Shown: positions 1 to 64,000 of the stretch, one piece after another
Layout of the letters: every line of letters begins with the position of its first letter
Position numbering within the stretch: position 1 is the first letter of the stretch
Source of the DNA: Laetmonice hystrix
Taxonomy: Eukaryota
Direction of reading: 5' to 3'
Length of the DNA: 64,000 nucleotides
NCBI GenBank assembly: GCA_965235115.1
Contig: OZ249446.1
Span: 16,864,001 to 16,928,000, forward strand
Position numbers and translations under genes: made by a program
The notes under the pieces: model-generated
The model's input: only the letters and a program-made list of their open reading frames with translations
The model's database searches: none
Told to the model about the DNA's origin: nothing

Positions 1-1206
1 GAGGGCACGTACATTTTTGAATCCCACTTTGATTGTCTCTACTTAAAGTTCTCAAATTAAAAAGTCTTCCAATTCTAAAAAGAACAGAATTAATTGCCCA
101 ATCCTACACCCCAAAGTGGGCAGAAGGCTTCAAGATGTGCTCCAATGTATCAGCAGCTTCTTACTGTATTTCTAGAGGGGGGAAGAGTAGGCCCCCTGGT
201 TGTCTTGGAAACCCATTTATAAACCCGCCTAGGGATAACACTAACGATCCTGTAGCTTGGTAACACTACAAAAATCCATGCGATGTGCAGTTTTATCTTC
301 CTTACCTGTCGTATGTTGTCATCAGTCGCAGAACTAGGACACGCACCATGAGGTGTTCGCTAATAGATTTGTACTTGGAGGCCTCAAATTGTAGCCAGCT
401 GGGCTCTATGGTGAAACATTACTGAAGGCTCAGCCAAAGGTTTGTTGGGATCGGCTAGAGGGACCTCTCCTGTCAGGAACTCTGATCTCTCATAATGCTT
501 CGCCTTAGTATTAGTTTTCAGTTTAATAAAGTAATTTTAGCAGGTCGTCGAAAAATAATTTTAGTCAGTATTTCAAGAAGTACACCACACTACATGGAGC
601 ACAGCTTTGGTTGACGTGGAGAAATAATCGGCCTTAGATATTTTCCAAGCATTGATTATATTGGGTTGCCTCCTTTATAAGAAGAAGAAAGAAGAAAAGG
701 TCGGGTTGTTCCTGTAGCACAGCGGCTCCATTCTTCTGTACCATTGATGGAATTCTTGACAACTTGACAACTCCTGATTTGTGGACGTCGACCAGTTCTG
801 GTTTCACTTGAAAAGATCGGAGTACATTGGGGAGAAATGTCAAGGAAAGCAATGGAATTGGAACCAGTGACAGACAGATATCGGCATGATATATAGATGT
901 AGGCGAGTTGTGACAGTGATTCATGGTGGCAGACAGAGGGTGTGGTGTTTTACTGGCAGACTTGGCGGGCAGGGACAATCGGCACTGATTACTCATGGCT
1001 GAAATCAGAGCAGGTTTCCCCTGGGGCCAGCAAAGTGCCGACAATGATGGACGCTTCTATCGGAATATTTGTCAAATATTACATTCTCAATGATTTCAGA
1101 ATGTCTTGATGTGGGCGTGTATCCATCATAGTATTCTGCTGAGTCCAACATCTACATTAAGTGTTTCCGTGTCCGATTCCTAATTCTGAAGTGCTTATTA
1201 AGGTGT

Positions 1207-2257
1207 TGCGTTGGGGTGTTTTCTTTTGGGACTTTGGTTTATATTAGAGATGTTTAGATGATGTTTATACTTTCCGTTCGTTCTTTGAGTTTGGGGTTTA
1301 AAGGTCCGTTCTCCACCAGGCTTGCGCCACTATTGTCATTTTACGAGAGGTACTAAGGTTCTTCCCAACGCTTAAAAGGGGCTAGCATCAAATGGTAGGG
1401 GTTCCACTCCTAAAGGTAAACGGTTATAGATGATTTCCCAGGTTCTACCACAACATCGACATCTGCGATAAAGTTCTACTATTTATTAACGATCCGTGAA
1501 CAATCCTTCGTCTTCTTGTGAGTACATGGGTTGGTGACGTGAATGAATACACTTGCGATATTATCCGATGAGTACAGAAACCAGACTAATAGGTAACACC
1601 GCTGAGGTAATATATTCCTTTGCCGAGCACTCTCAGGAGAATAACGGAATCCCCGTTCCGTTTCATATAACTTCCAGAACACTTCGTTTCACCAATATTC
1701 CGGGCACTAATACATGTACACTCTTAATCCATTGAACTTTCCAAACACTTGATAATCCGGCTCTCGTATACTCCCTCGTATAGTCCCGTAAATTCCGTTC
1801 TCTGGATCTTATCGTATCCCACAACCTAGTGAAGACCACCAGCTCACTCCTCTCTCCCACTTTCTGATCTTAAGACACTGCACTGCGCCTTTGATTCCTT
1901 CTATTTTCCTATTTATACCCCCCTTATTTTCGATCTATGTCAGTTTTCTCGATCTATGTCATGTCCTAACCTGCACTCTCCTCCTATTGGCCTAAAGTGT
2001 TACTGCCTCCTAATTATTCCGGCCTGGTTTCCTTTATCTATCTGGGTCTTAGTTCTCCTTCTCTGCTTGCCTATTGGTCTAAAGTGTTACTGCGTCCCAA
2101 TTATTCCGGCCTGGTTTCCTTTGCCTATCTGGGTCTTAGCTCCCCTTCTCTGCTCGCCTATTGGTCTAAAGTGTTACTGCGTCCCAATTATACCTCTCTC
2201 TATTTCTGCTCTGACTCTCAGGTTTCTGTTCTTATCCGACCCCAGTGTGCCAACACA
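1207..2257. repeat. Copy 1 of an apparently identical 1051-bp tandem duplication
   Basis: Matches 2323-3373 at offset 1116; ORF track shows identical ORFs at 1479/2595, 1553/2669 and 1663/2779. Confidence 0.97.
1983..2192. repeat. 87-bp tandem repeat, ~2.4 copies (also at 3099-3308)
   Basis: cctattgg(c/t)ctaaagtgttactgc unit starts at 1983, 2070 and 2157. Confidence 0.9.
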
Positions 2258-2322
2258 CCCGCCGGGTCCCCCTTTTAAATAATTTCCGCAGGGAATTATT
2301 TATACCCGGGTTCTCCACCAGA

Positions 2323-3373
2323 TGCGTTGGGGTGTTTTCTTTTGGGACTTTGGTTTATATTAGAGATGTTTAGATGATGTTTATACTTTCCGTTCGTTCT
2401 TTGAGTTTGGGGTTTAAAGGTCCGTTCTCCACCAGGCTTGCGCCACTATTGTCATTTTACGAGAGGTACTAAGGTTCTTCCCAACGCTTAAAAGGGGCTA
2501 GCATCAAATGGTAGGGGTTCCACTCCTAAAGGTAAACGGTTATAGATGATTTCCCAGGTTCTACCACAACATCGACATCTGCGATAAAGTTCTACTATTT
2601 ATTAACGATCCGTGAACAATCCTTCGTCTTCTTGTGAGTACATGGGTTGGTGACGTGAATGAATACACTTGCGATATTATCCGATGAGTACAGAAACCAG
2701 ACTAATAGGTAACACCGCTGAGGTAATATATTCCTTTGCCGAGCACTCTCAGGAGAATAACGGAATCCCCGTTCCGTTTCATATAACTTCCAGAACACTT
2801 CGTTTCACCAATATTCCGGGCACTAATACATGTACACTCTTAATCCATTGAACTTTCCAAACACTTGATAATCCGGCTCTCGTATACTCCCTCGTATAGT
2901 CCCGTAAATTCCGTTCTCTGGATCTTATCGTATCCCACAACCTAGTGAAGACCACCAGCTCACTCCTCTCTCCCACTTTCTGATCTTAAGACACTGCACT
3001 GCGCCTTTGATTCCTTCTATTTTCCTATTTATACCCCCCTTATTTTCGATCTATGTCAGTTTTCTCGATCTATGTCATGTCCTAACCTGCACTCTCCTCC
3101 TATTGGCCTAAAGTGTTACTGCCTCCTAATTATTCCGGCCTGGTTTCCTTTATCTATCTGGGTCTTAGTTCTCCTTCTCTGCTTGCCTATTGGTCTAAAG
3201 TGTTACTGCGTCCCAATTATTCCGGCCTGGTTTCCTTTGCCTATCTGGGTCTTAGCTCCCCTTCTCTGCTCGCCTATTGGTCTAAAGTGTTACTGCGTCC
3301 CAATTATACCTCTCTCTATTTCTGCTCTGACTCTCAGGTTTCTGTTCTTATCCGACCCCAGTGTGCCAACACA
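2323..3373. repeat. Copy 2 of the 1051-bp tandem duplication
   Basis: Starts tgcgttggggtg and ends gccaacaca, as does copy 1. Confidence 0.97.
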
Positions 3374-6109
3374 GTGTCATGAAATCAGAACTGGCTAGGG
3401 CAACGAAAGAAGAGTCAAACAAATTTGCTAGGTAATCTCGAAGACAAAACTTGGACTAAGAAAGGAGGCCAGGAACACGGTCAAAAATTGAGAAGGGAAA
3501 TGTTACACTCTTTGGAATCGCAAAAACGCAATCGGAAATCGATCATGTGAATGTCTTGTTGGTCACACAACACTAACAGGCGCATGGTATGGCTCACCGA
3601 GGGCCTTTTTATGTCCAGCCTTCGCACTGTGACCAGCCTTGTTATCCTGTGTGTAGGAGGGGAAACAGTTCCGAGGCCATGGTGTTGGTATCTGAGACCG
3701 ACGGCATTGAGGACCCTAGTGAGGTCATCATCAACTCACAGCGGAGCCCGTCACATGTTGTGCAAGACGGCGTCCAAATAAATGTAATAATATTGATTTT
3801 AAGCCGTTGAAAAACGGCGGATAGGAACATGATGGAAGCTACGGGTGGCAGGAGGGAGCGATGGCGTACGAAGGTTGAATAAATGTTGTCGTAAACTTTG
3901 GGCGCCGTTGTCGACACAGTAGGGATCATAATGTATTGGTACGACTCGCTCAGCAATGATGGCGCACTGTGTTGGTTTGACTTGGGAGACAGAGATCGGG
4001 TTTGTTACCATGGGTCATTTATGGGAACAATGGGATCCATGTTGAAGGATGGGGTGGGGGTGTTATGGGAGATTGGTCGGGGTGAGGACAATAGATGTCG
4101 CATTGTTACCGCTGGCTGCGAGTGTGACAGATTGTCCGGGTGAAGGCTCACAGAACCACAGCGCCACTCCCTCCACCTCCCCCACCCCAGAATTAGGGTT
4201 AATTAACATTAGGTCGTTTACTGCTACGGGTGCCGAGCGGCCGGTCCTTTGTTTCCACCTGTTAGGGTACATGGGGGCTGCATTTCCAGGGATTTCATGC
4301 TGCAAATGTAGCCACTTGGCGTGCTTAAGTTGTATATGGGAAAGGATTTTAATCGTTTGCTGCAGGTTGGTAGCTGAAGTGTAAAGTGGTGATGAGTGGA
4401 GAGGAGAACTTTATGGACCCGAGGAGGTCAGTGGGGGAAAGGTCACGTAGTTGGCGGAGTCTAAGTAACAGCATTATACTGTTGACAACAGTTGGCTTTT
4501 AAAATAAGATGGGCAAATCGATAACAGTAGTCAGCCGGACTGGGCGGTCTGAGGGCAGATTTAAAGTGTGTCAGTGGAATGGCCAGTGTCTGCCTGGCGG
4601 CTGGCGAAAGGAGCGAGGCTGGCAGTTTGGCCATCATTGTTTCTAGATGCATCTGGCATGCGAATCGGGGCGGTGTTATTTGATGTAATAGGTTCCGTTG
4701 TGAGGGTTTGCAAGCAGGACTTGATGGAGCAATAAGAGGGTGGAGTTGAAGGTGGACCACACTAGTCTGTTTTGATCCGTCAGGCGCCTAGTCTACCAGG
4801 TTCTACATAATAAGTGGACCTTTTTGTGAGAGTCAATCAATTGTACTCGCTACGTCAGTGAGCAAGTAAAGACCTTCTCCCTGGCGGTGGTGGTGGTTAG
4901 CTCAGTGTTTTGTAATAATTGCCTGATAAACTTCGCAATGATATTTTAAAGTTGGTGAAAGCTACCTTTAGGCTATGTATGGAAAGCTTATAGTACGATC
5001 AAGGCATCGTTTGTGACAAGGTTGTATAAAAATCGAAGAGGTCATTGCTTTATATGCATGAAAAAAATCAACATTGATCAAAGATAAAAACCTGGCCATA
5101 ATTTCCTGCTCTTATAATAACTGCTGGCGTTAACAGATTATAAAGAAACAATCGAAGGGGGATATGCGCTTGCTTAATTGAGAGCATCATCGTAGGGGTG
5201 CGTTAACATACTTTAGAGTTGCATAATTTATAAGGGCGCCCCCTTGGTCGTAAATTATGTGGAAATGACGTGCCTTGATTTTATCCATGCTCGACCCCAC
5301 GTGTTGGCCAGGCCTGATAATGCCAGTCCCATCATGCATCATTCTAGTGGTGTCCTCAGGGGTTCACAAGTTTTTAATCAGGCACCGAGGGGTTCATAGA
5401 CTGAGGCAGTGGACTGAACGGTTCGAGTCCCTTCTGGCGTCGTCTTCATAGGCGTGACATAAAGTTCGATGTTTTATGTCTTGACAGTCAGGTTTATGGG
5501 AGTGGCAAAGTTTTAATTACCTTTTTTAGGTCCTAAGGCCTTCACCCAGTTCATTACGCCGGGAACTAGTTAAATGTACCAGTAATAATCAATATGACTG
5601 TCGTACTGGCGTTCAGTTTTGAGAAGTATAACATTTCTGGTTATTTAAATGATGGAATAAAGAAAATGTGAACGGTTACTTTTTTGTCATCGGACGCAAA
5701 CTTTTGTGACACCCTGTAAATGACAAATCTTGAAGTCGTGGAGAAGCCTCACACCGTCGTGTAGACGCTGGTGTAGCGGTATGGGACAGATGGCGGAGTG
5801 AGCCGTCCTGATGGTGGGCCAGCTGCCGGAGCCACGCGTGCTGGCTGGGATGGCAAGGTCAGAGTTCATCATAGTAGGACGAGAAGGTCACACATTATGA
5901 GCATCATCTTATGCTATTGTAAGAACAACGGAAATCAGCGTGTAATCTTGGGAGTAGATGTGTTACCTTGATGGAATGCTGAGTCAAAACGGACAAATGC
6001 TAGGATAGGTTGCAAAAAAAAATAAATGTGTCAGCCTGCAACTACCCGGGCCATCGTTGGTTTCAACATGATGGCGTCTAACCCAGTCTGGGGGAAAAAG
6101 GAAACAGGC

Positions 6110-6329
6110 CAGGTTTACCAGTCTAACGAGGTCCACTGGGCTTTTACACAGTTGGTTCCATCCATACTAAAGGAGTCCGCATCTGCAGCCCGCTTCGTGC
6201 CTCGGAGTGGAGGTTCAGAGACCGGCATGAATACTGGTGCTGCCATCTGGAGATGGTGTAAGCAGATACGACTTGGGTTCAAAGGAAGGTTAAATACGAT
6301 CATGCACAGAAGGTATTGAAAAATACTTG

Positions 6330-6330
<1 letters not shown>
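6110..6330 (-). mobile_element. Possible DIRS-type tyrosine recombinase C-terminal remnant
   Basis: VSAYTISRW followed in another frame by LRGTKRAA...KAQWTS, resembling the TISRW...HSTR...AGWSS pattern. Confidence 0.3.
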
Positions 6331-6360
<30 letters not shown>

Positions 6361-6615
6361 AATACCAAAGCAAACCAGGTAAAAGACTATTTTCAATTCA
6401 AGAGTTTGAGTGGCACTGGGTGAGGCGAGAGTTTTAGATGGGTTGGTATCATTCGACAGGTTCGCCCTAATTAATAAACGACGATGATTACACATTGGCC
6501 GAGGGTTGGGCCAATGCTCCTCACCTGTCTTAAATATAGGCATCAATATCCCCCTACAATCTAGGACTACATTGTAGTTACACAAAAAGTTAAAGGCTCC
6601 ACTGCTATGTTCCAG

Positions 6616-7179
6616 GGTACCGGTTCTTCAAGGCGACCATGTTCCTGACCGGGTTCATGTTCGGCTCCGTTCTCACCTACCTCATCTGTCTGGAGGAAGA
6701 ACTGCTCCCACTGGAGGGCAAAGTGGGCGTGGCGCTGGCGGCTGGCCTCCTGTGCGGCCTCATCACCATGCTCGTCCAGTACGTAGGGCTCTTCATGACA
6801 GGCCTCCACTTCGGCCTGCTCATCGGCATCGCCGCCCTCGTTGTTATGGAGCAGTTCTACCACCCAACCACCAAGTGGATCACCATCGGAATATTGTTTG
6901 GTAATGGCTTACTGTGCGCCCTGCTGACGCTGTACTTCCAGAAGGGCCTTACCATCCTGGGAACCGCCATATTCGGCGCGGCGCAGATGACAACAGCGCT
7001 GGATTATTACGTGGAGATGTTTAAGATGGTACACTATGTGTGGGACAGAGTGAAAGCGGAGCCGGTGCGCCCGGTCTGTTGGTTCAGTTGGATCATACTC
7101 GGTCTATGGCCGGCTGCCTTCTTCATAGGAACACTCACTCAGTGGAGAGTGACCGGAAAGGGATTCTCTCACAATGAAG
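6616..7179 (+). CDS. TMEM198: TMEM198 (DUF4203 multi-pass membrane protein), large internal exon
   Basis: ttccag acceptor, then GYRFFKATMFLTGFMFGS...CWFSWIILGLWP...QWRVTGKGFSHNE, then GT donor at 7180; closely resembles vertebrate TMEM198. Confidence 0.95.
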
Positions 7180-7434
7180 GTTGGTTGTTTACTCCCGTCG
7201 TCATGGTGACAGCGTCTTCGTGTCAAAGGTTGCAACTCCAAATATTAAACCTCAAACCAGTGAGGTCACCAATTGTGATGTTTATGGCACCGTATCATTG
7301 TGCCATATATTTGGCATGTAGGTGATTTTGGGCAAGCTTTGGCAAAATGGATAGAATTTGCTAAAGTCACTTCCATTGATGGATCTTGTGTTATTGTTTG
7401 ATCTGGATAACATTGCTTTGTCATTTTGTTCTAG

Positions 7435-7565
7435 TGGTTCAAAATCGTAAAAAGCAAAAAGTGAATTTGGAGAGATTACGTGCCAAGGAGCGTCGGGACA
7501 ACCAGCACTCACGGTACCGGCATCTGTACCAGGTTCGCCGGTCTAACGGGGACGTCATAGCTCGG
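7435..7565 (+). CDS. TMEM198: TMEM198 exon (start of cytoplasmic tail)
   Basis: ttctag acceptor with compatible phase 1; VVQNRKKQKVNLERLRAKE...RRSNGDVIAR; gtatgt donor. Confidence 0.9.
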
Positions 7566-9574
7566 GTATGTGTCAATATCAAGTCGAAACCTTTTCTTTT
7601 TATCACTTTAATATCTATTTGTGAAAGAAAAAATTTGGAGTTGTTTGGTTACATTCTAGGTGAGCTTCTTTCTGGTAAATCGATTAATAGTAACAGTGGA
7701 GACAGCTGGTGGGTATTGACGAAACTACACAATTCTGGCTCTTATGTGATACATTGTCATGTGATTTTGGTACATAGGGATTTTTAGAGAATGGGAAATA
7801 TGTTTCTCGCTTAATCACGAAGCTTTTGTGTGTATGTATGTATATATATAGATTACGTTAGCTAAGAACGAATGATCGAGTTTAGTAGTTTGTATAATTG
7901 TAAAAGAGAACGGTTGTGACAACTTGACGGGAGCCAAGTTGTAGGATGAAGGATCTTTTTGTGTGAGTGTCCATTGTTTTTAATGTCGTCATGGTTACTT
8001 GTCTGCTTGGTGAATCCTTGGACTCAGGTGGGCCTGCTGGTACGTAATTACTTAGTTTTGTCTAGGAGATTACTCAAGTGCGTTATCCTTTCAACAGTAA
8101 CTACATGTGTTGGTAACGACTACACCGCACCTGTTGTCTAACCCAACGTACCCTGCACTGAGTGTCTCCACCTGGCGGCGGTGATGCTAACCTTCATGAA
8201 CCTCCCGCCTCCATATCTTTGGTTCGACGTTCTTCGGACATTTCTGTCTGGTTTAGCACAGTTCCAACAATCTTGTTTGCTACCAAGAACTATTTTTTCA
8301 AACTTTCATGTATAAAATTACAAGATGCTTCAATGTAGTGTCTTACCTTGTAAACTCGTCCTTTCCTTTGTAGATAGTTACAGACTGTGGACTTGGAAAC
8401 ACTCGTAGCTTTGTAACTCATATTTTAAATGCAGGATGAACTTGAGAATGGGACGACAGGCATTCGGATTGATTATTGCGTTTTGCATTTAGAAAAAAAA
8501 CTCATCCTTTTTGGTAGACCTTCAGTAGTGCAGAGCTTGAGCCTACCTTTGTAGCCACCGTTCATGTACATATATGTGTGGGGCTGAGCAGGCTACTCCC
8601 ATCCCAACGCCCTCGTCTTCCTGGCCAGACTAACGGTCTTTAAGAACCAGTTTTAAAAAGGCTTTGATTGCTGGTGGGTCAGGTCACATCTTGTAGTAGA
8701 GAACAAAAGGGAGTCTGGGTGTGTAAGCACAAGTAATATTTGACACTTTAACGTATAATACAGTGAAATTTTACCGTAATAACCAGTACTACAGTAAGGA
8801 GATGTATACAGTACGTGGGGATATACTGTGTACAGTAACAATTATTACATAAACCCCTGAAACCAGTGACACCAGGTATACAGCGTCCAAAGGGTCAAAG
8901 TTTAGCCGTCATTGTAAACCCACGTACAAGTTATCTCTCATATATCCTCCCCAGTTTGTGTCACCATGACATACAGTGAAACAGTTGAGCATAGTTTACG
9001 TACACATAATGTTGGCAATATCTTATGTTTCCTAACCTAAGCAGTTGGTAAGATCTTTGACAATGATATATAGCATAGTCACCATAGTTGTTAATATGTC
9101 AGGTATATTCATATACATCTCGGTGCTGCCAGGTTTTCAGGAAGCAAAGTCATGACAGTATTTTTTTAAAAAGAGTTGGTGCAAATGATAATACTAGTAG
9201 GCATGTTCCTATACAACTTCGGCTTTAGGCCTTTTTTGATGGAGACCCTTCCTTTCTCAGGAAAGCTCACAAGTGTCATAACATGATTGTTTTTCAAGGG
9301 ACTGGATCCACTGGACTGGCCGGCTGGCCAGTTGTGACGTTGTACGTTGTTGTATAAAATACTGACAGAGAATTTATGTCGATATAAAATCAGTTAGGTA
9401 GAAGACGGGTTGTTCCAATGCTGGGTTATATTCGAATGTATGATGTTCATGGGCCGCTCTCATGGCGGACCAGTGGATCCTTGAAGTGAACAATTTGATT
9501 GGTAGCGTGCTCTGTGCTGCCCCCTGGCGGCGACGCGGCGTGAGTTTTGACGTATGACGTATGTAATGTTACAG

Positions 9575-9703
9575 ACGGGTGACGTGGAGAGTGGCACCGT
9601 CCAGGAGGTGGTGAGCGAACCGCCCACCGTACCTGGCACCATACATTCCAGATACCGCCACTTCTACAAGGTCCGCAGGTCTAACGGCGACGTCATCTCT
9701 AGG
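9575..9703 (+). CDS. TMEM198: TMEM198 phase 0-0 exon carrying a second copy of the RRSNGDVI motif
   Basis: ttacag acceptor; TGDVESG...HSRYRHFYKVRRSNGDVISR; gtaggt donor; 129 nt. Confidence 0.75.
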
Positions 9704-10329
9704 GTAGGTCAGGGGTCAAAGGTCACTCAACCATGCATGTCGTCAGAGATTAGTGTCAAGGCTGACTGTGAGTAGATATAGAAATGGAGGATTCGTCTAA
9801 ACATTTTTTTTTCTGAGACTGAGTTTTTTTTTTTATTTAAGTTTTGGGCATCTGGAAATGGTGGACTAGGATTGTAAGATTTTCCTGGAAATTTTCTGTT
9901 AACACGGTGTGGCAATACTGAACAGGGGTATCTGTGAAAGTCCTAAGGGTTTTCTGTTATTTGCAATAATTTTTTAAAAGCCAACTACTTGGAAATGTGT
10001 GATACGTTATATTATGACATGCCTAGATCTTTGGTTATAAGAAGGAATGTGACAATAATTTGTCGCATGGGAAAATCTAAATATGGAAACCTAACTACGC
10101 ATATGTTGGCAGAGAATTTTAGAAGGCAGGACCTGTGGGTAGACGTAGCTTGAAATCCTTGCATGTTTATGCCATCACCAGCCCCCAGCATGGCGCTAGG
10201 GTATTACATAGTCTTCTAGTCTTTAACATTAAACGATGAAGTTTTAAGGGACAGAAGATTACGTACTGCTCCTCCCCTCCCTCGTGGTGTCTTTCTCCAG
10301 CCCCCTCGCTTGCATGCCCCCCCCCCCCT

Positions 10330-10794
10330 CCAAAAAAAAAGATGAATTGGGCGTGTGGTAGATCTTTTCCATGAACCCATTCCCCCCAGCGGATTATCTG
10401 CGGGGTGAGGAGTGTGGAATTTTAGTAATTTTAACAGAGTGCCAGTGATTGAGGCACTAATGTATTCATTGGGAAAGATCCTCCAATCGTCCGAAATCAG
10501 TATTAATAGTGAAGTTTGCGAGTTGCGAGTCAATTTTACAGCTACGTTATGCTTGAAATCGCCCAGGCATTTCCCTTTAACCGTTAGCATTACTATGTCT
10601 GCACTTTGAACTATGAGGGTCACAAAAGAGTCTACATTAGGTGACCTATATGTTTTTCTTAAACTTACTAACTTCAAACCTTTGCTTGCCACTGCACTTG
10701 GTTCATCTGACATTAAAGTTTTGTTAGCTCCTCGATCCAATTTAAGCTGGGGGTGTTTACGTATACAAGGGTGGGACTTTATGCTGCCGGTCAA
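10330..10794 (-). mobile_element. Degenerate LINE RT C-terminal remnant (I/Jockey-like)
   Basis: KLDR...SKGLKLVSLR...HNVAVKLTRNSQTSLL resembles the post-RT region of LINE ORF2. Confidence 0.3.
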
Positions 10795-12146
10795 CTATTA
10801 CTGTGAATTCTGGAGGCACTGGTGGACAATTTTTTACCGGCTCTCTCTCCTATGTCGTGGCGGTAGCAGGTGGGTGTGTTGGCAGTAGTTGTACATAACT
10901 TGGTCCTAGGTAACAGTGACACAACAGTGACTCCGGGTGTAATGTTTCATCCAGTGTCGATGTGGCAGTGATACAGTTAACATATTAAATCAAATTCTCA
11001 TCATATTGTCTTCATGGTTTCCGCAAGGAAAATACTTTCTATGCGATTCAGTGGATTAGTATAAAATCAATTATTAGGGAATGGTCCTTCGATGTATCCA
11101 AATGCGTTGCCTTTCCCCTACTTCCTCTTAGTCGCCCACATCTTCCTTTGCCCCTTCCACCAAACTTTTGCTGCCGTCCCAGCTATCACCTGGCCTGCCA
11201 TTATGTAGATCTGATCTTGGAACGTTGACACAGCGGAGAGTATGGAAACTATGATGAAGTCCAACATGGGCAGAGTTCAGCCCTGTATCCATGGCCACCT
11301 TTAACTACCACGTCCAAGTGGACCTCGCCCAGCCGTGGACAGATGGAGAGGGCTGTTTGATGTGTGTGTGTGAAGTATAAATGTAGCATGTGGTATGGGA
11401 ATGTGTAACGTGTGTGTTTAGTTTATAAAACCTTTTCATTACACAACATGTATGCATCTCGCCTTGTTCTGCCTGTATTAATTACCGTTTTCATTATTTA
11501 TTATGTTTACATTTCCCCCCCCCCCCCAACCTTTTTGTAGTTTTCTTGGTTTTCTTGGTTTTCTTACATTCTGGATTTTCGCACCGGTAGTCGTTTTATC
11601 ACTCTTACGTTATACCACTGATTTGGTGTCATTTGTATATTACTTTTAAATTTACATATTTTGTATTCTTCACCTTGAACCCTGTGCTATCTTTGACATA
11701 CATGTAGTAGTAAAATTCAATGGCATGGATAATCTATCTACCCAGTAAACTGTCTGAAGTGTGGATACTATACAAACACAGCAGTTTTATTTCACAATAA
11801 TGCATGCAATAGTAAATTAGGTTCACCCGTCTATATGACCTTATCCAGACATTATCAAGAAAGAAATACTTTTTTCTCTGATTTGTATCTTGAGGTAATT
11901 TGCTTTGACTTATTTTTATTTACTCTGTGATGTATTTTGTTGAATGTATGTTGCTGTGATTCGATGGCCGTGGTTCTGCTGTAGCTGTGTCTGTAAATTA
12001 GCTGTGCCCGCTACAACCAGCTGTGAGATTAAGCTGGCCACAGCTGATTGTAGCTGGCAGCTGACCGTGGTTGTTGGCGGCATCTGGCTGGGATTGGCTG
12101 TGCACACAGGGAACCGTTGTTGATCAGTCACGGCTGGTGCAGTCTC

Positions 12147-12350
12147 CAGCCAGCCGGGGTCAGTCACGCCGGACCGTGGTTACAGGCCCCAGCCAGCCGG
12201 GGTCAGTCACGCCTGACCGTGGTTACAGGCCCCAGCCAGCCGGGGTCAGTCACACGTAACCGTGGTTACAGGCCCCAGCCAGCCGGGGTCAGTCACACGT
12301 AACCGTGGTTACAGGCCCCAGCCAGCCACGGTTGGCCGTGGCTACAGGCC
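12147..12350. repeat. 43-bp minisatellite, ~4.5 copies
   Basis: cagccagccggggtcagtcac... at 12147, 12190, 12233, 12276. Confidence 0.92.
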
Positions 12351-13080
12351 CCGCCTGACCGTGGTTACTTGCCGTCATAGTCGTGAACCCGGCCGTGCTG
12401 ACAGCTACAGCGGCAGACACGGCGGGTGGGCAGAGGGATGACGGTGGACGTTGTAGTAGTTGTGGCTCCAAGCACAATCCTATCATTCCCGTTGCAGATC
12501 ATGACGCCCGTAAGGTCCCCAACACCTAGTACAGATGAGTAAATGTAAGACCAGTTTCCTCAACTCAACCTGTAGGCAAGCTCCGCTGCCACTCTTTCTC
12601 TCTCCTTGATTGACCACTCCTCCAGTCAAACATCAGAATAACGTCCTGCAGTCTCCCAGAGAAATCTTTATTTATCTGCCCTAGCTCTAAGATTGCATTT
12701 TGATTTAGAACTGTAAGGTCTTCTATTGATTGGACACAGGTACATATGATTAGGATCAATCAAATCTAGTTTCAGGTAGAGCGCATTATGTTCTTTTTTT
12801 ATTATTTCTGACTCGTAATAAGAGAGTAGTCATTATTAAACACTTTAGGCTTACTGATAATAATTTCTATAACACAAATGGTAAGGGACATTTTTAAGTA
12901 GTAATCGTTTCCAGTTTAAGAGTCAAATCATTCGGGCTCGAGGTGTTCATACCAGAAAATAAATGAGAATGGTAGTTTGTGTTTCATGTCAGAACATTAT
13001 GGCCGTCCTACAATATGATATATTTTAACACTGCAGCCTTGATCGCAACACATGCAGGGGGGAATGGGGATGTCTGGTGT

Positions 13081-13820
13081 TTGGGTGACAGTCAGACAGG
13101 TGGGGGGTGTTTGGTGACGGTCAGACAGGTGGGGGTGTCAGGTAAGGGTCAGACAGGTGGGGGTTTCAGGTGACGGTTAAACAGGTGGGGGTGTCAGGTG
13201 ACGGTCAGACAGGTGGGGGTGTCAGGTGACGGTCAGACAGGTGGAGGTGTCAGGTGACGGTCAGACAGGTGGAGGTGTCAGGTGACGGTCAGACAGGTGG
13301 AGGTGTCAGGTGACGGTCAGACAGGTGGAGGTGTCAGGTGACGGTCAGACAGGTGGGGGTGTCAGGTGACGGTCAGACAGGTGGGAGTGTCAGGTGACGG
13401 TCAGACAGGTGGGGGTGTCAGGTGACGGTCAGACAGGTGGAGGTGTCAGGTGACGGTCAGACAGGTGGGGGTGTCAGGTGACGGTCAGACAGGTGGGAGT
13501 GTCAGGTGACGGTCAGACAGGTGGGGATGTTTGGTGACGGTCAGACAGGTGGGGATGTTTGGTGACGGTCAGACAGGTGGGGGTGTCAGGTGACGGTCAG
13601 ACAGGTGGGAGTGTCAGGTGACGGTCAGACAGGTAGGGATCTTTGGTGACGGTCAGACAGGTGGGGATGTTTGGTGACGGTCAGACAGGTGGGAGTGTCA
13701 GGTGACGGTCAGACAGGTGGGAGTGTCAGGTGACTGTCAGACAGGTGGGGTGTTTGGTGACGGTCAGACAGGTGGGAGTGTCAGGTGACGGTCAGACAGG
13801 TGGAGGTGTCAGGTCAGACA
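13081..13820. repeat. 28-bp minisatellite, ~26 copies
   Basis: gtcaggtgacggtcagacaggtggRRgt repeated with period 28. Confidence 0.95.
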
Positions 13821-14567
13821 GTGGAGATTGTCTGCCCCCCCCCCCCCCCCCCATTGTTCCAGATGTACTAAATGCATGCTGCTTGCTGCGCGAAGTTCTC
13901 CACACACACCGAGTATTGCATTTCTATCTCTCCTTTACACGCCGGCCCAGTGATATCAAACATTCTACTAACCTAATATTTTTTTTACCTGCCATCGAAA
14001 ACCAGGTACAAACAAAGAGATGTCTTCTCAAAATAACACGAGGAACAATTAAGATTGCGGTCCTTCTTAATTATTTATATGGGCCTATATTTATAGGTAA
14101 GGTATATAGATATATCGAGATCCCGTATTTTGACACCCCCCCCCCCCCTCAGTCACAGTGGATTCCTTCCGTCTACCCTAAAAGAATTCACATTTTCACA
14201 CCGATGCACTGACCCGTCAATATCGTGCTACGATCGAGACATTATTAGAGGTTGAATGAAGGGACCTTTGTCCGTCGGAGGGCGGTCCGTCAGAGCAAAA
14301 CTAAAAGGGTTCAGGATATTTTCCAACTATCCTGTCACATTTATATAGCCATAGTAGGAGTCTGTAAGACCCCTAGCTGGAAGCTTTTTATTCTGTTAAC
14401 TTAGTTTTGTAAATTATCCCGTCTTCTGCCCCCCCCCCCCCTCTCCGCCACTTTGTTCTCGCCATCCCAACCACACGCCTTCCCTATATTCCCACACCCC
14501 ATGTTACCCCAGCCCCACATGACAGACACCTTACTCAGGTAGACCTTCCGGCTCTCTCTTGTTTCAG

Positions 14568-14681
14568 AATTATATCCAAAATGTGCAGCACAAGCTGTCG
14601 CCAGCGTTACGGAGTATCACTGGTGTGGCAGCGGAGACAGAACCTGACAGCACGCAGACCGCACTCTCCCAAGTGCCTTGA
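14568..14681 (+). CDS. TMEM198: TMEM198 terminal coding exon
   Basis: ctctctcttgtttcag acceptor, phase 0; NYIQNVQHKLSPALRS...QVP-stop; corresponds to SYIQS after NGDVL in vertebrate TMEM198. Confidence 0.85.
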   Translation, partial: NYIQNVQHKLSPALRSITGVAAETEPDSTQTALSQVP

Positions 14682-17269
14682 CCCCCGAGTTCACCTAGGC
14701 AGCGGCTTCACTAGGGCTCCCTCTGGCGGTCAACACCTGTCGTAGAACACATGTACCACACACAGCAGGGTGGAGGACAAAATAATCGTGCTTTCAGCAA
14801 AATTCAGGCTGACACTATATAAAGGACGGAGCTGTCTCTGCTGGCTTGGAATATCTATATAATGATAATAGGCCTATGGCATGTGTTCTTAGTCGGTGGC
14901 ACAGTCCCTGATGCCGAGTAGGAGGGTTTTATGATAACGTGTAGGCCTACATGAGGACATCGAGGCTGACATGGTAAAGTTCTGTCAGAATGTGACATCA
15001 TTCTGTGCCCTGGTTCTGGTGGAGACGCTGCTAAATGTTATCTGTATGACGTCACAGAAACGCCCCGTATGCAGAGCATTCAGCATGGGAAGGGCCTCCC
15101 ACGTCTCGTAAAGGTTTTATTGTTAGGGTCGATTTCTGACCACTAGAAACGACTATCATTATCGGCTCAAGGTCATGTGGTGTGATCTTGAGATGTCAAA
15201 CAAAGTCGGATTTTCATTTGGTGCTTGTGATTGTGACGTCAGGACACGTCACAGATGATTACTGGGAATGGACGGTAGCGCCGCCCTGGGGCTGATTGTG
15301 ATAAGGCCGGAAAACGTGGCTAAGGCCAAAGACGTTGGGCATGCCTGCCTCGGTTCACAGCCGCGAATGTCATGACATTTACGCTAGGGGGCGTACCAGT
15401 ATGGGTCAGCCCACTAGGTGTCGCTTCTAGCCCGTATGCGGAATTTGTACAAGTTATTGCCGCCAGGTGGTACCACCGGGTGCCGACACTCCACTGTCTG
15501 GTTTCTGTCGATTTTTGCCAGCCCCGGTGGCGATCAGCCGAAACTATCCCTGGCTTGAGGACATTCTAACTGGAACAAACAATTGTTGATATGTGCTAAA
15601 ACATGTAAGGTATTCTAAGGTTCCTGCTGAATGGCAGTATTTGGTGCCTTTTTGGTTTTGATAAGGTTCTTTGATAGCGCCGTTCAAAAGGTACGCAGTT
15701 AAATGTTGTGGATATGTTACTTGTCATGTGACTCCAGGGGTAAATCCAAGCAGCTGAAGAACTTGGTATTTTACTAATACTGGGCTCTGGTGCAAGTATA
15801 TTTTTTACGTAACTTTAAAAGGTTCAATCTGGAACCAGTTATAAATATTCCACATGTTTATAACGTGTTTAGGCCACTAGTTGTTAAATAGCTGTTTACC
15901 ATATAGATAACGTTTAAGAAATAAGTGATTGACCGTTCATAGAGGGCATAGTCATAGAATGCCTTAACAAATACAATACTGAAATAGTTAAGACAAAATA
16001 TTAATTACATTTCTTCAAAGAGAACTTGTTTGAACCGTCGCCCTGATGAAAATGATAGATTATAAGTATCCAAGGATGGTTGTCTTACTAAATGGCAAAG
16101 ACTCGCAGAACGTCACGGCGTTCTTTGAAAGACTTCAATATCAGCGGGCCTATGTTAGGCGTACACCAAAACTTTTGCAGGACTAGTCTTACCTAGGTCT
16201 ACCTTGAGTGTACTGATATAACTATCAAGTATGGTGTAGAGTCAGACCAGTGCTGTGTTGTAAATACGAAAGCATTGTGTTAACATTGTCTGACTGAAAG
16301 ACCTTGTGTATAGTTTTGAGATTTCCAAGTGATGCTGTATATAATTCAGTGTTGATATATTTTACTTCCAAAAGCTGAGAATGTCACATACTTAAAGATG
16401 ATGAGGGTGCGCGTCTGCCTACACAAGGATAAAGTTGGACAAGTTCGTCCAAGAAATTACTCCGCAGTTTTCACGGGGGGGAAAGGCAAACCCCTACAGA
16501 AAGCAAACCAAAAGAAGCGGGTAAATAGCCAAACAGAAGGACTGATATTAATGCTCCACAATCCTTCTTACCCTGTATAGAACCGTGTTTTCGTAGGACG
16601 TTGAAGACAAACGACCCATCGTGTATTTTATCTAGTGTACATGTGCACGCTAAACCCGATTGTATGGATGCGCCTGGAGTGAGTGGTTTTTGTTAGTGGG
16701 TCTGGTGCAGTCAGTAACTGTCTCAAAGAGATCTGTATATTGTCCATGGCAGGAGTAATTTGAGAAATGTTGGCTTACAAAGGCTGAGATAAAATCGCGA
16801 TACATTTTACTGTATGTGTGACTGTGTGTTAGTGGACTCCCACTGGCTGATTGTAGAGAGAAGACGAGATTTGGCCAATGGCATCGGAACAGTTCTTTTT
16901 CCTTCTTTTTTTTGTAAATTGGGGAAAGGGGTCGACAGGACTTCGAAATGGGATTGACATTTATTGGGGGTTGAGCCTATGTAGTGAGGCTGCATCAAGC
17001 GTGGAGTATTACTGTAAACCCTTAATTAAAGCCTCACTTGTAATGAAAGCCGCATCCACGATTTTGTTCTACCCAAACATTTTGCTCATTGTCACAGTAC
17101 AACCTATTTGAAGTTGCAGGGAGGTTTTCTGTCCGTCTCTTACATTATGCCTTTATGCATTTTGAAACTGAACCTTTAATAGAAACCATGAGTTGAATTA
17201 AAAGTTTATGGTACACAAAGAGAAAGAGTTAAAGAGAAAAGTGGGGGGTATTATGCATCGTTTCTTCTG

Positions 17270-17500
17270 AAGACTGCCCCCCCCCGTTCCGACGCCTTCA
17301 GGACTTGGGTGGCCGATATTTCATGGTAAGCTAGTTGTGTAGGGAGTGGTTGATGCAGCATGGCATTGATATCGTTTGCTAAAACAGGGTTGTCCGTAAG
17401 ACTGTTGCAGTGTGCACAAACGGACGTACGCAAGTAGTAGAAGTTTGAAGTTCAGTATACATTCTGACTGGATCAACCAGTAACGATCCAGGAATTGCCA
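17270..17500 (-). mobile_element. L2/CR1-like LINE 3' remnant
   Basis: RYWLIQSECILNFKLLLLAY resembles the LHWLP..RI.FKLLLL.YK motif. Confidence 0.35.
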
Positions 17501-17842
17501 AAATTTCAGATACTGTATGTAGTATGTGCGATGTCCTACATACATCCCGTTATAAGTCTATCCAAAAGAGTTTGAAAAGTTGACCTTGTTACCATGCCAA
17601 CCTGGCTTCAAACCGTCAAACATCATCGTGTTAGGACGGAGGGCATTGAATCTAAACGTTTTTTTGGTCAGAAACATGCAAAATATGTGCAATATTTTAT
17701 AGCAGTATATATAGGCTTGTGTATACTAGTAATCTCTGCATATATACGGACCTTTTGTACCGCTAGGTGCAATAAAACAGATGTTAAGCTACGAGGTGCT
17801 GCTTGTAAATGGGGTGACGCTGATGGTATAGGGGGAGGCCAG

Positions 17843-17935
17843 CTGGGGGCCGTTGCATAAATTCCCGCTTGCTAAAATTGCAATGGAATTATAATGGTAA
17901 TTTTAGCGAACGGGCATTTGTACAACCGTCCCCTG
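17843..17935. mobile_element. Small hairpin MITE
   Basis: Imperfect ~37-bp inverted repeats ctgggggccgttgcataaattcccg...cgggcatttgtacaaccgtcccctg. Confidence 0.55.
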
Positions 17936-18290
17936 TCCCAGGGGAAAGTTTGATTAAAAAGTCCTCACATACTTTCACCTTGGGTCACATAATCATCATC
18001 ATTCTCCGTAACAGTTGAACAACATGTTGGATCAAAATGATAATACACACCCATCCCACCCTCCCGAACCAGCACAGGAATATATGCATGTTTATCGGGG
18101 ACAAAGAGCGACGGCAGGAAAAATGAGGCAGAAATATCGTTTATAATAAGTCGCGTTTATACGGGGAGGTTGTCCGCCGGCAACATGCTGTGCCCAGGCG
18201 TAGTGTGTATTTAAGATTACTGCCTCATGCATAGCTCGAAAACATCGTCGAAATAAGGCGCGGAAATACTATCGGATAAGTAGGAGTTAA

Positions 18291-18716
18291 AGGGAAACTT
18301 CAGTCAAAATCCATTTCATAATGTAAACAAGGATGGGGTAAATTTCCGGATAGGCCCTAGAAGCAATCAAAAACACGAAAGTCGGAGGATATCAGTTGTT
18401 AGTCGAAAGACAGGCCCTGCCAGTTGTCGTCACAACGATTTGCGCTGAAATGATAAACGTAGATTTTGTTGAAATGGATGATTTTGTGGTCAAGTTTCAA
18501 GCTAAGTGCATGCATTATTCATTGCAATGGGCCTCCACGACGTTGGGGAGGAGGGACGTTAGATATGGCAGGAGGGGGGGGGGGGGCAAGTGAGAAGAAA
18601 TATTGTGTTTCTGAATCATTTTGACCGTAAAAAAAGTGATTAATTCTGTACATACTTTGGTAGGAACTGAGCTTGATTCTTCCCATGGATAAATGAGTGG
18701 CGGATGAAGTTTCCCT
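18291..18716. mobile_element. TTAA-flanked non-autonomous DNA transposon (Kolobok-like termini)
   Basis: TTAA|AGGGAAACTTCA...TGAAGTTTCCCT|TTAA. Confidence 0.75.
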
Positions 18717-19625
18717 TTAAGTATCGGAGAAGACCAAACAAAACTTCCTTTTGTCGACCCGCCGTGCTTTTGAATTTCCTGGTATAATTGTATCCTAATA
18801 AAGCGAAGGAAACTCCGATATTCTCTACACGAAATTTTCTCATGAATGATTAACCGAAATTAACAGCGTTTTTAATTACGAGCTGAATTGTTTCCATTAT
18901 ATCTATCTATGTCCTTCAGTCGAAGGTTGTCGTTTCCGCCTGATTATTGCACACACTCTGGGAGTGTTGACCTTCCATACGTTACAATCTGGTTCTCTGG
19001 AAACTAGAAAAATACATCAAGTCGCTTATTTCACTTATTTACAAGGGTACACTAGTCATTGGAGATAACAAAAACAAAACTATTGAAAATAATCTTTCTT
19101 ACGTAAAAGTCGCACGATTTCACAGTTTTAACGAGTGGAAACTGCTCGGGAGGGGGGGGGGGTTACATATTTCCCTATTGCAAATGGACTTGGCTGAAAA
19201 TAAAGGAATATAAGTTCGATATTATTATCCAATATCTTTCTGTCTACAAGTTCTTCTTTCGTGTTTTATACATTTAAAATAAATTAGAAGGTTAAATATC
19301 GTGCATGATTGGTGGGAGTCGAGGCTTAGGGTATTACAAGCCCTGTATGTAGACCTAAATTTCACTAATTAGTAACCTTTCTTTCGTGAAAATAACAAAC
19401 TACGGTTTTTACAATGTCACAAGTTTATTGTGCATTAAAGGTGGAAAAAACGGAGGTCTAATTCTTATAAGGGGTTGAAGGTCCCCCCCCCACCATCTTT
19501 CAAAATCCTGAATCCGGCGCTGCAACACAATATAAAATATGTAGCCACAATCCTATTTAAAAACATATTCTAAATGTATACTCTAATTGATTCTTTCTTT
19601 TTCTTTTATTCTCCCCTAGAGGGGA

Positions 19626-19777
19626 GTGGGCCAATCCCGGAGGTACTGCAATACCGGGCCAACCCGTGGCGGTGGAGGAGTAAACCCCTGAGCCACCGCC
19701 CAGTTCCAAAAATCAGTTTAATATCGAAGCGGTGCATGCACCGCGTATCAGATATTAAGCTGATAAGAACAGATACT
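19626..19777 (-). ncRNA. U2: U2 snRNA 3' portion (approx. nt 36-187), separated from its 5' end by a retrotransposon
   Basis: Reverse complement reads AGTATCTGTTCTTATCAGCTTAATATCTGATACG..., Sm site AATTTTTG-type (TGATTTTTGG), stem-loops IIa, IIb, III and IV (GTATTGCAGTACC loop) intact. Confidence 0.98.
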
Positions 19778-19904
19778 TTTTTTTTTTTTTTTTAAAATAG
19801 CACTGCTTTATTCATTAAGACATTATTATTTACATTTCGCAGTGCTTTTCACAATGACAAATCATATCTTTTTCCAATTACAATAAATACTAAAATTAAC
19901 AAAT

Positions 19905-20030
19905 TAATGGGAGCAGCAGGCTTGCGGGGGGCCCTTGGTCTCCTGACTAGGGACATACCCCGTTGTGGGGCGCGAGTCGACCAAGTCCCGAAAAGGACTC
20001 GGGGCGAAAAAGGAAAAACCTGCCTATGAA
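19905..20030 (-). other. GC-rich, multi-helix structured element in the retrotransposon 3' UTR
   Basis: Complementary pairs GCAGG/CCTGC, CTTGGTC/GACCAAG, GGGAC/GTCCC, GCCCC/GGGGT and CGAGTC/GACTCG within an AT-rich UTR. Confidence 0.55.
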
Positions 20031-21325
20031 CAAAATAAGCTTTAAGGACAACAAAGATATAATTGGACAAAATTAAACAAATAACAATAATTAACAAACT
20101 TGCAGGGGTCCTTCTTTAATTCTTTGGCCTCTTTAACTAGAGACTCTAGTACCCGGTAAACGACCTAAAGGAAACCAACCTAACTTACAACTTAGAGACA
20201 AAACGTAACCAAGAACTCAATCATGCACCAAAATGCAAACTTTGAAACCGCAAATCAAAACAATGCAAAGAAACACATATCTAGGACCAAAGTCCATACT
20301 GCCCAACAAACCTAAAGGCAACTCATGCATTTTTTAACAAAGAGCTCAAACTCTAGAGGTAAAAGAAAAACACATATCACTGTCCAAGGGCCGTAATGTC
20401 AGACAAAACAAAAAATGCAACCCATGCACTTACATAAAGGCAAAGCAAATTGTTACTATAATCAGCATTTAGCTCCATATAGCTACCAAGTCCGACTTGC
20501 AACATAGTAACAAACAAACCAATAAATAACATCGACCACACTTAATCTTTCTTGGCCTATAATCAACAAAGGGCACAAACTCTAAATACAAGAAGATAAA
20601 CACATATCACTGACCAAAGTCCTTAGTACAAAACAGATCAAAAATGCAACTCATGCACTTACATAAGGACAAAGCATACTGTCACTATAATCTACCTTTA
20701 GTCTCATATGGACTAGCAAGTCCTGATATAAATCATGGTACCAAATAAATTTAACATCAGCCAAGCATCAATCTACTTTGGCCTATAATTAAAGGAGCTC
20801 CATGCAAACACAAGCTCAACATAAAGTAAATAAAAATAAATTAAGAATAATGACAAATTAACGCAACATGAAACCAAAACATATGCCTTCGTAATTACCC
20901 AACTCAATATGGGGTTGTATTCTTATCTTTACTAACACATCGCACTTAACTCCAACGTAACAAAATATCATAACATAGAAAGACTAGTTAAGCTTCTAAA
21001 TAACTCAACTATAACGTAGGATAAACGTTGTAGCAAAATAACAAACACAAATCAACATAAACCAAATACAACTAAGTAACAAACTATAACATAGGATAAA
21101 CTTTGTAATATAATAACGAAAACACATCAACATAATCCAAATACAACTAAGTAACTCAACTATAACGTAGGATAAACGTTATATCATAATAACAAAAACA
21201 AATCAACATAATCCAAAAACAACTTATAATTCGAATCTACCTTCATATATACTACCTGTTCTCAGGGATCCTGGTAGTTCTACAACAAAATATAACATCA
21301 ATTAATTAACTTATCAAACACTCTC

Positions 21326-24300
21326 TTATTGACTTAACAATCCTGCCATCTCCTCCTGAAACCAATCATACCATACATAATGGTTTTTAAGTTTAAGATC
21401 TTTATAGCGCACCCTGTCAGCTTTATACCTTCTTCTTATGAAACCAATCCAGCTTCTTCCCAAACCTTTAGTGTCTACAGACATTCTTTCATAAACTACT
21501 AGACATCTTTGGGTCCATATAACCTTCTTTAGTGAATGGACTAAAAACAAAATACTTGATTTAACAGGTGCAGAGCATGGAAAGGTAAAATAGGAATAAC
21601 AAATAGTAGGAATATCTACTATGAAGGGTTTACCTAGTAATCTCGCTATTACTCTACTCAACACATCGAGCAATGGAACTACCACTGGACAAAAAACAAA
21701 TAAGTGGTAAAAATCTTCCACACCTTTACAATCTCCTAAAGAACAAAGTGCATTTCCCCTCCCATATTTTGATATCCAAAAATGTTTTGTTGGGAAAATT
21801 CCATATGCTGCTCGGTAAGCACAATAAATTAAATCGTAACCCAAGAAAGGGTTAAACACATTCTGAAAGGTGACTGAAAAATTTACTCCTGGATAATTCC
21901 TGGGGGTAACTTTTGGTTTTATGCTCAAATTGACCAATTTTACATAAATATTCTTTGTAGTTTGATTGTTCCAATCAAACCCAGCTTCTACCATTTTCTC
22001 AAATTTTTGGAGAGCCTCTTTGTAAAACATCGGGACATAAACTGGAGGCATTAGAACTGTATCCCTCCTAAGAGCTCTTAATCTAAACCTAGTCCAAAAC
22101 AATGCATAGTCCTTCCATTTATGGTCAAAATCATCATTTAGTATTTTACAAATGTGGCCTATCCTAAACGCCACTAGCTTAAGACCAACTTCCACCAGCC
22201 TTATTCCCCCATCTCTATAGTCTAAATGAAGTGTATTCCTAGCTATGTATTCATGTCCTCCACCCCACACAAAGTTAAAAATAATAGTTCTAATCTTTTT
22301 AACATAATATTCCGGGATGTCTAAGACATGTCCGACATACCATACTTTTGATAACCCCACACTATTTGCTATTTTCCCTCTCCCAATTAAAGTCAGTGCT
22401 CGTCCATTCCAACTATCTAAAGTTGTCTTTAGCTTCCCTACGACTCTTTCCCAATTCAATTGTTCTATCTTATAACCTTTGTCATCTACCTCCCCTTCTA
22501 TTTCCTTATCCGTCTTTGAGAAAAAATAAACTCCTAATAATTTAATGGGTTGGTTTGAGAATGAAATACCTTCAATCATTACTGTGTTTCTATATTTCAG
22601 TCTCCCCACCCACAATCCTCTACACTTATTCTTGTTTAACCCACCCCCTGCTACACTAGCATACGCTTCACATTCTCCTAAAACATATCTGACTGCTGTC
22701 TCGTCCTCCAAAACACACGTTAAATCATCAGCAAAAGAAACCATCTTAACTCTATTACTGGTGAAAGGTGATCTAATGCCTATAATTCTTTCATTAGCTT
22801 TAATTGCCAACAACAGAGGTTCTATTACAAGAACATAAAGCAATGGTGACAATGAGCACCCCTGTCTAACAGATCGACTAATCGGAAAAGGACGGGTAAG
22901 AAACCCATTAACTAAAACCTGACTATTACACCCGTTATATAATAAACGGACAAAATTGATTATATACGGTCCAAACCCGTATGCTTCTAGGCATTTAAAA
23001 AGGAATTCATGGCTCACACAATCAAATGCTTTTCTTTGGTCAAGACTGAGCAATACTCCCGTTGCATTAGTAGTGTCAACAAAATCAATAATATTCCGGA
23101 GTAAATGTAAATTATCCTGAATAGCCCTGTGGGGAACTGCACATGCTTGTTCTTTAGAAACCAACAAGTGTAATACCTTTTTTAACCTATTAGTTAGACT
23201 TTTAGAAATTATTTTATAATCAACATTGAGGAGACTAATAGGTCTCCAAGACCTCAGGTTATTTTTGTCTTCCCGGTTTTTACAAATGAGTCTGACATAA
23301 CCTAATTTTTGACTTTCCGTTAATGATCCAGTAACATAGTTATTATTAATCATTTCAGTAAGAAATGGTCCAATCACGTTAATATATCTCTTATAAAATT
23401 CGACTGGTAAACCATCTGGCCCAGGAGCTTTATTGAATTTCATTGCTTTGACAGTTCTTTTGACCTCCTCTAAGGAGATAAGTCCTTCCAAATTGTCAGA
23501 ATCTACTTGATCTAGCTTGGGCAACCTATTTAAAAAATACTGTTCAAAGGTTCTGTCACTGGGAACCTTGGAAAAAAGTGATCTATAAAAACGATGACAT
23601 TCCTCAAGGATATCTTCATTTTTACTTACAATTCCTCTTTCTGTTTCTAAAGCAGAAATATATTTGTCAGCCGCATTACGGCTTTCTTTAATTCTAAAAT
23701 ATTGCGAAGGTTGTTCAGCATTATCTAGATCAATAACTCTAGATCGTATGATTTCACCTTCAATTTTCTTTTGTTGGGCCTGTTTTAGGCTTTCTTTAAC
23801 ATTATCTAAAATATTGACATAAATACCTGGAGATTGTTTTTCTTTCTCCATAATTTGATGCAAGGCACTTTCTAAATTTTGAATTTCTAAATTTCTTTGT
23901 GCACTTAAACGTCTCGAATGCTTAATAATCAGTTTTTTAATTTCCTTTTTGCAATAATCCCACCACTCCCCGTCGAAAAATTCATCTTTTGAAAGGGTTG
24001 ATGACCAAAGAACTTTAAATTCATTATTAAAAAGAGCGTCTTCTAAAACTTCAATGTTGCATTTCCAATATCCGGGCCCTCTAGGGCTCTGACATTGGTG
24101 AAAATTAATTTCACAAAAAACTAAATGGTGATCTGAAAAACTCACCTCTATTGTCGACATATTTTGAAGTTCATTAACGACAGTTTTGGTTGTATAAATC
24201 CTATCCAGTCTTGTAAAAACATTTTCAGCTTTAGAATGGTAGGTAATAATAACTTTGTTCGGATCAAGAACTCTCTGAATATCAACTAAATTGTGGGAAT

Positions 24301-24808
24301 CTTTAAATAATTTAAACTCATTAATGCCAATGTTACCTCTTTGAGGGTTTCCACCAATTTTGTCGAGAGTTAAGTTCTCAACAAAATTGAAATCGCCACC
24401 TACAAATAAAACCCTTGTAGTAAAACATAGACGGTTTAAAACCTCTATAAAGGCTACTCTCTCATGTGGTAAGCACGGTAAATAAATATTGACAAAACGA
24501 ACTGCCACTCCCATTAAAATTCCGTCCACTATGACATATCTGCCAGAATCATGTGTTCTTACCGAAGTAACTTCACAGTCTAATTTACTAGAAATAATGA
24601 TTGAAACTCCACAACTAAAAGAGGAGCCGAAACTAGAGAAGATAAACCCGTCTGTGGCTTGCTCCCATTCTCTGTTGTGACTTTGGGCAGTAAAGTGGGT
24701 TTCTTGTAAGAAACAGACATCTAATCTTTTTCTATGAAAAATTTCCGAGAATAATCTGACTTTATCCCCCCTTAACCCTCCATTGACATTTAAAGTGGCC
24801 AATCTCAT
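21326..24808 (-). CDS. Retrotransposon ORF2: APE endonuclease, reverse transcriptase and C-terminal CCHC finger (1160 aa)
   Basis: APE: TLNVNG, LQETH, GGDFN, RLDRIY, SDHH. RT: KAPGPDGLP, WRPISLLNVDYK, DQRKAFD, RQGCSLSP, FADD. C-terminus: C..C...EDFYHLFVFC. Confidence 0.98.
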   Translation of the reverse strand: MRLATLNVNGGLRGDKVRLFSEIFHRKRLDVCFLQETHFTAQSHNREWEQATDGFIFSSFGSSFSCGVSIIISSKLDCEVTSVRTHDSGRYVIVDGILMGVAVRFVNIYLPCLPHERVAFIEVLNRLCFTTRVLFVGGDFNFVENLTLDKIGGNPQRGNIGINEFKLFKDSHNLVDIQRVLDPNKVIITYHSKAENVFTRLDRIYTTKTVVNELQNMSTIEVSFSDHHLVFCEINFHQCQSPRGPGYWKCNIEVLEDALFNNEFKVLWSSTLSKDEFFDGEWWDYCKKEIKKLIIKHSRRLSAQRNLEIQNLESALHQIMEKEKQSPGIYVNILDNVKESLKQAQQKKIEGEIIRSRVIDLDNAEQPSQYFRIKESRNAADKYISALETERGIVSKNEDILEECHRFYRSLFSKVPSDRTFEQYFLNRLPKLDQVDSDNLEGLISLEEVKRTVKAMKFNKAPGPDGLPVEFYKRYINVIGPFLTEMINNNYVTGSLTESQKLGYVRLICKNREDKNNLRSWRPISLLNVDYKIISKSLTNRLKKVLHLLVSKEQACAVPHRAIQDNLHLLRNIIDFVDTTNATGVLLSLDQRKAFDCVSHEFLFKCLEAYGFGPYIINFVRLLYNGCNSQVLVNGFLTRPFPISRSVRQGCSLSPLLYVLVIEPLLLAIKANERIIGIRSPFTSNRVKMVSFADDLTCVLEDETAVRYVLGECEAYASVAGGGLNKNKCRGLWVGRLKYRNTVMIEGISFSNQPIKLLGVYFFSKTDKEIEGEVDDKGYKIEQLNWERVVGKLKTTLDSWNGRALTLIGRGKIANSVGLSKVWYVGHVLDIPEYYVKKIRTIIFNFVWGGGHEYIARNTLHLDYRDGGIRLVEVGLKLVAFRIGHICKILNDDFDHKWKDYALFWTRFRLRALRRDTVLMPPVYVPMFYKEALQKFEKMVEAGFDWNNQTTKNIYVKLVNLSIKPKVTPRNYPGVNFSVTFQNVFNPFLGYDLIYCAYRAAYGIFPTKHFWISKYGRGNALCSLGDCKGVEDFYHLFVFCPVVVPLLDVLSRVIARLLGKPFIVDIPTICYSYFTFPCSAPVKSSILFLVHSLKKVIWTQRCLVVYERMSVDTKGLGRSWIGFIRRRYKADRVRYKDLKLKNHYVWYDWFQEEMAGLLSQ

Positions 24809-24868
24809 TATGGGCTAGGATGGAAAAAAAAACAACTAGTATTACACTTTTAACTAATAGATCTTCAT

Positions 24869-24970
24869 TTACATCCTACCATCATAACCAACCAACACAA
24901 CATACAATAGTCTCACCTTCTCTCCTCTTAACCCTCCATTATCATTGACATTGAAAGTGACCAATCTCAT
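24869..24970 (-). other. 33-aa mini-ORF duplicating the ORF2 N-terminus
   Basis: MRLVTFNVNDNGGLRGEKVRLL... versus ORF2 MRLATLNVNGGLRGDKVRLF; offset 162 bp. Confidence 0.85.
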
Positions 24971-25079
24971 TAAGGGCCAGGATGGAGAAAGATAGTTTTA
25001 ACATTAGTTCATCATTTTCATCTTACCGTCATAATCAACCAACAAACATTGATACAAATTACAATTTACAATCACCCCT

Positions 25080-26639
25080 TCATAGGGGTTCGTTACCTTC
25101 CCCTGGATCCAAAACATCAGCGGATCTTCGGTGCTCCCTCGATAGAGAGTGCCGCCCCCGTCCGCCTCTCCTACTGGGAGTACCCACTCCCCCCACTACA
25201 CGAGCCCTCCGATGAGGCTCTTCCTCCTCCACCTCCTGGGTGAAAAGAGAGTCCTGCGAGGGAGGAATTACCTCCAGGTCTGACCCTTTCTCTCCTTCCG
25301 ACACCACCACCATTTCCACCACTTGTTTCTCTTGTGTTTCTGACCATGTAGACATCTGGTCTACTATGTCACTGTTACCATCACTCTCCGAGTCAGAACC
25401 TGGAGAACCTGTCAACCTCAACTTTAGCACCTCAGTCTCTGACTGGGTGTTATCTACCACCTCACCTTTACCTTTTTTTCCGCCCCTTTGCTCCTCCTGT
25501 CCTCTCTTTGACCTTTTGCCAACACCTTTGTTTTTTTTTTTCCTCTCACTCTCTTCACTCCCATCACTCTGTACACCTTCTACTAACCGTTTGCTTATGA
25601 CGTCATCATCCATGGGCACTTCCCGCCCCCCAACTGCTCGTAACCTTCTGTTCAACTCACCGTAAGCTCTAACTCTCGCTTCATCCATTTGTTTTTGCAG
25701 CTCCTCTGCCGTCCGGGGCACCCACAAGCTTCCTCCCGCTACTGGTTCGACCTCCCGACCTACCAGACCTTTCTTAACCTTATCTGACCACAACACAGGC
25801 TGTTCATGGCCCTGTTTGTTTTGCCCTTGTCTGTCCTTACCACATTCTCTCACAATATGTCCTGCTTGGAGACATCTTCTGCACACCTGTACACGGCCTG
25901 GTATCGTAACCAGCGCCGTGAACGACCTACCTCCAAACACAGTCTCAAAGAAATGAGGCACTTCATCCATCTTCTCCTCCTCTATTTCCATTCTCAGTCG
26001 TCTCACACCATTATCAACATCTGCCTCACCTCTCGCCTTTTCTCTGACCAGGGAACAAACTTTACCAAATCTTGACATAAAATCACGTATGGCACCATCC
26101 GGCACAAAACTTGGCAGCCATAGCACCCGTACTAAGGTGGTCTGTGGAGTCCACGCAACTGTGGCACTCCCCTCCACCCACTTTGCCACTGGCCTACATG
26201 GACAGTCAAATCCAGAGATTCTTAGAACCTCTGGAAACAGGGCTAAGTCTTCCTTAGCGGCAACAGTAACAAAGAAAACACTAGAGTTTTCCCTCACTTG
26301 TCTGGTTATAGTTACAACCTTACGAAAGTGCCTTGTAGTGAGGGTGGCCTTAACACCTGCTACCACCTCCTCTCTGGCAATATAACGTTGAGGTGGAGTT
26401 ATTTCTACCGTTCTGAAAACCTCATTGGACTCCCTAGCCTCATAGGTCTCACCTGTTGTTAGCAGTATCTCCACCGACGACTCCCCCGTCGAACCGCCGG
26501 CTTCATTTTGCACTCCAACTTGACAAATGGCGGCGCCCACGGCCTGCCGACCCACTTCCGGCCTCACCGCACGATGTTGGTCCACGGGGGAGCCGCCAGG
26601 AACGCCACCTACACCTTCAATGATCATGGCCTCTGCCAT
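25080..26639 (-). CDS. Retrotransposon ORF1 (RRM-like region plus CCHC zinc knuckle, 519 aa)
   Basis: VRVLWLPSFVPDGAIRDFMSRFGKV and CRRCLQAGHIVREC (CX2CX4HX4C), typical of Tx1/L1 ORF1. Confidence 0.93.
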   Translation of the reverse strand: MAEAMIIEGVGGVPGGSPVDQHRAVRPEVGRQAVGAAICQVGVQNEAGGSTGESSVEILLTTGETYEARESNEVFRTVEITPPQRYIAREEVVAGVKATLTTRHFRKVVTITRQVRENSSVFFVTVAAKEDLALFPEVLRISGFDCPCRPVAKWVEGSATVAWTPQTTLVRVLWLPSFVPDGAIRDFMSRFGKVCSLVREKARGEADVDNGVRRLRMEIEEEKMDEVPHFFETVFGGRSFTALVTIPGRVQVCRRCLQAGHIVRECGKDRQGQNKQGHEQPVLWSDKVKKGLVGREVEPVAGGSLWVPRTAEELQKQMDEARVRAYGELNRRLRAVGGREVPMDDDVISKRLVEGVQSDGSEESERKKKNKGVGKRSKRGQEEQRGGKKGKGEVVDNTQSETEVLKLRLTGSPGSDSESDGNSDIVDQMSTWSETQEKQVVEMVVVSEGEKGSDLEVIPPSQDSLFTQEVEEEEPHRRARVVGGVGTPSRRGGRGRHSLSREHRRSADVLDPGEGNEPL

Positions 26640-26783
26640 GGTGGGCAGAGCCGTCTAGCGGCACTACTGTAAACACAACTTTATAACAAGCACAGCAACA
26701 ACAGTATTGAAATCGAACAATCTTTACACGATCTCCGTAGGGGAGTTAATCAACAAAAACGGCTTCTAGACCTTAAGGGCCCG

Positions 26784-26815
26784 CTTTGATCTTAGCCAAA
26801 AGGCCGAGAAGCGAT
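26784..26815 (-). ncRNA. U2: U2 snRNA 5' portion (nt 1-32)
   Basis: Reverse complement ATCGCTTCTCGGCCTTTTGGCTAAGATCAAAG is the canonical U2 5' end. Confidence 0.98.
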
Positions 26816-26861
26816 ACCGCCAACGGTTTCAGGACTTTATTATATTTCCAAATACGAAGCA

Positions 26862-26880
26862 CAGAAGTGGTGTTTGGTAA
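26862..26880 (-). promoter_or_regulatory. Possible snRNA proximal sequence element (PSE)
   Basis: TTACC... begins at -65 from U2 +1, the position where vertebrate PSEs (T(C/T)ACC...) start; the rest of the match is poor. Confidence 0.3.
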
Positions 26881-27499
26881 ATCCTGCATACGTACATCAA
26901 TTGTTTGCGTAAATGCCACCAAACGGCATCATGACAGAGTAATAGCTATGTGACATATTGTTTTACACAATTATATTTCCATGCAGTTAAAAGATATAAA
27001 ATCGAACCATTGAGATACTTGCGTGATTCCATGAGAAATGGTGGCATGAATGGTATGGTATGTTTTCGGACACTACGCATGCGCAGGACTAGGTCAAGTT
27101 GGCGAACGCCTGCAGTTACTATCCCTGGCTGGGGCGGCCTCTGGGATAACTCCAGGAACTACTTTTGACCTCAACGTCCCCACTAGCTAAAGATAGCATA
27201 GGCCTATTATGATAGGCCTACTATCAATCAAAGGTATGTTGCCAAGGAATGACTCATACCGGGAGGGTGAATGTCACAAGCACACTTGAAATCATCCCAT
27301 AGGCCTATAGGCCACTACATGTATTGGTGAACTATTTGTAGCGGAACTGCGGCGGCACCAGTCGTCAAACTACTCCGCGCAGTGATACCGATCAGAGCTG
27401 TGCGCAGTGAATAGACCTACCCTAACTGACAGTCCTCAAACCGGAGATATGTAGCGTCAGGACGCTGACCTATTTCCCAGGCTTGCCACCAACACCAGG

Positions 27500-29530
27500 C
27501 GCTACCGCCACCTAGGTGTGACCCAGAGAACTACCGTAGCGCCTCCGACGCAGTTAAATTGAACAAATGGTAGTTTCTTCTTTACCGCAACCACAGATCG
27601 AGAGCCATCCTCTGTTGCAGGGTGTTCGAGACCGATTCAGGTTTTACCAGGTAGTGAGTATCCACTTTCAAAATGTTCCATGGAGTCCGTCATAAAAACG
27701 TTTCAAGACCTGGCCGTGTCCCCACATGGCATCTGCTATCAGTTTGCGCTAATACCCCAAAGCAATCCGAAGCGGCGGACCTGCGCAAAGTGATCAAAAA
27801 CTTGATGCTGTCTCAATCTCACATCTTCGAAGAACCTCGAGACCCGAGGAAACCAAGTCTTGTCCCTTGATCTGTGTTATCGGCGTCTGATATTTGGGTG
27901 AAATATGAAGCGAAAAGAAAGCAAATGAGAAGAAAAGCAAAGAAATGTGGATTCTGGGAGTAGCATACATATGGCAGTCATGTCAGGAGCATAGACTCTA
28001 GACTCTATGCTCTGAAGATAGACATGGAGGGTGAGCTGAGAATCCTTTATTTCCCTCATGAAAAACGCCAGTGGGATGTAGCCAGAGTTGGAAGCGTTCA
28101 AAGCAGCATCCCTCTCGATCCTGATCACAAACCGGAAACGGGGGTTGAAGTGATAGAAAAGGTTTGCTGCATGCTGTCTGATGCTTGCCCTAGCTGTCTC
28201 CCTCTGTGTCACTATAGAGATACAGTCCAGTGTAAAAAGTACCTGTTTACACATCCTGATCGGACAACATGAAGCACGACTCTGCATGACTGCATGACTG
28301 TAATGTAGGCCTACTACCGGGTACATTATGCTGAGTATAGTCATTCATAGATAAACACTGGAAAGAAAGGAAAGCAGAACCTGATGAAAAACACAAATGA
28401 CGGTGTCATGAGTGACAGCTAGGCTTGCTGAGCTGGAGTTTCTTTCTCAAAAGTCAAAACACGGTGGGACTGGTACCGTGCCATTCAGGTTGGCAATTCT
28501 GAAGCCCAAAGGTCAGGAGATGTCATTTAGTGTTACTGCCTCGAAGCAGACGTTGGACTCGTCGCCCTCGGTAGGGAAGATGTGCCTGATAGTGTTGGTC
28601 TTTAATTCCCCGTGGTCTTTTGGAATCGTTGTGTGAGTTCATTTACACATTTTGGAGTCGCTGCCCCATTCCATGACATAGATTGTCTTACTCATAATCC
28701 CTACAGCAAGATCTCGAGTGACTATTCCATTCTCTGAACAAACTTCACACCATCATCCACGTTAAAATTCAAAATCGTCCAGGTCAGGTGTAGTCCGGCA
28801 TCCATATTCAGTACCGTTGTCTTTAAGGGCCTGGTTGACAAAAAGTTGACAAAACCAGGAGAGTAAACATATATACATACATGTATGTCTTAAATATTTT
28901 CCCATCTTGAGAATGAGAAATTATTACTGCAATTTTCTAATGAAGGAAATCATGATTTGCCTTGCTTGGGCTACTCTGGAATATGTCCTCTTCTCCTTGT
29001 TCAGTGTCAGTAAGGTGTCCAAATAATGTAGATGTTAAAGCAGACCAACTGCGTAGGAATACCTGTACAGTGAATGATGGAACGTGGAAGCTTTGAAAGT
29101 GCGATCTTCTGCTCTCCGTTAGGCCAGGCCACTGTCTAGACCTACTTCAGCAGCTGAAATATAGGCATATATAGCCAGTTTTAGACTCCCCTTACTTGTT
29201 TGTGAAATTGTTTGTTTTAGCAATTCCTTGTCGATGAAAGTCATGCACGAAGTCTCCATACGATAGGCTCTGGCTTAATCTTCCCTGTCACGTGGAAGGA
29301 TAACGTTTTTGTTTTCACGTCGAGACAAATAGTGGCGGACAGTGGTTGAAGATCCTCAGTTAAATAGATCTTGTGGCTCCGAGTCGGACGTCGTGGCCGA
29401 CTGAAGATCGACGTAGAGATATCTCCTTAGGCAGCGAATAACATTATCTATCAACTGTTGGATTTACCTCCCGATTTGGTACAATATGTTTATCGCCTGG
29501 AATTTCTCGAACGTCGATCTGTAAATGGTG
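27500..29530 (-). mobile_element. Highly decayed CR1/L2-like LINE RT remnant(s)
   Basis: ICLDVKTK (DxxKAFD-like, ~29320), WRLRA*LSSTR (~29240), MDAGLHLTW (~28790), CGCG...YHLF (~27570); many stops. Confidence 0.4.
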
Positions 29531-31899
29531 CATTATTTGTGAGAAGCATGACACGAGAGATAACGAAGTATAGAACCCGATCGGGGTCCGGCATTCCACT
29601 TTCTATATCCTCCGTATAGTGACGTAGCCAGCGATGTTTCGGTTGTTTCGGATGAAACAACCTTCGAAGACCTTAAATATTCTAGTTGGACTAGATCTAT
29701 AGAGGATGTATATATATATGATAGACACAGTAGACTTAGTCCAATTTTCACAATTTTCCTGGGGGCTCCCAGATCCCCTTGCAGCAAGATCGAGCAGCTT
29801 CGCTTGTCCCAAAGGGCTGTAACCTCCATCATGAGCAGAAACGAAACCAGTCCATATAACTCCTGGCTGCGTGCCTGCTCCGACAGAGAATCTGCCAGGA
29901 TTGCAGACTAAGCTAAGACTAACAGTCCCGTGGTGACACTAGCTGGAGACTAGACTGACAAGAGCTGGAGGCAATATCTGCCCTCAATAATTAAAATCTG
30001 CCCAGACATGCACGCCTGGTTTACAAAAGGAAAATTTACAATCAACCCCCTGGATGGAGTAAACTTGATGTTCAGTGCTGATTCTGGTGATCAGGCGGGG
30101 TCATCTCGTGGCAGTTGTTGCACAAGTCAACATTGCTTGGCCCAGGTACAGTATATGGAATAGAAGGAATGAGGGGCACTGACACGCTCCTGAATGGACG
30201 CAGCCTCGGCAACATCAACACAATAAAGCCCTAGTGCATTGCAGGAACACCGCTCCGCACTTTTCATACTCCACCCGAACAAACTGATGTCAAATGCCAA
30301 CTCTTACTGTTGGAAAAGAACTAGCGTACGTACCACATCAAGACGCCAATAGAAGAAACCTCCACGCAACACACAAAACATTTTAGAGCCCATCGGTGTA
30401 CATTCCACTGAGACTTGACTTGAATTGATCTTATTTTCAACCTCAGAGTCCTTTTCAATGTTACTTCTTGCATTACAGTACTTTCGTTTTAGTAAATGCG
30501 GAGGCATCATCCTGTCAATTGATGAAGAGATGAGCAACTGACGGTTTAAAGATGATCCGCATTAATTGCATTAATTACTCTGAAGTAGCCCGAAGTATTT
30601 GTATTTATCACGTCTTCGCTGAGCCATGTGTATTCCATATGACGTATCCTATTCGCTAACTTTGAGCAATCTCCACGTCGATTATTTGGCCGACTTTCAA
30701 AATAACGACCTACTTCTCAACCCAATGCAGACGTAGCCATTGTTTACCATCTCTAGTGCTCGGTAATCTGTAAGCTGGTATTTCTTTGGTAAATGGAAGA
30801 GTGATGTAACATTTCAGCAAATCACCCTCCGCCCCGCCTGCATGCTCCCGGCTTCTTGGATGATTGTGCTGCCACAAATGACTTCATTTAGCTTATAAGA
30901 TGAATATCTTACATCTGTGAAATGTTGGTCAACACCCAGATGGTCATATAAGAAGACTGATTTTTCAATAATGGAATTTGGCGATTTAGGCCTAAACAAA
31001 AGCACGCGAAACTTGAAGCCCTCGTAAAACTGGAAGTGTTTGAAATCCGTTGCCGATACGTGTACAGTAGACCGACTCGTTGGTGTTTTGTCTGCGGTTG
31101 CAGCATCTCTGGCGCGAAACCGAAGCCCTCTGCATTCAGACAGGATTCGTCATTGTGATCAGTCTGACCATACAGTACCGCATTCAGCCTTTGTACCATA
31201 AAGGCCTCACAGTTACAGTGCGCGCGACACAGTTAATGAGTGCATACACTGGACATTGGCGATACACTGGGCCCCGGGTTCCAAAAACCTTTCTCAAAGT
31301 TGGCACTGAAACTCCTGCAACAATAGAGAGGTTCAGATTTCACTCGGAGCGTGAACGCGATCACGACATGGGGACGTAACGTGGAGCTAAAAATAGCTCG
31401 GGTCACGTAGCCTTTCACACCGGCGTTCTCCGCGCTTTTCCAACGTGTACAGTTCTTCTAGTTCTTCCCATGCAATAACCGTCAAGAAACGTTAACGGTG
31501 ACGTAAAAATGTTGTCACGTTGAGGCCTACATATAGTTGCGGTGGTAATCAGAAACTTGCGTTCCGCAGGTATGACCTTTTTCATATGATGAAAACTGTT
31601 AGTGTTGGTCTATGGTCTATTTAAAAAGTGTTACTGAATTTTATGGACCAAAATGTTTTTAAGGGAGATGAGCCCTTGGCTGTGGGCCTTGGGCAAGTGT
31701 CCCGTTTGCCTTATGGATAAGACAGCCCTGGCTAGTGTCCGTTATGGTCTCCTTAGTGGACATGTGCCTTTTTTCAAGGATTTCTTTTCTGATATTACTG
31801 CGTGGATCAAATACGAACTGTATAAGGCCACGCCATTATTACTCAAAGATAACCGTCGTCATATTTGTGTCATTGTAGATATTATAGATCATTTCCACT

Positions 31900-32270
31900 A
31901 CCTCACTGTACTGTTTGCTTGGGTACTAGGCCAGTCAGTACCATGTAGGGACTCCTCACTGTACTGTTTGGCCTCCCTTACTGTTTGGCCTCACTGTACT
32001 GTTTGGCCCCACTGTACTCTTTGGCCTCACTCTACTGTTTGCTTGGGTACTAGGGCAGCCCTTACCTTGTAGGGACTCCTCACTGTACTGTTTTTCCTCC
32101 CTGTACAGTTTTGCCTAACTGTATACCCTTTGCCCTCACTGTATTGTTTGGCCTCACTAGGCCTATACTGTTTGCTTGCATACAACGGTAGCCAGTAGGG
32201 TAGGGACACCTCACCTTAATGTTTGGGCTCACTGTACTGTTTGCACTCACTGTACTCTTTGGCCCCACTG
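31900..32270. repeat. Degenerate short tandem repeat (cctcactgtactgtttgg core)
   Basis: Motif recurs many times with variable spacing. Confidence 0.75.
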
Positions 32271-32674
32271 GTTAGGGGCCTAATCCCTAAAGTTAGGTCG
32301 GGTATAAAGGGCCATAATCACTACATTCAGGTTAGGTACATAATATCCTAATCACTACAGTCAGGTGGGATATAGGGCCCTCATCACTACAGCCAGGTGG
32401 GGTATATAGGTTCCTAATCGCTACAGGCAGGTGGCGTATATGGGTCATAATTTTGAACTATGTACATATTGCCTATTTTCAGACTTTCAGCAACTCAAGC
32501 TCAAATAAAATGAAACGAAATGCATAAATTAAAATATGTGTTTTTCCTTGAAATTTCCATTGCTTCCTCCTTCAGTGTGCACAAATATGCTTGTACTGAT
32601 CATGGACTGATTTAAAACGCTAAATACATCTGTTTTACATAATATTAGGTCATTATGGCAATGTTTGTATGCAT

Positions 32675-32925
32675 AGGCCCTGTTACAACCGATAATGTAA
32701 TAACTGACCGATAATGTGATAAAGGTCAAAATTTTATAAATTATTACATTATCATTACATTATCAACACCCTCTCCAACCGATAATGTAATAATCGACCG
32801 ATAGTGTAATAAAATTTCTAACCGATAATGTAATGCAATTTTGACTCCGATAATGTAATAATCGACCGATAATGTAATCGAATTTCTAACCGATAATGTA
32901 GCCTAATACAATTTTCACCAATAGT
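32675..32925 (+). repeat. ccgataatgtaata array with a defined terminus (inverted partner at 41043-41286)
   Basis: aggccctgttacaaccgataatgtaataactgaccgataatgtgataaag... matches the reverse complement of 41043-41286. Confidence 0.85.
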
Positions 32926-33782
32926 GTAATAGATATGTAAAGTGGCCACTGTTCAAAATTTTCAGGTCACGTGGTTTAACGAAAATAGGTCAAATCGATT
33001 CTAGCAAAGGGGATTCCACTGACCCTCTCTTTAGAGACCATCCCTGTGCAATTTAATAAAATTTTACTGAAAATCGAGGAAGAAGTAGGCATTTAAGCAT
33101 TTTCTGACCTTTGACCCAGCTCTCAGACACGTCAAAGGTCAAAGGTCAAAATATTTGCAAAAAATGAATACGGGAAAACGTTGTGACGTCGCCAACATTA
33201 CATCCGGGACTTGACGGGGCAAGAGAACTTCCGGTCTTTCGTTGTTTACATTCACTACCGTGCCGACTCGGTGCTTCGCCAGATCTAGATCTAACTGCTA
33301 CGACTGCTTTGCCTACCTTTTCCTCAAATTTCCGAATTGTGTTTGGGGATTTACTGCCTGTTATCAAAAAATCCTGGTTTAGGGTATCTACATTTTTTCA
33401 CTTTTCCAACGGAAAGAACGGCAGTCGCGGTAGGCCACGGCCTACGCCGAGCTAGCCTACGCCTACGCGGCTACGGTAGGCTACGCGAGGCTGATCTGCC
33501 GTCGGCCTCGCCCAGCCTACAAGAACAAGACAAAGATCTAAGTAGGCCTAGTACTACTGGTAAATCTAGTATTACAAAATGTAGTAATCGTAATATGGAG
33601 TATAGTAGGTGTGGTATATATCTCGTCAGGCATGCGAGCCCGTGGCCGGTGTGGCGGTCATGCGTGTCCGGGAGAGACCATCCGACTGCCCTCAACTCAA
33701 GCAGAGCACCGTCACTGTGCCGCGATCTATAGATCACTATAGACTAGTATCGGTACATTTGTACATCCGTGCTGATCTAGCT

Positions 33783-33967
33783 CAGGGGTGTAGCCGGGGG
33801 GGGGGGGGCGAAGTGGGCCTCGCCCCCCCCCCCCCCACCCACCCAGGCTTACACCAGTAAAGATTGAATTTTCAATGATGAAACGGACACATCACATGTG
33901 CGCGGTTTCAGCTCGTCGCGGATCTCAGCCCCCCCCCCCCCCTCAGAAAATCCTGGCTACACCCCTG
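33783..33967. mobile_element. MITE with CAGGGGTGTAGCC TIRs and a 5-bp TSD
   Basis: TAGCT|caggggtgtagcc...ggctacacccctg|TAGCT. Confidence 0.8.
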
Positions 33968-35703
33968 TAGCTAATCCCCTAGCTGCCCCTGGTCGCACCC
34001 CCCCCCCTCACCCCGGTTATGACAGTCGGAACCATTATGAATGGCAACAGGCCCCGTAACCCTTGTCAAATTTAAAGAAACTATTGTCTAACACCAGTTA
34101 TGGCTACAGACGGATTTCTTTAGCAACAATACAGCTAGAATCTACCAGTCTGCATGCAGATGTCGATCTATGCCTTTTTGGGGGTTTACCTTCACTTGCT
34201 GCACCTTCATCACTGCCAGGCTCTGCTAGAGCCTAGACTCTCGAATAGCCACGCCCACAGTATAATATCGTAGACCTAGACAAAGTCGTAGACCTAGAGT
34301 AGACTCTAGGCCTAACCCTAGGCCTAGGCCTATAATACTAATAGACTGTAGACTATAGAGTCTATTCAATGAAAGTTTGTGTCAAAAGTTTTTGTTAACT
34401 TTATCTCTGACATCTCCCGTTTGTTTCAGTGAATAGTGAAAAGATTCAAAAGGTCAAAGGCAGAACCGTGTCAACCGTGGGGGGGGGGGGGGGGGGGGAG
34501 ACTACAAGCCTGCATAAATCAATAAATGTACACCCACAGAAATAGAGAAATGTCATGACAGAAACAGGGTTCCCAGCATATTGTGAAAACAAAGTTTCCA
34601 TGCGATTTCCTTGAGAAATTTCCAAAATTCCATGAGAAATATTGTGTTTTAGGGATAGCATAGCCAGCCTAATGGTATAGAGAGGTGTATTCTTCATTGT
34701 GACTGTACATGTATAAACATTATTAACTCGACAAATTAGTCCATGGATACAACTTAGGACACGCTGAAGATGCACACGCCAGATTGAAATAACTGATGAA
34801 AACCTTTCCCTTCTGGGGTACTGTCAAATTCCCTGCGATTTCCCTGATTTTTTTTTTATGTTTTCTCATTCCCGGAGTTTTCCCTGATAGACTGGAACAA
34901 ATATCCAGAAATGTGCCTGGAAAAAGTCCTATAGGCATTTTTGAGGAAAAGCGGCCAAACAACATTTTCCAGAGTGGTTTTTTGCGCAGATTACGAATAT
35001 TTTATTTGGACATCTCAATTTTGCATAATTAGGTCAGAAATCGAGGTCAAAGTTCAATAAGTAGGTCATGACCAAAAATGTACATAATCACATGGCCTAA
35101 CGGAAGATTGAAAGATTCCTTTGAAAATACTAACCATTAGGGCTGTGGTAAGCATTGTATTTGACAATTAAATGGAAAATGCGAAGCATATTTATCATAA
35201 AATAGCTCATATCTCCTTTATTACTGAACATTCCACAATATCATCACAAGTTCACTGATACATTTCTGTGGCCATTAACATTGCTGGGCATAGCAGTAGA
35301 CACTGTTTCCAATATCTTTCTGACTATTTCCAATGGAAATGTGATGTTGGTTGGCATCAGAATGGGTCAAAACTAGGTCAACGTTTGACCTACAAGTACA
35401 TGTATTTGCAAAAAAAAACAGTTGAAGATGCGTGTCTAGTTCTGTATGCTGTATCATAAATTGTGATTCCCTTCGTCAGTGTGAAGTTGCAGACTTATTT
35501 CTCACCCTTTACCACCCACCCCCACCTTATCCCATTCTCATCGGAAACAAATTAGCCCGTAACGAAATGCAGCAACCACCTGTAGCATATTACAATGTAG
35601 TATAGGACATGTCAAATGAAAGTCCTTTCCTATATCTCCAAGTATGTAGGCCTACGTCATTGCTGTAGATCTGGCTGATCCACTGTAGATTTAACCCTAT
35701 CAG

Positions 35704-35792
35704 GGCGAGGAGTGCCTGAAGGCACTCCTGTGTGATGGCGAGGAGTGCCTTGAGGCACTCCCGTGTGAGGGCGAAGAGTGCCTTGAGGCACT
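35704..35792. repeat. Three 33-bp units, each containing a palindrome (GAGTGCC-N4-GGCACTC)
   Basis: Units start at 35704, 35737 and 35770. Confidence 0.85.
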
Positions 35793-36123
35793 TTTCTGTC
35801 ACCATGGCACCAGACATTCACTTATAGTCGGGCAGCCAGAGGGCATTTTGGGGCTGAACCTGGAGCATTTTTTCTAATTTGCATAAATCCAATATGGCCG
35901 CCATCTTACCCATGGCGATTCACTTTTGGCATTATCTCCACCCGTAAATTGACTTTTTTCATTATATAATTTTTTCCTAGGAGGTTCTGTTGTCCAGTTT
36001 AGGGTTCTTAGCATAGCTCAAGATATAGTATTCAGTGTATCTGGGGAAAGGAAAACATCCCCAAAACATGTAGGTCTTGGCCTTACACTGCATCAGGCTA
36101 CCAGATCAAAATCACTTGTAGAA

Positions 36124-36384
36124 ATGTTTCATAATGCAGGGTATATTGCTAGCTATAGAGACGTACTACGTCTTGACACTGCTTTAGCCGAGGTAACCTT
36201 GGAAAGTATGGACCAGGACACTGGGTCAGTTGTTCCACCCAATTTGGTGCCTGGTGTATTTACCCACTTTTCAGCAGATAACATAGATATCAATGATTCC
36301 ACCTTGGATGGAAAAACACCTTCCATGCAACACGTCACTAGCTGCAGCATGCCAGAGGGGACCTATCGGGGGGCCTGCTCCTGA
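36124..36384 (+). pseudogene. Fragment of a large DNA-transposon transposase (Academ-like)
   Basis: GYIASYRDVLRLDTALA...VPPNLVPGVFTHFSADNIDINDSTLDGK, then a frameshift; the DNID...TLDGK motif is recognised from invertebrate transposase-like proteins. Confidence 0.55.
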
Positions 36385-36634
36385 TACCGTTCTGCCAGAC
36401 ATCAGGCCATCTGGTAAAGTCACACTTGAAGTACCCAAATCAAGATAGTCAATGTGTGTCTACAAATTCAGTGTCAGACTTCTGGGACTACTTTATCATT
36501 GCATTCACATATTAAGCTTACTGTGTAATTTGGCATTTTGTTGTCAACTTTACTTATTACAGGCGGGTAAGGGGGGTATGTCTGGAACTCCACAGTCCTG
36601 CCCAATGAATCACACTTTAGAATAGGTACCTTAA

Positions 36635-37158
36635 AGGGAGCCGTAAAATTCATTTTTTCGATTTATGGCAGTCTTAGAAACATGATTCGCATACCTTGGA
36701 CTCCCAGTAACATCATGTGAGACTGTTATGGCCCAGCGACCAGTATTTAGTAAGGAAAATATGCCAAATCTCTCGCAAATACGTAGCTCAGAATTAGCGA
36801 GCGGCCCACAGGATATTTGAGTTGGCCGCCGTCGGGCGATGATGACGCGTGATCACGTGACTTCCGGGTGTGGAAGGGAATCTCCCGCTAGTCTAGCGTT
36901 GACCTAAATACCGCATGTACACCCGGAAGTCACGTGATCACGCGTCATCATCGCCCGACCGCAGCCAACTCAAATATCCTGTGGGCCGCTCGCTAATTCT
37001 GAGCTACGTATTTGCGAGAGATTTGGCATATTTTCCTTACTAAATACTGGTCGCTGGGCCATAACAGTCTCACATGATGTTACTGGGAGTCCAAGGTATG
37101 CGAATCATATGTTTCTAAGACTGCCATAAATCGAAAAAAATGAATTTTACGGCTCCCT
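36635..37158. mobile_element. Near-perfect palindromic MITE with TTAA TSD (Kolobok-like termini)
   Basis: TTAA|AGGGAGCCG...CGGCTCCCT|TTAA; arms 36635-36871 and 36919-37158 with a 47-bp spacer. Confidence 0.9.
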
Positions 37159-38189
37159 TTAACAGTGTTTAGCAAATATAAACTAGACACGCATGGTATT
37201 TTGCAAATACATGTACATGTAGGTCAAACGTTGACCTAGTTTTGACCCACTCTGATGCCAACCAACATCACATTTCCATTGGAAATAATCAGAAAGATAT
37301 TGGGAACAGTGTCTACTATATTCCCAGCAACGTTAATGGTCACAGATATTGTATCAGTGAACTTGTAATGATTTTTTCGAATGTTCAGTAATAAAGGAGA
37401 TATAAGCTATTTTATGATAAATATGCTTCACATTTTCCATTTAATTGTCAAATACAATGCTTAAAACAGCCCTAATGGTTAGTATTTTCAAAGGAATCTT
37501 TCAATATTCCGTTAGGCCATGTGATTACGTACATTTTTGGTCATGACCTAGTTTTTGAACTTTGACCTCGATTTCTGACCTAATTATGCAAAACTGAGAT
37601 GTCCAAACAAAATATTTGTAATCTGCACAACAAACCGCTCTAGAAAATGTTGTTTGGCTGCTTTTCCTCAAAAATGCCTACAGGACTTTCCTTTCCTGAA
37701 ATATGGCCCAGTCTAATGACTGATCAATGAAACATGGGGTCATCTCAGATTCAAGTGTGTCGTAGGCGGCTCGCTGATTGGTTGAATCCGAAGGTCAACC
37801 TGAGGTGACCCCTGATGGGACCGACAGCAGACAGAGAGAGAGCACATACAGCACGTGGCACAGCCGAGAGAGACGCGGGATTGTGATGAACATGAATGCC
37901 GCTGTTGCCATGGCCTGTAGCAAGTGTAGATTCATACAAGGAAGACCTTCATCCTCATCTTCCGATGCCGAGTCAGTTTCACTTTCAGATTTCAAAGAGG
38001 CCAGATGGCGGAATTAAGCGCAGAACAAATTTAGCATTGCTGCATCTACTGCACTATCAGCCCTCTCTTTGGTTAGTTTTTTTTCTTCTAATATTTGTGC
38101 TACTATACTTTATGTGTGTAAAATCTAAATAATATTTTGAGGAACAAGGGACAACTTCTTCCTTATAATATGTATTACACTAGATCTAG

Positions 38190-38490
38190 TAGGAGCAGGC
38201 CAACGAGTATGAAGATAAAGACTTGTAATTGTATGCTTGAAGAGACTCACCAGTGAATGGCCCAGGTGTATTATGACTCTATTATTACTATAATAATATT
38301 TAATTTAGATAAATAGCTGGATACTCTGTAGGAGGAATGCTCTGGGGATCTTCCAACCAACCTGATGTTAATGTGTAAGGGTCAGGAATACTTAGTTGTT
38401 TGGATCCAGCAACATTTAGTTTACACACAGCTTATCAAGTTGTATCACTGCTAATCAGCCTCCTCCAAGGACTTGACATATTATGAGAGG
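38190..38490 (-). pseudogene. N-terminal remnant of a SWIM/YqaJ-exonuclease-type transposon accessory gene (ISL2EU-like)
   Basis: YVKSLEEAD*Q*Y..KLNVAG..IPDPYTLTSGWLEDPQSIPPTEYPAIY...TPGPFTGESLQAY, resembling the DPY..W..D...P...Y.DI.YL..PS.YT.E.LKAYKSL pattern. Confidence 0.55.
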
Positions 38491-38497
38491 GGCATAC

Positions 38498-38730
38498 CTG
38501 GGCCCGTTTTTTTGGTTTACTTTTCCACCGTGAGCAAGGGTGAGCTGAGCTGAGCAAAGGTGAGCATGAGCTCATTCTCACCGTTTTCATGTTTTTTTGG
38601 TTTGCTTTTTTCCATGAGGCGTGCTCATAATGAGCAAGCTCGCAGAAAAACACCACAAAAAAACTCACCCTTGCTCAGCTCAGCTCACCCTTGCTCACGG
38701 CGGAAAAGTAAACCAAAAACCCAGGCCCTG
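38498..38730. mobile_element. MITE with ~70-bp TIRs
   Basis: ggtttacttttccaccgtgagcaagggtgagctgagctgagc mirrored by gctcagctcagctcacccttgctcacggcggaaaagtaaacc. Confidence 0.85.
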
Positions 38731-39020
38731 TTCATTTTCGATTCCTACTGAATACATGTTGGAATTAGAGAAATAAAGGAAAGTAAACATCTACTTCTTT
38801 TGTTATGAACTTTGACAATTTGTATACATGTACAATAAACCTAATTTATACTGCATTAACCTCCGTACTAGTACTATAACTATAAGTATCCTTTGCTAGC
38901 CCTATTACTATTAGCTGTTGATATAAAACCATTTTCCTTATTTAACTATGTCTACACTGCATGATGAATAACACGGTGTCTCCTTCTCTGAACCTACTAT
39001 TTGCTATACTAATACTATTA

Positions 39021-39451
39021 GGCCAAATAATAAAAAGTTACTTGTTTAGCGTCTGCCTCGTCAAATTTTTCCAGGTCCGGGGGGGGAGGTTTTTATTTTT
39101 TATTCTATGAATAGAGTGGCGGCGTGGCTGTAGGAAGAAGACACCCATGGTATTCATGGTCAGACGGCAAGTTAGGAAGGTATAGAAGACTATGAAAACT
39201 TCCAAGCTAGAATTTGAAGAAAAAAAACATGAACATTCTATTTAAGTCTTTGTTCAAGTGAAAGTTAAAGTTGTGCACATGTTCCACACAGACGACAGAT
39301 CAAAACATGAGGCTTATTTTATATTTCACAGGTCGTTAATGGGTTTACAAAGCACATTATTTTATTTTGTTTGTTTTTTTTTTAATAAAAAATTTTAAAA
39401 AAAATCCAGGTCGGGCAGGGACGCTAAACAAGTAACTTTTTTTATTTGGCC
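39021..39451. mobile_element. MITE with TTA TSD (PIF/Harbinger-like)
   Basis: TTA|GGCCAAATAA..AAGTTACTTGTTTAGCGTC...GACGCTAAACAAGTAACTT..ATTTGGCC|TTA. Confidence 0.8.
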
Positions 39452-39626
39452 TTACGCTGAATGTTGGGCTAGGCTGCAAGAGTACAGCTTAGGCTTTAGT
39501 TTAGCCTTTTACTTTTGTCTTTAGCCTAGCCCTAGGCATTTTATTCTTTTACTATATTAGGCATAGAGCGGCTACACCTACAGTACACAATTTACAAGTA
39601 CTGGGCCCAACACTACTCAATAAAAT

Positions 39627-39906
39627 CCAGGGGCGGATCCAGGATTTTGGAAAAGGGGGGGCCGGTTGGAATTAAAGGGGGGGCCGAGCCCTAGTAGGGG
39701 CTCCGGGTGCATGCCCCCGGACAATTTTAAACATCTAGAGTCTCTGAAATGGCATTTCCTGAAATTTCCTGCATTCTGAGAAAGCAAAATGTTTGCTTTT
39801 ACAGTTACAAAAACAACAAAATTTTGCCTTTTTTCTGATTGGTACCCTAACGAAGGGGGGGGGGGGGCGCGGCCCCCTCGCCCCCCCCCCCTGAATCCGC
39901 CCCTGG
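39627..39906. mobile_element. MITE with CAGGGGCGGAT(C/T)CAG TIRs
   Basis: ccaggggcggatccagg...cctgaatccgcccctgg; similar architecture to 33783-33967. Confidence 0.75.
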
Positions 39907-41042
39907 AATCTAGGTGTAGTGGATGATCTACGATGTACATGTAGTATAGTATAGATCTCACAGAATCCTACCATCTACTACTCTAGCAGTCTGGGTGCTA
40001 AGAAGAAAAATCAGCCGTAGACTCTACCGGTCTGTGGCCGTAGCCTACGGAAAGGGGGGGGGGGCAGCCCCCCCCCCCCCCACGTTAGGGTTGTGCTATT
40101 CGCTGAGCTTTTCTCCTGTGAGGCAAAACCTTAGCGAATAGCACAACCCAGACTAACCCAGACTGAACGTTCGTTAGGGTTAGGCATGTTAGACGTAGAT
40201 CTAGGTATAGCTAGGCCTCGCCTTGGCCTTAGCCTTAGCCTTAGCATAGCCTAGGTTAGGCAGTGAGTAGGGGCCTCCGATTATTTGACGACTAAGTATT
40301 AAAATATACAATTTCATACGCTACAACTACTACTAAGCCTATTCCTAAGTATCTATTCTCTGGACCTGCTACATGCCTGCTGACAGACAGCGCATGTGTA
40401 ATCTAACGAGCACCATTCAAGCAGCCGGGTCCGTGAGCAGTGTCTTCGACGTGGGTGTGTTGACGTTGTGTACCGGAAGCTGTCTTGCCCCGCGAAAGTC
40501 GCGCATGCGCGTGGTGGGCGGCTTTGTTTGTAAACAACGTTTTCCCGTATTAGGTCTCTGCTCAATTCCGACAGTTCATCAGTTTCTAAAAAGTTTCCAT
40601 ATTGACCTTGAAAACCGTCCCAATAGTCAGAACACTAATGACGGCATAACGTCATGACATTACCTCATGTAACGTCATGACTCATTTTCAGATCAGAGTT
40701 GGTGACTATCAACATGTCCACCAAATTTGACTTTGATATCTTGAAAAACGACCGAGATACGACCCGTGTTTACTACTACTACATCTACTACGCATATAAT
40801 ACAGAAACCGAAACCAGACCATTTCTAGATCCCATCCCCCTACGATGGGGGATGGGATAATAAAAAGGCGTAATTTAGGAACGTAATTTTTAATAAGTTG
40901 GGTGTTATGTAACACTTATTCACACACCCCAACCCCTCCCTCTGTAACGCTTTGTAACGGAACCCTACATACCCAACCACCCCCCAAGCGTTACGTAATT
41001 TATGGACAGCCCCCAAGGCAGGGTAGAGATTTGCCTCTTCAC

Positions 41043-41286
41043 TTTATTACATTATCGGTCAAGATGGTATTACATTATAATAGCGTATTTTATTACATTA
41101 TCCGTCAAAATTGTATTACAATATCGGTTAGCAATTTTTCCCGGATTTCATTACATTATCGGTCGATTATTACATTTTTAGTTGGAGAGGTTGTTGATAA
41201 TGTAATGATAATGTAATAATTTATAAAATTTTGAGCTTTATCACATTATCGGTCAGTTATTACATTATCGGTTGTAACAGGCCCCT
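41043..41286 (-). repeat. Inverted partner of the 32675-32925 array
   Basis: Ends ...ttacattatcggttgtaacaggcccct followed by AT. Confidence 0.85.
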
Positions 41287-41664
41287 ATCTGGTATTGTAA
41301 TTCGCTACTGGATTTTTTTGCGTAGTATTCGTCACGTACGTTCGCTCATAAAAAAGAGAGCACTTCAGTCTTCACTGTTTAAGGGACATCGAAGTATTTC
41401 TATATCAAAACCATGTAATATGACTACCTCCATCTGTTGGCATTGTATAAATATCGTGTACTTCTTGAAAGTATTCAAAATAACTGTAAAACATTTCCGT
41501 CGCGTACGTTCGCTACAGATAAATGGTTGTGAAATGTATACTTGCCATTTGAGTATCTTCTCCAGATTTTAGCAGTAGATGCCTCACATTCTCGTCTTTA
41601 TAAATATTTCATATACGTTTTCTTGATTTCCATCTGCCACTATCGGAGAATAGGATTAAGACGT

Positions 41665-41800
41665 TGGTCGGGGTACGAGTTGGTCGGGGTACGAGTTGGT
41701 CGGGGTACGAGTTGGTCGGGGTACGAGTTGGTCGGGGTACGAGTTGGTCTGGGTACGAGTTGGTCTGGGTACGAGTTGGTCTGGGTACGAGTTGGTGAGT
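41665..41800. repeat. 16-bp tandem repeat (ggtcggggtacgagtt), ~8 copies
   Basis: Directly visible periodicity. Confidence 0.92.
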
Positions 41801-42418
41801 TGGTCAGGGTACGACTTGACCCGATCGAGGGGGGACCCCAAGTGAGTGTTAATATTAAGTCTATTATTAGATGTTATGTTATACAGAACAGATGGGTATA
41901 CTATAGGACTTGTCAGTCTCTGCTTCTCACCCCTAGGATCTGCCCCGCATAATGGGACACAGGCACGATAACCTATATCGGGAGCAAGGATCGGGGGTGA
42001 AGACATGGGGGTGGGGTGTATCCTTCAAGGCCAACAACAACAAAATGAGGGTGCATCAGTATTTGACTGGTGCATGCCTCCTATAATCTCGACCCTCTTA
42101 TCTCGACCCCAAGGTTATATTACGGGGTCAGTTTGGGTGACCACACGGTCACATTCGGCCTGAGCAAGACGCCAGAGGGCGCTCACGGGACGACGGGCCC
42201 TGACCGGGCCTTATGATTATACGAAATTTATCCGCTGTCTACGGTCACATTTGATACGACTGGCCACATGTATGGCACCGGGGCTGAAGTGGGTATCGAA
42301 GAGGCCAGGAGACGATATAAGAGAGGTGGAAATGATGACAGAATCCAGAGGCACACCTCATGAGGGCCAGACTTGTTGTGGCTATACATCATGCAGCCAA
42401 CGTACAGATGGCCCGCAG

Positions 42419-42589
42419 NNNNNNNNNNNNNNNNNNNNNNNNNNNNNNNNNNNNNNNNNNNNNNNNNNNNNNNNNNNNNNNNNNNNNNNNNNNNNNNNNN
42501 NNNNNNNNNNNNNNNNNNNNNNNNNNNNNNNNNNNNNNNNNNNNNNNNNNNNNNNNNNNNNNNNNNNNNNNNNNNNNNNNNNNNNNNNN
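42419..42589. other. Assembly gap (171 N)
   Basis: Run of N. Confidence 1.
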
Positions 42590-42700
42590 GCCTGATTTCA
42601 TGGAGCTTCCATAAGAGAAATACCAAGGTCATCGTTTTTGTGATAAACAACTTTCCAAACTCCATCGGCCCGAAAGGCATATGAAGCAGAGACTGTACGT
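42590..42700 (-). mobile_element. Possible DIRS-like RT fragment next to the gap
   Basis: HMPFGPMEFGKLFITKTM resembles the LPFGL..AP..FTK.M RT motif. Confidence 0.35.
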
Positions 42701-45159
42701 GGTACTTAAAGTTGTTCAGTTAAGATTTTTCGTACTGTCCACTGTCTTGCCCACTGTCTTATTTTAAAAGACAAAGTGTTTTTTTTAACAAACAGGCAAA
42801 CGGCGAAACAAGTGTATATGATGAGAGTATACAGTCACATAGACATTTTAATGCCGAGAGTTGTCAGTGACCAAAATCCCACTCCAGAGTGAACACTCCG
42901 GTACTACAAGAAAGAAATAGTTTTAAAGAAATATAGTGGCCCTCCAGGTACTGCTGGTAGCCTGGTAACACCCATAAACTCATGAACTTCTGGTGATCGG
43001 GTCCAGCTGGTGATAATGATCGGTCTTGGGTGTCAGACTGGTAGCGCCACCTAGTAGAGCAGTAGTACGAGGAAGTTGGTTAATGAAGAGTGACAGATCC
43101 GGAACAGAAACCCGGGGGGCGTACGATGGCGCATAGGTTTCAGTTTTCCATATGGGATACTTCGTTACAGCAATTTTTAAAAAGTACCACCATACACATA
43201 AACACGTTTACAAACGTGAAACCTTGTTACTAGCAGTTTTTAAAGGTACAAAACCATGTATACACCATACAAATAAACAATTTTACATACCTTTAATATA
43301 CTTTTGGTAGTGTTTATATGTGTCCCTTATGCACAATTTTTTGTCTGCGACTGCGCAGTGAAACGGGTTTCCGAGGACAAGGTGACTAGCTCAGTCGGTG
43401 AGATCCATTTTGTGATCATGATGAGATGATAGGAAGCCCGGACGGGTTTCCAACAAACGTTTCATTTTTTGGTTTCATCCAACATGCATAAAAGGGGCAG
43501 CAATGAATCTTTTGGGTTTAATTTCTGCATTTCCCAACACAGCATATCCTTTACTGATTTGTAACATTCACCATGCGCTATACCCAAACCTGGACGTTTT
43601 TATATGTTGAAATGTTGACCTACTCAATCACTTTGCCTCGAAAGGCTGCCCGCTGGGAGATTCAATGCAGACTTGGTAGTGTGTCGGCACGAGCCTCGCA
43701 CATGTCGTCATGGGCTAGTGGCAGAAATTCTCGTACCAAACTGTCCCATCAGCCCCACTCACTTCCGGGAACGCCAGCAGCTGGAAGCCAATTTACAATT
43801 GTAAGCTTCACATCTCTGTGTCGGCGTGGATCTATCTGCCTCTCTCTGTCTCTGTCTCTCTCTGTCTCTGTCTCTCTCCGAGGCTCTCTGTCTAGGGAGA
43901 ACTTTATTAATTACCTGTACCTTACCCAAACCAAAGAAAAATCTTTATGGACGAGCCACATATAGCAAGAGTGTTGCTACTTTTCCATTCATGTATAGTT
44001 GTTAAAGCGACCAATTAAAATTTGCAGTCAACCTTTGAAGGAAGGCTTCCATTGAAGGAAGTTTTGCTCTTCACTGAAAACTGACCCCAACCTTTCTTCG
44101 CTACGGGTCTGCTGATCAGCCGACAATTTTATCTCCAAATTTTCCGACAAACCTGTCGACACATTTTTATACATTGAAGTATTTCCTCTAAACACATTTC
44201 TTCCAGTTATTGGCAGACCTACCAACTCTCACGCATTGAAGGTGAGACTCACGCATTCAACATCATCTCACTCTAACTCAGCCATGCTAAATTCTCACAC
44301 TGTGACAATCAGATATTCACCAAAGGTCCTAAAATGTAGTAAGAATATAGTTCTCTGACTCATGTGACTGAGACTTCAAAGTTTATGTTATATAATGTCG
44401 CGCCACCCAGTGGCCTACATGCATGGCGTGTTTTATCAGGCATGTCACCAGATCAGCCAATAGAATCGCGATATTTGGTCGACCATGTTGTTGTAAAGGG
44501 CGAATGCGCACGCATTTCACGCTGAAATGGACACACTTCGCCGCCCTGCATTACGCCGCGTGTTTTACAAACTGACCGATAAACGTCAGTCATGATCCAT
44601 CAGCCTGGGCCCCACTGTACGAATATCAGTTAATCGGTGATGTTTCCGAAATTCGGAAAACCGAGTCTCAGAAAATCAGTCAGATCGTCCTTCCGGGATG
44701 CGTGTGCACACTGCCATATAAAAAACTACACTGCAAGATTTCCGGACCCACTCCTTCGACGCCATTTTCAGCTGGTATCATGTGGCACACTCTCGCTTTC
44801 CGTTTGGCTGGTGCACGATCTGAAATTCGTACCTACCGATTCCACGTTCCTACTGTCCGACGCCGAAATTCTGAAGGTCTACTCCTCAGAAATTTGGCCA
44901 GAGTCTGACATGCCAGACTCTCCCGATTTTCTTTCATTCCGGATTTCTAGGCAACTGACTGCCCGAATTTTGTGTGCATATACTGTACGAAATTCGGGAG
45001 ATCGGTTGTGAAAAATCATGATCATGTTGAAAATAAGTTAGACACTTTTTGTGTTCGACATAGATGATGATTCGATGATTCATGCACATAATTGCGGCGT
45101 TAATTTGCCTCCTGTTAAAATACAACAGGACACAAAATTAATTGTTAAAAATTTCCCCT

Positions 45160-46728
45160 GGGATGGACGAATGATAATTGAGGAGGAAGCACGGGTCCGT
45201 ATGACATGCAGTTTTGATCAATTTCTACCAATGTCCCAAGAGTTCGTTTGACCTTGGCATTTGACAAACAACCACAAAGAGAGCAGAACATGAAGAGCTC
45301 TAGAAGCAGTTGTGAACACGACGTAGCCTACTTGTCTTCTGCTTCCAATTTAGAAACCTCATTTCCAACTACGGGCATGATAGGGGTGTATTGTCAACTG
45401 ATGACGTCCTCTTCTCCTGATGAAAATGTGGATCCCTCACTTGGGCTCTACATACTAAGATCATCGTTGTCGGCATCATTTACGCAATCGGTGTTAGCTT
45501 CAAATTCTGAGTGCATCTCGTGCGTGCGTCTCGTGCGTACAGACGTCAAATGGTGTCAGAAGCTCACACTGCACTCCAACATCTCTTCTTGTTGTTGTGA
45601 TCTGAGAACCTGCCAAATAATCAAAGGCAGAATTAAATTAAATATTGAAATTTTAATTTGAAGTTAAAATATATGCTATGATAACCATATTTATATTATT
45701 AGTTAATTTACGGTTTATATCAACATCTAGTCACAGACAACCCATTGAATACTTACCTCGACTTCGATGGGCCTTCCTGATACTACACTGACAAGTAACG
45801 GATCCTGTTTCAGGAACACACATGTCGTTGACGTTGTCAGAGGTATCCTCAACCAACGGTAGGCCTACATTCTCTGGCTCATCTGCCGTCATCTGAGATT
45901 CTTTCAAGATCTGATGACAATGGCCAATGAGGGAAAGTAATGAAAATAATGAATGGGATTCACAGTGACAAAAAAACAGTATTAATGCTGATGTAAAGTT
46001 CAGATATTATAGTGGAAGGCAAAAAAATACCAGTTGTTTAATTTTATATCGAATGATTAATGAAATTCATCCTAGACAAAGTTTCAACCATCTCACAAAT
46101 TTAAATTAAACTATAGTATCTCATAAAATGCCCCAGGCTAATGTAGCATAATGTTCACTGAAATTACAGATACATTACTATAAAAAAAACAATCATTTAG
46201 AAAATTTCAATCAATTAGAAATTTTCATTTCTAATTGACAATAATACTCACTCTCAATATTTCCCGTTTGTGAAGAGCCTGACTTGACCTCGATTTTTTT
46301 GGTTTCGGGTCTGTAGAGGTTGAAGGTTTCAGCTGATGACCCACTGACCTGGCTGTAGCTGTTGCTCCTCTGACCAAGCCTTGTGATGCTGGGCCTTTGC
46401 GGCGTTTCTTTGATAGCAAAATCCTCTCTTTCCTCAATTCGTCTTCGGTTGGTACCGGCTGAATGGTGGGCACTGCTGTGTCACACAGTTCCCGCTTCCT
46501 GCAAAATTTCATTTCATACTGTAGCAGATTTGAGAAGCTCTCTCGTGTAAAATGAGCCCCACACAACACTGTGTGTTTTGCCACACTACTCCCTGAAAAG
46601 TCGGCCCGTTTCACCTTGACAAAAGCTACCCATTGTCTTCTTCTGGCAGTATCTCGAGGAAACGTGTGTACACTGTGGCCTGTCAGGTCGGAGTTCTTAC
46701 AAAACTTCGCTACACAATAACGAACCAT
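45160..46728 (-). pseudogene. THAP-domain transposase gene remnant (Kolobok-like), three exons
   Basis: Exon 1 46728-46252: THAP C2CH (CVAKFC..W..LCGAHF..AVPTI). Exon 2 45910-45757 open with canonical GT-AG sites. Exon 3 from 45609 has stops, then LLELFMFCSLCG...GTLVEIDQNC as in Kolobok-type transposases. Confidence 0.7.
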
Positions 46729-48164
46729 TTTGACAGTACAACATGTATATGATACGTCTATGATGGTGTTGGTATAGGTCTGCATAGACTACAGCATGTT
46801 CCACAAAATGACGTCGCAGTCTTGGCGGGAGCGTGAGGGGACTTGACTGGATCTCGGGTTACAGATAAGCTAATTGCCACGCGGGGGAGGGTCAGGGAGG
46901 ACATAAACACCCGGAATGTCTTGAGAGGCTCCTAATAGAGGTTTTTGGTCTCCAGACAGTATTTACCACCTTCCACATCATCACTGACCATTAAGGCCCC
47001 TATATCCAAAACTTTTGAGGGATTCATCATGAGAATCAGTTGAAGAGCAGGCAGGGGGTGTTATGCTGGCCGAGCGGGGTGCAGAGTCCTACGACGTCGC
47101 GCAGCTGGGTGACTCAGATTCCAAGCGCGGTCGAGGCAGGGGGCAAATTGGTACGTTCTGATACCTGTCACACAGCATGAGATAAGCTCTGGGGTTCGAG
47201 ACTTGGTTACTTGGTCACTCTGTAGTTGACTTCAAATGGGGAGCATAGTATTTCCAAAATAAAACCTGTTGCCATGGACTTTAAAGGGTTAACCTCGATA
47301 ATGTGCAGAAAATAGGCTATCGATAATTACTTCCTCTTAATATATGACGGTCTGGTTGTTCATCTTATACCCTAAATTAGGTACAAATATCATCGCGTTC
47401 CTGTGCTTACCCCCCCCCCCCCCCCCCAATAGAGATAAACACCCGGGTAAAATTCAATGGAAAAATAACCGATTTTGCTCTGAGATTTCGCATGGAAAGA
47501 TACCCAAAATGAAGTAATTAGTGGCAGTATTCTATAGTTAAGGACTCTAGTATCATGCGGGTGTGTTCTAAGAATACCGAATTCAGAATTTCTTACCAGT
47601 TTACCTTCATTTAAAACATTCAAATCGAATTTAATACTGGTTTCTTGCTTAACCCACATATTAGTTTATACTAAGTATAATTCCTGAAACTGATAAACGT
47701 GATGTCAACATGACAGCTGTCAACATGGTTAATATTTACAGTATCCTATAGCGCAGGCTACTGTCACAATTTGCACACGTAGTTTTTTTCCAGATGAAAT
47801 ATACCATGTACAGTACTTCCTGTTTTGACGGATTCAATAATAGGACCTTTTTAGGGAGATTTTTGACGCTTTTAACAAATATATATATATCAGTATGTAT
47901 GTACATACTACTAGCAACGAGACTAGACAGTCTGTCTAGTCTCGTTGCTACTAGTCACTACTACCCGTGTGCCCATATTTTACCCCACCACCACCCCCTA
48001 CCAGTTCAATGACCTGTGGTCCAGCTCAACTATTGACGAGCATCGACCGAGTCTGTTGGCTTGAGACAAACCACGCTCCCTTCGAAAATATTGGCTGTAT
48101 CTACGGACAAGTCGATGACATCTCTTGGAGGACTCAGGAGATTGGAGAGGTCGGCAGGGTTCGT

Positions 48165-48735
48165 GTGACTGGATACAGGGGTTATATGACTGGATACAGG
48201 GTTTATATGACCGGGGACAGGGTGTGTATGACCGGCGGCAGGGTTTGTAGGCGGCAGGGTTTGTATGACCGGCGACAGGGTTTGTATGACCGTCGACAGG
48301 ATGTGTATGACCGGCGACAGGGTTAGTATGACCGGCGACAAGGTTAGTATGACTGGCGGCAGGGTTAGTATGACCGGCGACAGGGTTTGTATGACCGGCG
48401 GCAGGGTTTGTAGGCGGCAGGGTTTGTATGACCGGCGACAGGGTTTGTAGGCGGCAGGGTTTGTATGGCCGGCGACAGGGTTTGTAGGCGGCAGGGTTTG
48501 TATGACCGGCGGCAGGGTTTGTTTGATCGGCGACAGGGTTAGTATGACCGGCGACAGGGTTAGTATGACCGGCGGCAGGGTTAGACCGGCGACAGGGTGT
48601 GTATGACCGATGGCAGGGATAGTATGACCGACGGCAGGGTTAGTATGACCGGCGGCAGGGATAGTATGACCGGCGACAGTGTTAGTATGACCGGCGGCAG
48701 GGTTAGTATGACCGGCAACAGGCGTGTATGACCGG
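48165..48735. repeat. ~21-bp minisatellite (gggtttgtatgaccggcgaca family)
   Basis: Directly visible, with degenerate edges. Confidence 0.92.
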
Positions 48736-49020
48736 CATCGTTATCATCATTTTTGTGTTTGTTAAATGTCATGCAGGCTCGGGTGTTTTTACAGACGACT
48801 TTATGCATACTCACTCGATCACGTTCAGATATGCATATCATAACAACTGAGACACCGCTATTGAACATATTCTCTGTTTATCCTGAAAGTGTTTCAATGT
48901 TTATATGTCACATTTGTACATGCAAGTATTGGTATATCCATCGATAATCGTGGCGAGTTGATCAGGAAGGTTTTCCCGTGACTCGACGTGTGGGTAAACG
49001 ACAGGAAGTGGAAAGTCCAA

Positions 49021-49205
49021 TCCTGTGAATATTGGATGTATCTAGTGTATCAACCAGCAGCAGATTGGACAGCCCTTCTGTATCCTGTGAATATTGGATG
49101 TATCTAGTGTATCAACCAGCAGCAGATTGGACAGCCCTTCTGTATCCTGTGAATATTGGATGTATCTAGTGTATCAACCAGCAGCAGATTGGACAACCCT
49201 TCTGT
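49021..49205. repeat. 62-bp tandem repeat, 3 copies
   Basis: tcctgtgaatattggatgtatc... at 49021, 49083 and 49145. Confidence 0.95.
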
Positions 49206-49366
49206 CCTGATCCCTTTGTCCAACTCGATGATCTCTTGCCGCCCTGTCACAAAACGTGACGTGTCACTTGACGACGTGCCAAGAGCTCAAACCTACGTGT
49301 GGATACGAATGATTACAATGGTATGCCTAATATGATGGCACGGAGGGGCTGTCGGCACTTACTGTA

Positions 49367-50428
49367 CACTGTAAAAAATTGCTGTAATTTCTCCAGTACA
49401 GTACTGTATTTATCACAGTAAAATACCACTTATCGTTTTTACGGTATGTTGCTGTGAAATTGGTGGTAAATTACTGTAATCCTTACAGTAAAATACTGTA
49501 AGAGTCTTTTACGATGCGTTACTGTAATGTTTTAGGTTCCGTGGTACATTACTGTATTTTTTACAGTTTTCACAGTACCTTGCTGTAAAGTTGGTGGTAA
49601 ATTACTACATTTTTACAGTAGCCGACTGTGTGACTTTTTTTACAATGCATTACTGTACGGCCCCTAATACTGTAAAATCACTCTATTTCTTACAGTACCT
49701 TTTACAGTAACGTTATTTGAAATACGGGAAATTACTGTAAAATTGTCTAGTTCAGTCAACACTCACAAGGTGGCCGGACACGGATTCACTTCAAAGTAAC
49801 CAAGCACGAGATAACTTTCTACCCCGACGTGTCATAATACGGCCTACCTGTGAAAGCCGGCTAATCCGACCATGGGCATATATTAATAATAATATTGATA
49901 CAATCTTTGTCATAGAGTGTAGAGTGGAATGTCAAATTGGGGCCTAATTATGAAGTGTGATTCATCAACAGCTTTTGGAAACACCATCTTTAGAGGCTAG
50001 GGGACCTTATTTATCGACTCCTTGGGTTAGAAACTCCATCATATCACGCGGAGTAGCACCTTTTGCTGCAGAATTTTGAACTTTCATACGAATGGACCTA
50101 TTGCGACTCGCCAGGCGTCCGGTTCGCACCGAGACTGGCTCAAAACTAAATCACTGCAACTTGCCGGATTAAAATTGACAATACATCCTATATTACTGTA
50201 AATATTACAGTGATTTGCTGCATTACCATTTACAGTAATCCTTCTATTACTGGAAAAATTACAGTAACTTGATGCGTTAGGATTTACAGTAACTCCCCAG
50301 TTACTGTAAAAAATTACAGTAACTTCTTGTGATATGATTTACAGTAACTCCCGACAATTACAGTAACTTATTGGCAACTCCAGCTGCCAGTAAGTTACTG
50401 TAAATTTTACAATAAATTTTTTACAGTG
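49367..50428. mobile_element. CACTG-terminated (CACTA/EnSpm-like) non-autonomous element
   Basis: TA|CACTGTAAAAAA...TTTTTTACAGTG|TA with many subterminal ttactgtaa/ttacagtaa motifs. Confidence 0.85.
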
Positions 50429-53400
50429 TAGGGGACGTCAAGTCGCTGACCATTGACGTCCTAAAACATGACACTGATATCCTACAAGTGAACGATGAGA
50501 TAAAGTAAATTATATGCCATCTCACCTCTCCCAAACCCCATGCCACCTCTTCCCCCTCCACCACACCGCATACCCCCATACCACTCTCCCACCCCCACCC
50601 CCAATACCCCACACCGCCAGCTTTATCAGCAGTGTGAGGTATATAGCCCGGTTACCGGTTTCCGATTCAGATTTTTAGGATCCGATTCGGTCGATAGGAT
50701 CCGATTCGAAAATTGGCTATAAATTTGCAATAAGCTTATTTACCCCGCACCTGCTTCTCCAGGGCATGTGCAATACACACCTATAGTAGCCTAGGTTGTT
50801 GCCCGGCAATTGCTCTACTGGATCAGGACTTAGAACTTACGTTTTTCATGTATGTCTCTGCTAAAATTGAAAATACGTCTGGCTCTCTCCGGCCTGGCGG
50901 GACTAACGAAGGGTGCTATGACCTTCTGGAGGACAAGGGCAATACACACCTCGCATTCTAACACAACGTAGGCTATATATGGACATGTAATATTTCTACA
51001 TGTGCCACTATCATCATCTACAACATTATGACCAAGGAACAAGTCGTGGTTCTCCATTCATACCACTGTATATATGTAACTGGTGAAAGCGTTCACTTTC
51101 TTCCTATATCTCTACACGTGGCACCCCCACCTCCGATACTCCACAGCCTGGGCCGAATGAAGGGTCTCCATCCGGTAAAACTTGGCTGTAGCAGCAATCA
51201 GGGCGGGGCTCAGACTGCATGCAGAGTAAAAAGCTGTTTGCTGGCGTTGGCCCCAGACACGAATGTTCCCACGAGGACAGTGAGAACCGCCCGTATTTAA
51301 CTACAAGCAGCTCGTTAAAACAGTCGCCATGTAGTGCGGAAAATCAGTGCCATGTAAACTGCATGCCTTAGGAATGATAAATGACGTCACACATGGACCC
51401 AGGGGAAGGGGGTGGGGGGTGGGGGGGATATATCGCTTATATACTGTGCTTTTATACTCCTCGGAATTCTTATACGTTTTCATCTAAATTATTGTTAATA
51501 TGGGTCTAGAGACATTATATATCTCTTTCGGATACACATAAGAAAAAAACCTTTCTGACTTCCAGCATTTATTTGAAAAGGGACCTAAGCAAAGAAGGAT
51601 TGAACATAAATATACATCGTATTGTGCACGACATAACACGGCATGTAGAACCCATTGTGTACTAAGGCGAATGGACCTATGCAATCCGACAAAAGGGAGC
51701 ACGTCCTCTAAGTTACCCGGATGAAGAATGACAAAGGCAGACGACAAACATGGCGGCGTGATCTGAATCGGTTGTCGGTGAGCAGTCACCCGACCCGCCG
51801 CCTCACTCCCTCCGACGTCGTGTTGCCGCCTCTATATAGTGCAGAGATCCAGACCACATGACGGGCCGGTGGACGGGGGTTGTTCAGCTTCCCACGGTGG
51901 GGCTCTATCGATTTGACTGCCAGCTGAGGCCTGTGGTTTACAGACACATGGAAGGGGTTCATCCGGAACATGAACCGATGGTTCTGTCTGGGTAGAACAT
52001 AAAGTGTCTAAACAAATCGTTCACATTAGCTATTATGGCAGCAAGCCGCTTTTTACACCACTGTAAAATATGAGTTTAAGTTTCCTGACTGAAGTTCTTT
52101 ATCCACTCTGGAATCGTTCAGCTATTTGTGCGACCCATTTTTACCGTCAGGCAAACTGTAAACAGTTTGAATGCAATGGAAATTACACTGTACACGAAAG
52201 AAGATGGGCAAGAGAGCCTCGATCAGATGCTAACATTCGTATGTCCAAGTCGGTGACCTAAATACCACGGCATCGACTTTGCGTTACACGGATTCCCCCC
52301 AAACGCCGTTACCATGTGGGGTTCATATACACAGGAACCATCCATAAACATGGGGTTAAAATCTTGTCAAGGCAGCCTCAGTGCCAGGAATTACGCGGAA
52401 GAACTTATGACGTAACGGGATGAGGACCTAACAGTCCTGGGCTCAGTTTCAGAAAGATTATAATAGGATCTTAAAGGGATTAATAGCAACGAAATATAAC
52501 GTACCTTTTACCCCTAGATATATTCAGTTAAAATATGGAGATCATACATTGACCGTTTGTAAGATAAGTGAAATAGTGGGACTCCGATATATAAACTCTT
52601 CGGCCCGAAATGTTTACAAAAATCCGCGATAGGAACTCCCGGTGGTGGCGCTGTTTGGCTAATGACGTAAGCATAGATATCCCATAATTTCCACTGCTTA
52701 CGGGGAGACACACCAGTGCGGTAAAATATGGGAGCGACAGTCTTCCTTTGCCCTTCAGCCTACGACACACAGACAGCATGTAACACTGGTAGGTGCAGTG
52801 TCGCTTCTCCCCGGCCGAACACATGTCTGTGTGTACATGACCTGCCATTTTGAAAATAGTTTTGTGACGTCAGCCAAGCAAGATGGCGTTCTTACTATCC
52901 GAGTCTATTTCCCGAAATGGACTCGGTCGTTCCGATTGACGACGAAGTATAGCGTGTCTCGCCCCTCGACATGTTGGCCCAGCAGTTTGTGATGAACCTA
53001 CTGAAGTTAGTCTAACCTGTTGCGTTTATGATTTTTAACTATTTAGACACTTGTGTTGTTCCATTAGGCTACGGGTGATGAGTTTATATACATGTATTAG
53101 GTTTCCGAGTTACCCTACCTATTGTTTCAAGCCAGCGTGGGCTGTGAACAAACGGTAATCTAATGTTTTAACATACTTCCGCTTCTCGTTCGTACGAGGC
53201 ACGGACATCCCAGATCATATTGTGTGTCAGTGGACGTCAGCCCTTGTTCCTTGTGCCTAGCGTAACCCATGGTTACGAGGACCAGTATACGTATACGAGG
53301 AATCATCGACCGACTCGTTTGGTGCAACGTTACAAATATCGGACATGAATCATGTATACATGTAATATTCACAAGTCCCTCGTAAAAAATCGGATAGTAA

Positions 53401-53589
53401 TAAATAATACATGTATATTCACAGCTTTCTTTTTCACAACGTCAACATCTGATTCTGTCCGTTTAATCTCATTGCTGTGGTTGAGAGTTAGAAACAGAAA
53501 GCTGAGAATATATTAATTCTAAGATCCGATTTGTTGGTGTGAAATGGACCGGCAGGGGCCAGTATTCACAGCCAGTGTGTGGAGATCGG

Positions 53590-53740
53590 ATGAGGGCCTC
53601 AGTGGCTCCTCAACCTCCAGCTCCTGACCACAGAGCCTCTCAGCTCTGGGTTCAAATCCACTTCAAGCTAGATTTGTCAGTTATCTGGTCGGTGGGTTTC
53701 TCCAGTGTACCCCGTTCCCCGCCTCTGACCCCCTTGAGAT
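53590..53740 (+). mobile_element. Degenerate tRNA-derived SINE
   Basis: B-box GGTTCAAATCC at ~53650, followed by gtgggtttctccagtgtaccccgttccc resembling the GGTTTTCTCCGGGTACTCCGGTTTCC SINE core. Confidence 0.45.
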
Positions 53741-55976
53741 GACATGGGCGGATCCAGGGATTATTTTAGGCGGATCACGGAGGGTATTGGTCGCAACCGC
53801 TCTTGGAAAGTAATGTTTGTAGGCTTTTGTCGGGTTTAGGGGGGCATAGGCTTGGTCTGACAATAAGCAGGTTCTAAGGCATGTAACACTCATAACATGG
53901 GTTACCAAACGTATAAAAAGTTACACTGCCCATATGGACATGATGTATGTACATAAGGGTATTTATAACAGTCTGGATTTAATACGTGAAATCAGGTCGA
54001 AGGATAACAAGCTTAGGGTGAAAGGCCATCGAGTCATTAGATTAGTCATTATTTGAACATAATCAGGGGTAATAATTTAATCCTCACCAAATTGGGTCTA
54101 AATATTCGACACCGCGGTGCAACTATTCTAAACAGGGGATGGGGGCTAATGTTATTGAGAGTACAGCGTGATGTGTCACACCGAATATTATGAGCGTCAT
54201 ACTACATAATCTGAGGGCGCTGGCTGGCTCCCAGGTCCAGTAAAGCAATGAAGGGGCGATGAGGAGCGGAGGGGGGGGGGGGGTCTGTATAAATGAACTC
54301 GTCAGCGCCTGCTCATCGCTGAATTGATCATAATATAGTGTGAAGTATAGGGAGTGCAGTTGTCTGTAGATGAGGCTGTTAGTGGCAGTAATTGCATACG
54401 CTCATATTATGGCCTAAGTGTGACGTTTATCCCCTGATGGAAATTTGCTTTTCATGTGTGGCAGTGCACCGCTTGACAGGTCTGCAGATATGATAGAACC
54501 AACATCATCGCCAACTTTGTGATGTATGAATATTTTTGCATGATAAAAACACGGGGACAAAAGATGAGGACACTCTTGGTGTCGCGTATCACGGAAGCTT
54601 TGCACAGCATCATAAGTGCAGCATCCCATGTTTTGTCTCATACACACTCTGCCTACATACAGGGTGTGTAAAAAAAGTATATACATGTACTCCGAAAAAT
54701 GAACCAGAAACGAATCTTCTATTATGGTTCGCAATAGGAAATGCTACATATTTATGCAACAGCAGATCGCGGATTCATTACGTAACAACCTCATGCAGTG
54801 GTTAATTAAATATGCCTCTCATGGTCTCTGATCCTCTTTTTCGTGCGCAAGTTAATTTTAACAAGGTTGACTAAACTGGCCCCTGTTCACACACACGTGA
54901 AATGTGGGAAATGGTCATCATGTGTTCAAAAGCGTCAAGTCTTCGTCTCCGAATATGTCTGGACCAATATTATTTTCTGAAAATTATACTGGGTTCAGTT
55001 TTTTTTCTGCGTGTATATTTTTTATTATGCACCCTGTATATATCTACATCCCTATGTACAGGACACAATCGGTGAAGCGCGAACATTTTCGTTGTCCACG
55101 GAGACCCTGGAACCCTCCTGGCTCAGCGTCAGGTCAGAGATGAACAAGTGGGCGGTCTGCTACAATATGATACACATATACTGCGGCGCCATAATTGTTG
55201 AGTCCACTCGATGTTCTGTTGATTGACTTGGCGCGCCTGGAGAGCAGCGCCGCACAGTTCAAACCCCGCTAACTGTGGCTGGAGAATGGGCACCGTTTCA
55301 CGGAGCCTGCCCGGTGCCATGTGTTGAGGAAGCGTGCAAGGGCGCACGTGTAGATCTAGAACCCGGCAGATGTGACTGGCCAGTGGCGGAAACTTGACGT
55401 GCGTTCAGAGGGCGCGGGGGATATATGGTTTCAGAAACCAGACTCAACCCGCAGTCGGGGCTGGAACCAATCTTGCCCGATCAATGGATAAAGACTTATA
55501 AACAAAGGTCCCATGCCATCCGTGCCAGTCATAGCATCGAGAGACGACAACAGTTCCGGGTGAAGACAACACAGCATGGCGTGGACGTACAAGGAGCAGA
55601 CGGAAAGCGTTGAAATGACCCAAGTAGAATGAGACAGTACTCTGTCCGACAGACGGTGAAACATTGGTGTAGACCCATGGGTCAAAACTATACGGCCGTG
55701 CCTGGCACTGTACCAAGTATACGGCACAGAATCTCACAACAACCAAGCTGAGCGCGTAAGTTGGTTTAGAAGATTTAACTACAAGTTTACACATGGGAAC
55801 TATTCCAACTCTTTAAGGCCTACAACTCGGCGCGTTAAGTGTTCCATATATCACGGACACTTTGAAAAGGGCGCGATGAAGTGGTATATGTTTCCGTGAG
55901 ATTTATTTCACCAAATAGTCTGGTTAGCAGTCACTACAACAATAGCAAGAAAAGCGTTTGCTGCTTCGGACTAAAC

Positions 55977-57584
55977 ATGGAGGGGATACTTGTGGGCGGG
56001 GACGCTTCGATTTCAAATTCTCAACGGACACCCACGCTTTTTGACCCGGTCTTTCGGCCTGATGATCTAGAGACAACAACGACGACGACGACAACCTTAT
56101 CGACAACCACGGATGTTTTCAACAAGGCACTCAGCGCGACTACCACCGACTACGAAACGGCAGTTTCTCCAGCCATAACGCAGGGACTAAACACGTCACG
56201 GCAGACGCTCGACGTCATCACATACGCCGTCAACGGTACGGTGACGTCAGGCGCAGCCAACGTCACTGAGGCACTCAGGGACTCTTTCACCACAGGACTG
56301 AACCTAACCCATCTCTTTAACACCACAGTGTCAGATTTTACCACCGGATCGAGTCGACTGCCGACAATTTATGGTTTTGAGAACGCGACTGGGCTTTTCT
56401 TGTCGACTTCCGGGGATAATGTCAGCACGGAGCAAGTCGAGAGTGACAGGGCAGAAGATCTGTCTGCTACTCTGTGGCAGTGGATGGCTCCATTTATATT
56501 TTTCTTTGGTTTCTTTGGTAACATCGCCATCCTTGTCGTACTGTCCTCCCGCCCCGTTATGTCGGACACAACCACGTCCACCTATGTCTTCTGTCTTGCC
56601 ATTGCAGACCTCCTTTCGGTGATCTTCGGTATGATTCCCGAATGGCTTGCCTTCATGGAAATCTTTAATTTTGAGGAGGTACACCCAGTGTCGTGCAAGT
56701 TCTACAAATTTTTAGCCTACACTGTGTCGGATGCTTCCATTTGGATTCTAGTGGCGTTCACCATTGAACGTTTTATTGCCGTTGTCTTTCCGTTTAAGCG
56801 CCAGAAGGGCTGGTGCAATGTGTCACAAGTGAAGATAATATGCTTGTCCTTGGTGGGACTTGGTGTCATAAAGAACGTCCAGTTTTTCTGGACTCGCGGC
56901 GCAGAGTACCAGCAAACGGGCGTCAACGGGACGTTATCACTTCGTTCCAACTGTGGTTATCCTACGGATGCCGATAAGTATTTTAACTTTTATATTCGCC
57001 CTTACCTTGTGCTAGTCACCATAGATATCATACCCATGACAATACTGTGGGTGTGTAACTTCACCGTCATACGGACTATTTCCAAACGCAGTACGATTCA
57101 GAGGCTCCACTTACGGGTTAGCGCCGCGCATGCGCGTACAAATACCCTGACTCAACAAGTGACGATCATGTGTCTGTGCGCTTCCTTTTCTTTCATTGCG
57201 TTTATGACACCCAGCATGGTACTATTCTGTGGGAAAGCCTACTGGAGCAACTCGGAGGTTTCTCGTGGGCCGTATCTGATAGCAAAGGCCGTCAACAACC
57301 AGCTTCTTTACATCAACAATTCCATCAATTTCTACCTGTACTTGTTCAGCGGTGAAAGGTTTCGCCAGGCTGCCATCGCTATTTTCTGCCGTTGTCGCCG
57401 TTGGCAGGACCCGAAAAGTGAAAGGAGTATGAGACTGACTGACGTCAGCGGAACGAGCACAAGAATACGTCGGAATGACGTCTCGGCAATGCCAAATAAT
57501 GTGCAGCCGACTAGAATTAGGCCGCTCAAGTCGTGTAATGGCCCAGACACAGGGGACTGCAAAAGTGAACACAGCTATGTCTGA
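55977..57584 (+). CDS. Intronless class A (rhodopsin-like) GPCR, FMRFamide/peptide-receptor-like group, 535 aa
   Basis: Seven hydrophobic segments; GN in TM1, LAIAD in TM2, C..YKF...ERF in TM3, P in TM6, NSINFYLY...FR in TM7/helix 8; first ATG (MEGIL) at 55977. Confidence 0.93.
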   Translation: MEGILVGGDASISNSQRTPTLFDPVFRPDDLETTTTTTTTLSTTTDVFNKALSATTTDYETAVSPAITQGLNTSRQTLDVITYAVNGTVTSGAANVTEALRDSFTTGLNLTHLFNTTVSDFTTGSSRLPTIYGFENATGLFLSTSGDNVSTEQVESDRAEDLSATLWQWMAPFIFFFGFFGNIAILVVLSSRPVMSDTTTSTYVFCLAIADLLSVIFGMIPEWLAFMEIFNFEEVHPVSCKFYKFLAYTVSDASIWILVAFTIERFIAVVFPFKRQKGWCNVSQVKIICLSLVGLGVIKNVQFFWTRGAEYQQTGVNGTLSLRSNCGYPTDADKYFNFYIRPYLVLVTIDIIPMTILWVCNFTVIRTISKRSTIQRLHLRVSAAHARTNTLTQQVTIMCLCASFSFIAFMTPSMVLFCGKAYWSNSEVSRGPYLIAKAVNNQLLYINNSINFYLYLFSGERFRQAAIAIFCRCRRWQDPKSERSMRLTDVSGTSTRIRRNDVSAMPNNVQPTRIRPLKSCNGPDTGDCKSEHSYV

Positions 57585-59366
57585 AGGCCCTCATTTTTTG
57601 TGTCATAATCACGGTAGACTTAATACCGGATGTGATAGTAAACATAGTGTGGTGGTTTATATTTCAGCTGAGTTGATCCGATGACGTCACAGTTCGGTCC
57701 CCTGTTTACGTGTAGAAATACTCGACTAAATATACTAAGCCTATATTAGGTATGATAAATAAATGCTATTAAACACATTGAACTGTAAAACAACTATTAT
57801 TCAAGGAAGGAAGAGACACAGATCTTTCCTCTTGTAGATTTATGCCTATATAATGGAAAAAGGTACGTGTATCCAAATTGTGGTGATCGCGGAAAAACAC
57901 CTCCACTGTGGTTAAATGCATATAGATCTAATTATTGTACCAATTCCGAAAAACCTCGAGCTACTTGGCTGTATAGATATATGTGTATGCAAGGACCTCT
58001 GTTTAATATATCAAGTTGTACTTTATTTTTTTTATCGTAATGCTTAATTTGCATTTCATATGTATAGAATAAAATATAAGAGAAACGAAAAACAGGGTGG
58101 TTTGTGTGATCAAAGATAGATGCATGTGTGTCGTCGCACTCAAACCGTGGAAAGATAGCCATTCGAACCAACTCGCTCGACCAATCAGTAGCTTTCTTCA
58201 ATTGACAGTCAGACGCCATTTGTAATTTATCAGAGATTTTCTTGTATTTCCCTCTAGAGAAATTGTAGGTGGCGTTTCTGCACATGTCTGTCTCAGCGGC
58301 AAATCTATGGTGTTCTGTTTGCAGGTGCAGATAAATTGGGGGGCAGTTGGAAGTTATATCATTTCTCGTCCAGAACAACGGTTTTCACCCAAATTTGTTA
58401 TGTTTCGCATTTAACTATAGAATGCCTCACAAAAGATTCAAAAGCCGTTTGAAAGTGCGATTCTTCCAATTGTGCCCCTTTAAGCTAAAGGCCTAGTAGA
58501 CGCACCCTCTCTTGCAGGATCTAGTCTAAGACGAAGTAGCCAGCATAACTGTAACTACATGAATAAGATGTGTTCCTTCGTCACAGGCGCATTAAGCATC
58601 ATTTGAATGGACCTCGGGTAGGGAGACAACCCGTATTTAAGCAACAACCTCAAGTGATTAAAAAATATAAAAATATAGCCTTACTTTATTAGGCTTAGGC
58701 CCAAGGGGTGAAAGGATGCTCAAAGTAGGGTGGGGTTCACCTAGATTGGGTAAGGTTCCGTTACCGTCGCAAGATAGCGAGAAAATGGGGATCGGTATAT
58801 TGGATGGCTATGATGGGCAGAAATCTGCCAGTGTTTGGGGGATCAATCTCCCGTCAGAGGGACTCAGCTTTATGTCTTGTCTAGTCAGTAGAAGAGACCG
58901 TGTGCTAATCATATCTGGCTGTAGAGTGACCGCAAATCTTAATTGTATTGCCCTGCATAGTGAACGAAAACCAAACTGACTGCGTTTCGGGAATGTTTTC
59001 CACATTATGCCTCGTTGGACAGCGACGTTTCAATTTTACACGTTCCAATCCTCCCACATGACAACAGTCATTTCCAGGTGGACAACCATGTGTGTTGTCT
59101 TAGTGTGTTTGCTGATAAAATACCCCTTACCAATGCTCCACGTTTATCACGTACCTGCAAATATTTACTCAGGACTTGTATCTTTGTTTGTTTATATTTA
59201 CAAAGTACAGTTTACAACATATTTCGATCGTACGCTATGAGACATGTGGCTATCAAACAGAATTCTGGTTGGGTGTCAAGTCATCGTGTCGCGGTTGGAA
59301 ATGTCTAAATCTCTCTGCGGTGATGTAGCCTATATCCTGGGTCGAGAAACTTTCACATCCGTAGTA

Positions 59367-59838
59367 CGGTGGCCCAGAAGTACTGTACAAACTGTTGCAC
59401 TTTACTGACAAATCCTGTGTTTCACAGCGAAATTCCTTGTCTTCACAGACAATTACGTCGCTTCCCAGTCAAATTCTTTGCCTTCACAGTGGAATTTCTG
59501 GCCTTCATACTAAAATTTATGGCCTTCTCATTCCCTGTCTTCTTGGACAATTCTTGTAAAGCGAAGGAAATGTCTGAGAAGGCAGGGAATTGCCTGTGAA
59601 GAACAGATTTTCAGTGTGAAGGCCAAGAAGTGCACTGTGAAGCGAAGGAATTGTCTCTGAAGACAAGGAATTTGACTGTGAAGCGAAGAATTTGACTGTG
59701 AAGCGAAGGACTTTCACTGTGAAGCGAAGGAATTGTCTGGGAAAGACAAGGAATTTCACTGTGAAGCGAAGAATTTGACTGTGAAGCGAAAGAATTTCCC
59801 TGTGAAGCGAAGGAATTTCAATTTGTCGGTGGCCACCG
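59367..59838. mobile_element. TIR element with internal ~20-bp inverted and tandem repeats
   Basis: TAGTA|CGGTGGCC...GGCCACCG|TAGTA; internal actgtgaagcgaaggaattt arrays in both orientations. Confidence 0.75.
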
Positions 59839-60499
59839 TAGTAACGGTGATGCACTTGTACAAATGAAGGGACGGCGCAGATGGTCGGACAGGTCTGGAG
59901 GAAATTTTGCAACCATAGCTGTCATTATTTTGCTATCAGGAGCTTTACGTTCAAGAAATAAATAACGATTCCAATGGACCTAGAAAGGTAGGTTAGAAGA
60001 CTGAATATATATACTAACGAATTTCTCTTCAGCCATTTTAGAATATTTTCTTTTGGTGAAAAATAAGAATTCCACATTCACCCTATAGGTCATGATGATG
60101 TGAAGTGTGTCAATCCTGGAATACCAACGTACCTACCTTGTCAACTGTTTGCTCTGTAATTGAGCGTCGATAGGTTCCAATAGTTTGCACGGACGAGAAA
60201 CAAGTCATTCAAGATGAACCGGAAATAGTGCCGTCAGTCTCTCTGCAGTTCCCTTCGATCCGTGCCTTCTGTACACAAGAATGACCGTTGGCTGGGAACG
60301 CCGCCGGAAGTAGTCCTTTCCTGGGGAAGCGTTCAGTTTCCTACCCTCTTGTACAATAATCAGGCCCGAAAATTCAGGGAATTCGCAATTTAGCCGTACG
60401 CGTGGGGTTTGTTCCGCTCATACATTTCCCGATACCACGTAAATAAATCATTATTGACTCTGGGGAGGTCAGAAATTTACCATGTCCCGCCCTCTTGAA

Positions 60500-61130
60500 A
60501 ATAGCTTCCGACGCCCTTATGGTGGCAGCCCTGCAGGGTCGCATGGGAAAGATATTACAGGCCTACTTGCTCGGTTATCGGAAGCTCTCTTGAAGTAGGG
60601 GATGGGTTTGACCAGATGGTGCAGGTCATATCTGGTAGGAATGCAAGATTCGCTATGTCCGTAGTAGACAGGCACGCTCACATTCGTGCCCATTTGCTGA
60701 AATGCTTTACCCGAACGGACGAAGATTGCCGAAAGGACTCGAGTGTGAGAATGGTAGACAGGTTTGGCGCTACAGAATTTTAATACATTCTGTTTTCTTT
60801 TCAATATTTCGGAGATCCAAGATAATATAAGTTTGACTTAATAGATATGGGCTACACAACCCAAAAGCGATGCATACAGTTTGGGTAAAATTGCCCTTTA
60901 ATTTGCAGGCAGCGGCACCATTGCCTGAGTGTCCACGTTTCCCATAATGCGTCTCCATGTTTTCCATAATGCCCTTACTGTCGGCCCCACAATTCCCGAG
61001 TTGGCCTACATGAAATATATTATGTATTCCACTCTGATTTTTGTAGACTTTAGTTTCACCATCTTCTGTCTCCTGACCATTCTGAACCAGCCAAATATTC
61101 AAGGCGTGTTAACATTTATCCTGGGAATTG
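60500..61130 (-). mobile_element. Decayed LINE RT remnant
   Basis: NCGADSKGIMENM (RPISL..K.ME-like) and AIFVRSGKAF (DxxKAF-like). Confidence 0.35.
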
Positions 61131-61261
61131 GCCCACCATTTATACGGCGACCATTACTGCCCCGCGCGCCATTAGATCAGTTATAAGCAAGTTATTATAA
61201 GGTGATTACATTAGAGAGGTTGAGATTCATCCGAGTCCCACTCCCATTTTGTGTAATAGCT

Positions 61262-61457
61262 TTTTATCATCAGCCTCGCGTTATCAGGTATTGTGGGGCT
61301 TCTTATCATCAGCCTCGCGTTATCAGGTATTGTGGGGCTTTTTATCATCAGCCTCGCGTTATCAGGTATTGTGGGGCTTTTTATCATCAGCCTCGCGTTA
61401 TCAGGTATTGTGGGGCTTTTTATCATCAGCCTCGCGTCATCAGGTATTGTGGGGCTT
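61262..61457. repeat. 39-bp tandem repeat, 5 copies
   Basis: ttatcatcagcctcgcgttatcaggtattgtggggct with period 39. Confidence 0.95.
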
Positions 61458-62299
61458 CGCCGCTCAGCGCAGTCATCTCAGACGGGAAAACGTCTTGAGA
61501 TGGCGGGAGTCGTAAGTAATATCCAACTTTAAAAAATCGGTGTTTCTTCATAATAATATAGTTTCAGTGATCATTTGTTAGTGGTATATAGAACAATTGT
61601 ATTGAGTTCACTGGTGAAATTTAAGGAACCCCTTTACTAATAACACATTAGTTTTTTTTTCGTTTAACAAAATCTATCTTTCTTATACGTTTTCTTTCGA
61701 CTCCATAGAAAATCTACCTATATGTATCCAGTTCATAGAACTTGTAATCCGATGGGGCTTTTCTTAATAAACCAATTTCGTCAAGGAACAGATTAAAAAG
61801 AATCTTCATTCTCTTGAATGCTGGGGCAATTAGTAAATGATGAAGGATGGAACGAAAAGCGGGGAGATGCCGGTACGCACGGCCTACCAGTATCGTAAAA
61901 AGGAACGAGTATTTGCATATTGGTCTCACCCACCAATAGGGGCCCAGTTGGGGGGGGGGGTGAGGGTGGCAGTATGGCCGTTTCAAGCTTGATTCCCCCT
62001 TGTAAAAATATATATATATAAATGCTCGACGCCTTTAAAAGCTAACCCATCACGTAACTGAGATCTGCCAAACCGAGTGGTCATACCTAAGAGACCCATT
62101 ATCACAACACGTATAATAAGAAACAACCATTCAGTGCGAAATGAAATTTAATATTTGTTTTTTTATTCACTGAAGCGACAGAAATGTAATTGCTTGATGA
62201 AGGATGAAACGTACAGAATGAATGAAATGTGTGAAACTCGTCCTCCTTACGGCAGTCGTCAATAAGCCTGGGTTGGGTGCTGCCGCCTGGCGGCTGTCG

Positions 62300-62421
62300 T
62301 CAGTGCTCCATCGACTCAGTGGCGCCCCCTTTTTTTGAGGTGTCGTCTGTCTCCATTTCGTCCTCGTCCTCCATTTCGTCCTCTTGATCCTCAGCGCCAT
62401 CTACCGGCTCCTCATCCGGTT
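62300..62421 (-). CDS. ACL4: ACL4-like TPR protein, last exon (acidic tail, stop)
   Basis: aacag acceptor, phase 1; EPDEEPVDGAEDQEDEME...MEH-stop; AATAAA at 62162-62167. Confidence 0.8.
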
Positions 62422-62547
62422 CTGTTAATAACCAAACACAATAACTCATCTTTTAGGACACGTTAAGTATTTATACTCACAGATGTTCCGTGTTTTAAAA
62501 TAACGTTTGAAGTCGGTGTGTGTAGTTTTCATGAAATGGATTCTAAC

Positions 62548-62623
62548 CTGGTCCTAATTCCTCTAGTAACTCTGAAATGTGTTTCAGCATGGTCTCATCA
62601 TCAAACTTCGTCTTGATTGCCAC
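62548..62623 (-). CDS. ACL4: ACL4-like TPR protein exon
   Basis: VAIKTKFDDETMLKHISELLEELGP; canonical AG/GT sites. Confidence 0.82.
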
Positions 62624-62787
62624 CTGCCGGAAACAATAGAAACTGATGAAATGATAACACTGAGAAAACACCACCACTGAAAAAACTGGTACAAAATAGA
62701 TTTATAAACAGAAATATGAATATACCAATGTAAGTAATAAAATGATTGAAATAACATTTGATTGAAATAACGTATGTGAGCACCCAC

Positions 62788-62874
62788 CTCATTTGCCTTG
62801 GTAAGATAGAAACGTGCGTTATTTAGGAAGTCTTCTTTCTGCAGGTAATTCAACCATCCGAGAAGGTACCACAC
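62788..62874 (-). CDS. ACL4: ACL4-like TPR protein exon
   Basis: VWYLLGWLNYLQ...NARFYLTKANE, a TPR helix pair; phase 0-0. Confidence 0.85.
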
Positions 62875-63037
62875 CTGACAAACCATGATTTCATAGCATC
62901 TCAGTCAGGAACATTAAGTGCCTGTCCAGTTTGACATGATATACTACATGTACTCAGAAAATAATTAGGCTGTTAAAATTTGAAACGCTGCTGTATTGTA
63001 AGACCCATCATTACAACATTGACAGATTGTGACGTAC

Positions 63038-63091
63038 CTCGACAACCTCATCCTCCTCATCTAGCAGTAATTCTAGCACCTGGCTTGCAGT
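63038..63091 (-). CDS. ACL4: ACL4-like TPR protein exon
   Basis: TASQVLELLLDEEDEVVE; phase 0-0. Confidence 0.85.
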
Positions 63092-63358
63092 CTGTCAATT
63101 TATAAAACTTTAAAATTTATAACATTGAAAAAGGAAATCTTTCTTAGCTTCAACATGTACATCATCACATACAGGGCTATTTCTCTAACCCACCTATTGT
63201 AATGTTTGAAAGGAACAAGAATAATCAATCAACTAAACCAGAGAAGCAACATGTCAATTGTACCAATTACGTTATCATCTCCTTTGGCACAATTAAATAT
63301 AATTGCGAACAGTCTTCATCAACATCAGAAATATGACTGAATGCAGTTAACTACTCAC

Positions 63359-63523
63359 GTCATAACTCTCTAGTTCTATGAGAATCTTGGCTGCGTTCAC
63401 ACGGGCGGGATAGCTGAGACTACAGGTAAAAACTGGGTCTACATCTCCTCCCTCGGAACGATCTGCCTCCTCCATCTTGGGTAACCATAGCGACACACCC
63501 TTCTCAATCATCTCCTTTGCTTT
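63359..63523 (-). CDS. ACL4: ACL4-like TPR protein exon
   Basis: KAKEMIEKGVSLWLP...SYPARVNAAKILIELESYD; phase 0-0. Confidence 0.85.
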
Positions 63524-63847
63524 CTGAATGGAGAAATCAAATTAATTCAACAAATTCAATTTATTAGATCCCACACAGTATAATTTGTGGGAGGGCAACA
63601 CCAAAAATACAAGGACTTTTTATTTCTTCTATCCTTCCAAAGGGTAGGGAATATCTTGTTCAAAATTTCAGGAAAAAAATAATTGGATAGGAGAATGGGG
63701 GAATGCCAAACCATGGTCAGCCAAACGTAACAACTTCACTGAGCCTTGTTCAATCAAAGCAGTCGGGCAAAGATTTGGTCAAAAGTTGGTGATACCATCA
63801 ATATCAAAGTTAGGGGTACCGTACGGGTACGTTGACTGCCATCTCAC

Positions 63848-63971
63848 CTCCTTGTCATCCTGGGAGAGAAGAAAGCTGGCCATGAGCTGGAAGGCCTCTG
63901 GGTTCCCGGAGTCAGACTGGATGGCATTCTCCAGGCACCCGCGACATGCCTCCTCCGCCTCGGAGGACATA
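63848..63971 (-). CDS. ACL4: ACL4-like (assembly chaperone of Rpl4) TPR protein exon; gene continues beyond the window
   Basis: (C)MSSEAEEACRGCLENAIQSDSGNPEAFQLMASFLLSQ matches the Acl4-family pattern C...AE..C......A...D..NPE..Q..AS..ISQ. Confidence 0.82.
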
Positions 63972-64000
63972 CTGCAGCAATCAAAATCCACCATCAGACC

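What the first reader, a model, noticed from the sequence alone, without database searches (positions are those of the whole stretch)
19626..26815. Spliceosomal U2 snRNA gene split by an intact, full-length site-specific retrotransposon
Seen: U2 nt 1-32 (26815-26784), a ~7.0-kb element with two uninterrupted ORFs and a polyA tail, then U2 from about nt 36 to the end (19777-19626). Rejoined, the halves give a ~187-nt U2 with intact stems and Sm site. Established: Tx1-clade APE-type elements include U2-specific families (Keno); Utopia also targets U2 but uses a restriction-like endonuclease, which is not seen here. So the class is known. This copy stands out as fully coding among decayed TEs, so it is probably recently active, and it is a candidate sequence-specific APE-RT for genome-writing studies in a lineage where it may be undescribed.
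Basis: partly seen in the sequence, partly recalled or inferred. Interest (0 to 1): 0.8.

Follow-up and report, generated by a model that had tools for sequence, protein, structure and literature searches.

The report
U2-gene-specific LINE, intact copy
An intact 7-kb LINE-type retrotransposon sits in the branch-point-recognition sequence of a U2 snRNA gene, and about 15 other copies in this spiralian (lophotrochozoan) genome share that junction, so it is a Keno-like, site-specific element of a known kind in a probably unreported host group.

Summary
A U2 snRNA gene on the minus strand is split after nt 32 (26815-26784) and resumes at nt 37 (19776-19621). Between the halves lies a 7,007-bp element: 144-nt 5'UTR, ORF1 (519 aa), ORF2 (1160 aa), a 1.5-kb 3'UTR, AATAAA and a pure A17 tail.

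The insertion is site-specific, not chance.
- Genome-wide there are 12 exact and 4 near-exact poly(A)/U2-nt37 junctions, against 17 intact U2 genes.
- 15 of 17 element 3' ends carrying the conserved terminal motif lie at that position.
- Lineages only 50-60% identical in protein use the same site.
- A 36%-identical relative in another assembly also sits in U2.

ORF2 keeps all catalytic residues and matches human L1 ORF2p along most of its length. Its best Swiss-Prot match is Xenopus Tx1 ORF2. ORF1 has two RRM folds plus a CCHC knuckle (Type I). Copies differ mostly at synonymous sites (dN/dS 0.05-0.2), so these are long-lived lineages under selection.

It works like Keno and is probably a Keno/Tx1 member. 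No tree with named references could be built, so membership by descent is unproven. The host is a lophotrochozoan; Keno is published from vertebrates, lancelet and Hydra. Verdict: new member of a known kind, moderate interest.

The parts
26784..26815 (-). U2 snRNA gene, nt 1-32 (5' half of the split gene)
26772..26783 (-). 12-nt filler between U2 nt 32 and the conserved element 5' end (GTCTAGAAGCC...)
   Evidence: Other lineages start with GTCT(A/G)GGAGGC directly after U2 nt 49. These 12 nt have no counterpart there. Whether they are untemplated or part of this subfamily's 5'UTR is unresolved.
26640..26783 (-). 5'UTR, 144 nt including the filler
   Evidence: The part next to the ORF1 start resembles the 5'UTR of the L050 and L037 lineages.
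25080..26639 (-). ORF1, 519 aa, Type I ORF1p: two RRM folds (about aa 77-245), a CCHC knuckle (aa 252-265) and a charged tail
   Evidence: The ORF is open. The CX2CX4HX4C motif is visible, and the Pfam zf-CCHC matches are below threshold. The AF2 model (pLDDT 75) matches tandem-RRM proteins UP1, HuR and Sxl at E 2e-7 to 1e-5.
24809..25079 (-). Inter-ORF spacer, 271 nt; ORF2 is in a different frame from ORF1
   Evidence: ORF coordinates.
21326..24808 (-). ORF2, 1160 aa: APE endonuclease, reverse transcriptase, C-terminal CCHC
   Evidence: Pfam Exo_endo_phos E 5e-12 and RVT_1 E 5e-33. Matches human L1 ORF2p over aa 3-875, E 9e-76. AF2 model pLDDT 88. Best Swiss-Prot match is Tx1 ORF2 P14381, E 2e-67.
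24128..24799 (-). APE endonuclease domain (aa 4-227), catalytic residues present
   Evidence: N7, E36, D139, N141, D202, D226 and H227 fall in invariant or nearly invariant columns of the 40-sequence alignment A1.
22526..23266 (-). Reverse transcriptase domain (aa 515-761) with the FADD active-site motif (aa 692-695)
   Evidence: D530, A693, D694 and D695 are invariant.
21689..21745 (-). C-terminal CCHC motif of ORF2 (C1022, C1027, H1035, C1040)
   Evidence: Invariant columns in A1. Homologues carry Pfam zf-RVT.
19794..21325 (-). 3'UTR, about 1.5 kb, with internal repeats
   Evidence: A 76-bp x 3 tandem repeat lies at 20996-21224. The last 460 nt are 96% identical to the 3' end of a lineage whose ORF2 is only 66% identical in nucleotides.
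19793..19812 (-). Conserved 3'-terminal motif AATAAAGCAGTGCT(A/G)TTTTA, holding the poly(A) signal; its GCAGTGCT can pair with an upstream AGCACTGC
   Evidence: 14 exact copies genome-wide. A hairpin is predicted in every lineage. Covariation is not demonstrable because the 3' arm never varies.
19777..19793 (-). Poly(A) tail, 17 uninterrupted A; the last A could instead be U2 A36
19621..19776 (-). U2 snRNA gene, nt 37-192 (3' half: second half of the branch-point-recognition sequence, stem-loops, Sm site)
   Evidence: Rfam RF00004 alignment. 97.7-99.4% identical to the intact U2 copies.

Best explanation
This is a full-length, coding-intact, U2-gene-specific non-LTR retrotransposon of the L1/Tx1 supergroup, working like Keno.

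Inferred mechanism, by analogy with L1 and Tx1L:
- The APE domain of ORF2p recognises the conserved U2 sequence around the branch-point-recognition motif GTA|GTA. It nicks the bottom strand opposite nt 36/37.
- The freed 3'-OH primes reverse transcription of the polyadenylated element RNA (target-primed reverse transcription). This fixes the 3' junction at poly(A)/G37.
- Second-strand cleavage is usually 13 nt downstream, after nt 49. That gives a 13-bp duplication of nt 37-49, regenerates the target and allows head-to-tail stacking.
- 5' joining is sloppy. In the window copy it removed nt 33-36 and added 12 nt. In the second intact element (L091) it removed nt 29-36.
- ORF1p (two RRMs and a CCHC knuckle) presumably coats the RNA.

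Shown here: the anatomy, intact catalytic residues, the invariant 3' junction, variable 5' junctions, the duplications and tandem stacks, and purifying selection. Inferred only: the nick position and the enzyme's specificity, the source of transcription (an internal promoter or the U2 promoter), and present-day activity.
For: - Anatomy.
- Catalytic and zinc-binding residues fall in invariant alignment columns.
- ORF2 matches human L1 ORF2p over aa 3-875 at E 9e-76, against R2 at 1e-27. No R1 or TRAS endonuclease chain reached the E 1e-3 cutoff.
- Swiss-Prot fold search: Tx1 ORF2 comes first (E 2e-67, 22% identity), then L1 ORF2 (about 5e-61), then jockey and R1 (about 1e-30).
- ORF1 has tandem RRM folds plus CCHC.
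- Census: 12 exact and 4 near-exact poly(A)/nt37 junctions on C4, C12 and C20, against 17 intact U2 genes.
- 15 of 17 motif-bearing 3' ends are at U2.
- 5' junctions fall after nt 49 at three loci. Poly(A)+nt37-49+next-5'-end tandems occur at L029 and L050. The L091 5' junction is after nt 28.
- Relative P0249 (36% identity, NCBI GCA_029979845.1) has its 5' junction in U2 after nt 45.
- dN/dS is 0.05-0.2 with pS 0.08-0.38 between the window copy and other copies.
- Published Keno is an APE-type, U2-specific Tx1-clade family (PMC4494074, PMC4640811).
Against: - No phylogeny with named Keno, Tx1 or L1 references was possible. The margin of Tx1 over L1 is small.
- The closest outside relatives are unnamed metagenome or Logan proteins of at most 40% identity.
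- The Utopia figure, which the paper says shares Keno's 3' flank, shows that flank beginning 2-3 nt further downstream (TCTGTTC...) than here (GTATCTG...). The exact published Keno junction could not be read.
- No near-identical sibling copy, no RNA run and no independent sample exists, so current activity is unproven.
- Some U2-cluster copies are segmental duplicates, so the 16 junctions are fewer than 16 independent events.
Confidence: 0.85

Rival explanations
1. It is a U2-specific APE-type LINE that reached the U2 site independently of Keno. On this reading it is an L1-like or separate lineage outside the Tx1 clade, much as RLE-type Utopia reached the same site by convergence.
For: Tx1 leads L1 only narrowly in the Swiss-Prot fold search. 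The nearest relatives are unnamed. In the tree, U2- and U1-associated relatives are interleaved, so target switches occur easily in this group. The 3' junction may lie 2-3 nt from the published Utopia/Keno flank.
Against: The best named match is Tx1 ORF2 over the full length. ORF1 is Type I, as described for Tx1-like animal elements (PMC5203782). Keno is already recorded from cnidarians to vertebrates (PMC4494074), and the nearest ESM Atlas cluster is mostly cnidarian.
Confidence: 0.18
2. A generic LINE landed in U2 once by chance, and the other U2-flanked copies are DNA-level duplicates of that single event through array amplification or segmental duplication.
For: Most copies lie in one 1.3-Mb region of C4 that flanks the U2 array. 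Several loci are clear segmental duplicates, for example L027/L028 and L029/L087.
Against: Lineages differing by 40-50% in ORF2 protein share the same 3' junction. Tails and 5' junctions differ between copies (nt 28, 32, 49). Copies lie on three chromosomes. Tandem stacks with nt 37-49 between elements need repeated insertion. A relative in another genome is also in U2.
Confidence: 0.02
3. The intact copy is an assembly artefact: a chimeric join of U2 halves and element pieces.
Against: The structure is coherent: both U2 halves are in register, the tail is pure and both ORFs are open. A second full-length element (L091) with the same architecture lies in an array-type U2 unit. Three runs of the sample hold 59-64% of the sampled words of the stretch.
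Confidence: 0.02

Closest known systems
Keno (U2 snRNA gene-specific Tx1-clade non-LTR retrotransposons: fish and frog Keno, lancelet Tx1-5_BF, Hydra Tx1-1_HM)
   Same: APE endonuclease plus RT in ORF2, a separate ORF1, a poly(A) tail, and specific insertion in the conserved 5' region of U2 genes with a precise 3' junction and variable 5' junctions (PMC4494074, PMC4640811).
   Different: The host is a lophotrochozoan, a group not among the hosts listed in the papers read. The best outside protein identity is 40%. The 3' flank starts at GTATCTG, possibly 2-3 nt upstream of the flank shown for Utopia and said to be shared by Keno. Descent from Keno was not shown by phylogeny.
Tx1L of Xenopus laevis (Swiss-Prot P14381, ORF2)
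   Same: Best named match over the whole ORF2 (E 2e-67, residues 2-1153 against 4-1276). It is also a site-specific APE-type element.
   Different: Only 22% identity. Tx1L targets the Tx1D DNA transposon, not U2 (PMC4494074).
Utopia (U2-specific RLE-type non-LTR retrotransposons)
   Same: Same target gene and essentially the same site within the branch-point-recognition region, with a precise 3' junction and variable 5' junction (PMC4640811).
   Different: Utopia has a single ORF with a C-terminal restriction-like endonuclease and no APE domain. Here an N-terminal APE domain is present and no restriction-like nuclease was found.
Human/mammalian LINE-1
   Same: ORF2p matches along aa 3-875, from the endonuclease into the region beyond the RT domain (E 9e-76). 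It also has a C-terminal CCHC, a bicistronic layout and a poly(A) tail.
   Different: L1 has a Type II ORF1p (Transposase_22) and only a loose TTTT/A target preference. Here ORF1 is Type I and the target is a single site in U2.

Membership tests
Keno (U2-specific Tx1-clade LINE) | ORF2 with an N-terminal APE-type endonuclease followed by RT | tested here: met
   Pfam Exo_endo_phos aa 4-227 and RVT_1 aa 515-761. Catalytic residues are invariant in A1. L1 endonuclease structures match at E 5e-17.
Keno (U2-specific Tx1-clade LINE) | Most copies inserted at one specific site of U2 snRNA genes | tested here: met
   16 poly(A)/nt37 junctions. 15 of 17 motif-bearing 3' ends are at U2 and 2 are elsewhere.
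Keno (U2-specific Tx1-clade LINE) | Same nucleotide position of the 3' junction as published Keno | tested here: inconclusive
   Kojima & Fujiwara 2004 is not held. PMC4640811 says Keno and Utopia share the 3' flank. Utopia's S1 Fig shows a flank starting TCTGTTC or ATCTGTTC, 2-3 nt downstream of GTATCTG seen here.
Tx1 clade | RT domain groups with Tx1 references in a phylogeny (RTclass1-type criterion) | not testable with these tools
   No named Tx1, Keno or L1 sequences could be obtained. As a proxy, the best Swiss-Prot match is Tx1 ORF2, narrowly ahead of L1.
Tx1 clade | Type I ORF1p (RRM plus CCHC knuckle) rather than Transposase_22 | tested here: met
   CCHC at aa 252-265. Tandem RRM folds. 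No Transposase_22 hit. The association with Tx1 comes from PMC5203782.
Utopia (RLE-type U2-specific) | C-terminal PD-(D/E)xK restriction-like endonuclease and no APE domain | tested here: not met
   An APE domain is present. The C-terminus carries only a CCHC motif and helices. R2-type proteins align only over the RT.
R1/TRAS group (APE-type site-specific LINEs of the R1 clade) | ORF2 closest to R1/TRAS-type proteins | tested here: not met
   R1 entries score E 1e-27 to 1e-30, against 1e-67 for Tx1. No R1Bm or TRAS1 endonuclease chain passed E 1e-3.
L1 clade sensu stricto (vertebrate type) | Type II ORF1p (coiled coil, RRM, CTD; Pfam Transposase_22) | tested here: not met
   No Transposase_22 match even at E 5. 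ORF1 has two RRMs and a CCHC knuckle.

The most novel reading that the evidence does not exclude
The window element belongs to a wider, undescribed radiation of snRNA-gene-specific APE-type LINEs that switch between U2 and U1 genes. Several lineages, long diverged and under purifying selection, coexist in one U2 gene cluster. They exchange 3' end modules and are at least sometimes transcribed from the snRNA promoter, as shown by U2-derived 5' heads on one lineage.
Probability: 0.3. Interest if true: 0.6.

Novelty: new member of a known kind. Interest (0 to 1): 0.45.

Why it matters
U2-specific APE-type LINEs (Keno) are a described class, so the principle is not new.

What this locus adds:
- A natural, fully coding copy with both junctions, plus a second intact element from a lineage 60% identical in ORF2 protein. 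This gives two divergent enzymes for one 13-20-nt target, which is useful for working out how an L1-type endonuclease reads sequence.
- A host group, Lophotrochozoa, outside the published Keno range. That supports an ancient or widely spread family.
- A genome in which about half of the U2 gene copies are interrupted while a homogeneous 12-copy array stays clean. This is a small-scale parallel to R1/R2 in rDNA, and bears on how a parasite persists on a low-copy target.

The insertion point lies in the middle of the branch-point-recognition sequence GUAGUA. That explains why the target is invariant across eukaryotes and why two unrelated nucleases converged on it.

Tried and rejected
- **Named-reference RT phylogeny.** The word-index search, the exhaustive representative search and two cluster look-ups returned almost only unnamed metagenome or Logan proteins. 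No Keno, Tx1 or L1 reference could be brought in. A Swiss-Prot fold search served as a proxy.
- **Read support.** Junction support from reads is therefore missing.
- **Sequencing runs.** Only four runs of one sample and study hold the stretch, and none is RNA. There is no independent sample and no expression evidence.
- **Related families elsewhere in the genome.** Their targets remain unknown.
- **3'-terminal hairpin.** Each lineage folds one. RNAalifold did not recover it, and the pair count shows no two-sided covariation because the 3' arm is invariant. I do not claim it as shown.
- **U2 promoter.** The upstream flank of the window's U2 gene has no clear shared promoter element with the other U2 loci. 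This is inconclusive.
- **Other checks.** The first outside relative examined (L090) is not in U2. The 2004 Keno paper is not held. Earlier findings of the scan returned nothing. The organism behind GCA_029979845.1 could not be identified.
Full report
**1. What is in the sequence**

On the minus strand, Rfam finds U2 at 19621-19804 with 128 bits against a gathering score of 46. Only the part from 19776 downward is real U2. The bases above it are 17 A (19777-19793).

This genome's own intact U2 genes, taken from 17 full-length hits, carry one extra A compared with human U2. With that numbering, the window has nt 1-32 at 26815-26784 and nt 37-192 at 19776-19621. Only TGTA (nt 33-36) is missing.

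The break falls inside GTA|GTA, the branch-point-recognition sequence. That identification is established knowledge of U2, not something tested here.

The 7,007 bp between the halves contain, in order:
- a 12-nt filler;
- a 5' end (GTCTAGAAGCC...) that resembles the 5' ends of sister lineages;
- ORF1, 519 aa;
- a 271-nt spacer;
- ORF2, 1160 aa, in another frame;
- a 1.5-kb 3'UTR with a 76-bp x 3 repeat;
- AATAAA and the tail.

**2. The proteins**

ORF2 has Exo_endo_phos and RVT_1 domains. In a 40-sequence alignment its APE catalytic residues (N7, E36, D139, N141, D202, D226, H227), the RT residues D530 and ADD 693-695, and the C-terminal C1022/C1027/H1035/C1040 all sit in invariant or nearly invariant columns.

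ORF2 matches human L1 ORF2p over aa 3-875 at E 9e-76. R2 proteins match only the RT, at 1e-27 or weaker, and no R1Bm or TRAS1 endonuclease chain reached the E 1e-3 cutoff.

An AF2 model (pLDDT 88) finds Xenopus Tx1 ORF2 first in Swiss-Prot (E 2e-67, 22% identity, full length). Mammalian L1 ORF2 follows (about 5e-61, 19-20% identity). Jockey and R1 come far behind (about 1e-30).

ORF1 has no Pfam hit above threshold. It shows a CX2CX4HX4C knuckle at aa 252-265. Its central 180 residues fold as two RRMs that match UP1, HuR and Sxl. This is a Type I ORF1p, the type described for Tx1-like elements of non-mammalian animals (PMC5203782).

**3. Site specificity**

The genome is 627 Mb in 35 contigs, and the window is C12:16864001-16928000.

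- Exact-match census: GTGTA+GTATCTGTTCTTA occurs 18 times. Sixteen of these are intact genes and two carry an insertion after nt 49. AAAAA+GTATCTGTTCTTA occurs 12 times, with 4 one-mismatch variants inside the C4 cluster.
- The junctions lie on C4 (35.58-36.88 Mb), C12 (the window) and C20.
- All lineages end in the conserved motif AATAAAGCAGTGCT(A/G)TTTTA. Of 17 such ends, 15 are followed by U2 from nt 37. Thirteen of these keep at least 12-13 nt of U2 and two keep 5-8 nt before another element begins. Two ends, at C5:25871009 and C20:6982590, lie in unrelated sequence.

The junctions cannot all be DNA duplicates of one event:
- Lineages with 60% and 50-56% ORF2 protein identity use the same junction.
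- Tails differ between copies.
- 5' junctions differ: after nt 32 in the window, after nt 28 in the second intact element L091, and after nt 49 at three other loci.
- Head-to-tail stacks occur, in which the poly(A) of one element is followed by nt 37-49 and then the 5' end of the next (L029, L050).

The nt 37-49 segment is the expected 13-bp target-site duplication. Because it restores the target, re-insertion is possible.

**4. Selection and age**

No other copy of the window's subfamily is intact. The nearest copies are 91-97% identical in nucleotides and carry a few stops.

Differences between the window copy and every other copy are overwhelmingly synonymous. For the C4:35.78 Mb copy, pS/pN is 0.19/0.014 in ORF1 and 0.08/0.004 in ORF2. 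Overall dN/dS is 0.05-0.2.

The copies therefore sample several lineages that diverged while under functional constraint. This is not the debris of a single burst. The intact ORFs, the pure A17 tail and U2 halves 98-99% identical to functional copies fit a fairly young insertion. Present activity is not shown.

**5. Setting in the genome**

Twelve intact U2 genes form a tandem array with a 7.41-kb period at C4:36.528-36.610 Mb. The interrupted copies and element debris flank this array. Five further intact copies are dispersed on C3, C4:27.6 Mb (two), C4:35.79 Mb and C8.

The window's U2 gene is a solitary locus. Its upstream flank shows no clear similarity to the others.

**6. Relatives elsewhere**

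The best outside protein is 40% identical and the next are about 36%. None carries a name.

- The contig of P0249 (NCBI GCA_029979845.1) shows U2 nt 1-45 directly before the element's 5' end.
- The contig of P0247 appears to have U1 snRNA halves on both sides, and that of P0242 to start with a U1 5' part. I recognised U1 from memory, and Rfam support is weak (E 0.25), so this is a lead.
- In a quick ML tree, window+L091 (100), joined by P0241 (100), are sister to P0247+P0244 (92). All lie in a 20-row clade (97) with P0249 and P0242.

**7. Host**

An HSP70 exon from C13 is 77-79% identical to its best named matches, which are annelid, mollusc, brachiopod and nemertean proteins. The host is therefore a lophotrochozoan, and I could not place it more precisely.

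Published Keno hosts are fish, frogs, lancelet and Hydra (PMC4494074, PMC4640811). Literature searches found no report from this group.

**8. Comparison and verdict**

The element works like Keno and meets every Keno feature that could be tested. Two points are open:
- RT phylogeny against named references;
- whether the 3' junction is identical to the published one or 2-3 nt away.

It is not Utopia, because it has an APE domain and no restriction-like nuclease. It is not an R1-type element, and it is not a vertebrate-type L1, because its ORF1 is Type I.

Novelty: a new member of a known kind. It adds value as an intact natural pair of divergent enzymes for one target, and as a picture of a multi-lineage community living on a low-copy gene family.

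Noticed in passing
L097 (ENA ERZ27293417 contig, element of P0247) 1-28 and 5628-5663; L094 (Logan SRR31781133, P0242) 1-32: Two outside relatives, 35-36% identical in ORF2, seem to sit in U1 snRNA genes. L097 has a U1-like 5' part before its 5'UTR and a U1-like continuation straight after its poly(A). In the papers read, only the DNA transposon Dada-U1 was listed as U1-specific. I recognised U1 from memory, and the Rfam U1 hit is weak (E 0.25).
   Followed up: partly
L095 3486-3530 (NCBI GCA_029979845.1, JARPNL010004796.1): A 36%-identical element with ORF1 (414 aa) and ORF2 (1153 aa) begins directly after U2 nt 45 in another assembly. This makes it a second U2-specific relative outside this genome. 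The organism was not identified.
   Followed up: partly
L091 = G000:C4:36616500-36624000 (element about 908-7333): A second full-length element with both ORFs open (463 and 1166 aa) lies in an array-type U2 unit, with its 5' junction after U2 nt 28. Its ORF2 is 60% identical in protein (66% in nucleotides) to the window's, yet its last 460 nt are 96% identical. This points to a recent exchange of the 3' end between lineages.
   Followed up: partly
L088/L030 (G000:C4:36864.7 kb) and L052 (C4:35591.6 kb): One sister lineage (50-56% identical ORF2) carries a copy of the U2 5' region at its own 5' end, placed after the nt 37-49 duplication. This is as expected if the element RNA started at the U2 promoter (co-transcription).
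   Followed up: partly
G000:C4:36528401-36610143: A tandem array of 12 intact U2 genes with a 7.41-kb period. Interrupted U2 copies and element debris lie on both sides (C4:35.58-35.83 and 36.39-36.88 Mb). About half of all U2 copies in the genome are interrupted.
   Followed up: partly
L055, L056, L057, L060, L062, L063 (C4:35.633, 35.779 and 36.713 Mb): At three loci, a copy of the window's subfamily starts at the same internal point (ORF1 codon 68) and is joined to the same point in ORF2 of a diverged element. These are either duplicated composites or a chimeric element that itself moved.
   Followed up: no
G000:C1:21923144-22004897; also C3:13.63 and 13.72 Mb, C5:25.95 Mb: A family 38% identical in ORF2 has many uninterrupted copies, seven of them within 80 kb on C1. 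It may be another site-specific lineage living in a tandem gene family.
   Followed up: no
window 19795-19850 and the equivalent 3' ends in L018-L052: Every lineage can fold a hairpin in which the invariant GCAGTGCT, just after AATAAA, pairs with a variable upstream arm, with A-U/G-U and G-C/G-U changes. No two-sided covariation is seen, so the structure is not shown.
   Followed up: yes
window 55881-57584 (+) and 6639-7325 (+): Host genes near the element: a 567-aa open frame with a rhodopsin-type 7TM receptor domain, and an exon with a TM7S3/TM198 domain.
   Followed up: partly
G000:C35:4760-6100 (L092): Mitochondrial COX1 with 12 in-frame TGA codons, so TGA reads as Trp. ARAGORN with bacterial settings found no tRNA in the surrounding 4.3 kb.
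   Followed up: no
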